Assembly: GCA_964551815.1 (NCBI GenBank)
Contig: CAZKEL010000015.1
Location: 12,097-44,096, forward strand
Length of the DNA: 32,000 nucleotides
Origin: an uncultured bacterium
Lineage (GTDB): Bacteria; Fidelibacterota; Marinisomatia; SCGC-AAA003-L08; D37C17
Reading direction: 5' to 3'
Below the pieces are notes generated by a model that saw nothing but the letters and a program-made list of their open reading frames with translations, made no database searches and had not been told where the DNA came from. The position numbers were made by a program, and so were the translations under genes. Of this stretch, positions 1 through 32,000 are shown piece by piece (the first letter of the stretch is position 1; each line of letters opens with the position of its first letter).

Positions 1-383
1 CGGATATGCCCTGGACAGATGAAATCACGGTCCCGGACTTTTCTGTTTATAAACAGCATATGTTTGCGCATCCCCGTTTTATTCCAAAGGCATGGTTTTT
101 GGTATTACGGGGAGACGAAATAGCAGGATTGAGCAATTTATGGAAAAGTAATATTCACGGAGAAATAGAAACGGGTCTCACGGGTGTCCGCAGAAAATTT
201 CGCAGACAGGGGATTGCAACAGCTTTAAAACATGTGAATCTCACCTGGGCGAAAGAACAAGGATACTCTTTTATCCGTACGGAAAATGATTCAACAAATA
301 ACGGTATGTTGAACATCAATAAACAAGCAGGTTTCGAGTTTATGCCTTCATGGTTATATTTTGAAAAGACAAATTTTCAGTAA
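1..383 (+). CDS. GNAT-family N-acetyltransferase, C-terminal part (5' end probably runs off the window)
   Basis: The reading frame is open to the window edge. It has the acetyl-CoA binding motif GVRRKFRRQGIATALK (R/Q-x-x-G-x-A/G) followed by a typical GNAT C-terminal beta-strand region (NNGMLNINKQAGFEF). Confidence 0.7.
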   Translation, partial: DMPWTDEITVPDFSVYKQHMFAHPRFIPKAWFLVLRGDEIAGLSNLWKSNIHGEIETGLTGVRRKFRRQGIATALKHVNLTWAKEQGYSFIRTENDSTNNGMLNINKQAGFEFMPSWLYFEKTNFQ

Positions 384-521
384 TGGTTAAACCTAAATTT
401 TTCTACTCACAGTGTATAATTGAAAAGTCTGATATGAAATGAGGGGTGGAAACAAAAGGTGAAAATCAGCCAAAGGTGTTTAGCTTGATAATTCATTGAC
501 AATTGCCTATTAAACTAAAAC

Positions 522-1085
522 CTATTCTACGGAGACGGAATCTTTCTTACCCACAAAGTACCTGGTTATCAGGGTATCATTAGGGTTCACATCAGCATTA
601 AAATGCTCTAACAGGTGCCCCTTTTCATCAATCAAATATTTATTAAAATTCCAAGATGGTTTTAAATCGTTCCACCCATTCAATTTTGGGTCAGATAACC
701 ATTGATACACTGGGTGTTGTTTTTTTCCTTTTACATGAATTTTACTGAATAATGGAAATGTAACACCATAATTCTGTTTGCAAAATAACTTTATCTCTTT
801 GTCCTGCCCCGGTTCCTGCCAGAGAAAATTATTGGAAGGAAATCCTAAAACCACCAGTTCTTCTCCATACTTTTCATAAAGATTCTGCAAGCCTTCATAT
901 TGGGGAGTATATCCGCACTTTGAAGCTACATTCACTACCAGAATTTTCTTTCCTTTATAAGATTCCATGCTAACAGTCTGACCATCAATAGACCTTGCGG
1001 AAAGATCATGAAAGGATTGAAGTTCAATTACAGGTTCCTCAGAAAAAATCATGGTAAAAAATAAAAGCAAATTAACTAGATACAT
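522..1085 (-). CDS. gpx: Glutathione peroxidase (Cys-type), with a hydrophobic N-terminus
   Basis: GPx signature blocks are present: ILVVNVASKCGYTPQY, LVVLGFPSNNFLWQEPG and WNFNKYLIDEKG. The catalytic residue is a normal Cys codon, not TGA. The start overlaps the stop of the upstream POT gene by 14 nt. Confidence 0.9.
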   Translation of the reverse strand: MYLVNLLLFFTMIFSEEPVIELQSFHDLSARSIDGQTVSMESYKGKKILVVNVASKCGYTPQYEGLQNLYEKYGEELVVLGFPSNNFLWQEPGQDKEIKLFCKQNYGVTFPLFSKIHVKGKKQHPVYQWLSDPKLNGWNDLKPSWNFNKYLIDEKGHLLEHFNADVNPNDTLITRYFVGKKDSVSVE

Positions 1086-2418
1086 TTTCTTCCTCCTGAA
1101 AATAGGATACAGGTTTATAATAGCGGGAGATGATGCTGAACAACACTGCAGTTATTAACATGAGACCTCCGAAAAAATAAAAGTATTCAGCACCTTCAAT
1201 TTTCAAACTGCCGTCAGGATTTTGAATAAACATATTAACTCCTGCAGTTACCAAATTTCCTAAAGTGATGGAGAGAAAGAAATAACTCATAATAAAAGAT
1301 TTCATGGTTCTTGGTGCTTGAGAGTAGGAAAATTCCAGGCAGGTGATAGAGACTAAAACTTCTGCTGCAGTGATAATAGTATATGCTATCAGCTGCCAAA
1401 AGATACCCACACTTTGCCCCGTATCAATAAGGGATTGAGCATAGCCAATAATAAAAAAGGAGGGTGCTGTGAGGAAAAGTCCAAACCCGATTTTTCTTAA
1501 GGGAGTAAGATTGATGAACCTGCCAATGAATGGAAAAATAATATAATTAAATAGGGGAATGAAAATTAAAATGAGGATTGGATTAACAGCCTGAATTTGG
1601 GAGGGCAGCCATTCTACTCCCAGCCAATGGCGGTTCATCATATCAGCCTGTAATACCCAAGAGGACCCCGTTTGGTCATAGAGAGCCCAAAAAAATGCCA
1701 CAAAGACGTAAATAAAAGTGAGACGGCCCAATGCACTGAGTCCTTCCTTCCCGGTTATTTCTTTGATGAAGGAAATTCCTCCTGCAGGGATGTGAATAAA
1801 TTCTCTTCTTCCTAACCAGAATACCCATGTAGCCATAAACATGAGGAGGCCCGGTACGCCAAAAGCAACATTGGGGCCGTATTTATTCAGTAACAGAGGA
1901 GTCGCCAATGTGGAAAAGAAAGCCCCAAAATTTATGGAAAAGTAGAACCAGCTAAAGACTTTTTCCAATAGATATGCATTGGTTTTTCCAAACTGGTCAC
2001 CTACATGAGCAGATACACAGGGCTTAATTCCCCCTGACCCCAAGGCAATGAGACCCAATCCCAGAGAGAGCCCCAGGCGGGTGTCATCTAATGCTAAAAC
2101 CAGATGTCCCAAACAGTAAACTATTGAGAGGGTGATGATGGTTTTGTATTTCCCTAAAAACCCATCTGCAATGAGTGCACCCAAAATAGGCGTAAAATAA
2201 ACTCCACTGCTAAACAGATGATACCAAGTAAGGGCTTCTTCCCGCTGCATTACATCCGGTGCTCCGCTGTGATCCATGAGATATTTGGTCATAAAAATAA
2301 CCAGAATGGTTTTCATTCCATAAAAGCTAAACCGCTCGGCAAGCTCATTACCAATGATATAAGGAACTCCCCTTGGCATGGCTTTTGAAGGGAGAGGTGC
2401 TGTTTTGTATTTAGTCAT
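1072..2418 (-). CDS. Proton-dependent oligopeptide transporter (POT/PTR2 family)
   Basis: The PTR2 signature GNELAERFSFYGMKTIL is present and the protein is a multi-TM MFS-like polypeptide. The ORF track extends to 2475, but I prefer the ATG at 2418 (MTKYKTAPLPS...) because the N-terminal extension has no transporter-like features. Confidence 0.85.
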   Translation of the reverse strand: MTKYKTAPLPSKAMPRGVPYIIGNELAERFSFYGMKTILVIFMTKYLMDHSGAPDVMQREEALTWYHLFSSGVYFTPILGALIADGFLGKYKTIITLSIVYCLGHLVLALDDTRLGLSLGLGLIALGSGGIKPCVSAHVGDQFGKTNAYLLEKVFSWFYFSINFGAFFSTLATPLLLNKYGPNVAFGVPGLLMFMATWVFWLGRREFIHIPAGGISFIKEITGKEGLSALGRLTFIYVFVAFFWALYDQTGSSWVLQADMMNRHWLGVEWLPSQIQAVNPILILIFIPLFNYIIFPFIGRFINLTPLRKIGFGLFLTAPSFFIIGYAQSLIDTGQSVGIFWQLIAYTIITAAEVLVSITCLEFSYSQAPRTMKSFIMSYFFLSITLGNLVTAGVNMFIQNPDGSLKIEGAEYFYFFGGLMLITAVLFSIISRYYKPVSYFQEEENVSS

Positions 2419-2541
2419 ATTTGAAGAATTAATCCATATTTCAGATGCAAAGTGTAAAAGTAAATTACTGAGCAAGAAAAAGGAATTTTTTAAAGTCCAA
2501 AACTCGGTTTAGTAATTATCAATTAAAAGTAATGTGGAAAT

Positions 2542-3231
2542 ATGGCACAAAATAAAATTTCAAACCCTTGGTTGATTGAGCTGCCTCGGTTAGTTCTTGT
2601 TATATTTGTAATCCTGAATATTTTTGCAATATTCAGCTATCCCGGTGGTACCTATTTAGATCATACAACTCTGGGCTACTCCCTTACAAAAAACTTTCTC
2701 AGCGACTTGGGAAGAACGATTAGTTTTTCAGGAGAAGTCAATTTTCTTTCCGCTCAGTTGTTTAATATGACTCTCATACTTGCCGGAGGAATTTTCACTA
2801 ATTTTTATATCAGGGTACGAAAGATCTTTCAAGGCCCTGGTCAGGCAGCCCCTGCCTTGATAGGCAGCATCTTCGGTGTATCAGGGGGACTATCCCTGGC
2901 AGGGGTAGGTCTCACTCCTGCAGACCTTTATCTTGATTTACATCTAATTTGTGCAACCTGGTTGTTCCGCTTCTTCTTTATTGCTTCTCTTTGTTTTACA
3001 ATTGTGATTTTAAAACATGAACAATTTGAAAATAAATATGCAGGCGGTTATTTGATTTTCACTATTTCAATACTTGCTTATATTTTTATTTCAGAATTGG
3101 GGCCTGACCCCAAAACCAACCAATTTGCCCTTGGAGTACAAGTGGTATCACAAAAAATGATTTTACTCATTTTCCTGACTGCAATTTATATTCAAACGCT
3201 GGGATTACAGAAATTGCAGAACAGGGAATGA
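2542..3231 (+). CDS. Hypothetical polytopic membrane protein (DUF998-like by pattern)
   Basis: About six hydrophobic segments. YPGG...NFLSDLG...LFN motifs are reminiscent of DUF998 membrane proteins. It overlaps the next gene by 4 nt (ATGA). Confidence 0.5.
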   Translation: MAQNKISNPWLIELPRLVLVIFVILNIFAIFSYPGGTYLDHTTLGYSLTKNFLSDLGRTISFSGEVNFLSAQLFNMTLILAGGIFTNFYIRVRKIFQGPGQAAPALIGSIFGVSGGLSLAGVGLTPADLYLDLHLICATWLFRFFFIASLCFTIVILKHEQFENKYAGGYLIFTISILAYIFISELGPDPKTNQFALGVQVVSQKMILLIFLTAIYIQTLGLQKLQNRE

Positions 3232-4142
3232 ATTTTAAAATTTTAGATGGAGCTATGGGTTCAGAGCTCATCCGCAATGGAATAACCCTTCCAAAACATC
3301 TATGGTCTGCAGATGCAAACCAGAGTCACCCGGAGCTTGTTTCTCAAATCCATGGGGACTACATAAAGGCAGGGGTGGATTTCATCACTGCCAATACATT
3401 TAGAACAACGCCAAGAGCGTTTGCTAAAACAATAGGTAAATTGAAAGAGGCTTCAGGTGATAGGGGTACCCAAACTGCAATGAGGTACTCTTATTTATTT
3501 AGGGATGGAACCGCCGAACAAGAAGCTAAAAAATCTTTAACTATAGCTGTTGACCTGGCCAAAAGGGCTGCCGGTAATAACACGCCTGTACTTGGCTCTA
3601 TCGCACCCTTAGAGGATTGTTATCTACCAAAATTATTCCCCGGAGAAAAAATTGCAAAGAAAGAATTCTCTTTACTGGGAAATTGGCTGGTCAACGCAGG
3701 CGTAGATATTATTCTATTGGAAACCATGAACTCTATTCAAGAAACTGTGGCGGGTCTATCTGTCTTACAACAATTAAAGGTACCCGTTTGGGTTAGTTTT
3801 GTTCTGAAGGATCATGGCCATTTATTATCAGGGGAATCATTAGAAAGTGCAATGAAGCAGCTTGATTCTTTTAAGGTAGAAATGATTCTGCTAAACTGTA
3901 ATCCTATAAACCGGACTACAAAGGCAGTGGATAAACTTGTTGATAACTGGCAGGGGAATTGGGGAGTATATCCCAATTTAGGTACGGGAGAACCTTCTCC
4001 CGATGGTGATATTCATGAAAGGGAATCCATGCATTCATTTCTAAAGTTAGCAGAAAAGGTAATTTCGATGGGGGCTGCGGTAATGGGAGGATGCTGTGGT
4101 TCCACACCAGAGCATATTCATTCCTTGAACCAATTAAAATGA
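3228..4142 (+). CDS. Homocysteine S-methyltransferase family protein
   Basis: The N-terminal ILDGAMGSEL motif is present, with a TANTF block and zinc-ligand cysteines (LNCNP and GGCCGSTPEHI) typical of the Pfam S-methyl_trans fold. Confidence 0.8.
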   Translation: MNFKILDGAMGSELIRNGITLPKHLWSADANQSHPELVSQIHGDYIKAGVDFITANTFRTTPRAFAKTIGKLKEASGDRGTQTAMRYSYLFRDGTAEQEAKKSLTIAVDLAKRAAGNNTPVLGSIAPLEDCYLPKLFPGEKIAKKEFSLLGNWLVNAGVDIILLETMNSIQETVAGLSVLQQLKVPVWVSFVLKDHGHLLSGESLESAMKQLDSFKVEMILLNCNPINRTTKAVDKLVDNWQGNWGVYPNLGTGEPSPDGDIHERESMHSFLKLAEKVISMGAAVMGGCCGSTPEHIHSLNQLK

Positions 4143-4207
4143 GCAAATTATCAATTATAAATACTGTTCAAGAGATACATAGTCATTAATCTTACCCCAA
4201 TAAATTA

Positions 4208-4405
4208 ATGATAAAACACACCTTCAAAATTTCCCTGGGAATCATTCTGGTGATCATTGGACTTATCGGTGGCCTCATCCCGATTTTTCAGGGATGGGTG
4301 TTCGGTATTCCAGGCCTCATTATACTCAGTAACTATTTTCCTCCTGCAAAACGGCTGCTTGATTGGGCAAAGAAAAAGATTAAAAGAGATGAAACTAAAG
4401 GGTAG
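4208..4405 (+). CDS. Small two-TM membrane protein (PGPGW-like)
   Basis: 65 aa with two hydrophobic helices around GIPGLIILS and a basic C-terminus. The 3' end overlaps the preferred start of the radical SAM gene by 17 nt. Confidence 0.4.
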   Translation: MIKHTFKISLGIILVIIGLIGGLIPIFQGWVFGIPGLIILSNYFPPAKRLLDWAKKKIKRDETKG

Positions 4406-5429
4406 GGGTACTGCTAAAAATCCCCCAAATCGCTTTGAATCTACAGAAACGATTCCTGTTAGAGAATTTACTCATGAAGGGAATTTACCGAAAACGGAAT
4501 TTATCCCTGATTATTCAAAGTCAATTATCACAGACAATACCAGTCCGGACATCCCCTACCAGTCTTCAGTAAATCCATACAGAGGTTGTGAACATGGCTG
4601 CATTTATTGCTATGCGCGACCCTATCACGAATTTTTAGGATATTCAGGCGGCATTGATTTTGAAACGAAAATTATGGTGAAACATCATGCCCCTGAATTG
4701 CTGCGTAATTCATTGCAGTCAAAATCCTGGAAACCAAGAAATGTTACCCTTAGCGGGGTAACGGATCCTTACCAGCTAATTGAGCAGAAATTGCAACTCA
4801 CCAGGGAATGTCTAAAAGTCTTTGGAGAGTTTCGCAACCCCGTATCCATTATAACCAAAAATCACTTAGTCACCCGGGACATTGATATTTTAAAGAAAAT
4901 GGTACCTTATAATTGTATCCATGTTTTGGTTTCGGTTACCACTTTGGATATTAAACTTTGTAATGTGTTAGAACCCCGTACATCCCGCCCCGAGAAGCGG
5001 TTGGAAGGAATTCGTAAATTGAGTGAAGCAGGAATTCCCGTACAGGTTATGATTGCACCCGTAATACCGGGATTAAATGATCATGAAATCCCCGCCATCT
5101 TAAACGCTGTACATTCTGCGGGAGCCAGTTCTGCTCAATATTTATTGCTGCGACTACCTCATTCGGTGAAGGAATTGTTTGAACATTGGCTTAAGGAACA
5201 TTACCCTACAAAAAAGAGAAAGGTATTGAATTTTATCAGAGCAACCCGCAAAGGAAAACTAAACGAGAACAATTTTGGAGTTCGCTTCAGAGGAAGTGGA
5301 AAAATAGCAGAGTATATTCATCAGCTTTTTAATACCTCTGTTCATCGTTATGGCCTAAACAACTCCCTGCCTCCCCTCTCGACAAATCATTTCAGAAAAG
5401 TAAATAATCAGACTGAATTATTTGATTAA
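4389..5429 (+). CDS. Radical SAM protein, PA0069 / SplB-like (COG1533-type) family
   Basis: The CxxxCxxC cluster is within NPYRGCEHGCIYCYARPYHEFLG. The N-terminus MKLKGRGTAKNPPNRFE is typical for this family. The start is moved from 4257 to the ATG at 4389 because the upstream extension overlaps the small membrane ORF in another frame. Confidence 0.8.
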   Translation: MKLKGRGTAKNPPNRFESTETIPVREFTHEGNLPKTEFIPDYSKSIITDNTSPDIPYQSSVNPYRGCEHGCIYCYARPYHEFLGYSGGIDFETKIMVKHHAPELLRNSLQSKSWKPRNVTLSGVTDPYQLIEQKLQLTRECLKVFGEFRNPVSIITKNHLVTRDIDILKKMVPYNCIHVLVSVTTLDIKLCNVLEPRTSRPEKRLEGIRKLSEAGIPVQVMIAPVIPGLNDHEIPAILNAVHSAGASSAQYLLLRLPHSVKELFEHWLKEHYPTKKRKVLNFIRATRKGKLNENNFGVRFRGSGKIAEYIHQLFNTSVHRYGLNNSLPPLSTNHFRKVNNQTELFD

Positions 5430-5492
5430 ACTGCTAAAACTGAACTAATCAAGCAATTGATCGTTTCAAAAACTTTAGAATGACTTGGGTAG

Positions 5493-6005
5493 ATGCATAA
5501 TATTTTTCTAAAGACCACTATTATAACCATTGCATTGTTGCTCATCCCCTTTGTTGCGATGCATTTCTATGCTGAGGTTCAGTGGGGAGTAGAAGATTTT
5601 GCTTTTGCAGCAGTAATCCTATGGACATTCGGTTTTATTTTCTTAAGATTTTCCACAAGTAAATCAAATTTTTTCTTCAAAGCAGCCATGGGTGTGTTTC
5701 TGTTGAATATAGCTCTGCTGATCTGGATAAGTTTGGCAGTTGGTATATTTGGAGAACCAGATTTATTGGAATTTCTTCCTTCTTTGTTCCTTGGTGGTTT
5801 TGGGGCGGTAATTGTTAAGTTCCGGGCTGCGAGTATGGTATATGTATCATTGTCCCTTGCCGGACTTCAAACTCTGATTGGTATATTTGCTCTTATAAAT
5901 CAAGCGGCTTTATCAGAAATTTGGTATGGAGAAGTTCTTTTAAATGGTTTTTTCGTCTTTATGTTCTTGACCTCTGCAGTATTTTTTAAAAAAAGTAAAA
6001 AGTAG
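5493..6005 (+). CDS. Hypothetical integral membrane protein
   Basis: 170 aa with 5-6 hydrophobic helices. I recognise no motif. Confidence 0.45.
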   Translation: MHNIFLKTTIITIALLLIPFVAMHFYAEVQWGVEDFAFAAVILWTFGFIFLRFSTSKSNFFFKAAMGVFLLNIALLIWISLAVGIFGEPDLLEFLPSLFLGGFGAVIVKFRAASMVYVSLSLAGLQTLIGIFALINQAALSEIWYGEVLLNGFFVFMFLTSAVFFKKSKK

Positions 6006-6215
6006 GGTAAAGTCTGAAATTTTGAGTCCTAAAATAACGGATTTGAATTTGTTAACCTTTTTAGTCATTATTTGGTTATATCTCCTTCACAGTATTATTA
6101 ATTTCAAATATATACGAAAACCCTTATTGGCGGTTGAATTGGCAATATACCCCAAAACCAATATTTTGCTTACTCCATCAATGGAGTTGTACTCTTAATA
6201 TCAGTAAATTTAACG

Positions 6216-7010
6216 ATGCTAATTTGGATAGAAATTCTCCTTCTGGTCTTCCTTGCGGGGGGCGTATATACTTATAAGTGTAATTGGAAGCCGGTAAAAC
6301 CCCATTTTTTGCCTTCTGAAAAACAAACCCTCATTGGTCATCGAGGTGCTCCTTTTCTCTCAAAGGAAAATACATTGGAATCATTTCAAAAAGCCTTTGA
6401 CGCAGGACTTAATGGCGTTGAATTGGATGTTCAATTTTCTTCAGATAAAGAATTAGTGGTGTTTCATGATTATATCATTGAATCACTGAATTCACCCTCA
6501 ATAGAAATAAACAATATCCCTTATGATATGCTTCTTAATATAAGTGATAATACCATTCCCTTATTATCAGATGTAATTGCTGCTCTTCCTAAAAATTCCT
6601 TTATAAATATTGAAATAAAATCTAAATATTTAATAAATACAGGCATTGAAAACAAAGTTCTCACAGAAATTGAAAAAGGAGGAATTGAAAAGCAGTGCAT
6701 CGTATCAAGTTTCAACCCCTTTGTGCTGTGGAGGATAAAGAAAGCTAACCCCAAAATTATTACCGCCTTTCTATGGACAGCTAATAATACCGAATCCATT
6801 ATAAATAGTCCATTATGGGTTTGGTACTGCAGACCAGATGGATTTCATGCAGATATTCGACAGCTTGACGAGAAGTTGACACAATGGATAAGAAAGAAAA
6901 ACATGTTTGCTTCGGCATATACGGTAAATTCTCAAGAACATTTTGCTAAGGCTAAGAGACTATTGTTGGATGGAATTTTCACAGATGACCCATATCTAAA
7001 TAAAGAATAA
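6216..7010 (+). CDS. Glycerophosphodiester phosphodiesterase (GDPD) family protein with an N-terminal TM anchor
   Basis: GDPD catalytic blocks are present: LIGHRGAP...ENTLESFQKA...GVELDVQFSSD...VVFHD. A single N-terminal hydrophobic helix is also present. Confidence 0.8.
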   Translation: MLIWIEILLLVFLAGGVYTYKCNWKPVKPHFLPSEKQTLIGHRGAPFLSKENTLESFQKAFDAGLNGVELDVQFSSDKELVVFHDYIIESLNSPSIEINNIPYDMLLNISDNTIPLLSDVIAALPKNSFINIEIKSKYLINTGIENKVLTEIEKGGIEKQCIVSSFNPFVLWRIKKANPKIITAFLWTANNTESIINSPLWVWYCRPDGFHADIRQLDEKLTQWIRKKNMFASAYTVNSQEHFAKAKRLLLDGIFTDDPYLNKE

Positions 7011-7059
7011 CACTGCCTAATACCTTTAAATTTAGAATACAGGAAAAGCCTAAATAAAT

Positions 7060-7980
7060 ATGGACGATATTTTTTCCCGATTATCACAACTGAAAAAAGA
7101 GAGAAAGGCAGTAATTCTCGCTCATTATTATCAAGATCCTGATATTCAGGATGTTGCCGATGTAATGGGAGACAGTTTAGCCCTTGCACAGCATGCTGTG
7201 AAAACTGATGCAGAGGTTATCCTTTTCTGTGGTGTTCATTTTATGTGTGAAACTGCTAAGATTCTAAACCCGGGAAAAACGGTGATATTACCTGATATGG
7301 ATGCCGGCTGTTCTCTGGCTGACAGCGCACCGAGAGATGAGTTTAAAAGCTGGGTAGAAAGTCACCCTGACCATACTGTTATCAGTTATATCAACTGCAG
7401 CGCAGAGGTTAAGGCAATGTCTGATATAATCTGCACTTCATCAAATGCTGAGAAAATTTTAAACAGCCTGCCAAATAATGAAAAAATCATTTTTGCTCCG
7501 GATAAATTTTTAGGCTCTTATCTAATGGAAAAGACGGGGAGGGATATGCTGCTTTGGAACGGATCCTGCCAAGTACATGAGATATTCTCTGAGAAGGAAC
7601 TTGTAAAATTGATGATACGACACCCTGGGGCAGAGGTGCTTGCTCATCCTGAATGTGATGAAAATATTTTACGGCATGCCCATCATATCGGGTCTACCAC
7701 CTCCATCATCAACTACGGTGCTAAATCAAATACCACAGAATTTATTATAGCCACAGAACCGGGAGTAATTCACCAAATGGAGAAAGCTAATCCGGATAAG
7801 ACTTTTATACCATTACCTTCCAATGATGGTTGTGCCTGTAATGAATGCCCACACATGAGGTTAAACACTTTAGAAAAGATGGTGACCGCACTGGAAAACC
7901 TCTCACCGGAGATCACCATGGAAGAAGATTTGAGAATTAAAGCCCTGGTTCCCCTAGAAAGGATGTTGGCACTCAGTTGA
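7060..7980 (+). CDS. nadA: Quinolinate synthase
   Basis: Conserved NadA blocks are present: AVILAHYYQDPDIQDVAD, GVHFMCETAKILNP, YINCSAEVKA, AHPEC and CACNECPHM. Confidence 0.95.
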   Translation: MDDIFSRLSQLKKERKAVILAHYYQDPDIQDVADVMGDSLALAQHAVKTDAEVILFCGVHFMCETAKILNPGKTVILPDMDAGCSLADSAPRDEFKSWVESHPDHTVISYINCSAEVKAMSDIICTSSNAEKILNSLPNNEKIIFAPDKFLGSYLMEKTGRDMLLWNGSCQVHEIFSEKELVKLMIRHPGAEVLAHPECDENILRHAHHIGSTTSIINYGAKSNTTEFIIATEPGVIHQMEKANPDKTFIPLPSNDGCACNECPHMRLNTLEKMVTALENLSPEITMEEDLRIKALVPLERMLALS

Positions 7981-8840
7981 TTGAATACCCTCAGCATCTC
8001 TCCCTCTCGGCCTCATACATAAGAGAAAAAATTGCTTCCTTTTTAAAGGAGGATCTTCCCGGCGGAGATAAAACCACTTCAGCTACCATTTCTGGCAGTT
8101 CAGAAATTTCAGCCCATATTATTGCTGTGGAAAAAATGGTATTTGCCGGCGAAACAATTATTCCTGAATGTTTTGGGGATGAATGCAAAGTAGATAATCT
8201 ACTAAAAGATGGCAAGCATCTGAAAAAGGGAGAAATAATCGGATTAGTTACCGGAGCAGCATCAACAATACTTTCCCGGGAAAGGGTTATGCTGAATCTT
8301 GTGCAGCGGTTATGCGGCATCGCCACCCAAACACGGGAATATGCTCAAACCGCAGCTCCTTTTGGGGTGAAAATTTTGGACACCAGAAAGACAACCCCTG
8401 GCCTGAGACTGTTTGAAAAGTATGCTGTAGCTGTAGGAGGTGGACATAATCACCGCTTAGATCTTTCCAGTGGAATTTTAATCAAAGATAATCATATCGC
8501 AGCAGCAGGTTCGGTGGAAAATGCAATTAAAAGTACCCGTGCTCAAAACCAAGAATTACCCTTAGAATTGGAAGTGGATAACTTATCCCAAATCAGAGAG
8601 GCACTTACAATTGGAGTAGATGGATTTCTGTTGGACAATATGGATAGAGAGAAAATTATTAGGGCTGTAAATCTCATCCGAAATTCACGAAAAGGAAATG
8701 ACATTTTTATAGAAGCTTCCGGAGGGATAACCCTTAATAATATTGAAGAATATCTGGATACAGGTATCAATGCAATTTCTGTGGGTGCTCTCACTCATGG
8801 AGTAAAAAGTAGAGATATTCGATTGGAATTTCTGTCATGA
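7977..8840 (+). CDS. nadC: Nicotinate-nucleotide pyrophosphorylase (carboxylating)
   Basis: Motifs LDTRKTTPGLRLFEKYAVAVGGGHNHR, LIKDNHI and IEASGGITLNNI. A TTG start overlaps the nadA stop (GTTGA), and the stop overlaps the nadB start (ATGA). Confidence 0.9.
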   Translation: MIEYPQHLSLSASYIREKIASFLKEDLPGGDKTTSATISGSSEISAHIIAVEKMVFAGETIIPECFGDECKVDNLLKDGKHLKKGEIIGLVTGAASTILSRERVMLNLVQRLCGIATQTREYAQTAAPFGVKILDTRKTTPGLRLFEKYAVAVGGGHNHRLDLSSGILIKDNHIAAAGSVENAIKSTRAQNQELPLELEVDNLSQIREALTIGVDGFLLDNMDREKIIRAVNLIRNSRKGNDIFIEASGGITLNNIEEYLDTGINAISVGALTHGVKSRDIRLEFLS

Positions 8841-10411
8841 AACCATCCATTGAAACGGAAATCCTCATTATCGGCAGTGGTTTGGCAGGAGCTGTTGCAG
8901 CAATCAGTGCAGCGGATGAAGGGAAACAGGTACTCATTATTACCAAATCTCAAAAGTTAAAATCAGGGAACACTCCCAAAGCGCAAGGGGGTATTGTTTA
9001 TACCAGTTCTGAAGACTCACCACAGAAGCTGAAAGAGGATATCATCAAAGCAGGTGATAACCATTTTTGGGAAAAAGCAGTTGATCATATCTGTAACTTA
9101 GGACCAACACTGGTTAAGGATTATTTGATAAACCGGTTTAAGGTGAATTTTGATCAAAACTCCGCTGAAACTTCCTCCGCTGAATTATCTCTTACCAGAG
9201 AGGCGGCCCATTCAGAGCCACGAATTATTTATAGTAAAGATAAAACAGGTGATTCTATTCAATCAGCTATTTTAAGGGCGATAGAGGAGCATCCCAACAT
9301 TACCGCTCTAACAGACCATACGGCCATAGACTTGCTTACGCTTTCTCACCATTCTAAAATTTCTGCTGACATTTATGAAAAACCAGCCTGTTTTGGTGCT
9401 ATGGTTTTGGATAATCAAAAAGGGAATGTAATTGCTGTATATGCTCAACGAACCATTCTGGCAACGGGTGGATTAGGACAAATTTATCTCCATTCTACAA
9501 ATCCGGAAGAAGCCATTGGGGATGGCATTGCCATGGCATGGCGGGCAGGTGCCAGGTGTTTTAATTTGCAGTATATTCAATTTCACCCAACCACTTTATA
9601 TGGAAGCACCAATCGTTTTTTGATTTCTGAAGCAGTGCGGGGTGAAGGAGGGAAATTAATTGACAGCAATGGAAATGAATTTATGCAGTCCATTCATGAA
9701 AAGGGCAGCTTAGCACCACGTGACATAGTTGCAAGAGGTATTCACCAAACTATGCTGGATTCAGGTCAGCCTTGTATGTATCTGGATATTTCTTTTAAAA
9801 ATCGCAACTGGATTGAGAACCGATTCCCCTCCATCTATAAAAATTGTTTGCAGGCAGGCGTGGATATGGCGGCAGAACCTGTTCCTGTGGTTCCTGCTGC
9901 ACACTATAGTTGTGGAGGTGTGGGAGTAAATTTAGCCGGGCACACCTCCTTAAAACGCTTATATGCAGTGGGTGAAGTTGCCTGCACCGGGGTTCATGGT
10001 GCGAATCGTTTAGCCAGCACCTCCCTGCTGGAAGCCTTGGTCTGGGGTCATGAAGCAGGGAAAGATGCTGCACATTTTCATCAGGGTGACGATTACTTCC
10101 CTCAAATTGAAAACTGGGTGGAAGAAACGGAAGAAATTGACCCCGCTCTTATTGCTCAGGATTGGCTCACTATAAAAAATACCATGTGGAATTATGCAGG
10201 GCTTATCAGAACCCGACAGAGATTGCACCGTGCACGTACCATCTTGAGAAATTTACAGACGGAAATTGAAGATTTTTATCAAAAAGCTAAACTGTCCCCC
10301 AGTATGGTGGGGCTTCGAAACGGCATTCAAACTGCAAATGCAATTATTGCTGCTACCTTAGAAGCAAGGGAAAGTCGTGGCACTCACTATCTATTAGAAG
10401 AGGGAGAATAA
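8837..10411 (+). CDS. nadB: L-aspartate oxidase
   Basis: An N-terminal FAD fold (ILIIGSGLAGAVAA) is present, with QFHPT, AAHYSCGGV and GANRLASTSLLE blocks and a C-terminal ESRGTHY. Confidence 0.93.
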   Translation: MKPSIETEILIIGSGLAGAVAAISAADEGKQVLIITKSQKLKSGNTPKAQGGIVYTSSEDSPQKLKEDIIKAGDNHFWEKAVDHICNLGPTLVKDYLINRFKVNFDQNSAETSSAELSLTREAAHSEPRIIYSKDKTGDSIQSAILRAIEEHPNITALTDHTAIDLLTLSHHSKISADIYEKPACFGAMVLDNQKGNVIAVYAQRTILATGGLGQIYLHSTNPEEAIGDGIAMAWRAGARCFNLQYIQFHPTTLYGSTNRFLISEAVRGEGGKLIDSNGNEFMQSIHEKGSLAPRDIVARGIHQTMLDSGQPCMYLDISFKNRNWIENRFPSIYKNCLQAGVDMAAEPVPVVPAAHYSCGGVGVNLAGHTSLKRLYAVGEVACTGVHGANRLASTSLLEALVWGHEAGKDAAHFHQGDDYFPQIENWVEETEEIDPALIAQDWLTIKNTMWNYAGLIRTRQRLHRARTILRNLQTEIEDFYQKAKLSPSMVGLRNGIQTANAIIAATLEARESRGTHYLLEEGE

Positions 10412-11238
10412 GTAAAATTATCGATTAGCCTGGTTTTTCCTGAAAATACTGCTACTGAGACAAGAACCTCGCCGGAAATAGTCTCGGTTACCTCTGCAAG
10501 ACTATCTGCAGCTGCAACAGATACATAATCAATTTTCAATAATGGTTGTGTTGAAATATGTTTAGATATAGTATCCCGGATAATTTGGGGATCGTCTATT
10601 CCTGAAAGGAGCAGGTTCTTTCCTTCCTGCAAGGCAGGATAAATTTGAGCAGCAGCCTCTTTTTCTTCCTCTGACAGGTACGCATTCCGTGAACTCATTG
10701 CCAAGCCATTAGTCTCCCTAATGAGTGTGCAGGGAATAATTTCAATGGGAAAGTTTAAATCTGCCACCATCTTTTTTATTACTACCAACTGCTGTGCATC
10801 TTTCTCGCCAAAAAAAGCATGGGTAGGCTTGACAATATTAAACAGCTTTGCCACCACCGTTGTCACTCCCTGAAAAAAGGAAGGGCGGCTATTTCCTTCT
10901 AAAACTCCTGAAAGGTTTTCTTCAGTGATTTTAGTACTAAAATCACTTGGATACATTGTATCATCGTTTGGGAGAAAAACTGCATCAATACCAAAGGAAT
11001 CAAGTTTTTTTAAATCTGACTCTAAAGGTCTGGGATAGTTGGCTAAATCTTCGCCGGGAGCAAATTGTTGCGGATTTACGTAAATGCTGACAACAGTATG
11101 GCTGCAGGTTTCTCTGGATTTTTCAACAAGAGACAGGTGCCCATCATGAAGGGCTCCCATAGTTGGCACAAAGCCTACGGATTCAGTTATCCCTTTCCGC
11201 CATTCACGGAATTGAGAAATACTTACAATCGTTTTCAT
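10387..11238 (-). CDS. panC: Pantoate--beta-alanine ligase
   Basis: Motifs GFVPTMGALHDGHLSL, VVSIYVNPQQF, FGEKDAQQL, MSSRN and TRLIDN. The 3' end overlaps the convergent nadB 3' end by 25 nt. Confidence 0.93.
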   Translation of the reverse strand: MKTIVSISQFREWRKGITESVGFVPTMGALHDGHLSLVEKSRETCSHTVVSIYVNPQQFAPGEDLANYPRPLESDLKKLDSFGIDAVFLPNDDTMYPSDFSTKITEENLSGVLEGNSRPSFFQGVTTVVAKLFNIVKPTHAFFGEKDAQQLVVIKKMVADLNFPIEIIPCTLIRETNGLAMSSRNAYLSEEEKEAAAQIYPALQEGKNLLLSGIDDPQIIRDTISKHISTQPLLKIDYVSVAAADSLAEVTETISGEVLVSVAVFSGKTRLIDNFTYSPSSNR

Positions 11239-11241
11239 GTA

Positions 11242-12075
11242 TTAACTGTTGACTTTTATGGCTTTGTTTTTCCGCAGGATATAATGGGCTTCAGCGGGGA
11301 ATTGTTTCTTTTCTACTTCAAGTTTATAAGATTTCAAAGCATCCAGCATCTGGGAACTTAGATTTGTATATTGTTTGGAATGTTTTGGGGTGTGACCATT
11401 ATAGAGACCAATAATGTCATGCAATACCTGAATTTGCCCATCGCAATAGGGACCTGCACCAATGCCAATAGTAGGTATGTCAAGAAGGCTGGTAATTTCC
11501 TCAGCTAAGTCGGCAGGGATTCCTTCTAACACAACGGCAAAAGCACCGCAATCCTGAACGGCCAGGGCATCTTCTTTAATTTTCTCAGCTTCTAAATCAC
11601 TTTTCCCTTGGATGCGGTATCCTGAGCTGAGGTGAAAAGATTGAGGGAGCAGTCCAACATGACCCATCACCGGAATTCCTGCTTCAATAATTGCCTTTAT
11701 CTGGCTGGTGTAGGCAGTACCACCTTCCAATTTTATAGCTTCTGCACCAGACTCTTTTACGAATCTTCCGGCATTTCTCACCGCATCTTCAACAGAGGCT
11801 TGATAAGACATAAAGGGCATATCTGCCACCACCAAAGCATTTGTGGCTCCCCTTCTGACTGCCCTGGTAAGAAAAATTAATTCATCCATGGAGATGGGAA
11901 TAGTTGTATCCAGTCCATAAATAACCATGGCAGCACTGTCACCCACTAATAAAAGCGGAATGCCTGCGGAATCTGCATTTTGGGCAGAAACATAATCATA
12001 GGCAGTCACCGTTGCAAAAGGTGTGGCTTCCCTTTTAAACCTACGGATATCTCTGATGGTAATTTTGGAATTCAT
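11242..12075 (-). CDS. panB: 3-methyl-2-oxobutanoate hydroxymethyltransferase
   Basis: Motifs TAYDY, LLVGDS, VVADMPF, AIKLEGG, PVMGHVGLLPQ and IGIGAGPYCDGQIQV. Confidence 0.93.
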   Translation of the reverse strand: MNSKITIRDIRRFKREATPFATVTAYDYVSAQNADSAGIPLLLVGDSAAMVIYGLDTTIPISMDELIFLTRAVRRGATNALVVADMPFMSYQASVEDAVRNAGRFVKESGAEAIKLEGGTAYTSQIKAIIEAGIPVMGHVGLLPQSFHLSSGYRIQGKSDLEAEKIKEDALAVQDCGAFAVVLEGIPADLAEEITSLLDIPTIGIGAGPYCDGQIQVLHDIIGLYNGHTPKHSKQYTNLSSQMLDALKSYKLEVEKKQFPAEAHYILRKNKAIKVNS

Positions 12076-12078
12076 TTT

Positions 12079-12456
12079 TTAAGCAAATACTGCTTCTTCA
12101 TTACAGGTGGAGGTAATTTCGTTATCTGAATTTACATGCACAATTTGTGGTTGGTGATAGGCTACTTCCTCCTCGGTCAACTGGCAATATCCTACAATAA
12201 TCACCAAATCTCCCTTGTGAACCAGATGAGCTGCAGCTCCGTTTATACACACTTCTCCAGAGCCTCTCCCGCCTTTAATGACATAGGTTTCTATTCGGCT
12301 GCCATTGGTAATATCCAACACCTGAACTTTTTCAAATTCCCGAAAACCGGCAGCATCCATTAAATCTTCATCTAAAGTTATGGAACCCACATAATGCAGA
12401 TCGGCTTCTGTTACCGTTGCCCGGTGTATTTTTCCTTTTAACATTTCAATGATCAA
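12079..12456 (-). CDS. panD: Aspartate 1-decarboxylase proenzyme
   Basis: [25 protein letters not shown] contains the Gly-Ser self-cleavage site. NGAAAH is also present. The N-terminus aligns with the classical MIRTMLQGKLH start. Confidence 0.9.
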
Positions 12457-12603
12457 TTTTCATCTCCCAAATTAAGGGCAAAATTTACAATTATTAACGG
12501 AAGTTCACCAAAAAATGAATGACACAATAAACTGTGAAAATAATGCGATTCAAGCATAAAATGCTTTTGCTGATAAACACATTATACGGTATATTTTTAC
12601 TCC

Positions 12604-12633
12604 AAGTAATCAATATGTTGTATTGATTTACTT
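12604..12633. promoter_or_regulatory. Near-perfect inverted repeat upstream of the seven-gene stator-rotor operon
   Basis: AAGTAATCAATA (12604-12615), a 5-nt spacer, then TATTGATTTACTT (12621-12633). The arms are complementary apart from one extra T. It lies about 60 nt upstream of the ATG at 12696 and is followed by an A11 tract at 12656-12666. Confidence 0.25.
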
Positions 12634-12695
12634 ATTGAAGTCGCAGGGAATCCTCAAAAAAAAAAATCCAAAAATTTCTTAAATCACTTATACTT

Positions 12696-13568
12696 ATGCA
12701 ATTTTCACGAAATGTGTTCACCATTCTGCTAACTGCTATTTTTCTGATTTCATGCGGAGGAAAGAAAAGCGAAGTGGAAGCTACCCCCGATACCACAGAA
12801 GAAACCATTACCATGGGTAACCACAATACTTATCCCGTTGAACAGACTGCAGTAGAAAGAAATGTGCAGGAAATTATTGAGGGGCTGAATATGGATATTA
12901 AAAAGCTCCGCGCAGAATTGGACTATCAACATGAAAATTTGAGTAAACTGGAAGCCCAATCCCAGATATGGGCAAATCCATTCGCCATTTACAACAAAGA
13001 AATTGTGTTAGATAATGGTAGTTCAATCTTTGGGAAAATTGTTTACCAAGATCAGGATGTAATGAAAGTAGAAACCCTCATCGGTCAGCTCATAATTGAC
13101 AGAAACACGATCATCAGGGTGGTAAATCAGGTAAGTGCTTATGGTAATTTTGAGAAAAACAATACAGATGCTGCTCTGTCAGCAGCCGATCCGGAAGACC
13201 CCTCTGGAATAAACCTGATTCAGAAACGCACAAAATCACTTTCTGCAAATCTGGTACTGGTAGGGGATATCTCCGAAGAAAAGGATGCTTCCGGTAATAC
13301 CATATTGACTGGTGAAGTAAAAAATGTGGGAAACAAACGGGCAGATTTTGCCAAAATTATATTCACTTTCCGTTTAAATTGGCAGGGTGACACAAAAACT
13401 CTCACTGCATTTATAAACGGAGTAACCAATACTTTCGATACGGGAATATCATCTGATAACAGCATTCTCCCTCATGCGGTAGGAAATTTTGAGTTGATGA
13501 TTCCCCGATCTTTTGGCACCTTTATCGGCTATAGTTATGACATTGACTGGAGTCAATATGAGGGCTGA
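12696..13568 (+). CDS. Predicted lipoprotein with a coiled-coil segment and a beta-rich C-terminal domain (function unknown)
   Basis: Signal peptide plus lipobox (TAIFLISC|GG). A heptad-like segment NMDIKKLRAELDYQHENLSKLEAQ is present. It is the first gene of a tightly spaced co-directional array. Confidence 0.6.
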   Translation: MQFSRNVFTILLTAIFLISCGGKKSEVEATPDTTEETITMGNHNTYPVEQTAVERNVQEIIEGLNMDIKKLRAELDYQHENLSKLEAQSQIWANPFAIYNKEIVLDNGSSIFGKIVYQDQDVMKVETLIGQLIIDRNTIIRVVNQVSAYGNFEKNNTDAALSAADPEDPSGINLIQKRTKSLSANLVLVGDISEEKDASGNTILTGEVKNVGNKRADFAKIIFTFRLNWQGDTKTLTAFINGVTNTFDTGISSDNSILPHAVGNFELMIPRSFGTFIGYSYDIDWSQYEG

Positions 13569-14187
13569 TGGCAGCTTCAGGCTGGCTTTAATTATCTGCC
13601 TTTTCGGAATGATCTATGCTGAAAAGATAACCTTGTGGGATTTTGGTGTCATCATAAAAGAGGAACAGTCTCAAATACCAGCCACCAATGTGAATGCCCA
13701 GGCAGCGCCGGAGATAAAGGCACTCATCTCAGACCCTTTTATAGCACCGAAAAAATCGTCTGAGGTTCAGTTTCATCAGCCAGTTGAAAAAGTATCCCCA
13801 ATTAGAAGGGTAACCGGTGAAAACTTTCGGGAGGTGGAAAAATTTATTCAAAGGCATACACTTCAAAAAAATTTTAATCATATTATTCAATCTCTTGAAG
13901 ATAGTGATTTGACGGAATTAACGCTTTCAAACCGTGCAGAAATTCAATTTTGGCTGGCAACTTCATTTATTGAGACAGGACAATTTCAAAAAGCTTTACC
14001 CTATGCACTTTGGGCAGGCTCAAACAGAGGGTCTGACAGAGATTTATTCCTTACGGCTAAAATTTATGAAAAAACCGGCGAAACAGCAAAAGCACTGTAC
14101 CAATACCAGCAGCTCATGTCTCTCTACCCTGACAGCGACTACTACCATTCAGCAAAAATTAAATCCAGAATAATCGCCCGCAGCTAA
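13558..14187 (+). CDS. Secreted TPR-like protein (YbgF/BamD-style C-terminal repeats)
   Basis: I prefer the ATG at 13558 (GGAG 5 nt upstream) over 13513. It has a hydrophobic signal-like N-terminus (FRLALIICLFGMIYA) and a C-terminal TPR-like sequence (QFQKALPYALWA...AKALYQYQQLMSLYPDSDYYHSAKIK). It overlaps the previous gene by 11 nt. Confidence 0.5.
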   Translation: MRADGSFRLALIICLFGMIYAEKITLWDFGVIIKEEQSQIPATNVNAQAAPEIKALISDPFIAPKKSSEVQFHQPVEKVSPIRRVTGENFREVEKFIQRHTLQKNFNHIIQSLEDSDLTELTLSNRAEIQFWLATSFIETGQFQKALPYALWAGSNRGSDRDLFLTAKIYEKTGETAKALYQYQQLMSLYPDSDYYHSAKIKSRIIARS

Positions 14188-14190
14188 AAA

Positions 14191-15531
14191 ATGACCAAAC
14201 CCGGAATTTTATTTCTACTTGTCTTGGTTATTGGATGGGAGCAGGCTGAGGCAAATTCCAGAATTTCTTACTCCCGCCCGGGAAATATGATACGTATTCC
14301 CAGCGTTGATCCTTCCATGAATAATAAATTGTTGGAGATCAATGTGTCATCTGAATACCTGTCATCCTCACAAAACAATTCAGGCTTTGCGGTGAATGCC
14401 ATGTCTCCTAATGGGTATTTATATGGTATTTCTATGGTAAACCCCGTCAATCCTGTCAATTCGGTTGAACTGGGTCTTCATGTGCAGCGCACCCTGTTAG
14501 AGTATGGGAATGTGAATCTGGATGTGGGTATCCATGATTTACTCTTTCGTTCGGGCAGCGACTCCACCGACGGGTTGGATACAAGAGGTATTTCCCTATT
14601 TGGAGTGCTCTCCAGCCAGAAGAGGTTTTCAGATTTTGCCATTGCCACCCATTTAGGTTTTGGATCGGGTAAAATTAATGAAGACTCCCATTTATTTGAG
14701 ACAAATCCAAGTCAAAATCTGGGGGTCTTTCTTGGGTTTAAGTTTACGACTCCCATTTTGAAAAAAAACGGTGGGTTAAGTTTTTTAACAGAATTTGACG
14801 GTACTGGCTTAAATCTTGGTCTTAACATTCCCATTTTTAATTCCTATCATATTAATTTTGGTATTACTCATTTTGAAAATTTTGGTAATTTTGCCACTGA
14901 AGACCGAGCCGGAACAGAATGGGAAGCCTTAAAAGGAAACGCTCCTTCTGTTACCTTTGGGGTGAGCATGAACATACCCCGGGCGGTATCTGCAGAAGAT
15001 GAAACCGAAGAGGAAACACGCGTAGGAGACGGCATTTATGCTGTTACGGACTCGTCAATTTTATACTATGAACCCATCTGTGTTGAAGTGGTTGAAACAT
15101 TGAGAGACTCCATCAGGGTCAATCAAAATACTATTGAAAATTTAAAGGCGCATAACAATATGCTTCTCCATTCTGAAGCCATACTGGTAGATTCTACACA
15201 AAAAAGTTTGTTTCGTGAACAGACCAGTCAATTGAATCAGAATAAGGCAATGCGTCATTTATCCAGATCACTGCGGTTTTTCTATTCTGAGCAGTACAGA
15301 GATGCCCTCTCTGAAGTGAATCTGGCAATAGAACTGAATCCCCAATTAGCTATTGCTTACGGGCGCAGGGGATCAATTTATTATAAATTGGGAGATGACC
15401 GCAGGGCTACCTTAAACTGGAATGTAGCTTTGCAGTTAGATCCGGAATTTACAGAAATTTACGATATGCTGAAGGCAGCAGAAGAGAACCGTCTTCAGCC
15501 TGTTGAAATAGGTAAGAAAACAGGAGATTAA
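14191..15531 (+). CDS. Secreted protein: N-terminal Gly/aromatic beta-rich domain (possible outer-membrane barrel) + coiled coil + C-terminal TPR
   Basis: Signal peptide MTKPGILFLLVLVIGWEQAEA. About 270 aa show alternating beta-like segments (GLHVQRTL, ISLFGVLS, LGVFLGFKF, HINFGITHF, SVTFGVSMNI). Canonical TPRs follow (AIELNPQLAIAYGRRGSIYYKLGDDRRATLNWNVALQLDPEF). Confidence 0.55.
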   Translation: MTKPGILFLLVLVIGWEQAEANSRISYSRPGNMIRIPSVDPSMNNKLLEINVSSEYLSSSQNNSGFAVNAMSPNGYLYGISMVNPVNPVNSVELGLHVQRTLLEYGNVNLDVGIHDLLFRSGSDSTDGLDTRGISLFGVLSSQKRFSDFAIATHLGFGSGKINEDSHLFETNPSQNLGVFLGFKFTTPILKKNGGLSFLTEFDGTGLNLGLNIPIFNSYHINFGITHFENFGNFATEDRAGTEWEALKGNAPSVTFGVSMNIPRAVSAEDETEEETRVGDGIYAVTDSSILYYEPICVEVVETLRDSIRVNQNTIENLKAHNNMLLHSEAILVDSTQKSLFREQTSQLNQNKAMRHLSRSLRFFYSEQYRDALSEVNLAIELNPQLAIAYGRRGSIYYKLGDDRRATLNWNVALQLDPEFTEIYDMLKAAEENRLQPVEIGKKTGD

Positions 15532-15534
15532 TGT

Positions 15535-16347
15535 ATGAATCTGGGTACCGTAATAGGATTAGTATTAGGTCTTGTGCTTATGGGAGTTGCGTCTGTTTTA
15601 GCATCAATGGGTGCCAATGTCCCTATGAGTGCGTTAGTAGATCCCGTCAGTTTTTTAATTGTGGTAGGGGGATCCATCGCTGCAACTGCCATCGCTTTTC
15701 CTTTAGAGGATGTGCTGGCGGCCTTCGGCGGGTTTGGAAAAGTATTCGGAACTCAAGGCTTTACCTTTAAAGATGTAGTTATGGATTATGTGAATTTAGC
15801 AGAACAGGCAAGAAAAGGTGAACTGGCAAAAGCTATTGAGGAAACTCCTGAACATATGCCCTTTCGATTAGGCTCTATTAAAGACGGGCTACAAATGATT
15901 GTGGATGGATATTCGCGGGATGACATTCGTGAAATTATGGAAAATAAAGAGGAATACCGATCTGTAAGGGAAATAAAAAAAGCAAACGCTATGGCAAAAA
16001 TGGGTGAATATGCCCCGGCTTTTGGAATGATCGGAACGCTTATCGGGCTGGTGTTCATGCTGGGATCCATGGCAAACCCCCCGGAACCTGGAGTTGACCC
16101 TGCTGCGAAACTGGGTGGTTCCATGGCGGTGGCTCTTATAACAACACTCTATGGTGCTTTCTTTGCCTTTTTCTTCTTTGGTCCTTTTTCAGATCAGCTT
16201 AAATACGAAAACGAAGATAAAAAAATTGAGTCTGCCATTCATGTGGAAGGCATTCTCTTGCTCCATGCAAAAACGCACCCCATTATGGTGAGAGATAAAT
16301 TAAATGCCTTTTTAGCACGGAAAGACCGCTTGAAAGATGAAGGATAA
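15535..16347 (+). CDS. motA: MotA/PomA-like stator channel protein (MotA/TolQ/ExbB family)
   Basis: Four-TM topology with a cytoplasmic loop of about 100 aa between TM2 and TM3. TM3 motif YAPAFGMIGTLIGLVF and TM4 TTLYGAFFAFFFFGPF carry both conserved prolines. AGGAG lies upstream of the ATG. Confidence 0.85.
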   Translation: MNLGTVIGLVLGLVLMGVASVLASMGANVPMSALVDPVSFLIVVGGSIAATAIAFPLEDVLAAFGGFGKVFGTQGFTFKDVVMDYVNLAEQARKGELAKAIEETPEHMPFRLGSIKDGLQMIVDGYSRDDIREIMENKEEYRSVREIKKANAMAKMGEYAPAFGMIGTLIGLVFMLGSMANPPEPGVDPAAKLGGSMAVALITTLYGAFFAFFFFGPFSDQLKYENEDKKIESAIHVEGILLLHAKTHPIMVRDKLNAFLARKDRLKDEG

Positions 16348-16352
16348 GCTGA

Positions 16353-17336
16353 TTGGCTAAGCAAAAATGCCCAGATTGTCCTCCTGAAGGGCTTCCCGGA
16401 TATATGGGAACCATGGCAGACATGTTTACCCTCCTGTTTGCTTTCTTCGTTCTCATGTTCTCTCTGGCTACCATGGACCCTGCTAAATTGGATGCCCTTG
16501 GTGGTGATAAAGCAGGAGCTGCTGATGCCAAAGAAGCAAAAGAAGCCGTTGAAGAAATAAAGAAAGAAATGCAGGAACTAAAAGAAAACGGAATTACAGA
16601 AATTAACGGTAAACCCATAGAAGAATATGCCGACAGTCTTATAGAACAGAAAATGAAAGAGACAATTCCCCCTCCGAAATTAGCGGAAGTTCGGAAGGAT
16701 GTAGCAGAGATCATTGAAGATATGGAATTGGACACCACAGCAAATCTCTCCATGAGAGACCAAAGAGGAATAGCATTTGAGTTAAATGGAGATATCTGTT
16801 TTAAACAGCTTTCCGCAGATATGCAGCCGGAACTGATACACTTTTTAGATGCAGCCGCTGACAGCTTTTTGGTGAACCCCAATGATAAACGCCAGGTGAT
16901 TGTTGAAGGTCATACGGATAATTTACCTATACCCAAAAAATTTAAAACCCGTTATCCTACAAACTGGGAGCTTTCCACAGCCCGTGCATCTGCTGTAGTA
17001 AATTATTTGATTGACAGGGGAGTGGATGCCTCCCGTCTGGTTGCTCATGGCTATGCGGAGCGCTGGCCTGCAGATCTTACCTGGTCTGATATGCGGAAAG
17101 GCTATGTTGAAGAACAGAAGGGCTCAAAAAAAATTGATCCCAGAACTGGGCAGGCATCTTTTGAAGGGGATATTGGCAGGTCTGATGTAAAGAAAAAACG
17201 CATCCCTATTCCCACCATGATTGATTCTCTCAATTCTACGGTGGAGTTAAGAAGAAAGAACAGACGAATTAAAATTATTTTTACCTATAATAATTATGTT
17301 GATGGTTCAGACCCATGGGTGCCTCCAAAAAATTAG
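16353..17336 (+). CDS. motB: MotB-like stator protein with an OmpA-type peptidoglycan-binding domain
   Basis: TTG start with GAAGGA 7 nt upstream. The N-terminal CPDCPPEGLPGYMGTMADMFTLLFAFFVLMF carries the conserved channel Asp (D23). OmpA-like blocks are VIVEGHTDNLPI, YPTNWELSTARASAVVNYL and RRKNRRIKIIF. There is a coiled-coil linker, and an extra segment of about 55 aa inside the OmpA-like domain. Confidence 0.85.
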   Translation: MAKQKCPDCPPEGLPGYMGTMADMFTLLFAFFVLMFSLATMDPAKLDALGGDKAGAADAKEAKEAVEEIKKEMQELKENGITEINGKPIEEYADSLIEQKMKETIPPPKLAEVRKDVAEIIEDMELDTTANLSMRDQRGIAFELNGDICFKQLSADMQPELIHFLDAAADSFLVNPNDKRQVIVEGHTDNLPIPKKFKTRYPTNWELSTARASAVVNYLIDRGVDASRLVAHGYAERWPADLTWSDMRKGYVEEQKGSKKIDPRTGQASFEGDIGRSDVKKKRIPIPTMIDSLNSTVELRRKNRRIKIIFTYNNYVDGSDPWVPPKN

Positions 17337-17403
17337 GAGCATTTCATTTTTAAGATGAGGATGAATCCATTAAATTTACAATGCCGTAAACAGGAGCAAA
17401 ATC

Positions 17404-18729
17404 ATGACCAATAAAACAGGTCGGTATTTCTTACTAATTGCTATTTTCACCCTGCTTTGGAACCAGCAGACCAACTACCTTGCACAGAAAATAGCCATTG
17501 AAAATTCATATAGGGATAAGGTGAATTCTGCTGTTTCCCGTATTTTGGGACAAGAAAAATTCCTCGTAATCGTGAATGTGGAATTCTCAACCATGGGAGG
17601 TACACTGAAAAAAGGAAGTGCTTCCTCCGAGGGGAAGGGAAATACCTATACACCTGTCCCCGGTCTGCCCACCCTGCCGTCTTCTTCAGGAAAATCTTCC
17701 ACATCATCAACAGGCAGTAAAACTCTCTCAGCCAATGATTATAGTATTGGCAGGGTAGAGGTTACCGTCGGTATTGATGAAACTATCGTTACCGGCTCCG
17801 TCAAACAGGAAATAAAACAAGTCGTTGCCAGAGTCATTCCTGAAACAGCGGACTGTGAGGACTGTATCAAAATTGAAGCCATGGAGTTTCAAAAGAGTAA
17901 AAAAGATCAGAAAATTGATGAATTAGTACAAAAAATTGAAAATCTTGAAACGGCAAAAAGACGGGCAGATATTGCTGCTGATTCTATCCGCTTAAATGAA
18001 TTAGAAAGACAATTAACCGAAGCAAATTCTATTAAACAGACTTGGGAGGCTATGGCAAAAGCCCGGGAATTGCAGCAAATGAAGCAGGACTCAATCCGCT
18101 TTGAGAATCTGGTGAAATCAGAGCGAGACCGAAAAATACAGGACTCCATCAAATTCGTAAATACAGAAGCACGGTTGGAGCGGGTTATCGAAAGTAAAAT
18201 AAAATCGGACTCAACCATTATCAGCGAAACCATGGGCATTTTGAAACAGACAACGGGTACAGGGGAAGAGAAAGAAGAGTCCATTTTAGGGATGGATATT
18301 GGGGGAGGCAGTTCTGACATAATGAGCTCTGTGATTTTTATTCTCTTAATAGTCGCCCTCATGATTGTTACCTTTTTAGCGGCAAATAATAAAAAACCTA
18401 AAACAGTTTATTTAAAACCTAAAGGGAAAGACAAAGAGCCAAAGAAGAAAGAAAAGAAAGAATCAAAGGGGAAAGACAAAAAAACCAAGAACGGCTCAGA
18501 TGAACCACCAGTCAATGAAACTCCTGCACCAGAGCCAACATCTGAACCGACACCTCCACCCCCAAGACCTGATGAAGATGCACTGCGTTCTGAAATAAAA
18601 TCACTGCGGCAAACGGCTGTATCTCTTACCGTAGGTGAAAAAGAGGGTGCATCCGCTCTTATTAAAGAGTGGTTGTCAGATAATCCAAATAAAGCAGACG
18701 AGGGTGGTGAAGAAGGTGGAGAGGAATAA
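17404..18729 (+). CDS. Truncated FliF-like (M-ring-like) two-TM protein with a long periplasmic coiled coil and a FliG-docking-like C-terminus
   Basis: TM1 is at aa 8-20. An RBM3-like pattern follows: YRDKVNSAVSRILGQEKFLVIVNVEF, then a Ser/Gly/Pro-rich insert, then IGRVEVTVGIDE...VKQEIKQVVARVIPE...CIKIEAMEF. Compare the FliF pattern VxVxAxLDF / RLSVAVVVN / GDxxxVxxxxF. A coiled coil spans aa ~165-265 and TM2 spans aa ~306-326. Then come a Lys-rich and a Pro-rich linker, then ASALIKEWLSDN, which resembles the Salmonella FliF C-terminus VVALVIRQWMSND (from memory). AGGAG lies 8 nt upstream. Confidence 0.55.
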   Translation: MTNKTGRYFLLIAIFTLLWNQQTNYLAQKIAIENSYRDKVNSAVSRILGQEKFLVIVNVEFSTMGGTLKKGSASSEGKGNTYTPVPGLPTLPSSSGKSSTSSTGSKTLSANDYSIGRVEVTVGIDETIVTGSVKQEIKQVVARVIPETADCEDCIKIEAMEFQKSKKDQKIDELVQKIENLETAKRRADIAADSIRLNELERQLTEANSIKQTWEAMAKARELQQMKQDSIRFENLVKSERDRKIQDSIKFVNTEARLERVIESKIKSDSTIISETMGILKQTTGTGEEKEESILGMDIGGGSSDIMSSVIFILLIVALMIVTFLAANNKKPKTVYLKPKGKDKEPKKKEKKESKGKDKKTKNGSDEPPVNETPAPEPTSEPTPPPPRPDEDALRSEIKSLRQTAVSLTVGEKEGASALIKEWLSDNPNKADEGGEEGGEE

Positions 18730-18735
18730 GCCATT

Positions 18736-19683
18736 ATGAAGACACTTGAAGACCTGACAGGTTACGATAAAGCAGCTATTATTTTTGACATTCTGGGAGA
18801 TTCTCTCGCTTTGAATATGTTTAAGGATATTCCTGAACCTGAGTTTTATGAGCTGCGAAACCATGCGAAAAACTTGCGGAATGATGTACCTACTTCTGTT
18901 AAAAAAGAAGTGTTGGAGGATTATTATTTCAAAATGCTTTCAGGGGAGAAGTATAAAGAAGAAACGACCATTGAGAATATGTTCGACTTTCTGGAATCTT
19001 TGGATGATGAACAGTTGTATGCCCTACTATCTCCGGAAAAACCCCGCGTCATAGCCCTTGCCCTTGAACAGTTAGACAACGAAAAGCGCATGACTTTTCT
19101 CTCAAAGGTGAATACAGAAAAGCAGAATAAAATAGTTATTGCAACAGGGGAGTTGAGTGATATTCCGCTGGAAGCTATTATTTTCACTGCCAAGGAGTTA
19201 AAGAAGAAAACGGCCTTTCTGCCTAAACCGGTTCAGTTTTCAAGAGGCGGCGGCAGGTCTGTTTCCGATATGCTGGGGAAAATGCCGGAAGATGAAGCAA
19301 TGCAGTATTTAGATCAAATGAAGATTAACAATCCCGATTTACTTGCTGAAGTGAAAAAATACTTCCTGCTCTTTGATGACATCATGAACATGCCGGAAGA
19401 TCTGGCAGCCACTTTTTGGGGCGACCCGGATATTGACCTTGAAATCATGGCAAAATCTTTAAAGGAACTTGAAACCGAAACAGTAGAAAAAATTCAAGGG
19501 TATCTGCCAGGGAAAAAGCAAGCCATGTTCACCCCTCATGAAGGAGCGCTTTCAAAGCGGGAAATTGATGAAGCCAAAGGGGCTATAAAAAATATCCTGC
19601 AAGGCAAGATAGATTCAGGAGATATAAATATTGAAGATGTTTTGGCTGCCCCTGAAATTGAAGAAGAAGGAGCCGAAGAATAA
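18736..19683 (+). CDS. FliG-like rotor/switch protein homologue
   Basis: Collinear with FliG over its full length. N-terminal LTGYDKAAIIFDILGDSLALNMFKDI matches LTGxxKAAILLxxLG. Middle PEKPRVIALALEQLDNEKRMTFLSKV matches EHPQTIALILSYL. FLLFDDIMNM matches MFVFEDL. C-terminal LSKREIDEAKGAIKNILQGKIDSGDINI matches VRLxDVEEAQQKIxxxxRxLEEEGEIxI. Its length (315 aa) is typical of FliG. Confidence 0.8.
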   Translation: MKTLEDLTGYDKAAIIFDILGDSLALNMFKDIPEPEFYELRNHAKNLRNDVPTSVKKEVLEDYYFKMLSGEKYKEETTIENMFDFLESLDDEQLYALLSPEKPRVIALALEQLDNEKRMTFLSKVNTEKQNKIVIATGELSDIPLEAIIFTAKELKKKTAFLPKPVQFSRGGGRSVSDMLGKMPEDEAMQYLDQMKINNPDLLAEVKKYFLLFDDIMNMPEDLAATFWGDPDIDLEIMAKSLKELETETVEKIQGYLPGKKQAMFTPHEGALSKREIDEAKGAIKNILQGKIDSGDINIEDVLAAPEIEEEGAEE

Positions 19684-19686
19684 TAG

Positions 19687-22536
19687 TTAACTTGTGAGGA
19701 TTTCCGCCAGAAAGTCCCCGGTGTAGGAACCCTCAGTCCCCTTCACCATTTCCGGTGTCCCTTCTGCTACGATGCGTCCACCACCATCACCTCCTTCAGG
19801 GCCTAAATCAATAATCCAATCGGAAGACTTAACTACATCCAGGTTATGTTCAATAACCACCACTGTATTTCCTTTTTCAACTAACCCGTGTAATACTTTC
19901 AGCAGCATATTTACATCTTCAAAGTGGAGACCCGTAGTCGGTTCGTCCAGAAGATAGAGGGTTCTTCCTGTGCCTGCACGCGAAAGTTCAGCAGCCAGTT
20001 TTACCCGTTGTGATTCCCCTCCGGAAAGAGTGGTAGCCTGCTGACCTAAATGAATATATCCCAATCCTACATTATTCAGCGTCTCAAGCTTGCGGTGTAT
20101 TTGCGCATGATGTTTGAAAAACTCCAACGCATCTTCGATAGTCAATTCCAGAATTTCAGAAATATTTTTACCGCGGTATATAATTTCCAGGGTCTCCCGG
20201 TTGTAACGCAGTCCTTTACATTCTTCACATTGCACATACATGTCTGCCAGAAAATGCATCTCAATTTTGATAAGTCCTGCACCACGGCAGGTTTCACAGC
20301 GACCCCCTTTAACATTGAACGAAAATCTTCCCGGTTTATAGCCCCTGATTTTTGATTCGGGAATCTGACAGAACAGGTCCCGGATGTGAGTGAAAAGTCC
20401 TGTATAGGTAGCAGGATTAGAACGGGGAGTTCTCCCAATTGGAGACTGGTTAATATCAATGACTTTGTCTAAATGGCGAATGCCTTTGAAAGATTCAAAA
20501 TGCAAAGGTTTCTGAAGACTTGAGTATAGTTCTCGTGAAATAAGCGGATAGAGTGTCTGATTAATTAAACTGGATTTACCAGACCCGGATACCCCGGTAA
20601 TGCTGACAAATTTTCCCAATGGAATTTTAACCGTTATATTTTTCAGATTGTTACCACAAGCGCCAATGAGGGTTAGAAATTTTCCGTTTCCTTTTCGACG
20701 ATTGCCATTAAAGGAAATCACAGATTGTCCGTTTAAATATTTTCCTGTGAGGGATTGCTTGTTTTTAACAATGTCAGCAGGGGTACCACTGGCAATGATT
20801 TTACCACCATGGCTTCCTGCACGGGGACCTAAGTCCAGAACCCAATCTGCAGCACGAATGGTATTTTCATCATGCTCAACTACGATTACTGTATTTCCCA
20901 AATTTCTCAAATGCTGCAGGGTATGAATCAACCGTTGATTATCCCGTTGATGCAGCCCGATTGTAGGCTCATCTAAAATGTATAAAACCCCTACCAATTG
21001 AGAACCAATCTGCGTTGCCAGCCGAATACGCTGAGATTCACCACCAGATAAGGTGCCGGCAGAGCGCTGAAGAGTGAGGTAGTCCAAACCCACATTCACC
21101 AAAAAGCCCAGGCGGGAGTTAATTTCCTTCACTATCTGCTCTGATATTTCTTCATCCCTGCTGGATAGTTTCAATTTCTGAAAAAAAGAATGCAGGCTGC
21201 CAACTGTATCCTGCGTGAGTTCAAAGATGTTTTTCTCATTAATAGTAACCGCTATGCTTTCCGGCTTCAACCTGGCACCCTTACAGTCTGGACAAGCCTG
21301 AATAGCCATATATTTTTCGATCCAATCCCGCATCTGCCCGGACTGTGTCTGTGTATATCTGCGCTGTAAATTTGGGATGACCCCTTCAAACTTTCCTTTA
21401 TATTCTCCCTTAAATTTTTCAGACTGATAGCGCATAGTAATTTTTTCTTCCGGGTTGGTACCATAGAGGAGCACTCTCTGTATCTCTTCTGAAAAATCCT
21501 TCCAGGGGGTGGTGAAATTAAAATCATAGTGGAAAGCCAGGCTTTTTAATATAGCCGAATACCAATTTCCCCGTGGCTGCTCTCCAATGGGATCAATGCA
21601 GCCCTGAATCAGAGATTTTTCCGGATCAGGGACTACCAGTTCAGGGTCAATGCTCACCTTTGTACCCAGACCATCGCAGGTATTACAGGCACCAAAGGGG
21701 GAATTAAATGAGAAAGCCCGGGGCTGTAAATCTTCAAAGGAAATATCACAGTCCGGACAGGAAAAAAACTCACTATAGAGATGCTCCATTTTCCCCATTT
21801 CATCAATGATGACTAAGCCATTACCCACTTTCAGGGCTAATTCAACAGAGGCAGTAAGGCGGTCTTTAAAGCCCGGTTTTGTAATCAGTCTGTCCACAAT
21901 GACTTCAATGTTATGCTTGATAGTTTTTGACAAACTGACTTTATCGGAAATATTCATTTCCTTTCCGTCAATACGCACCCGAACAAAACCTTCCTGACCA
22001 ATTGACCGAAGGACTTCTTTAAACTGTCCCTTTCGGCTGCGAACCACCGGTGCTAACACCTGAAATTTGGTACCATCCTCAAAGGACATGATTTGATCTA
22101 CGATCTGTTGAACGGATTGACGCTGTACAGGTCCGCCACAATTATAACAATGCTGGGTGCCAATCCGGGCGAAGAGGAGCCGGAGATAGTCATAAATTTC
22201 GGTAATGGTTCCCACTGTTGAGCGTGGGTTACGGCTGGAAGTTTTCTGCTCAATGGAAATGGCCGGGGAGAGCCCTTCAATATAATCCACATCCGGTTTT
22301 TCCATGAGTCCTAAAAACTGTCTGGCATAGGCAGAGAGGGACTCTACATAGCGACGCTGTCCTTCCGCATAAATGGTGTCAAATGCCAGGGATGACTTCC
22401 CTGATCCGGACAGACCGGTGATGACCACCAATTTATCCCGGGGGATTTCCACGTCTATATTCTGGAGATTATGTTCCCGTGCACCTTTGACAATGATACG
22501 ATTTTCGAATTGATATTTGCCGTTTTTCCCCTTCAT
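19687..22536 (-). CDS. uvrA: Excinuclease ABC subunit A
   Basis: 949 aa with two ABC ATPase modules ([16 protein letters not shown] and [10 protein letters not shown]), LSGGESQR signatures and zinc-finger Cys clusters (CPDCDISF...[16 protein letters not shown]...CEECKG). Confidence 0.97.
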
Positions 22537-22749
22537 GCGCAGCCTTTAAGCTACGGGAATTCAAAATGGGAGAAAAAGGATTATTTGCAGGATAATATTT
22601 AACCATCCTGCCTAACGGAGGGCAGACTGATTAACACTGATTTGTCACAGATTAGTTATAATTTATAAGCCAGGATTCTAAAATTTCCAATTACAACATA
22701 AATTCTATTCATTTCCCCGCTCCCCTAAAACACCCTAACTTTTCCGCCT

Positions 22750-24333
22750 ATGAAAATGATAAAAATACTACCCTATCTCATTTTTGGTTTGGTTCTCCTT
22801 TGGGCGGTGAAATCGGATACTGCCAGAGATCAATTCCAGAAAATGAAAACCCTGTCACAAATTATCCGACTGGTGAGCGATAACTATGTGGAAGAAGTGG
22901 ACATGAACGACATCCTTGAAGGTGCTATCATCGGTATGTTAGACAAACTTGATCCTCATTCCAGTTATATTTCTGAAGAACAGTTTGAATTGGTGAACGA
23001 ACAATTTGGCGGCGAATTTGAAGGAATCGGAATTGAATTCAATTTATTAGAAGGTTATATCACCGTTATTTCTCCAATACCAGGCACACCTTCAGACAGA
23101 GCGGGACTGCAGTCCGGTGATAAAATTGTTCGTATCAATGAGGAGTCTGCTTATAAGATTACGCAGAAAGAAGTGTTAGAAAAACTGCGCGGTCCAAAGG
23201 GTACCAAGGTGGATGTGACTATTTCCCGCCCCGGATTGGAAGAAGATTTTGAAGTCACATTGGTACGGGATAAGATTCCCATCGTCTCTGTCATGGCAGC
23301 CTTTATGGTGGATGACCATACCGGCTATATAAAGGTAAACCGCTTTGCCAAAACCACCACCTCTGAATTGAAAGATGCCCTCAACACACTGGAAGATGAA
23401 GGCATGCAGCAGCTTCTGTTGGACTTTCGTAACAATGGCGGTGGTATGATGGATCAGGCAGTGGAAATTGTGGATATGTTCATTTCTTCCCGGGATACTA
23501 TACTTTTTACAAAGGGTAAAATCCCCGGCTCATCGGAAGTCTTCCGTGCCAGTAAGAACCGCAAGGACAAGAAATATCCCGTTATCACTCTCATTAACAG
23601 GGGATCTGCCAGTGCCAGCGAAATTGTTTCAGGTGCTTTTCAAGATTTAGACAGGGGCTTAGTAGTCGGAGAAACCAGCTTCGGAAAGGGCTTGGTACAA
23701 AGGCAATATCCATTGAGAGACGGTTCTGCTGCCCGCATCACCATTGCCCGCTATTATACTCCTACCGGCAGATTGATTCAACGACCCTATGATGATGTGG
23801 CAGATTATTATACCGATTTGGGTAGAGATAATCGGGAAGCTACAGACTCTACCCTCGCCGATAAACCAAAGTTTACTACTAAAAAAGGGCGAACTGTCTA
23901 TGGCGGAGGCGGGATAACACCAGATATTTTTTCAGAACTGGATTTAGACCTCTCTGAAAGTGCGCGGGAAGTTCTTTCTCACCCGGACAGGCTTACCTTT
24001 AAATATGCAGGCGAATTAAAGGAAGACATTCAGAAAAAGTATAGAAAATTTAATTCCTTCACCCGCCAGTATGAGTTGAAGGAAAAAGGGAAAAAGGAGT
24101 TTTATAATTGGCTGGAAGGTCAGGAAATAGAATTTTCCAGAGAAGAGTTAGATGAAAATTGGCCATATATTGAAAACCGTATTTTAGCTGAAGTATCCTC
24201 CCGCATCTGGGGGAAGGAATACCTGTTCAGAAAATTACTTGATGAGGATAGTCAGGCACAGGAGGCCCTGCTTCATTTTAACGAAGCACGCCAACTTCTC
24301 ACTGATTTCAGCCAATTACCTGTTGGAGAGTGA
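22750..24333 (+). CDS. ctp: Carboxy-terminal processing peptidase (S41 family) with a PDZ domain
   Basis: A signal/anchor N-terminus is present. The PDZ block is GIGIEF...VISPIPGTPSDRAGLQSGDKIVRIN. The S41 catalytic blocks are LLLDFRNNGGG, INRGSASASEI and TSFGKGLVQ. Confidence 0.9.
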   Translation: MKMIKILPYLIFGLVLLWAVKSDTARDQFQKMKTLSQIIRLVSDNYVEEVDMNDILEGAIIGMLDKLDPHSSYISEEQFELVNEQFGGEFEGIGIEFNLLEGYITVISPIPGTPSDRAGLQSGDKIVRINEESAYKITQKEVLEKLRGPKGTKVDVTISRPGLEEDFEVTLVRDKIPIVSVMAAFMVDDHTGYIKVNRFAKTTTSELKDALNTLEDEGMQQLLLDFRNNGGGMMDQAVEIVDMFISSRDTILFTKGKIPGSSEVFRASKNRKDKKYPVITLINRGSASASEIVSGAFQDLDRGLVVGETSFGKGLVQRQYPLRDGSAARITIARYYTPTGRLIQRPYDDVADYYTDLGRDNREATDSTLADKPKFTTKKGRTVYGGGGITPDIFSELDLDLSESAREVLSHPDRLTFKYAGELKEDIQKKYRKFNSFTRQYELKEKGKKEFYNWLEGQEIEFSREELDENWPYIENRILAEVSSRIWGKEYLFRKLLDEDSQAQEALLHFNEARQLLTDFSQLPVGE

Positions 24334-24459
24334 AGCTCCCTGAAAATATTGTCAAATTTACTTCAGCAAAATTTTCTTTATTGATTAGAATAACTGACCT
24401 AATTTTACAGGCTTAAAATCAAGCCAAAATATTAATTATTACTAAATAAGGACGAAAAA

Positions 24460-25068
24460 ATGGTTCAATTGTTTATTGATGGCGGCGGGTTTATGTGGCC
24501 CATCCTTTTTATTTTCATCATTGGTTTTGTGTTCGTTATTGAACGCCTATACCACCTCTTTAAAGGATTATCAAGTAATGAAGAATTTGCCTACGAAATA
24601 GCAGACACGGTAAAAAATTCCGGACTTGATTCTGCTGTTTCCAAATGCGAAGGTGCCCAAGGACCTGTAGCCAACCTCTGCCTGGCAGCCTTAGACCGCG
24701 GTAACTTAGGTGCAGATGAAGCGGAACATGCACTGGACCATTCAGGTTCAATAGAAATGGCCTCCATGGAAAAAAATATGACTTGGATTTCTCTCTGCAT
24801 CGCCACGGCTCCCATGTTGGGCTTTTTGGGAACGGTTTGGGGTATGATTCAGGCATTTAATGATATTAAAATGGCAAATGATATTTCTCCCGCCGTTGTG
24901 GCAGGAGGGATTTCAGTAGCACTGCTTACTACTGCCTTTGGTCTGGTAGTGGCTGTGGTTCTACAGGTTTTTCAGAATGCGGTTCTGTATATTATTGATA
25001 ATCAGATCGTCACCTTGCAGAAATCTACTACGGCTCTGCTTCATGCCATAAAAGATTCAGTAAAGTAA
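24460..25068 (+). CDS. exbB: MotA/TolQ/ExbB-family proton channel (ExbB-type)
   Basis: 202 aa and three TMs. The motif is IATAPMLGFLGTVWGMIQAF...GGISVALLTTAFGLVVA. It is followed by two ExbD genes and a TonB gene. Confidence 0.85.
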   Translation: MVQLFIDGGGFMWPILFIFIIGFVFVIERLYHLFKGLSSNEEFAYEIADTVKNSGLDSAVSKCEGAQGPVANLCLAALDRGNLGADEAEHALDHSGSIEMASMEKNMTWISLCIATAPMLGFLGTVWGMIQAFNDIKMANDISPAVVAGGISVALLTTAFGLVVAVVLQVFQNAVLYIIDNQIVTLQKSTTALLHAIKDSVK

Positions 25069-25086
25069 TTTGGCAGGTAGAAAACA

Positions 25087-25488
25087 ATGATTAAGAAAGA
25101 AAGACGACCGATGCAGGAAATCAATTCCTCCTCAATGGCGGATATTGCCTTTCTCCTGCTGGTCTTTTTTCTGGTAACCACCACCATTTCTATGGATAAG
25201 GGAATTAGTCTGGTGCTCCCATCTGAGGGAAATGAGTTGGAAGTAAACCGCAAAAACATTGTTAATATTCTAATGAATGAATCCGGAAAAGTCTTAATGG
25301 ATGATGCTCCAACTAAAGTAAACGCTATCAAAAACATCGTTGAGAAGAGACTTGCCGCAAACCCCAATTTAATATTTTCTGTGCAGACCCATCCCCTCAC
25401 AAAATATCAAGATTATCTCAGGGTACTGGATCAATTAAAAGAGGCAAAAGCAGGTAAAATATCCATTGCAAATCCGCCGGAATTTTAA
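25087..25488 (+). CDS. exbD: Biopolymer transport protein ExbD/TolR
   Basis: 133 aa. The N-terminal EINSSSMADIAFLLLVFFLVTT is a single TM carrying the conserved Asp, followed by a periplasmic alpha/beta domain. Confidence 0.85.
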   Translation: MIKKERRPMQEINSSSMADIAFLLLVFFLVTTTISMDKGISLVLPSEGNELEVNRKNIVNILMNESGKVLMDDAPTKVNAIKNIVEKRLAANPNLIFSVQTHPLTKYQDYLRVLDQLKEAKAGKISIANPPEF

Positions 25489-25491
25489 AAA

Positions 25492-25902
25492 TTGAAGATT
25501 GCCAGAAAAACTCATACCAGCCGCGAAATATCCACTGCCTCATTGCCGGATATTATTTTTATGCTGCTCATTTTTTTCATGGTGACCACGGTCATGCGGG
25601 AATATGAGGGACTGGATGTTGTCATGCCTCGTGCCAAAATGATTGAAAAGCTGGAAAGTAAACGGCATACTTCCTATATCTGGGCAACCAAAGACGGGCT
25701 GGTTTCCGTAGATGACCGTATAATTCATATCAATGATCTGTCGGGGTTAATGTACACAAAAATTGCCAAAGATCCGAAAATTACGGTGTCTTTGAAATCG
25801 GATGAAAAAGCTACCATGAAACTCATCACGGATATTCACACTCAGCTGAGAACCGCCAACGCTTTAAAACTCAGTTATTCAGCCCTAACAAAAACCAACT
25901 GA
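25492..25902 (+). CDS. exbD: Biopolymer transport protein ExbD/TolR (second paralogue)
   Basis: TTG start 3 nt after the previous stop. EISTASLPDIIFMLLIFFMVTT is a TM carrying an Asp. Confidence 0.8.
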   Translation: MKIARKTHTSREISTASLPDIIFMLLIFFMVTTVMREYEGLDVVMPRAKMIEKLESKRHTSYIWATKDGLVSVDDRIIHINDLSGLMYTKIAKDPKITVSLKSDEKATMKLITDIHTQLRTANALKLSYSALTKTN

Positions 25903-25904
25903 TT

Positions 25905-26531
25905 ATGCTGAGAATTGACCCCCTATTAGTTCATTACCCAGTTCGAATTCGCGAAGTCACCATCGGCGTCATCCTTTTTCTTACCTTGGTATTTTATATT
26001 TTCCCAAGATTTTTGGGGGAAGGGGAAAGAGTAGATTTTTCGATTGTAGAAGAGATTGAAACTTTTGATATTCCTCAGACTGAGCAGATAAAAATTCCAG
26101 AACCGCCTGCCCGGCCCTCTGTTCCCGTGGCATCTGAAGATGAATTTTTTGATGAAGACATAACCATTGAGGACACAGACTTCGATGATTTCGAAGATTG
26201 GGATACCCCGCCTCCAAAACCCTCTGAAGGTCCCGATGTGAAATTTATTCCTTATGATAAACCTCCCAAACCGAAAATTCCCATTCGTCCGGTATATCCG
26301 GAAATTGCACAGGAAGCAGGAATTGAAGGCACCGTTTACATCCAGTTTTTTATTGATGAAAAGGGAAATGTAACTGAAGCCTGGGTGCAGAAGGGAATCC
26401 CCAATACCGGTTTAAATGAAGCGGCCCTTGAAGCGGTCAAACGCTCACGATGGAAACCTGCTCAACAACGGGACAAGAAAGTGGGTGTATGGCAGACTGT
26501 TCCGGTGAAGTTTGAGCTGACTTCAAATTAG
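25905..26531 (+). CDS. tonB: TonB-family energy transducer
   Basis: An N-terminal TM anchor is followed by a Pro/Glu/Asp-rich spacer (PEPPARPSVP...PPPKPSEGP...KPPKPKIPIRP). The C-terminal TonB domain is YPEIAQEAGIEGTVYIQFFIDEKGNVTEAWVQKG...EAALEAVKRSRWKPA. Confidence 0.8.
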   Translation: MLRIDPLLVHYPVRIREVTIGVILFLTLVFYIFPRFLGEGERVDFSIVEEIETFDIPQTEQIKIPEPPARPSVPVASEDEFFDEDITIEDTDFDDFEDWDTPPPKPSEGPDVKFIPYDKPPKPKIPIRPVYPEIAQEAGIEGTVYIQFFIDEKGNVTEAWVQKGIPNTGLNEAALEAVKRSRWKPAQQRDKKVGVWQTVPVKFELTSN

Positions 26532-26612
26532 AATTTCGGGTACCGGGTAGTTGGTCCCTGGTCCTGATAAAAATTTCTCACACTCTACAGTTGTAACTCA
26601 ACCATTCTTGGT

Positions 26613-26666
26613 GGAGCACTCTTTTTAATAACAGAAAAATTGTGGTGCTCTTGCTTTTTATTTTTT
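26613..26666 (+). terminator. Candidate intrinsic terminator downstream of tonB
   Basis: GAGCAC (26614-26619) pairs with GTGCTC (26645-26650), with inner T5/A5 pairing. A T-rich run TTGCTTTTTATTTTTT follows. The loop is large, so the call is tentative. Confidence 0.35.
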
Positions 26667-26728
26667 CTGTAAAATCGGTACAGTTTTATATCGAAATTTC
26701 ACATCCACAAAATCCCATTCCCTACTTA

Positions 26729-26763
26729 TTGACCAATGACCATTGACAAATGACTAATGACCA
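26729..26763. repeat. Five tandem heptamers (consensus WTGACNA)
   Basis: TTGACCA ATGACCA TTGACAA ATGACTA ATGACCA read directly from the sequence. They sit in the convergent tonB/sdhB intergenic region. Confidence 0.6.
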
Positions 26764-26821
26764 GTAAGTAGTAACAGGAGACAGGAGTTCTGCCCTAAGG
26801 ATTGGTATTTACTACCGGATT

Positions 26822-27559
26822 TTAAAAACTTGCTTTTACAAATTCCCGGTTTAAGCGGCCAATATTTTCAACAGAGATTTCTTTAGGGCACTCCACTTCG
26901 CAGGCAGAAGTATTGCTGCAGTTTCCAAAACCTTCCATGTCCATCTGGCCTACCATATTTTTTACTCTGGACTTTCTCTCAACCTGACCTTGAGGCAATA
27001 GTGCATATTGGGATACCTTTGCCCCTACGAAGAGCATGGCAGAGGAATTTTTACAAGCAGCAACACAGGCTCCACAGCCAATGCAGGCAGCAGCATCAAA
27101 AGCTAAATCAGCATCATCCTTTAGAATGGGTATTGCATTAGCATCCGGTACACCTCCCGTACTAACGGATACATAACCGCCGGCTTCCATTACTCGGTCG
27201 AAGCTGCTACGATCTACCACCAAATCTCTGATAACCGGAAAGGCTTTTGCCTGCCAGGGCTCAATGATTACAGTATCGCCATCCTTAAAACTACGCATAT
27301 GCAGCTGACAAGTGGTGACGCCTTTCAATGGACCGTGAGCCCGCCCGTTTATCATGATTCCGCAGGTTCCGCAGATGCCTTCACGGCAGTCATGGTCAAA
27401 AGAAATGGGATCTTTTCCATCTTTGACAAGCTGATTATTCAGCATATCTAACATTTCAAAGAAGGACATATCCTCAGACACATTGTCAACAGGGTAAGTT
27501 ACAAAATTTCCTTTTGCATTGCGGTCTTGCTGGCGCCAGGCCTGAACAATAATTTTCAT
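26822..27559 (-). CDS. sdhB: Succinate dehydrogenase/fumarate reductase iron-sulfur subunit
   Basis: Cluster motifs are [2Fe-2S] [10 protein letters not shown], [4Fe-4S] [11 protein letters not shown] and [3Fe-4S] [12 protein letters not shown]. The start abuts the sdhA stop. Confidence 0.92.
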
Positions 27560-29472
27560 TATTTATAACTCCTTGTGGTCAGGCTTACTTCTTCAAAATT
27601 CAGGTCTTCTTTATGCAGTTGAGGAACCCCGCCATCTCCTTTATACTCCCAGGTGGCAGCGTAGGCAAAGTCCTCATCATTTCGTTTGGCTTCGTTTTCT
27701 TCGGTTTGGAATTCTTCCCTAAAATGTCCACCGCAGGATTCTTCACGGTGCAGGGCATCCCGAGCCATGAGTTCTCCTAATTCCAGAAAATCTGCCAGGC
27801 GGCTGGCTTTTTCCAATTCAGGATTATATTCGTTATTACCACCTGGAATAAAAACATCCTTCCAAAAGTCCTCCTTCAGTTTGGGGATGAGTTCCAATGC
27901 TTTTTCCAATCCGTCCTTATTGCGTGCCATACCCACATATTCCCACATGACCTTCCCTAACTCTTTATGAATATCATCAACGGTTTTCCTGCCTTTAATG
28001 GCCAACATTCTATCGAGATTTTCTTTCACAGCTTCTTCAGCATGTTTGAATGTCTCATCAGTATTATTTACTGTTTTTAGTCCACCCTGTGCCAAGTAAT
28101 CACCAATTGTGTAGGGGATGATGAAATAGCCGTCAGCCAAGCCCTGCATGAGAGCACTGGCACCCAATCGGTTGGCTCCGTGATCTGAAAAATTGGCTTC
28201 CCCCAATACATGCAGGCCCGGAACAGTGGACATGAGATTATAGTCCACCCAGAGACCGCCCATAGTATAATGCACCGCCGGATAAATTTTCATAGGCGTT
28301 TCGTAAGGATTCTCTCCCGTGATTTGCTGGTACATGTCAAAGAGATTGCCATATTTTTCTGACACCCAGTCCTTGCCATTGCGCTTGATGACATCTTCAA
28401 AATCTAAATAGACGGCTAATTTTGTAGCACCAACCCCATGCCCTTTATCACACATTTCCTTTGCTCTGCGTGAGGCCACATCCCGAGGGACCAGATTTCC
28501 GAAGGATGGGTAGAGCCGTTCCAGGTAATAGTCCCTTTCTTCATCGGGGATGTTATTGGGGGTGCGGTCATCGCCGGCTTTCTTAGGCACCCAGACTCTG
28601 CCGTCGTTCCGCAGACTTTCACTCATCAAAGTGAGTTTAGACTGATGATCGCTGGAAACAGGAATGCAGGTAGGGTGAATCTGCGTAAAACAGGGATTGG
28701 CAAAACAGGCACCTTGCTTATGTGCTCTCCAAGATGCCGTTACATTAGAGGCCATGGCATTGGTTGAAAGGAAGAACACATTACCATACCCGCCGGTAGC
28801 TAAAATTACGGCGTGGGCAGAATGAGAGGTGATTTCTCCTGTCTCTAAATTTCTGGTTACGATGCCACGGGCTTTGCCATCTACTTTAACAATGTCCAGC
28901 ATATCATGGCGGGGGTAAAATTGTACTTTGCCTGTATTCATCTGACGAACCAGAGCAGAATAGACACCTAATAAGAGCTGCTGCCCGGTTTGTCCGCGTG
29001 CGTAGAATGTGCGGGAAACCTGAGCCCCGCCAAAAGAGCGGTTATCCAGCAAACCGCCGTACTCCCGTGCAAATGGCACGCCTTGTGCCACGCATTGATC
29101 AATGATATGGTTGCTCACTTCTGCCAGGCGGTACACATTGGCTTCCCTGGCACGGTAATCGCCCCCTTTCACTGTATCATAAAAAAGGCGGTAAATACTG
29201 TCCCCGTCGTTGGGGTAATTTTTCGCAGCGTTGATGCCGCCCTGGGCTGCAATACTATGGGCACGGCGGGGAGATTCATGATAGGAGAAGGCTTTTACAT
29301 TGTAGCCAAGTTCAGCTAAGGTGGCAGCAGCAGATCCCCCGGCTAATCCTGTCCCCACCACAATAATATCATACTTGCGTTTATTGGCAGGATTCACCAG
29401 CTTCATGGAAAATTTATGATTGTTCCACTTTTGTGAAACCGTTCCTTCAGGAATTTTTGAATTCAGGATCAT
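27559..29472 (-). CDS. sdhA: Succinate dehydrogenase/fumarate reductase flavoprotein subunit
   Basis: FAD fold [15 protein letters not shown]. The covalent-FAD His context is [14 protein letters not shown]. The motifs HPT, HYTMGGL and [10 protein letters not shown] are also present. Confidence 0.95.
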
Positions 29473-29481
29473 AATATTAAG

Positions 29482-30144
29482 CTATTTAATAAAACCAAAA
29501 TATAGAGGAATGGAAATAAACCCCACAGGGATGATAAGCCAAAACAGGACTGCAATCTTCTCAACCATGCTTTTGTAACGGGAATCAGCAAGACCAAAAG
29601 TCTGAAATGCAGATTGAAATCCATGGCGGAGGTGCAGAGCTAAGAGGATGAGAGCAATGATATAAAAAATTGCCACCAAGGGGTTGCTATATCCAATTTC
29701 GCTGTTTACGACTACTTGGTAGAAATCTGCATCTACACCGTGCATTTTCTGAAAACTCCACCAAAAAGTCTGCAAATGAAATACAAGAAAGATAAAAACA
29801 ATGCTGCCGGAAACTGCCATGGTTCGACTGTGAAAAGTGGCTGTGGAATTCCCGGGAGCTATTTTATATGAGCGGGGTTTTGCCTTTTTGTTTTCAAGAG
29901 TTACCCTGATTCCAGAAATGATATGCCCCAGAAAAATAAGTGTGAGGATGACTTCTGCAATTCTTACCAATGGTTTCATAGCTGTGAGGGAAAGGACATA
30001 ATTATTGAACATTTCAGCACCACCAAAAAGGAGGAGGTTTCCTGCCAAGTGGGCAACAAGAAAAAACCCAAGGAGGACACCAGTAGTGGCCATGAGAATT
30101 TTCTTACCAATGGAGGATTGAAAAAAGTGAAGGAGCCAGGTCAT
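29482..30144 (-). CDS. sdhC: Succinate dehydrogenase cytochrome b subunit (b558-type, five TM)
   Basis: The N-terminus FFQSSIGKKILMATTGVLLGFFLVAHLAGNLLLF is typical of the b558 family. Conserved His residues occur in the TM helices. It sits immediately upstream of sdhA. Confidence 0.75.
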   Translation of the reverse strand: MTWLLHFFQSSIGKKILMATTGVLLGFFLVAHLAGNLLLFGGAEMFNNYVLSLTAMKPLVRIAEVILTLIFLGHIISGIRVTLENKKAKPRSYKIAPGNSTATFHSRTMAVSGSIVFIFLVFHLQTFWWSFQKMHGVDADFYQVVVNSEIGYSNPLVAIFYIIALILLALHLRHGFQSAFQTFGLADSRYKSMVEKIAVLFWLIIPVGFISIPLYFGFIK

Positions 30145-30159
30145 TTTACTAATAGTAGT

Positions 30160-30525
30160 TTATTTTGAAATCATTAATCCTATGGCAATGCCTGCAACAC
30201 CAATAATCAGGCTGGAGGAGATATACAGAAACGTCATTTTTATATCACCGGTTTTTAATAATTGGTAGGTTTCCAATCCGAAGGCTGAAAAAGTAGTGAA
30301 GCCTCCCAAAATTCCAATGGCTGCAAACTCTTTTATTGGCAGAGAAGAATTGTTTTCCAAGCCGGAGTTAACCCAGATACCTAAACACAGGCAGCCAATG
30401 AAATTAACCATGAAGGTACCCAGTGGAAATCCAAAGCGGGCAAACTGTGACATCCAGGCAGAGGTGACATAGCGCAGGGAAGCACCGATAAATCCGCCAG
30501 CCCCAACCATGAGGACTTCTTTCAT
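30160..30525 (-). CDS. crcB: Fluoride ion channel CrcB/FluC
   Basis: 121 aa and four TMs. Motifs are GAGGFIGASLRY, GTFMVNFIGC and GILGGFTTFSAF. Confidence 0.88.
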   Translation of the reverse strand: MKEVLMVGAGGFIGASLRYVTSAWMSQFARFGFPLGTFMVNFIGCLCLGIWVNSGLENNSSLPIKEFAAIGILGGFTTFSAFGLETYQLLKTGDIKMTFLYISSSLIIGVAGIAIGLMISK

Positions 30526-30534
30526 TTTATTTAT

Positions 30535-30897
30535 TTAGAAAGGGATATCATCATCGGAAAACGCAGCCGGCGCAGCTGCAGGTGTACCTGCCGCTTCGGC
30601 TGAAGGCGGCGGCGGAGGAGGTGGATAATTTTCATCCATACCCATAGGCGGTGCCATGATTTCCTGACCGTATTCCTGAATGGCCATCTGCGAAATTTTA
30701 TCCCGCAGTATTCGGTCTGCTAACACGGTATCATAATATTCCCCGTCCTGACCTTTCTGGCTGGGCATGGAGACAAATAATCCGTTGATGCCCTCTACCA
30801 ATCGAAAACCTTTGATGATGAATCCTTCTTCTGTGGTTAAGTCAAAAAAGGCACGGACTTTTCCCCAGCTGCCTTTATTCATGCGTTCAATTTTCAC
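30535..30897 (-). CDS. SpoVG-family nucleic-acid-binding protein fused to an SSB-like disordered linker and acidic tip (…DDDIPF)
   Basis: GTG start with AAAGGGG upstream. GKVRAFFDLTTEEGFIIKGFRLVEGINGLFVSMPSQKGQDGEYYD aligns with B. subtilis SpoVG [45 protein letters not shown]. The C-terminus is PPPPPPPSAEAAGTPAAAPAAFSDDDIPF. Confidence 0.8.
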   Translation of the reverse strand: MKIERMNKGSWGKVRAFFDLTTEEGFIIKGFRLVEGINGLFVSMPSQKGQDGEYYDTVLADRILRDKISQMAIQEYGQEIMAPPMGMDENYPPPPPPPSAEAAGTPAAAPAAFSDDDIPF

Positions 30898-30970
30898 TAA
30901 TAAATCCCCTTTCTGTTAGGGGTGAAATTTAGGAGGAAATTTGGATGTGGGACAAAGGAGGAATTGTTTA

Positions 30971-30998
30971 ATTATAAATGGTGAATTGTGAATGATAA
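30971..30998 (-). promoter_or_regulatory. Candidate sigma70-like promoter for the spoVG-like/crcB/sdh gene string
   Basis: On the minus strand: TTATCA (30998-30993), a 16-nt spacer, then TATAAT (30976-30971). It lies about 75 nt upstream of the GTG start at 30897. Confidence 0.3.
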
Positions 30999-31014
30999 AT
31001 TGGGATAGTGGACT

Positions 31015-31250
31015 CAATCTATTTTTTGTTCAACCTTATTTGAAGCAGTTTCTGCCAATCTCAATATTGATGTGAGCAGGCCTGGGTGTGAATGGATTAA
31101 ATTGAGAGGGAAAACGATGAGGTCAGGAGGCGAGGTACGGCCTCCCCAACCCGAACTTGATGTCGCAATTTGCTATTTCAAGTTGGCAAATTCTTCTTAG
31201 GTTAATTGGAACATGAAGTCTTCTGGAAATTTATCTAATTCATCATTCAT
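31015..31250 (-). pseudogene. ORF6N-domain (phage antirepressor/KilA-N-like) gene remnant with in-frame stops
   Basis: Minus-strand translation from the ATG at 31250 gives MNDELDKFPEDFMFQLT*EEFANLK*QIATSSSGWGGRTSPP... This matches my memory of the ORF6N consensus ...RFPEDFMFQLTxEEFxNLxSQIxTSSWGGRR... It has an in-frame TAA (31197-31199) and TAG (31173-31175), lacks the N-terminal ~40 aa, and has a decayed or frameshifted distal part. Confidence 0.55.
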
Positions 31251-31259
31251 AATTCAAAA

Positions 31260-31421
31260 TTATTGTGTGCTCTCCTCAACAATTGCAATCTCTTCTTCTG
31301 TCAGCCCATACAACGCATACACCAACTGGTCTGTTTCGACTTTGCTCAACACAAGTATTTCGGCTTCAAGGACAGTGGCGAAAATACTTATACAGATTTT
31401 GGGTGTATATTGAATTCCCAT
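31260..31421 (-). pseudogene. C-terminal remnant of a restriction-modification/adenine-specific DNA methyltransferase
   Basis: A 53-codon minus-strand ORF ends ...EAEILVLSKVETDQLVYALYGLTEEEIAIVEESTQ*. The LVYxLYGLTEEEIxIVE ending is the stereotyped C-terminus of type IIG / Eco57I-like / PglX-like methyltransferases. Only the last ~35 codons are recognisable, and the 5' part overlaps the higA-like 3' end. Confidence 0.4.
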
Positions 31422-31681
31422 TCTAATTCAAGCGCATTTGTAATTTGTGATAAAAAAGATATTGACGGCATTTTCATTGCCTTTTCAAAACGGGAGATTG
31501 AACTTTGTTTTGTTCCAATTTTTTCTGCTAATTCTTTTTGAGTTATGCCTTGCGCAATTCGAAATGCAACTATTTCTCTAATTAATTTATACACAGGCTC
31601 CAAATCATTATAGGTTCGTTTGAATTCAGCATTTTGTAATAATTTTTCTTTATGCCGTTCAACATTTGTTTTTTTCTTCAT
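31388..31681 (-). CDS. higA: XRE-family HTH antitoxin (HigA-like)
   Basis: The HTH motif is GITQKELAEKIGTKQSSISRFE. It is 97 aa, lies downstream of a Gp49/HigB-like toxin gene and overlaps it by 23 nt. Confidence 0.8.
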   Translation of the reverse strand: MKKKTNVERHKEKLLQNAEFKRTYNDLEPVYKLIREIVAFRIAQGITQKELAEKIGTKQSSISRFEKAMKMPSISFLSQITNALELEWEFNIHPKSV

Positions 31682-32000
31682 AATCTTTTTTCCTTTTCTG
31701 TGCGATTTTAATTTCTTTCTTGGGTGTTTTTCTGGTTTTCTTGGTAAATCCGTTTAATAATACAAACTTTTTCCCGGTAAAAGTAAAATACAGTATTCTC
31801 TCAGATCCCGGTCGCATTTCCCAAACCTTACCTTTAATATGTTTAAGATAAGGCTCTCCCAATTGAATCCCGAATTCTTCAACCAAATCAAACACTCGCA
31901 TAATATTAGCCTGTTTTTCAACCGGCAAACTGTCAATATATGCTTCAACAGGCTTAATACCGCGATGATCTTCATAATATTCGATTCTCCATTCACTCAT
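31659..32000 (-). CDS. higB: Type II toxin, RelE/ParE superfamily (HigB / phage Gp49-like)
   Basis: WRIEYYEDHRGIKPVEAYIDSLPVEKQANI...LGEPYLKHIKGKVWEMRPGSERILYFTFTGKKFVLLNGFTKKTRKTPKKEI is the typical Gp49-like toxin pattern. The ATG uses the last three bases of the window, so an upstream start cannot be excluded. Confidence 0.8.
   Translation of the reverse strand: MSEWRIEYYEDHRGIKPVEAYIDSLPVEKQANIMRVFDLVEEFGIQLGEPYLKHIKGKVWEMRPGSERILYFTFTGKKFVLLNGFTKKTRKTPKKEIKIAQKRKKDYEEKNKC

Follow-up and report, generated by a model that had tools for sequence, protein, structure and literature searches.

Homologues of the flagellar motor core in a phylum-wide Marinimicrobia operon: a probable stand-alone rotor-stator machine

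Why would a bacterium keep stator and rotor proteins of the flagellar motor together in one operon with no other flagellar gene within 32 kb? The question is raised by a locus of Candidatus Marinimicrobia (SAR406, Fidelibacterota), studied here in a window of 32,000 nucleotides (the whole stretch of DNA that was analysed). The operon occupies positions 12696-19683 of the + strand and has seven co-directional genes, g1-g7, separated in order by -11, 3, 3, 5, 67 and 6 nt. An earlier note on this DNA, made from the sequence alone, had proposed this arrangement, and all of its ORFs are found where it placed them; the start of g2 is the ATG at 13558, and the ORF lister had placed it at the TTG at 13513. 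The genes are:

12696..13568, + strand: g1, lipoprotein, 290 aa, with lipobox LISC
13558..14187, + strand: g2, secreted TPR protein, 209 aa, with an 11-nt overlap with g1
14191..15531, + strand: g3, secreted protein, 446 aa, with signal peptide and C-terminal TPRs
15535..16347, + strand: g4, flagellar-type stator A subunit (MotA/PomA/MotP-like), 270 aa, 4 TM helices
16353..17336, + strand: g5, stator B subunit (MotB-like), 327 aa
17404..18729, + strand: g6, mini-FliF, 441 aa
18736..19683, + strand: g7, FliG-like rotor protein, 315 aa

The flanks are housekeeping genes, as the note had also claimed: panD/panB/panC lie on the - strand at one side, and uvrA is convergent with the operon, 3 nt downstream of g7. 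Housekeeping genes make up the remainder of the window, and an ExbB-ExbD-ExbD-TonB cluster, separate from the operon, lies at 24460-26531.

Sequence comparison identifies g4 as a flagellar-type MotA/PomA homologue and g5 as a MotB homologue, the stator pair that had been proposed. The Pfam domain MotA_ExbB is found in g4 above its gathering cut-off (4e-22), and NCBIfam models of the MotP/PomA/MotA group match it at 1e-42 to 1e-48 (MotP 8e-48, PomA 2e-42), versus 0.11 for TolQ and 0.63 for ExbB. The PDB matches of g4 are flagellar MotA/PomA only (2.4e-31 to 3e-15), and the rotor-facing AR(K)...E charges are kept. Two regions are recognised in g5:

16362-16499, + strand: plug and TM segment, including the channel Asp D23 (MotB_plug 1.6e-11, above gathering cut-off)
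16800-17075, + strand: OmpA-like peptidoglycan-binding domain (OmpA 6.6e-15, above gathering cut-off)

Residue D23 is aligned to E. coli D32, the NWELSxxRA motif is conserved, and the protein carries a lineage-specific C-terminal extension. Zorya-type anti-phage defence likewise uses MotAB homologues, and g5 weakly matches ZorB models (2.8e-12) through the shared MotB/OmpA parts. We give a Zorya system hardly any credence: PADLOC gives no match for g1-g4, g6 or g7, the ZorA2 model reaches an E of 0.014 with a cut-off of 700 bits, and the conserved positions among housekeeping genes and the vertical, phylum-wide conservation are unlike defence islands.

The FliG homology of g7 holds up in profile searches, where all three Pfam domains score above their gathering cut-offs:

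18754-19014, + strand: FliG_N (7.7e-7)
19009-19209, + strand: FliG_M (1.7e-6)
19315-19632, + strand: FliG_C (1.5e-10)

It also matches the T. maritima FliG crystal structure 1lkv (5.3e-10) and retains the GGG linker and an LLFDD (MFxF-like) hinge. The EHPQR motif is altered, with EHPQ reading EKPR, and the torque helix is swapped for the family signature LPxKKQAMFxP, leaving g7 without the acidic pair of that helix (E. coli D288/D289). The canonical MotA-FliG interaction is a charge pairing (PMC7564593), which, with the acidic pair missing and the EHPQR motif changed, cannot operate unchanged in g7.

The relationship of g6 to FliF is established indirectly, since Pfam and NCBIfam give g6 no direct match, and a profile compared directly with E. 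coli FliF finds none either. A g6-family profile search finds 263 representatives, and nine distant relatives have PF08345 (YscJ_FliF_C) above cut-off, from about residue 47. By hhalign, the g6 family is joined to this PF08345-bearing sister family with 99.7% probability (E 7.8e-27), and the sister family in turn matches FliF M-ring structures (E 2.7e-4) and residues 210-431 of E. coli FliF. In tblastn, residues 238-438 of E. coli FliF directly match one mini-FliF. The FliF homology that the earlier note had claimed is thus supported transitively. Read from its N-terminus, g6 starts with a short hydrophobic segment and one split RBM3-like domain; a long helix and a TM helix follow, and a K/P-rich linker then leads to a C-terminal two-helix motif:

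17482..17883, + strand: periplasmic RBM3-like domain (AlphaFold secondary structure, MAFFT and Foldseek)
17899..18231, + strand: long periplasmic helix, aa 166-276 (AlphaFold pLDDT above 90)
18316..18384, + strand: TM helix, aa 305-327 (hydropathy 3.01, helix in the AlphaFold model)
18571..18693, + strand: cytoplasmic C-terminal motif, aa 390-430, putative FliG-binding helices (conservation)

In the AlphaFold model, alpha1-beta1 (aa 27-62) and beta2-alpha2-beta3 (aa 113-160) flank a disordered S/T/G/P-rich insert (aa 63-112) at the position of the FliF beta-collar, an alpha-beta/insert/beta-alpha-beta order that corresponds to a split RBM topology. MAFFT aligns this domain with the RBM3 of E. 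coli FliF from about aa 228. The best Foldseek matches in the PDB are FliF S-ring/RBM3 structures with a target-normalised TM of about 0.5-0.55, at modest E-values (0.006 and above) and with OsmC/Ohr folds interleaved among them. The long helix, about 16 nm if straight, ends near the membrane in the conserved motif DSxxFxNTExRLERVxESKxKSDS; the equivalent region of the sister family is helical too, and longer. Directly after the TM helix comes the conserved juxtamembrane motif NKKPKTxYLKPK. The best-conserved part of g6 is the C-terminal motif, DEDAxRSExxSLRQTAVSLTVGEKEGASALIKEWLxDNPNK, in which E397 and W423 align with E. coli FliF ...AEV..VIRQWINNDHE. The sole natural PDB match of its 46-residue profile is the last 20 residues of Vibrio FliF, at an E of 0.28 that is not significant alone. 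Of the two TM helices first assigned to g6, one stands; the N-terminal hydrophobic stretch is only about 12 residues long and could instead be a signal peptide that is cleaved off. On profile, fold and motif evidence, g6 is a FliF reduced to an RBM3/collar domain, a TM helix and a FliG-binding-like C-terminus.

The four proteins could be a divergent part of a true flagellum, with the other genes elsewhere in the genome. 'Flagellar assembly' genes have been reported in Marinimicrobia MAGs (10.1101/2020.06.03.132969), calls that may simply be these four core genes, and our scan for flagellar genes covered the window and 1.42 Mb of related loci. Several results make a true flagellum improbable. 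The companions of fliF-fliG are absent locally, as the earlier note had said: 22 other E. coli flagellar proteins have zero matches in 1.42 Mb around the operon across 86 related loci, and export gate, ATPase, rod, hook, filament, FliM/FliN and FliE are found neither there nor in the window. Pfam finds no PF01514 (RBM1/RBM2), with which FliF encloses the export gate, in g6 or any of its relatives, and a FliF without it would be unable to house that gate. In 66/66 loci motAB precedes fliF-fliG, and fliH/I/J never follows. A streamlined, near-complete genome of 1.8 Mb also keeps the operon. F. multiformis, the phylum's sole isolate, is non-motile (PMC11652737), and neither flagella nor motility is mentioned anywhere in a comparative-genomics study of the phylum (PMC6143742).

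The module is phylum-wide. The FliG-like protein is encoded in 204 species genomes of Marinimicrobia/Fidelibacterota, MotA-MotB-FliG are collinear in all 66 informative loci, and mini-FliF is present in 73/73. Loss of synteny among relatives had been named as a possible refutation; the block is kept throughout the phylum amid flanking genes that differ among related loci. As a seven-gene unit it holds in part: g1 and g3 are collinear with the core in 52/53 loci, and one closed genome (n=1) has MotA-MotB-miniFliF-FliG without adjacent g1-g3. The invariant core is these four genes. In one long-read assembly, FliG and g3 are each split into two ORFs. Strong purifying selection acts on each of the seven genes, with dN/dS of 0.013-0.16, comparable to uvrA and panBC; g7 is at 0.013. 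This bears on whether the operon is a decaying, non-functional relic of an ancestral flagellum, for which the FliF domain loss, the altered FliG motifs and the split ORFs of the long-read assembly could speak. We strongly disfavour a relic: dN/dS of the core genes (0.013-0.05) is as low as that of uvrA, frames are intact and order conserved in the 66 species loci, streamlined genomes included, and new family-specific conserved motifs have evolved.

The first three genes encode envelope proteins of the kinds first proposed (a lipoprotein, a TPR protein and a secreted TPR protein), with lipobox, signal peptides and TPR matches seen. Protein g1 combines a coiled coil and an SH3-like segment with a beta-rich C-terminal domain that is conserved; it has no Pfam match and belongs to no known family, and its C-terminal ~230 aa are kept throughout the phylum (dN/dS 0.038). 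In some g1 orthologues a CarboxypepD_reg domain replaces the lipobox at the N-terminus. The g2 protein has a signal-like N-terminus (a predicted signal peptide) and C-terminal TPRs (TPR_6 6.6e-8, TPR_2 4.8e-7), and evolves fastest of the seven (dN/dS 0.159). It is weakly similar to the TPR proteins PorW/SprE (3e-6, 26 bits vs a cut-off of 250), YbgF/CpoB (20 bits vs 90 for YbgF) and BamD, all far under cut-offs. The conserved N-terminal domain of g3 (~300 aa, 60 orthologues extracted) has a predicted mature N-terminus S/T-R-V-A-F/Y-S/T-R-P-G and no relative in Pfam or the PDB; a single-sequence AlphaFold model of g3 has a pLDDT of 30, and its dN/dS is 0.047.

We consider it likely that the operon encodes a stand-alone, phylum-conserved rotor-stator machine that descends from the flagellar motor core and is no part of a flagellum. 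Our best reading is a non-flagellar, non-switching machine with output via periplasmic TPR and lipoprotein partners. Stator units of g4 and g5 would be tethered to peptidoglycan via the OmpA-like domain of g5, and ions would pass through their channel, which bears the conserved D23. The stator would push the C-terminal domain of g7, whose FliG_N domain may sit on the conserved C-terminal helices of g6. We infer that g6 oligomerises by its single RBM3-type domain into an S-ring-like ring; with g7 held on this ring, the push of the stator would make the ring turn in the inner membrane, and probably in one direction, since there is no FliM/FliN. The periplasmic ring and long helix of g6 could transmit the movement to the co-conserved g1-g3, which would either scaffold the stators or relay the output towards the outer envelope, a putative link of the machine to the outer membrane.

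Alternatively, FliG and mini-FliF could form a static docking platform that activates MotAB, with MotAB serving as a Tol-Pal-/Ton-like force transducer, via the TPR proteins and the OmpA-like domain, in envelope integrity or cell division. The combination of TPR proteins, a MotA/TolQ-superfamily motor and an OmpA-like peptidoglycan binder mirrors Tol-Pal, g2 has its weak similarity to YbgF/CpoB and BamD-type proteins, g7 lacks the torque-helix acidic pair, and the phylum's one isolate has unusual cell-wall biology (PMC11652737). We find such a platform unlikely. The YbgF match of g2 is far under cut-off, g4 belongs with the flagellar stators and not with TolQ/ExbB, and the window has a separate ExbB-ExbD-ExbD-TonB set. 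The plug, the FliG_N/M/C domains and the FliF ring domain are all kept under strong purifying selection, which a docking role alone would not easily account for.

A rotor-stator machine would mean that globally abundant ocean bacteria with no sign of flagella retain nothing of the flagellar motor but its spinning core, in a conserved operon, and the conservation of this core together with envelope proteins suggests a rotary machine driving a non-flagellar load. The earlier note knew of no described system of the same composition, and we too found no published description of a mini-FliF/FliG/MotAB envelope system in the literature.

The closest relative is the flagellar motor core itself (the FliF MS-ring, FliG of the C-ring, and MotA5B2/PomA5B2), with all four core proteins homologous to g4-g7 and a fliF-fliG gene order the same as g6-g7. 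Unlike flagellar FliF, g6 has no RBM1/RBM2, and a long helix (about 110 aa) separates its RBM3 from its TM helix; unlike flagellar FliG, g7 has no torque-helix acidic pair and a changed EHPQR motif; and unlike flagellar motor genes, motAB immediately precede fliF and share an operon with it and with TPR and lipoprotein genes. PflA and PflB are TPR proteins. With the lipoprotein FlgP they form the periplasmic stator scaffolds of high-torque flagellar motors in Campylobacterota (PMC12054838); the operon likewise encodes periplasmic TPR proteins and a lipoprotein together with a MotAB-driven rotor, around which they presumably assemble. These scaffolds decorate a complete flagellum and have no detected sequence relationship to the operon proteins, so the likeness to g1-g3 would be one of analogy. 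GldLM/PorLM of type IX secretion and gliding (FCB group, the same superphylum) are an ion-driven 5:2-type inner-membrane motor whose rotation reaches outer-membrane-associated partners through the periplasm, with no flagellum involved; GldL/GldM are not of the flagellar stator type and have no FliG or FliF ring, unlike the operon. Tol-Pal (TolQRA-TolB-Pal-CpoB) and Ton (ExbBD-TonB) are ion-driven MotA/ExbB-superfamily motors that energise the outer envelope, and Tol-Pal resembles the operon in its TPR protein CpoB/YbgF and its OmpA-like peptidoglycan binder Pal, but neither has a FliG/FliF rotor, and g4 scores 0.11 for TolQ and 0.63 for ExbB vs 1e-48 for MotP. Finally, the SctJ/SctD injectisome rings and the SpoIIIAG/AH sporulation rings (PMC4768692) are large periplasmic or intermembrane rings built from the same alpha-beta-beta-alpha-beta motif as g6. 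They are static channel scaffolds without a FliG partner or stator; unlike them, the g6 family matches the FliF-specific RBM3/collar domain PF08345 and the FliF S-ring structures.

The operon consists of seven open reading frames on the + strand of the window (12696-19683): a lipoprotein (g1), a secreted TPR protein (g2), a secreted beta-rich/TPR protein (g3), a MotA-like protein (g4), a MotB-like protein (g5), a mini-FliF (g6) and a FliG-like protein (g7). We find the seven genes at the positions proposed in the earlier note, and the recomputed intergenic gaps are also those it reported (-11, 3, 3, 5, 67 and 6 nt). The -11 overlap between g1 and g2 requires that g2 start at the ATG at 13558; a mechanical ORF list uses an upstream TTG. 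The reading frame of g6 is also that of g7. The flanks are housekeeping genes, as described before, with panD-panB-panC on the - strand on one side and a convergent uvrA 3 nt downstream on the other. All remaining ORFs in the window are housekeeping as well (nadA/C/B, a POT transporter, an S41 protease, succinate dehydrogenase, CrcB, SpoVG and ExbB-ExbD-ExbD-TonB). The nadA-nadC-nadB genes (7060-10411) are followed by the convergent panC-panB-panD (10387-12456), such that the 3' ends of nadB and panC overlap by 25 nt. Opposite to g4-g6 there are long antisense ORFs (108-199 aa) with low-complexity translations and no support, most likely by-products of a purine-rich coding strand; AT skew and GC skew are both positive across 15-19 kb of the window. 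A scan of the window for sigma-70 promoters and terminators is uninformative for this phylum. The antisense ORFs and the ExbB to TonB cluster are located as follows.

16283-16882, - strand: antisense ORF in the g4-g6 region
17907-18362, - strand: antisense ORF in the g4-g6 region
18408-18734, - strand: antisense ORF in the g4-g6 region
24460-26531, + strand: ExbB (202 aa)-ExbD (133 aa)-ExbD (136 aa)-TonB (208 aa) cluster, located 5 kb downstream from the operon

Because of this separate cluster, the organism has a conventional Ton motor besides the MotAB pair. A similar cluster is also found near the operon in two related loci, L008 and L093.

The g4 protein has a MotA_ExbB channel domain (PF01618, 4e-22; MotA_N, 6.8e-4, both by Pfam), four TM-like segments and a large cytoplasmic loop between TM2 and TM3. 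Over its full length it matches the NCBIfam models for MotP (8e-48), PomA (2e-42) and MotA (3e-42), whereas the non-flagellar models give E-values of 0.11 (TolQ), 0.63 (ExbB) and 0.014 (ZorA2). All 10 of its 10 PDB matches are flagellar MotA or PomA proteins aligned over the full length (2.4e-31 to 3e-15). The proposed MotA identity is thus upheld, with g4 nearer to the flagellar stators than to TolQ, ExbB, GldL or ZorA by the NCBIfam and PDB comparisons. The scores are under the NCBIfam equivalog cut-offs (162.8 vs 394 bits for MotP, 145 vs 341 for PomA), and g4 is a divergent member of the flagellar stators and not an equivalog. The rotor-facing charges AR(R/K)...E are kept, with 'AEQARKGELAKAIEE' aligned to 'SRKARREGLL-SLED' of a solved MotA; in E. 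coli they are R90/E98 (PMC7564593). The g5 protein has one TM segment, a MotB_plug (1.6e-11) and an OmpA domain (6.6e-15, Pfam); its channel Asp, D23, is aligned to D32 of E. coli, and the peptidoglycan-binding NWELSxxRA is kept. With TM segment and channel Asp, plug and OmpA-like peptidoglycan-binding domain all in place, its description as a MotB-like protein is borne out. The similarity to PomA/MotP and the marine habitat alone would suggest sodium coupling, on which we do not rely.

After the OmpA domain, g5 has a C-terminal extension of ~85 residues (aa 242-327; 17076-17336) with a conserved 'IDSLNxTxELRRKNRRIKIIFT' motif. The same extension occurs in the window's lineage at locus L001 (7591-8604); neither E. 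coli MotB nor the shorter MotBs (217-281 aa) of other Marinimicrobia lineages have it.

These comparisons bear on two other uses of a MotAB pair. Membership of the operon in the Tol-Pal/Ton systems we reject, given the TolQ (0.11) and ExbB (0.63) E-values and a g5 of MotB type with plug and OmpA domain. A different proposal has the FliG/mini-FliF assembly as a static platform through which MotAB would act in the manner of Tol-Pal/Ton; productive rotation would then be unnecessary, but g4 is of the flagellar stator type, and we regard such a platform as unlikely. A Zorya-like defense function, to which PADLOC gives generic ZorB matches for g5 alone and nothing for the other six proteins, deserves next to no credence; the anti-phage assignment is rejected, since no ZorC/D or ZorE effectors are found by PADLOC beside the generic ZorB match.

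The FliG assignment of g7 survives profile search, with all three Pfam domains above their gathering thresholds (FliG_N 30.1/25, FliG_M 28.6/25, FliG_C 41.7/23.3), and g7 matches the Thermotoga FliG crystal structure 1lkv directly (5.3e-10). It is under the TIGR00207 equivalog cut-off (68.1 vs 226.7 bits). FliG_N is recognizable in g7 and has strong scores in sister lineages. The Gly-Gly linker and an MFxF-like hinge are retained: in the alignment, 'SRGGG' corresponds to 'MGGV' of E. coli and 'YFLLFDD' to its 'EMFLFEN'. The EHPQR motif is the FliM-binding surface of FliG_M, and it is altered to EKPR in the window and to ETPR, EEPK or ESDS in other lineages, with Glu alone invariant. Also not kept in g7 is the charged torque helix 'MSxRAAxxLxDDL' (E. 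coli R281, D288, D289, R297). At its position the whole family has 'LPxKKQAMFxP-EG..KRE', with a Lys at the R281 position and the acidic pair absent. In the textbook torque interface, MotA R90/E98 pair with FliG D289/R281 (PMC7564593). With the torque helix replaced, half of the canonical MotA-FliG interface is therefore remodeled in g7.

The FliF likeness of g6 is the weakest part of the original finding. The protein has no Pfam or NCBIfam match, its family profile and C-terminal peptide do not retrieve FliF from the PDB sequences, and hhalign of the family alignment against E. coli FliF produces nothing but a spurious TM match. When a 40-sequence alignment of the g6 family is searched exhaustively against 1.84 billion representatives, 263 proteins are retrieved. 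Nine distant relatives, in a group of ~480-630 aa that we call long-type, carry PF08345 (YscJ_FliF_C) above cut-off, the domain that covers RBM3 and the beta-collar in FliF. Its first residue in the nine is near position 47, directly after the N-terminal hydrophobic segment. The g6 and long families align by hhalign over 401 columns (99.7% probability, E 7.8e-27). Among PDB entries the long family matches 'Flagellar M-ring protein' best (E 2.7e-4), and the family aligns with residues 210-431 of E. coli FliF; by tblastn, E. coli FliF residues 238-438 match one mini-FliF directly. For the g6 model itself, the best PDB matches by Foldseek are FliF S-ring/RBM3 structures (9a67, 8z5v, 8z4g, 7bk0, 8ftf, 7d84, 6sd1), with target-normalized TM of ~0.5-0.55, probabilities of 0.85-1.0 and modest E-values (0.006-0.1), interleaved with OsmC/Ohr folds. 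In the 34-subunit MS-ring, RBM3 makes up S-ring and collar (10.1101/2024.07.30.605930; PMC11739650). We find no PF01514 (RBM1/RBM2) in g6 or in any relative examined, and because RBM1 and RBM2 are absent, g6 falls outside the FliF family definition. On the proposed FliF likeness we conclude that homology between g6 and FliF's RBM3/collar part is supported, through the sister family and the fold; direct family membership by Pfam is not supported.

The AlphaFold model of g6 has a mean pLDDT of 62 and the following elements.

up to aa 48: helix alpha1
aa 54-62: strand beta1
aa 63-112: disordered insert, rich in S/T/G/P
aa 114-124: strand beta2
aa 131-144: helix alpha2
aa 155-159: strand beta3
aa 166-276: single helix of ~110 residues after RBM3 (pLDDT >90; ~16 nm if straight)
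after the long helix: disordered stretch, TM helix, Lys/Pro-rich cytoplasmic linker and C-terminal helix (aa 391-425)

The predicted N-terminal fold has the topology of a ring-building motif, split where the RBM3 of FliF carries the beta-collar. Residues 305-327 clearly form the C-terminal TM helix. At the N-terminus, a hydrophobic stretch of ~12 residues is under the TM threshold, so this segment could be a signal peptide; if it is cleaved, the RBM3 ring could be distal on the long helix instead of lying on the membrane. In this fast-evolving protein, conservation is highest over the C-terminal ~45 residues, which a mixed MAFFT alignment sets against the E. coli FliF C-terminus, with a Glu and a Trp invariant. 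A 46-residue profile of the segment, searched against 177,635 PDB sequences, has Vibrio FliF as its sole match besides designed coiled coils; it covers the last 20 residues of Vibrio FliF, 'LVANEPELAAQVVKNWMNDN', with an E-value (0.28-0.48) that is not significant alone. In flagella the C-terminal segment of FliF binds FliG_N, and the profile match coincides exactly with this FliG_N-binding segment. The ends of the proteins differ: the long-type mini-FliFs (P0357, P0387, P0385, P0364) end in a FliG-binding-like helix, a Pro-rich stretch and a poly-lysine tail (for example ...GKKKKKKK), the window type in an acidic tail (GGEEGGEE).

The earlier note had stated that the usual companions of fliF-fliG are missing, which we confirm for the window and 86 related loci (1.42 Mb). 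By tblastn, 22 other flagellar proteins from E. coli (FliE/H/I/J/L/M/N/P/Q/R, FlhA/B, FlgB-I, K, L) find nothing there, and the FliG, MotA and MotB queries recover the operon. Nowhere in the loci examined is fliF-fliG succeeded by fliH/I/J. In FliF, RBM1 and RBM2 surround the export gate, and judging from MS-ring structures a FliF without them would be unable to enclose the gate in the known way. That the operon is a piece of a real flagellum is quite improbable to us: the loss of FliF domains, the gene order and the flanks are all contrary to it. Fidelibacter multiformis IA91, the phylum's sole representative in culture, is described as non-motile, and its cells have been imaged by cryo-EM (PMC11652737). 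A comparative genomics study of the phylum leaves flagella, motility and chemotaxis unmentioned (PMC6143742), and the literature searched yields no explicit statement on flagella in this phylum. One paper lists 'flagellar assembly' genes for Marinimicrobia MAGs, which could be these four operon genes. Inferring 'flagellar motility' in MAG surveys from nothing more than motA, motB, fliG or fliF would give these organisms a wrong label.

The closest relatives of the operon are in MAGs of Candidatus Marinimicrobia (SAR406, Neomarinimicrobiota, Fidelibacterota; FCB group), with the nearest locus, JASLLI010000007.1, having 96% identity in g7. We scanned one genome per species using the FliG-like alignment, because the very diverse mini-FliF alignment had no conserved stretch. 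A FliG-like relative is encoded in 204 genomes, and the best 80 of these are all from this phylum, barring two very short contigs and unclassified MAGs. The two contigs, L055 (JAKUNG010000054.1, 'Terriglobia', 2.5 kb) and L074 (JAKUUL010000067.1, 'SAR86', 4 kb), carry a Marinimicrobia-type FliG-like gene and are most likely binning contamination rather than an occurrence outside the phylum. Among the best 80 of the 204, MotA, MotB and FliG-like genes are collinear in 66/66 loci with at least 3.4 kb upstream; the mini-FliF is directly upstream of FliG in 73/73, found in 67 by the window protein and in 6 by long-type queries; and g1 and g3 are also in order in 52/53 loci with at least 6.3 kb upstream. 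The sole g1/g3 exception (L082, CP070787.1) is a closed 3.1-Mb Fidelibacterota chromosome (MAG) where the four core genes cluster alone:

6721-10903: MotA, MotB, 568-aa mini-FliF with PF08345, FliG

Upstream of this core the genes are on the opposite strand and unrelated (a Nramp transporter and a glycoside-hydrolase-like protein), and g1-g3 may be elsewhere in that genome or absent. The flanks vary by lineage, panDBC/uvrA in the window and PPDK, asparagine synthase, gyrA or lptD elsewhere, and therefore the block itself is the conserved unit; the synteny proposed as a check is found across the loci of the phylum.

In the near-complete streamlined genome L093 (a 1.8-Mb ENA contig), g3 appears as two ORFs (278 aa and a 187-aa TPR ORF, 7023-8419) and FliG as another two (184 aa with N+M and 130 aa with C, 11499-12432). 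Either these genes are truly split, or the polished long-read assembly contains frameshift errors.

In comparison with the closest relative, the dN/dS values are 0.013 for g7, 0.021-0.022 for g5/g4, 0.050 for g6, 0.038-0.047 for g1/g3 and 0.159 for g2, next to 0.019 for uvrA and 0.048-0.111 for panB/panC; the ratios are approximate because dS is near saturation. This purifying selection contradicts a decaying relic, a reading that we find very improbable.

Of the three accessory proteins, g1 has a lipobox (LISC), and g2 and g3 have signal-peptide-like N-termini. The C-terminal ~230 residues of g1 are conserved phylum-wide and comprise a coiled coil, an SH3-like 'KEIxLxNGSxxFGKIVYQD' and a beta-rich domain. 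Its N-terminal domain is swapped between lineages: a lipobox and short linker in the window's lineage (12696-12770), and a signal peptide with CarboxypepD_reg (Ig-like) in others (L006 4992-5340, L007 4987-5300, L008 4846-5190). The g2 protein is a rapidly evolving TPR protein with weak, sub-threshold similarity to PorW/SprE, YbgF/CpoB and BamD. In g3, a conserved N-terminal domain of ~300 residues, for which we detect no relative, precedes C-terminal TPRs. Profiles of g3 and g1 against the PDB return TPRs or nothing, and the single-sequence AlphaFold model of g3 (pLDDT 30) is useless. The closest functional analogy to g1-g3 is with the PflA/PflB/FlgP stator scaffolds of high-torque flagellar motors (PMC12054838), to which we detect no homology.

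Taking homology, architecture, conservation and selection together, a non-flagellar rotor-stator machine is the best-supported reading; its assembly, rotation, coupling ion and output we infer. Peptidoglycan-anchored, plug-gated MotA/MotB units would drive a FliG-like ring sitting on the C-termini of an RBM3-only FliF ring, and the periplasmic ring and helix, with g1-g3, would transmit or scaffold the output. Since no FliM/FliN is found in the window or the related loci and the EHPQR surface is changed, the machine should not switch. We hold at somewhat less than even chance the full joint reading of an undescribed envelope nanomachine, in which flagellar-type stators would spin an S-ring/C-ring-like rotor (RBM3-only FliF, FliG without FliM interface), whose torque a periplasmic helical stalk of ~16 nm would carry to lipoprotein/TPR partners for an outer-envelope output, for example surface transport, secretion or envelope remodeling, in a phylum that is non-motile and globally abundant in the ocean. 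If so, the flagellar torque generator would be capable of existing and working without type III export apparatus and axial structures.

A module of FliF, FliG and MotAB only has no description that we could find in the full-text literature for this or other phyla, and recent surveys on the evolution of MotAB (PMC12505986) and on how flagellar genes are distributed (10.64898/2026.06.11.731707) do not mention it. Database labels such as 'FliG C-terminal domain-containing protein' and 'flagellar M-ring protein FliF C-terminal domain-containing protein' cover some single proteins, so the parts are annotated and the system, a flagellar motor core used on its own, is undescribed. The module is under strong selection across a phylum that forms a large share of the deep-ocean bacterioplankton. 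Rotation would make the rotor-stator pair a module that is autonomous and reusable, and a naturally occurring minimal system in which torque is generated with neither switching nor export; it would also bear on how flagellar rotation and secretion were combined, or separate after flagellar loss. Should the module be shown to rotate and to have a non-flagellar output, it would rank as an envelope machine of a new kind. To our knowledge, the flagellar rotor proteins FliF and FliG are known so far only within the flagellum, around the type III export gate, and the stator's relatives outside flagella (Ton, Tol, GldLM, AglRQS and Zorya) are all without a FliG/FliF rotor. Unlike in the flagellum, the torque-generating module here is separate from export and axial structures.

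Follow-up and report, generated by a model that had tools for sequence, protein, structure and literature searches.

A divergent, truncated FliF homologue encoded with MotA, MotB and a FliG-like protein in Fidelibacterota, probably the membrane ring of a non-flagellar machine

The window, meaning the whole stretch of 32,000 bp that was analyzed, contains a cassette of seven genes on the plus strand. The cassette encodes a lipoprotein, two TPR proteins, a flagellar-type MotA, a MotB, a protein termed mini-FliF here (the sixth gene) and a FliG-like protein.

12696..13568, + strand, lipoprotein of 290 aa with lipobox LISC, first gene of the cassette, of no known family
13558..14187, + strand, small TPR protein like YbgF/BamD with an N-terminal hydrophobic segment (Pfam TPR_6/TPR_2)
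14191..15531, + strand, secreted 446-aa protein with a signal peptide, ~320 aa rich in Gly/Asn/Phe, and C-terminal TPRs
15535..16347, + strand, flagellar-type MotA, closest to MotP/PomA (PF01618, 4e-22)
16353..17336, + strand, MotB with plug (MotB_plug, 1.6e-11) and OmpA-type peptidoglycan-binding domain (OmpA, 6.6e-15)
17404..18729, + strand, mini-FliF
18736..19683, + strand, FliG-like protein with N, M, and C domains

The cassette was conserved across Marinimicrobia/Fidelibacterota. It was present in loci L001-L013 and L017 with differing flanking genes, and one of its carriers was a streamlined genome of 1.8 Mb in a single contig. No description of the cassette was found in the open-access literature that was searched. 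The lipoprotein had no Pfam match and only weak NCBIfam matches to Lepto_7_Nterm. In 10 related loci its counterpart occupies this position, with identities of 39-92%. The small TPR protein, also conserved in position in related loci, gave weak NCBIfam matches to PorW/SprE, YbgF, and BamD. Its gene more likely starts at the ATG at 13558 than at the listed TTG at 13513. The 446-aa protein had identities of 34-93% in related loci. Only its TPR part (aa ~340-434) matched anything and the Gly/Asn/Phe-rich region was without a fold assignment. Comparison with PDB sequences yielded generic TPR repeats at most, both for the lipoprotein and for the N-terminal region of the 446-aa protein.

The NCBIfam matches of MotA were MotP (8e-48) and PomA (2e-42). 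The equivalents of E. coli MotA R90, P173, and P222 were invariant. The E98 equivalent was Ala in the window and Glu in distant orthologues. The channel Asp of MotB (E. coli D32) was conserved. A separate ExbB-ExbD-ExbD-TonB cluster was located elsewhere in the window, between 24460 and 26531. No FliM/FliN, rod, or obvious rotating output was encoded in the cassette. No other flagellar genes (export apparatus, rod, hook, filament) were found in the 32-kb window or in the gene tables of related loci L012, L013, L014, and L017. The sole cultured member of the phylum Marinimicrobia is non-motile (PMC11652737), and a SAR406 genome study reported type IX secretion genes and no flagella (PMC5596340).

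The mini-FliF gene corresponds to the ORF at 17404-18729 on the plus strand and its product is 441 aa in length. The ATG is preceded by a strong Shine-Dalgarno sequence (AGGAG) at a distance of 8 nt. More than 235 close homologues were found, and there were 251 representatives at 50% clustering. Compared to an orthologue of 86% identity the dN/dS was 0.05. Given these homologues and this ratio, the ORF is not due to chance. With dS near saturation, dN was ~0 in the RBM, the transmembrane helix, and the C-terminus. Hundreds of intact orthologues were found at identities down to 23%, every time in the same cassette. The gene is under strong purifying selection. A promoter and terminator scan of the operon gave counts near those expected from shuffled sequence. 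The features listed in the initial annotation were all present in this ORF, which was divided as follows.

17404..17490, + strand, aa 1-29, signal peptide or signal anchor with the h-region YFLLIAIFTLLW (12 aa)
17491..17595, + strand, aa 30-64, first half of RBM3 (alpha1-beta1)
17596..17742, + strand, aa 65-113, insert rich in Ser/Gly/Thr/Pro, located where FliF has its beta-collar
17743..17895, + strand, aa 114-164, second half of RBM3 (beta2-alpha2-beta3)
17896..18243, + strand, aa 165-280, single long, charged, proline-free periplasmic helix
18244..18387, + strand, aa 281-328, Gly/Ser linker followed by a transmembrane helix
18388..18567, + strand, aa 329-388, disordered cytoplasmic spacer, Lys-rich then Pro-rich
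18568..18693, + strand, aa 389-430, near-invariant two-helix C-terminus, PDEDA.RSE..SLRQTAVSLTVGEKEGASALIKEWL.DNPNK, putatively docking FliG
18694..18729, + strand, acidic tail and stop codon, with the Shine-Dalgarno sequence of the next gene in the codons GGTGGAGAGGAA

FliF is covered by the Pfam families PF01514 (RBM1/RBM2) and PF08345 (YscJ_FliF_C, the RBM3 of FliF), and its known structures include those from Salmonella (6SCN, 7CG7, 8T8P) and Vibrio (8Z5S). Mini-FliF itself matched no Pfam or NCBIfam model, falling below the Pfam threshold of PF08345. A profile of its own subfamily (A1) did not reach FliF among the PDB sequences. Because of the missing library match and the A1 result the link to FliF passes through sister proteins. 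With a profile of the wider family (A2) the five best PDB sequences were all FliF, with Vibrio FliF at the top (E = 4.4e-6). The matches placed query residues 35-132 on residues 270-402 (RBM3/collar) and residues 406-426 on 559-579 of 580, the C-terminal end. Using hhalign, aa 33-179 of mini-FliF aligned to residues 237-438 of E. coli FliF (E = 0.0013), a segment which corresponds to RBM3 and the collar by the domain boundaries of published Salmonella MS-ring structures. A pairwise chain led to the same region, with the window protein matching sister protein P0235 (BLASTP 3e-14) and P0235 matching E. coli FliF 238-438 (E = 0.001). PF08345 was detected in 9 of 44 family members and in essentially all of the 120 best P0235 relatives, and sister proteins reached 45 bits compared to the Pfam cut-off of 23.8. 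Some of the relatives are already labelled as FliF C-terminal domain proteins by NCBI and JGI.

The AF2 model of the window protein had the order alpha-beta-[insert]-beta-alpha-beta, matching the RBM order, with a pLDDT of 60-70 in the RBM part. In the Foldseek search of this model, a check proposed in the initial annotation, FliF RBM3 rings were the best matches with weak E values (0.01-0.2, none below 0.012) and OsmC/Ohr chains interleaved. The single RBM3-like module that had been claimed is therefore upheld by the A2 matches to the PDB, the hhalign alignment, PF08345 in the sister proteins, and the AF2 order. The claim that RBM1 and RBM2 are lacking was also borne out, as PF01514 was not matched by the window protein, the 44 family members, or the 120 best P0235 relatives. 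On this evidence mini-FliF is supported as a divergent and truncated homologue of FliF. In FliF, RBM1 and RBM2 encircle the type III export gate, for which mini-FliF therefore has no seat.

The N-terminal hydrophobic stretch of mini-FliF comprises 12 residues only (aa 8-19). Most relatives have a canonical cleavable signal peptide, with A/S/G at -1 followed by Q, in place of which the clade of the window protein has a non-canonical FLW-NQQ. It had been proposed that the protein keeps the FliF topology of two transmembrane helices separated by a periplasmic domain. The second helix was clear (aa 306-328). The first is doubtful, and with it the two-helix topology, because of the short h-region and the cleavable signal peptide of the relatives. 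RBM3 begins ~10 residues past the signal sequence. In the AF2 model aa 30-64 form a helix that extends to aa 48, then a strand spanning aa 54-62. This part aligned with E. coli FliF 237-270 and with Vibrio FliF from residue 270, and dN was ~0 compared to locus L004. The segment of aa 65-116 contains 13 S, 9 G, 7 T, and 4 P, and the insert is disordered in the model (pLDDT ~30). It retains an IPGxP motif and G87 and P92 are invariant. At the tip of the collar mini-FliF has IPGLPTxPS where FliF has VPGALSNQP. An insert in place of the collar had been claimed, and the alignments put the Ser/Gly/Pro segment exactly at the long inter-strand segment of FliF, which we take to be the beta-collar. The second half of RBM3 has strands at aa 114-124 and 155-159 and a helix at aa 131-144 in the model, and aligned with E. 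coli FliF ~379-432. An invariant C151-x-D-C154 stands where FliF has RGDxL.

One unbroken helix was predicted for aa 166-280, with pLDDT >90 over aa ~170-250. It contains no Pro, 1 Gly, 23 K/R, and 22 D/E. Residues 165-245 are variable and residues 246-275 are invariant. The long coiled coil of the initial annotation is thus confidently modelled as a helix, and its coiled-coil nature is plausible given a heptad signal that was moderate with register shifts. The periplasmic part of the protein might reach the outer membrane. A single strong transmembrane helix follows at aa ~306-328, where the Kyte-Doolittle mean over 19-mers reaches 3.0 and dN was ~0. The Lys-rich (aa 329-362) and Pro-rich (aa 366-388) spacers described after it are present. 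The direct DNA repeat AAGGG(G)AAAGACAAA is real and occurs at 18422 and 18466. It was rejected as a feature in its own right as it only encodes KGKDK twice in the low-complexity Lys spacer.

The C-terminus of mini-FliF, ...GEKEGASALIKEWLSDNPNK, was near-invariant across 27 homologues (51-88% identity) with dN ~0. W423 did not vary among the 44 members of the wider family. The bare C-terminal peptide gave no FliF match among the PDB sequences. With a profile of the C-terminal 45 aa (A8) the last 21 residues of Vibrio FliF ranked first in the whole PDB (E = 0.042), and the C-terminus of E. coli FliF aligned at the right place without significance. These results agree with the FliF-like C-terminal helix that had been described.

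The FliG-like protein scored above the Pfam cut-offs for FliG_N (7.7e-7), FliG_M (1.7e-6), and FliG_C (1.5e-10). Its gene starts 6 nt past the mini-FliF stop codon in the same frame, and its Shine-Dalgarno sequence (GGAGAGGA) lies within the final codons of the mini-FliF gene. Judging from this arrangement the FliG-like gene is translationally coupled to mini-FliF. The position directly upstream of a FliG homologue, as noted initially, was the same in all related loci. All three domains were conserved, at 76-96% identity. The FliG-like protein retains a Gly-Gly linker, an E.P as in EHPQ, and the (Y/M)FxLF motif. At the equivalent of FliG R281 there is an invariant KK, and the D288/D289 segment is 3 residues shorter with a Glu nearby. 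Key torque residues in E. coli include MotA E98 and FliG D288/D289, neither of which is fully kept here. A fusion model of the mini-FliF C-terminus and the FliG-like protein (FliG rows only) had a mean pLDDT of 48 and was too poor to read. Its best Foldseek matches were all FliG, a weak confirmation of the FliG-like fold in a low-confidence model. The C-terminal helices of mini-FliF are proposed to dock the N-domain of the FliG-like protein.

Mini-FliF resembles FliF in its RBM3 split at the collar position by an insert with a VPG/IPG motif at the tip, in the transmembrane helix after the periplasmic part and the long disordered cytoplasmic linker that follows, and in a gene directly upstream of a fliG homologue. 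It also shares the C-terminal helix pair ending ...V(I/V)(K/R)xW(L/M/I)xD/N, which binds FliG-N in FliF. It differs in having no RBM1/RBM2, a collar insert reduced to ~50 low-complexity residues, a ~115-residue helix between RBM3 and the transmembrane helix, CxDC in place of RGDxL, and, in most family members, a signal peptide instead of the first transmembrane helix at the N-terminus. Its genetic context also differs, being a cassette with TPR proteins and a lipoprotein in a phylum for which flagella are not known. The MS-ring of FliF has ~33-34 subunits.

Also close to mini-FliF are the ~500-aa "FliF C-terminal domain-containing proteins" of Marinimicrobia/Fidelibacterota (P0235, P0245, P0502), the sister proteins referred to above. 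They have the same architecture, the same seven-gene cassette, and the same C-terminal motif with its invariant Trp. They differ in a longer collar insert, a FliF-like RGDxL, and PF08345 scores above the threshold, whereas the subfamily of the window protein is shorter (about 430-445 aa) and below every library threshold. SctJ/PrgK/YscJ of injectisomes and SpoIIIAG/SpoIIIAH of the sporulation channel share the alpha-beta-beta-alpha-beta ring-building motif, and SpoIIIAG also has an insert inside its RBM, but they are without the FliG-binding tail and a MotAB partner. Membership of SctJ/YscJ/PrgK, which are inner-ring lipoproteins with RBM1 and RBM2, was not indicated. Mini-FliF had neither PF01514 nor a lipobox, and injectisome chains did not appear in the PDB searches by sequence or by fold. 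PF12685, of SpoIIIAH, was matched weakly (9e-4) by 1 of 44 family members, and neither protein was among the Foldseek or PDB sequence matches. TolA and, more loosely, PflA/PflB of Campylobacterota motors have a long periplasm-spanning helix beside a membrane anchor as in mini-FliF. As in the cassette, TPR proteins are encoded beside a stator of the MotA/TolQ family. TolA differs in its N-terminal transmembrane helix and in being without an RBM and a FliG-binding tail, and no sequence relation to mini-FliF was detected.

Mini-FliF probably (roughly 70%) forms the membrane ring of a MotAB/FliG machine that is not flagellar. From the N-terminus its domains are a Sec signal peptide or weak signal anchor, RBM3 with a shortened collar insert, and the ~115-residue periplasmic helix absent from FliF. 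Then come one transmembrane helix, a disordered tether in the cytoplasm rich in Lys/Pro, and FliF-type C-terminal helices proposed to bind FliG-N. Copies would assemble through RBM3 into a membrane-anchored ring. Each C-terminus would hold one FliG-like subunit beneath the membrane, forming a rotor ring. Ion-driven MotA5B2 stators anchored to peptidoglycan would push the C-domain of the FliG-like protein and turn the ring. The palisade of helices and the RBM3 ring would transmit the motion into the periplasm, where the co-encoded TPR proteins and the lipoprotein may serve as scaffold or output.

The same genes could form a machine that does not rotate, in which mini-FliF is a membrane tether whose long periplasmic helix acts like TolA/TonB. 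In such a Tol-Pal- or Ton-like envelope machine MotAB would energize the tether through the FliG-like protein, or under its regulation, and pull on the TPR/lipoprotein partners and the outer membrane without a large ring. The long helix, charged and placed between a periplasmic domain and a transmembrane helix, does resemble domain II of TolA. Like tol-pal, the cassette joins a channel of the MotA/TolQ family, an OmpA/Pal-type domain, TPR proteins, and a lipoprotein, and the small TPR protein matches YbgF/CpoB and BamD weakly. The canonical torque charges are kept only in part. However, MotA is of the flagellar type with a large cytoplasmic torque domain and not of the TolQ/ExbB type, MotB has the flagellar plug, and the window has a distinct ExbB-ExbD-ExbD-TonB cluster. 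RBM3 and the FliF C-terminus are documented solely for ring building and FliG docking, and a three-domain FliG conserved to the degree given above fits a precise stator interface. We consider a non-rotating machine unlikely.

A reduced but genuine flagellum is less likely still. Mini-FliF would then be its MS-ring, and the export apparatus, rod, hook, and filament genes would lie elsewhere in the genome. The FliF-FliG gene order with MotAB is a flagellar hallmark, some sources label the relatives FliF/YscJ, and the search for flagellar genes covered the 32-kb window and related loci. Against this, RBM1/RBM2, with their role in holding the export gate, are missing in every family member examined, the partners in all loci are TPR proteins and a lipoprotein with no flagellar genes, and the cassette persists in a streamlined genome. 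The non-motile cultured member and the SAR406 study also argue against a flagellum. That the gene is a decaying relic of a lost flagellum, or encodes an unrelated coiled-coil membrane protein resembling FliF by chance, is very improbable. No model matches mini-FliF itself and half of the protein is low-complexity or predicted disordered, but the FliF profile matches fall in the right regions and order. The dN/dS of 0.05, on which the decaying relic was rejected, and the near-absence of nonsynonymous change at near-saturated dS stand against it, as do the hundreds of intact orthologues in an unchanging cassette.

A membrane ring of a non-flagellar machine is thus the preferred reading of mini-FliF. 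As a FliG-like protein and MotA/MotB are encoded beside it in a phylum whose cultured member is non-motile, the machine may be a rotary motor without a flagellum. A more specific and tentative possibility is a stand-alone, export-free rotary motor, made of a FliF-RBM3 ring, a helix stalk, a FliG ring, and MotAB, which would drive an envelope or surface process or preserve a stage of the flagellum before type III secretion. Secretion, movement of surface adhesins, and outer-membrane remodelling are suggested as such processes. To our knowledge FliF and FliG have been described solely as parts of the flagellum. If true, the stand-alone motor would be the first case of the flagellar rotor being employed outside the flagellum, in an abundant non-flagellated marine phylum, or alternatively a stage of flagellar evolution that preceded the union of the rotor with type III secretion.

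A FliF cut down to its RBM3 module is retained phylum-wide, and under strong purifying selection, with a three-domain FliG, flagellar MotAB, TPR proteins, and a lipoprotein, in a phylum that is abundant in oceans worldwide. If the module rotates, the stator-rotor core of the flagellum can work without an export gate, rod, or filament. This would bear on the origin of the flagellum and on a question raised again in PMC12199754. It would also provide a far simpler rotor for structural and single-molecule study, and would indicate a new energized envelope process in SAR406 bacteria.

The mini-FliF gene was the sixth of seven genes in a co-directional run flanked by panD (divergent) and uvrA (convergent). 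The ATG was preceded 8 nt upstream by a Shine-Dalgarno sequence, AGGAG. The genes of this cassette and the features of mini-FliF were as follows:

Gene 1, 12696-13568: lipoprotein, 290 aa, lipobox LISC, without known family
Gene 2: small TPR protein
Gene 3: secreted protein, 446 aa, TPRs at the C-terminus
Gene 4: MotA
Gene 5: MotB
Gene 6, 17404-18729, plus strand: mini-FliF, 441 aa
Gene 7: FliG-like protein
mini-FliF aa 8-19: short hydrophobic N-terminus
mini-FliF aa 65-116: stretch rich in Ser, Gly, Thr and Pro
mini-FliF aa 166-280: single long helix (AF2; pLDDT >90 across ~80 residues)
mini-FliF aa ~306-328: one strong transmembrane (TM) segment
mini-FliF: Lys-rich and Pro-rich spacers
18422 and 18466: DNA repeat AAGGG(G)AAAGACAAA, coding merely for KGKDK, twice
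mini-FliF C-terminal end: ...ALIKEWLSDNPNK

All sequence features named in the initial annotation were found on inspection of the ORF. The small TPR ORF as listed starts with TTG at 13513 and shares 56 nt (13513-13568) with the lipoprotein gene; translation more likely begins at the ATG at 13558, after which comes a hydrophobic segment. The lipoprotein was 39-92% identical in all related loci with that position and was better kept than mini-FliF. Three of its orthologues weakly matched a Leptospira lipoprotein N-terminal domain.

No Pfam or NCBIfam model matched the mini-FliF protein, and a profile of its own subfamily searched against the PDB did not reach FliF. In distant relatives of 500-630 aa (E = 1e-9 to 1e-16) PF08345, the FliF RBM3/collar family, was found above the Pfam cut-off right after the signal peptide. 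PF01514 (RBM1/RBM2) was never found in these relatives, which upheld the proposed absence of RBM1 and RBM2. Mini-FliF matched P0235, a member of the ~500-aa sister group, by BLASTP (3e-14) across the N-terminus, the RBM and into the helix, and P0235 matched E. coli FliF 238-438 (E = 0.001). When the wider family alignment of 44 sequences was searched against all PDB sequences the five top matches were all FliF. The best was Vibrio FliF (E = 4.4e-6), with two aligned stretches, RBM3/collar and the last 21 residues ALVANEPELAAQVVKNWMNDN. By hhalign, positions 33-179 of the same alignment fell on E. coli FliF 237-438 (E = 0.0013), which we take to be the entire RBM3-plus-collar unit from the boundaries of the published Salmonella MS-ring structures. 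The low-complexity insert took the place of the long segment between the RBM3 strands of FliF. It retained a collar-tip motif (IPGLPTxPS compared to (G)VPGALSNQP in FliF), and G87 and P92 were invariant.

An AF2 model, built from the close subfamily alone, showed its elements in the order of an RBM: helix-strand-[disordered insert]-strand-helix-strand. The top Foldseek matches in the PDB were FliF RBM3 rings (9a67, 8z5v, 6scn, 8ftf and others), with weak E values (0.012-0.2), OsmC/Ohr chains interspersed and a domain pLDDT of only 60-70. The RBM3-like module split by an insert was thus recovered by the PDB search, hhalign, the model and PF08345 in the relatives, and the structural comparison proposed for it placed FliF RBM3 rings best at these weak values. 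Because of the PF08345-bearing relatives, the chain through P0235, the family profile, hhalign, the collar motif and the AF2/Foldseek results, the link is firm despite the lack of a library match. Mini-FliF is accordingly read from its sequence as a true, highly diverged FliF homologue, with RBM3 kept and RBM1/RBM2 gone. An invariant C-x-D-C of the CXXC type was located in the periplasmic RBM (aa 151-154, 17854-17865), at the exact site of RGD(S/V)L in FliF and the ~500-aa sister clade. Its two cysteines might pair in a disulfide or coordinate a metal.

A two-TM topology as in FliF had been proposed. The TM segment at ~306-328 was borne out; the first is doubtful. The N-terminal hydrophobic run is only 12 residues long and most family members have a textbook Sec signal peptide (K/R n-region, h-region of 9-19 aa, A/S/G at -1, then Gln), so mini-FliF is more likely single-pass, or weakly anchored at its N-terminus, than a copy of two-TM FliF. 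In the relatives this signal peptide lies 8-10 residues ahead of the conserved LxQK(I/L)xxEN which opens RBM3. Cleavage is uncertain in the window's clade because the corresponding point has the non-canonical FLW-NQQ. If cleaved, RBM3 would be tethered to the membrane solely via the 115-residue helix (~17 nm when straight), placing an RBM3 ring far into the periplasm. This helix lacked Pro and contained a single Gly along with 45 charged residues. It had been described as a coiled coil; the long helix was confirmed by AF2, and since the heptad signal was moderate with register shifts, the term long helix is preferred and a coiled coil is regarded as unproven. A short internal repeat (DSIRF ... 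DSIKF, spacing 18 residues; aa 229-251, 18088-18156) marked the onset of its invariant membrane-proximal portion.

Purifying selection on mini-FliF was strong (dN/dS = 0.05 against an orthologue of 86% identity), and residues 389-430 were almost invariant within the clade (dN about 0). The C-terminal motif (L/I/M)(R/K)Q(S/T)(A/V)VS(M/L)(S/T)VG(E/Q)(K/P)E(G/T)A..I(I/V)K(E/D)W(L/M) was present in all 44 family members, with the Trp invariant. A profile of the C-terminal 45 residues alone ranked Vibrio FliF 559-579 (of 580) first of 177,635 PDB sequences (E = 0.042), in agreement with the suggested likeness to the FliG-binding helix of FliF. A FliF-FliG fusion chain ranked second. By hhalign the equivalent site in E. 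coli FliF was 531-548 of 552, without significance. FliG_N, FliG_M and FliG_C were each over the Pfam cut-off in the FliG-like protein. When the last 58 mini-FliF residues were joined to the FliG-like protein as a typed fusion, the model (mean pLDDT 48) was of too low quality to interpret. Docking of the two proteins is predicted from homology, conservation and gene order, which support it well but indirectly. The FliG-like gene lies directly downstream, as had been noted, starting 6 nt past the mini-FliF stop in the same frame. Within 18714-18738, the last mini-FliF codons, GGTGGAGAGGAATAA, hold the Shine-Dalgarno of the FliG-like ATG at 18736. The shared frame, short gap and enclosed Shine-Dalgarno suggest that the two genes are probably translationally coupled. 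This overlap may be an added constraint on the conserved acidic ...GEE tail.

The cassette MotA was of the flagellar type (NCBIfam MotP 8e-48, PomA 2e-42) and MotB had a plug and OmpA domain. The MotB channel Asp and MotA R90, P173 and P222 were conserved; the MotA E98 equivalent was Ala in the window and Glu in distant orthologues. The FliG-like protein retained the Gly-Gly linker, the E.P of the EHPQ motif and a (Y/M)FxLF motif, with an invariant Lys-Lys in place of R281 and the D288/D289 segment three residues shorter. MotB of the window's clade had a longer charged linker past the plug (16530-16680) and an 80-residue extension past the OmpA domain (17100-17336, aa ~245-327), both missing in E. 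coli MotB and distant orthologues.

The data above establish the homology, the architecture, the cassette conservation and the selection. The best-supported reading is that mini-FliF is a membrane ring protein recruiting a FliG-like ring on which MotAB stators of the flagellar type would act. The ring would form and rotate in a machine without export gate, rod, hook or filament, in which the lipoprotein and the TPR proteins would serve as a scaffold or output in the periplasm. The chief alternative is a force transducer resembling TolA that does not rotate; a true flagellum in reduced form is less probable. No further flagellar genes were found in the 32-kb window or in the gene tables of the related loci L012, L013 and L017. 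The sole cultured phylum member is non-motile (PMC11652737), and a study of SAR406 genomes names genes for type IX secretion but no flagella (PMC5596340). Both a decayed remnant and a fortuitous resemblance to FliF were contradicted by the data.

The seven-gene order was repeated in every related locus having enough sequence, including distant L012 and L013, with other flanking genes, and L017, a single 1.8-Mb contig. In L017 the 446-aa TPR gene (7023-8419) and the FliG-like gene (11499-12432) were each called as two ORFs, which could be assembly-error frameshifts or real decay in the lineage. The rest of the window encoded NAD and pantothenate synthesis, uvrA, a Ctp protease and succinate dehydrogenase. 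An ExbB-ExbD-ExbD-TonB cluster was located at 24460-26531, separate from the cassette, so a conventional Ton system is present besides the flagellar-type MotAB.

More than 235 close homologues (51-88% identity) were found, those named being from Candidatus Marinimicrobia. A species-level genome collection contributed 11 loci, all from Marinimicrobia/Neomarinimicrobiota MAGs. When 1.84 billion representatives were searched with a profile, 251 relatives were recovered; a separate search started from a distant family member gave more than 1,700. P0417 (cluster of P0149), a family member on a 2.3-kb contig, carried a Gammaproteobacteria source label, which probably reflects misbinning and not occurrence in a second phylum. 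Several Marinimicrobia/Fidelibacterota relatives are named 'flagellar M-ring protein FliF C-terminal domain-containing protein' by NCBI.

Automated annotation already assigns a FliF C-terminal domain to the sister proteins of ~500 aa and calls the neighbor FliG, so the bare FliF resemblance of the family is not new. The shorter subfamily to which the window protein belongs is missed by every library. A full-text search of open-access literature found no description of the cassette or of a FliF without RBM1/2. The mini-FliF cassette is of high interest for motor evolution.

What the first reader, a model, noticed from the sequence alone, without database searches (positions are those of the whole stretch)
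30535..30897. SpoVG-fold protein carrying an SSB-type disordered linker and the exact SSB C-terminal tip DDDIPF
The first ~80 residues are clearly SpoVG-family, a DNA/RNA-binding fold. The last ~35 residues are a Pro/Ala/Gly-rich low-complexity linker ending AAFSDDDIPF. This matches the conserved acidic tip of bacterial SSB (E. coli ...DFDDDIPF). That tip is the docking peptide for many genome-maintenance proteins, including the chi subunit, ExoI, RecQ, PriA, RecO and Ung. The architecture of a folded nucleic-acid-binding domain, a disordered linker and the SSB tip mimics SSB, with the OB fold replaced by SpoVG. It implies recruitment of the SSB interactome by a different nucleic-acid binder, or competition with SSB for its partners. 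I am not aware of a description of this fusion.
Basis: partly seen in the sequence, partly recalled or inferred. Interest (0 to 1): 0.66.

Follow-up and report, generated by a model that had tools for sequence, protein, structure and literature searches.

The report
SpoVG-fold protein carrying an SSB tail

Summary
Window 30535-30897 (minus strand) encodes a 120-aa protein in three parts:
- a SpoVG-fold domain, residues 1-81 (Pfam 50 bits; TM 0.72-0.80 to solved SpoVG structures);
- a disordered Pro/Ser/Ala/Glu-rich linker, residues 82-112;
- the extreme C-terminus FSDDDIPF followed by the stop codon.

The tail is not an artefact. All 120 best database homologues carry it, and so do all 35 species-representative genomes of Fidelibacterota (Marinimicrobia/SAR406). 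The linker varies freely, while the tip is held constant through synonymous codon changes. In that phylum the gene is chromosomal and always lies directly upstream of sdhCAB.

Relatives occur in Ignavibacteria (tip xDLPF) and in many uncultured phages. In the phages the gene sits between an Erf-like annealing protein and a DnaD-like replication initiator, where phages usually carry ssb. Where the Erf-like protein carries the tip itself, no tipped SpoVG gene was found.

Best reading: an SSB-like hub on a non-OB fold that presents SSB-Ct peptides to SSB-interacting proteins. Binding is inferred, not shown. I found no published description. Whether these genomes also encode a canonical SSB could not be tested.

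The parts
30535..30897 (-). Complete CDS: 120 aa plus TAA stop, GTG start
   Evidence: ORF list and sequence. The same MKIERM start is used in 35 orthologous loci with ATG, TTG or GTG.
30655..30897 (-). SpoVG-fold domain, residues 1-81 (six beta-strands plus helix 62-81)
   Evidence: Pfam PF04026 at 50.1 bits against cut-off 29.6. PDB profile hits 2i9z, 2i9x and 2ia9. AF2 pLDDT about 72-81. Foldseek TM 0.72-0.80 to SpoVG crystal structures.
30562..30654 (-). Disordered low-complexity linker, residues 82-112 (APPMGMDENYPPPPPPPSAEAAGTPAAAPAA)
   Evidence: pLDDT 44-52. Column entropy 1-3 bits with indels among homologues. Family linkers are 17-38 aa with P 17%, S 15%, A 11.5%, E 10.6% and K/R/L near 0.
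30538..30561 (-). SSB-Ct-type acidic tip FSDDDIPF (residues 113-120), followed directly by the stop codon at 30535-30537
   Evidence: Only such motif in the window. Present in 120 of 120 homologues and 36 of 36 Fidelibacterota genes, with synonymous codon variation. DDDIPF is the E. coli SSB-Ct hexapeptide (PMC5872125).
30906..30913 (-). Shine-Dalgarno sequence GAAAGGGG, 8 nt before the GTG start
   Evidence: Read from the sequence. Orthologues have AGGAGG, AAGGA or GAGGA at the same distance.
30924..30956 (-). Promoter-like element of the FCB/Bacteroidota type: TTTG, 21 nt, TAAATTTC
   Evidence: Read from the sequence and conserved in several orthologous loci. The assignment to the Bacteroidota -33/-7 consensus rests on my own knowledge and was not tested. 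A sigma-70-like match (TTATCA-16-TATAAT) lies at 30998-30971.
26822..30525 (-). Co-oriented downstream genes crcB (30160-30525), sdhC (29482-30144), sdhA (27559-29472) and sdhB (26822-27559); probably one operon with the SpoVG-tip gene
   Evidence: Pfam labels of the neighbours. A 9-nt gap to crcB with no terminator-like site in it. The order SpoVG-tip, optional crcB, then sdhCAB is kept in 31-32 of the 35 loci, often with gaps of 0-12 nt.

Best explanation
The gene encodes an SSB-like hub protein built on a SpoVG fold instead of an OB fold.

Proposed mechanism:
1. The SpoVG domain binds single-stranded nucleic acid. It probably acts as an oligomer, as canonical SpoVG does.
2. A flexible acidic linker projects the C-terminal peptide F-S-D-D-D-I-P-F-COOH away from the domain.
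3. That peptide docks into the pockets that normally recognise the C-terminal tip of SSB on genome-maintenance proteins of the RecO, RecQ, RecJ, RecG, PriA, DnaG, Ung, topoisomerase III and RNase HI type.
4. Those proteins are thereby brought to the nucleic acid that SpoVG holds.
5. As in SSB, the tip may fold back on its own binding domain when no nucleic acid is bound.

In phages, the same protein works beside a single-strand annealing protein (Erf-like) and a DnaD-like replication initiator. There it supplies the tip that couples the phage recombination/replication module to partner proteins. In Fidelibacterota the protein has become a fixed chromosomal gene.

Shown: the architecture, its conservation, the fold, the disorder of the linker and the genomic contexts. 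Inferred: nucleic-acid binding by this variant, docking of the tip, and the identity of the partners.
For: (1) Three-part architecture with the conservation pattern that defines SSB: conserved fold, free-running linker, invariant tip at the very C-terminus.

(2) The tip is identical to the E. coli SSB-Ct hexapeptide DDDIPF, which mediates SSB's protein interactions. The 9-residue acidic tip recruits at least 17 partners (PMC5872125; PMC7145534 and PMC10018359).

(3) It is phylum-wide. 35 of 35 species-representative genomes carry it (18 labelled Candidatus Neomarinimicrobiota or Marinimicrobia). Canonical SpoVG from Firmicutes, Chloroflexota and Planctomycetota in the same scan lacks it.

(4) The SpoVG fold can bind single strands. 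Listeria SpoVG binds ssDNA non-specifically (Kd 1.2 uM), shows no significant binding to dsDNA, and binds RNA (PMC4959528). S. aureus SpoVG forms a 55-60 kDa multimer (PMC3688583).

(5) Phage relatives lie in the order Erf-like SSAP (phrog_155, 1e-41) or another upstream gene, then SpoVG-like with tip, then a small HTH, then a DnaD-like loader/initiator (phrog_2514, 8e-32), then RusA-like. No OB-fold SSB was detected in those stretches.

(6) Complementary distribution in the phage loci. 7 loci have an Erf-like protein that itself ends in E[DE][IV]PF; none of them has a tipped SpoVG-like gene (five have no SpoVG-like gene, two have a tipless 78-aa one). 16 of 28 loci whose upstream protein lacks a tip do have one (Fisher p = 0.009).

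(7) SSAPs are known to work through the SSB C-terminal tail or a cognate SSB (PMC13490951 and PMC5928155).
Against: - No binding data of any kind exist for this variant.
- Of the basic doublet essential for DNA binding in canonical SpoVG (K50-R51 in S. aureus, PMC3688583), only the second residue is kept; here it is Q47-K48.
- The domain is not basic overall (net charge -1).
- In Fidelibacterota the gene sits with sdhCAB and housekeeping genes, not with DNA-metabolism genes.
- The phage loci are not phylogenetically independent, so the p-value overstates the support.
- Only about 8-12 kb of each phage contig was inspected, so an OB-fold SSB could lie elsewhere.
- Most upstream phage genes belong to families of unknown function (phrog_11717, 'fam6'). 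Only L052 and L055 are confidently Erf-like; the rest are linked to them by weaker blastp similarity.
Confidence: 0.5

Rival explanations
1. Self-regulating tail only. The acidic linker and tip act as a nucleic-acid mimic that folds back onto the SpoVG binding surface and tunes its affinity or specificity for RNA or DNA, without recruiting any SSB partner. The resemblance to SSB-Ct reflects a shared solution for self-inhibition.
For: Acidic disordered C-terminal tips autoregulate other small nucleic-acid binders, for example Hfq (PMC5606850 and PMC6561178). From my own knowledge, the SSB tip also binds its own OB fold. The linker and tip here carry net charges of -3 and -3.
Against: Simple charge mimicry would not need an invariant I/V-P-F-COOH placed exactly at the C-terminus in lineages as far apart as Fidelibacterota, Ignavibacteria and phages. 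The domain has no net positive charge. It does not explain why the tip moves between SpoVG-like and Erf-like proteins within one phage module.
Confidence: 0.17
2. Decoy or competitor. The protein presents SSB tips in order to titrate SSB-interacting proteins away from SSB-coated DNA. In phages this would disarm or hijack host repair and replication factors; in the bacterium it would act as a regulator.
For: The same tip implies the same pockets. Phages carry the gene. The tip also occurs on several otherwise unrelated phage proteins in these modules.
Against: A constitutive decoy fixed as a core gene in an operon with sdhCAB across a whole phylum is hard to rationalise. Strong conservation of the folded domain shows that its own activity matters, not only the peptide. 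This rival is not exclusive of the hub model in phages.
Confidence: 0.15
3. The tip serves another system. It could be a C-terminal degradation tag (ClpXP recognises the LPF end of SsbA in Streptococcus mutans), or it could mimic the FtsZ C-terminal peptide (D-I-P-x-F-L), which would fit SpoVG's old label of 'septation protein'.
For: ClpXP-dependent recognition of the last three residues LPF of SsbA and SsbB (PMC5143411). From my own knowledge, the FtsZ tail shares the D-I-P...F letters, and B. subtilis SpoVG affects asymmetric septation.
Against: According to the section headings of that paper, LPF recognition is strain-dependent and is not seen in other bacteria. The FtsZ motif has P-x-F spacing and continues beyond the Phe, whereas here P-F is always followed directly by the stop codon, as in SSB. 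The phage context is recombination/replication, not division.
Confidence: 0.06

Closest known systems
Bacterial SSB (E. coli SSB; OB-fold family PF00436)
   Same: The layout is the same: a folded single-strand-binding core, an intrinsically disordered linker of variable length and sequence, and an invariant acidic tip D-D-D-I-P-F at the extreme C-terminus. The hexapeptide is identical to that of E. coli SSB. In phages the gene occupies the position next to the annealing protein and the replication initiator where ssb genes usually sit.
   Different: The core is a SpoVG fold, not an OB fold: there is no Pfam SSB match, and Foldseek finds only SpoVG. The linker is Pro/Ser/Ala/Glu-rich rather than Gly/Gln/Pro-rich. 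The conserved aromatic residue lies 7 rather than 6 positions before the terminal Phe. ssDNA binding has not been shown.
Canonical SpoVG (B. subtilis, S. aureus, L. monocytogenes, Borrelia burgdorferi; PDB 2ia9, 2i9z)
   Same: Same fold (TM 0.72-0.80), a Pfam match above threshold, and the conserved GLFV-x-x-PS core.
   Different: Only 29-36% identity. The score is 50.5 bits against the 108-bit cut-off of the NCBIfam equivalog model. The first ~6 profile positions at the N-terminus are missing. The essential K-R doublet is Q-K here. Canonical proteins end shortly after the helix and have no linker or tip.
Phage SSBs with acidic C-terminal tails ending in Phe (T7 gp2.5; also T4 gp32)
   Same: An acidic C-terminal tail on a phage ssDNA-binding protein couples it to replication and recombination partners. 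This rests on my own knowledge; T7 SSB is mentioned in PMC12339929.
   Different: Those proteins have OB-type cores and tails that evolved for phage-encoded partners. Here the tip copies the bacterial SSB-Ct consensus on a SpoVG fold.
ThermoDBP of Thermoproteales (a non-OB protein that displaced the canonical SSB)
   Same: A precedent for a different fold taking over an SSB-type role in a whole lineage (my own knowledge, not checked here).
   Different: Archaeal, with a different fold and no SSB-Ct tip. Displacement of the canonical SSB is not shown for Fidelibacterota.
Engineered PriB-SSBc chimera (PMC8509808)
   Same: An SSB C-terminal domain grafted onto a different DNA-binding core. This is the laboratory analogue of what is seen here in nature.
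   Different: It is artificial, and PriB is itself an OB-fold protein.

Membership tests
SpoVG family (Pfam PF04026) | Sequence match above the curated Pfam gathering score | tested here: met
   50.1 bits against a cut-off of 29.6, residues 2-77.
SpoVG family (Pfam PF04026) | SpoVG three-dimensional fold | tested here: met
   The AF2 model (pLDDT about 80 in the domain) superposes on 2ia9, 2i9z and 2i9x with TM 0.72-0.80 and rmsd 2.0 A over 79 residues. No other fold scored below E = 0.7.
Canonical 'septation regulator SpoVG' (NCBIfam equivalog NF009749) | Score at or above the equivalog cut-off | tested here: not met
   50.5 bits against a cut-off of 108. The protein belongs to the superfamily but is not an equivalog of the Firmicutes protein.
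Canonical SpoVG | Conserved basic doublet essential for DNA binding (K50-R51 in S. aureus, R53-R54 in Borrelia) | tested here: not met
   The aligned positions are Q47-K48, invariant in this clade. Only the second basic residue is kept (PMC3688583).
Canonical SpoVG | Binding of DNA or RNA | not testable with these tools
   Needs EMSA or fluorescence anisotropy with purified protein.
Bacterial SSB (PF00436) | OB-fold ssDNA-binding core | tested here: not met
   No SSB Pfam or NCBIfam match. tblastn with E. coli SSB matches only the last 6 residues. The fold is SpoVG.
Bacterial SSB (PF00436) | Intrinsically disordered linker, poorly conserved in length and sequence | tested here: met
   pLDDT 44-52. 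Entropy 1-3 bits with indels. Lengths of 17-38 aa and low-complexity composition.
Bacterial SSB (PF00436) | Conserved acidic tip D-D-D-[IL]-P-F ending the protein | tested here: met
   FSDDDIPF followed by the stop codon. Present in 120 of 120 homologues and 36 of 36 genomic copies, with synonymous codon variation.
Bacterial SSB (PF00436) | Tip binds SSB-interacting proteins | not testable with these tools
   No multimer modelling or binding assay was available.
Bacterial SSB (PF00436) | Homo-oligomer presenting several tails | not tested
   Canonical SpoVG is a multimer: dimers and hexamers in crystals, and a 55-60 kDa complex in solution (PMC3688583). This was not examined for the present variant.

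The most novel reading that the evidence does not exclude
A second, non-OB-fold class of SSB-type hub protein exists in nature. In this reading, SpoVG-fold proteins with an SSB-Ct tip serve as the single-strand-binding partner of annealing proteins in many marine phages, taking the place of an ssb gene. A whole bacterial phylum (Fidelibacterota/SAR406), and separately the Ignavibacteria, have fixed a copy that links the SSB interactome to a different substrate. That substrate could be RNA, R-loops or transcription-replication conflicts, given that SpoVG binds RNA and ssDNA. The viral 'spoVG' genes reported as sporulation auxiliary metabolic genes in ocean viromes would then really be replication/recombination genes.
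Probability: 0.3. Interest if true: 0.85.

Novelty: new variant of a known kind. Interest (0 to 1): 0.72.

Why it matters
The SSB C-terminal tip is regarded as the signature by which bacterial genome-maintenance enzymes find SSB-coated DNA. It is also used as an antibiotic target and as a constraint for transferring recombineering systems between species. Finding the same peptide under strong selection on an unrelated fold has three consequences.

1. The SSB interactome can be addressed by a second kind of nucleic-acid binder.
2. SpoVG has been a protein of disputed function since the 1980s. This gives a concrete, testable biochemical handle on at least one branch of the family.
3. It provides a natural experiment: phage modules in which the tip sits either on the annealing protein or on the SpoVG-like protein. 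This can show what the tip does in phage recombination and can guide the choice of SSAP/partner pairs for genome editing in FCB-group bacteria.

It also corrects the reading of viral 'spoVG' as a sporulation gene in marine viromes.

Tried and rejected
**Artefact or frameshift origin of the tail: rejected.** The tail is present in every orthologue and is held by codon-level purifying selection.

**Chance match: rejected.** It is the only such C-terminus in the window, and it is conserved.

**Prophage or mobile-element origin of the window copy: rejected for Fidelibacterota.** Synteny with sdhCAB is fixed across 35 genomes while the upstream genes vary, and the rest of the window is housekeeping. 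A toxin-antitoxin pair does lie upstream.

**A canonical SSB nearby: none found** in the window, in the 35 genomic flanks or in the phage loci. I could not search whole Fidelibacterota genomes.

**Searches that led nowhere:**
- The first attempt to scan collections with a very diverse alignment failed for lack of a conserved stretch.
- GenBank phages hold only distant, tipless SpoVG homologues, for example in C. perfringens podophages.
- Pfam found nothing for most phage neighbours. PHROGs labelled only some.
- Cluster look-ups gave almost no organism names.
- Rfam and tRNA scans of the window were empty.

**Literature:** searches for SpoVG+SSB, SpoVG-like, SSB-Ct-like motifs and SSB mimicry found no description of this fusion.

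**Weak PDB hit:** a profile hit to phage Abc2 (anti-RecBCD, E = 0.58) was judged to be chance.

Full report
**The object.** Window positions 30535-30897 on the minus strand hold a 363-nt ORF. It starts with GTG. GAAAGGGG lies 8 nt upstream as a ribosome-binding site. In all 35 orthologous genomic loci the reading frame opens at the same M-K-I-E/D-R-M position, using ATG, TTG or GTG behind an AGGAGG-like site. About 61% of database gene calls for this family start at the internal Met6, which is a start-codon mis-call. The product is MKIERMNKGSWGKVRAFFDLTTEEGFIIKGFRLVEGINGLFVSMPSQKGQDGEYYDTVLADRILRDKISQMAIQEYGQEIM-APPMGMDENYPPPPPPPSAEAAGTPAAAPAA-FSDDDIPF.

**The folded part.**
- Residues 2-77 match Pfam SpoVG at 50.1 bits (cut-off 29.6).
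- The NCBIfam equivalog model for the canonical septation regulator is matched at only 50.5 bits against a cut-off of 108.
- A profile of 78 family members finds the three solved SpoVG structures at E 4e-11 to 1e-8.
- An AlphaFold2 model built on that alignment has pLDDT 72-81 for residues 1-81 (six strands and one helix, 62-81) and 44-60 beyond.
- Foldseek places the model on B. subtilis and S. epidermidis SpoVG with TM 0.72-0.80 and rmsd 2.0 A. Nothing else scores below E = 0.7.

The protein is therefore a divergent member of the SpoVG superfamily, not an equivalog of the Firmicutes protein. In S. aureus SpoVG both residues of the K50-R51 doublet are required for DNA binding (PMC3688583). 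They correspond here to Q47-K48, which are invariant in this clade.

**The tail.** The last eight residues are FSDDDIPF, followed directly by TAA. DDDIPF is the C-terminal hexapeptide of E. coli SSB (SSB-Ct). That peptide carries SSB's contacts with its partner proteins, and the nine-residue acidic tip recruits at least 17 of them (PMC5872125; PMC7145534 and PMC10018359). No other ORF in any frame of the window ends this way.

The tail is not an artefact:
- The 120 best of 1,366 database homologues (59-99% identity) all end in [DE][DE]D[IV]PF.
- Per-column entropy is near zero through the domain, 1-3 bits with frequent indels through residues 82-110, and near zero again for F113 and D115-F120.
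- In 36 genomic copies the tip's Pro uses CCT, CCC, CCA and CCG; Ile uses ATT, ATC and ATA; Asp uses GAT and GAC. The protein sequence is held and the stop codon always follows. Selection therefore acts on the peptide and on its free C-terminus.
- Family linkers are 17-38 residues long, with P 17%, S 15%, A 11.5%, E 10.6% and almost no K, R or L.

This is the conservation signature of SSB itself: core, disordered linker, tip.

**Who has it.** One scan of species-representative genomes returned 35 full-length homologues, and all 35 carry the tip. Eighteen records are labelled Candidatus Neomarinimicrobiota or Marinimicrobia and one FCB group. The rest are unlabelled MAGs, nearly all with the same gene order. 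NCBI now calls this phylum Fidelibacterota, in the FCB group. The canonical SpoVG genes picked up by the same scan (Firmicutes, Limnocylindrales, Rubripirellula, Symbiobacteriaceae) end soon after the helix and have no tip.

In Fidelibacterota the gene always lies directly upstream of, and co-oriented with, sdhC-sdhA-sdhB. In some genomes, including this window, crcB sits in between. Gaps are often 0-12 nt, and the TonB-ExbBD genes follow. The upstream neighbours vary: pyruvate phosphate dikinase, an oligopeptide ABC transporter, or an LRR protein. The rest of the window is ordinary housekeeping: NAD and pantothenate synthesis, UvrA, CtpA and others. So this is a vertically inherited core gene, probably the first gene of an operon with succinate dehydrogenase/fumarate reductase, and not a prophage remnant.

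**A wider family.** A search of one representative per 50%-identity cluster, using only the domain (residues 1-80), found 1,354 relatives. Among the best 150, roughly a third of the intact single-domain proteins (85-145 aa, 40-60% identity) also end in an acidic stretch plus [ILVF]PF. Many of the others are visibly frame-shifted read assemblies.

One sub-clade of about 100-aa proteins ending in xDLPF comes from Ignavibacteria and Melioribacteraceae, including a 4.0-Mb assembly. There it lies among NERD/UvrD-like helicase and AAA genes rather than next to sdh.

A rough neighbour-joining tree puts the tip-bearing proteins (Fidelibacterota, Ignavibacteria-type, viral and unassigned) in one large group, apart from canonical SpoVG and from a tipless intermediate group. 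Viral sequences are interleaved with the Fidelibacterota ones. The tree rests on about 80 positions and should not be over-read.

**Phages.** A scan of IMG/VR returned 29 viral loci with relatives at 38-72% identity, and 18 of them carry a C-terminal [ILVM]PF tip. BFVD holds a 109-aa viral protein that aligns over the full length at 45% identity. GenBank phages hold only distant, tipless SpoVG homologues.

Gene maps of the viral loci are collinear: an upstream gene of 130-226 aa, then the SpoVG-like gene, a 55-aa helix-turn-helix gene, a ~265-aa protein, and further on a RusA-like resolvase, a DNA methylase and the large terminase.
- PHROGs labels the ~265-aa protein a DnaD-like helicase loader/replication initiator (8e-32).
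- It labels the upstream gene of L055 an Erf-like single-strand annealing protein (1e-41).
- The other upstream genes fall into phrog_11717 (unknown function), which blastp links to the Erf-like ones at E 2e-7, or into an unlabelled family I call fam6.
- All three upstream types share a ~55-residue C-terminal segment (E 1e-8 to 1e-14).
- No OB-fold SSB was detectable in these stretches by phmmer or tblastn with the E. coli and B. subtilis cores.

From my own knowledge, the position between the annealing protein and the replication initiator is where temperate phages usually carry ssb. In support, Sak4 is stimulated by its cognate SSB, and the SSB C-terminal tail has been used to guide discovery of RecET recombineering systems (PMC5928155 and PMC13490951).

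**One tip per module.** I then scanned IMG/VR with the initiator protein and analysed all stop-to-stop ORFs. After removing duplicates there are three module variants:
- Erf-like (no tip), SpoVG-like with tip, HTH, initiator.
- fam6, SpoVG-like with tip, HTH, initiator.
- Erf-like protein of 205-212 aa that itself ends in ...EFEDEVPF, ...EKKDEIPF or ...DNEAIPF, then HTH and initiator, with no SpoVG-like gene or only a 78-aa tipless one.

A tipped SpoVG-like gene occurs in 0 of 7 loci where the annealing protein has the tip, and in 16 of 28 loci where it has none (Fisher p = 0.009). The loci are related to each other, so this is suggestive rather than a formal test. One related phage has an ordinary OB-fold SSB ending SSDDLPF upstream of the initiator (L123).

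The simplest reading is that the module needs one protein that handles single strands and carries an SSB-type tip, and that the SpoVG-like protein is one of the ways to supply it.

**Mechanism proposed.** The SpoVG domain, probably as an oligomer, holds single-stranded nucleic acid. S. aureus SpoVG forms a 55-60 kDa complex (PMC3688583). Listeria SpoVG binds ssDNA non-specifically at Kd 1.2 uM, shows no significant binding to dsDNA, and binds RNA (PMC4959528). The flexible acidic linker presents the FSDDDIPF-COOH peptide, which docks in the SSB-Ct pockets of genome-maintenance proteins and brings them to that nucleic acid.

Shown here: the architecture, the selection on it, the fold, the disorder, the taxonomic spread and the genomic contexts. 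Inferred: binding of nucleic acid by this Q-K variant, docking of the tip, and the partners.

I put this at about 0.5. The rivals are a purely self-inhibitory tail as in Hfq (0.17), a decoy for SSB partners (0.15, more plausible in phages), and another use of the peptide such as a ClpXP tag or FtsZ-tail mimicry (0.06). The constant P-F-stop ending and the phage context argue against the last of these.

**Comparison with what is known.** In layout the protein resembles SSB, but it is not a member of the SSB family because the OB fold was tested and not found. It belongs to the SpoVG superfamily but fails the equivalog threshold and has changed one of the two residues essential for DNA binding in the canonical protein.

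Full-text searches for SpoVG with SSB, SpoVG-like proteins, SSB-Ct-like motifs on other proteins and SSB mimicry returned no description of the fusion. One marine virome study lists viral spoVG among 'sporulation' auxiliary metabolic genes of oxygen-minimum-zone viruses (PMC8940887). The gene order found here points to a recombination/replication role instead.

I classify the finding as a new variant of known kinds: a new, natural combination of the SpoVG fold with the SSB linker and tip.

**Limits.**
- I could not determine whether Fidelibacterota also encode a canonical SSB, or what its tip looks like.
- No multimer modelling or binding test was possible.
- Only 8-12 kb of each phage contig was seen.
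- Most phage neighbours have no annotated function.
- The tree is crude.

Noticed in passing
L107:3285-3902, L115:1259-1897, L126:2835-3473, L140:2048-2683, L070:1282-1911, L072:1285-1914 (also L120, L130): Erf-superfamily annealing-type proteins of 205-212 aa in uncultured phages carry their own SSB-type tip (...EFEDEVPF, ...EKKDEIPF, ...DNEAIPF). In these loci there is no SpoVG-like gene or only a tipless one. I know of no description of an SSB-Ct-like tip on a single-strand annealing protein.
   Followed up: partly
L052:2819-3403, L055:1548-2135, L059:5379-6011, L060:1730-2293, L063:5475-6014, L053:5439-6014: Three different N-terminal types of the gene just upstream of the viral SpoVG-like gene share a ~55-residue C-terminal segment (blastp E 1e-8 to 1e-14). 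This segment is a candidate partner-binding module, perhaps the receptor for the tip.
   Followed up: partly
L155:8001-8309 (Melioribacteraceae MAG GCA_019638015.1) and proteins P0323-P0351: A second bacterial clade (Ignavibacteria/Melioribacteraceae) has ~100-aa SpoVG-like proteins with a short linker and the tip xDLPF. In the one genome inspected, the gene lies among NERD/UvrD-like helicase, AAA and DUF2779 genes, not next to sdh.
   Followed up: partly
window 26822-30897 and loci L005-L039: The order SpoVG-tip, optional crcB, then sdhC-sdhA-sdhB is kept across Fidelibacterota, often with 0-12 nt between genes. A nucleic-acid-binding protein therefore appears to be co-transcribed with succinate dehydrogenase/fumarate reductase. 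I have no explanation for this pairing.
   Followed up: partly
window 30906-30922 (minus strand): A small hairpin, CCCCTAACAGAAAGGGG, includes the Shine-Dalgarno sequence of the gene. The terminator scan flagged it, but it could instead mask the ribosome-binding site.
   Followed up: no
window 31388-32000 (minus strand): A toxin-antitoxin-like pair lies upstream of the gene after a ~490-nt gap: a Gp49/HigB-type protein of 113 aa overlapping an HTH_3/HigA-type protein of 97 aa. The first ORF's start coincides with position 32000, the window's edge.
   Followed up: no
database homologues P0001-P0120: About 61% of public gene calls for this family start at the internal Met6 because the true start is often TTG or GTG. 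The first beta-strand (MKIER) is therefore missing from many database entries.
   Followed up: yes
PMC8940887 (ISME J 2021) and viral loci L047-L075: Viral spoVG has been reported as a 'sporulation' auxiliary metabolic gene enriched in low-oxygen marine viromes. The gene order in the viral contigs seen here (annealing protein, SpoVG-like, HTH, DnaD-like initiator, RusA-like) points to a replication/recombination function instead.
   Followed up: partly
L134:3276-3764, L146:1357-1983 (minus strand), L103:5280-6305, L047:10095-10337, L051:1547-2119: Several further unrelated phage proteins of unknown function (80-341 aa) in these modules also end in an acidic stretch plus [ILMF]PF: ...EEDLPF, ...IEDLPF, ...SDNDFPF, ...EENIPF, ...DEEMPF.
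   Followed up: no
window 12696-19683 (plus strand): A cluster of TPR proteins, a MotA/ExbB-type channel, an OmpA/MotB-type protein, an unlabelled 441-aa protein and a FliG-like protein (weak matches to all three FliG domains). No other flagellar genes are in view.
   Followed up: no
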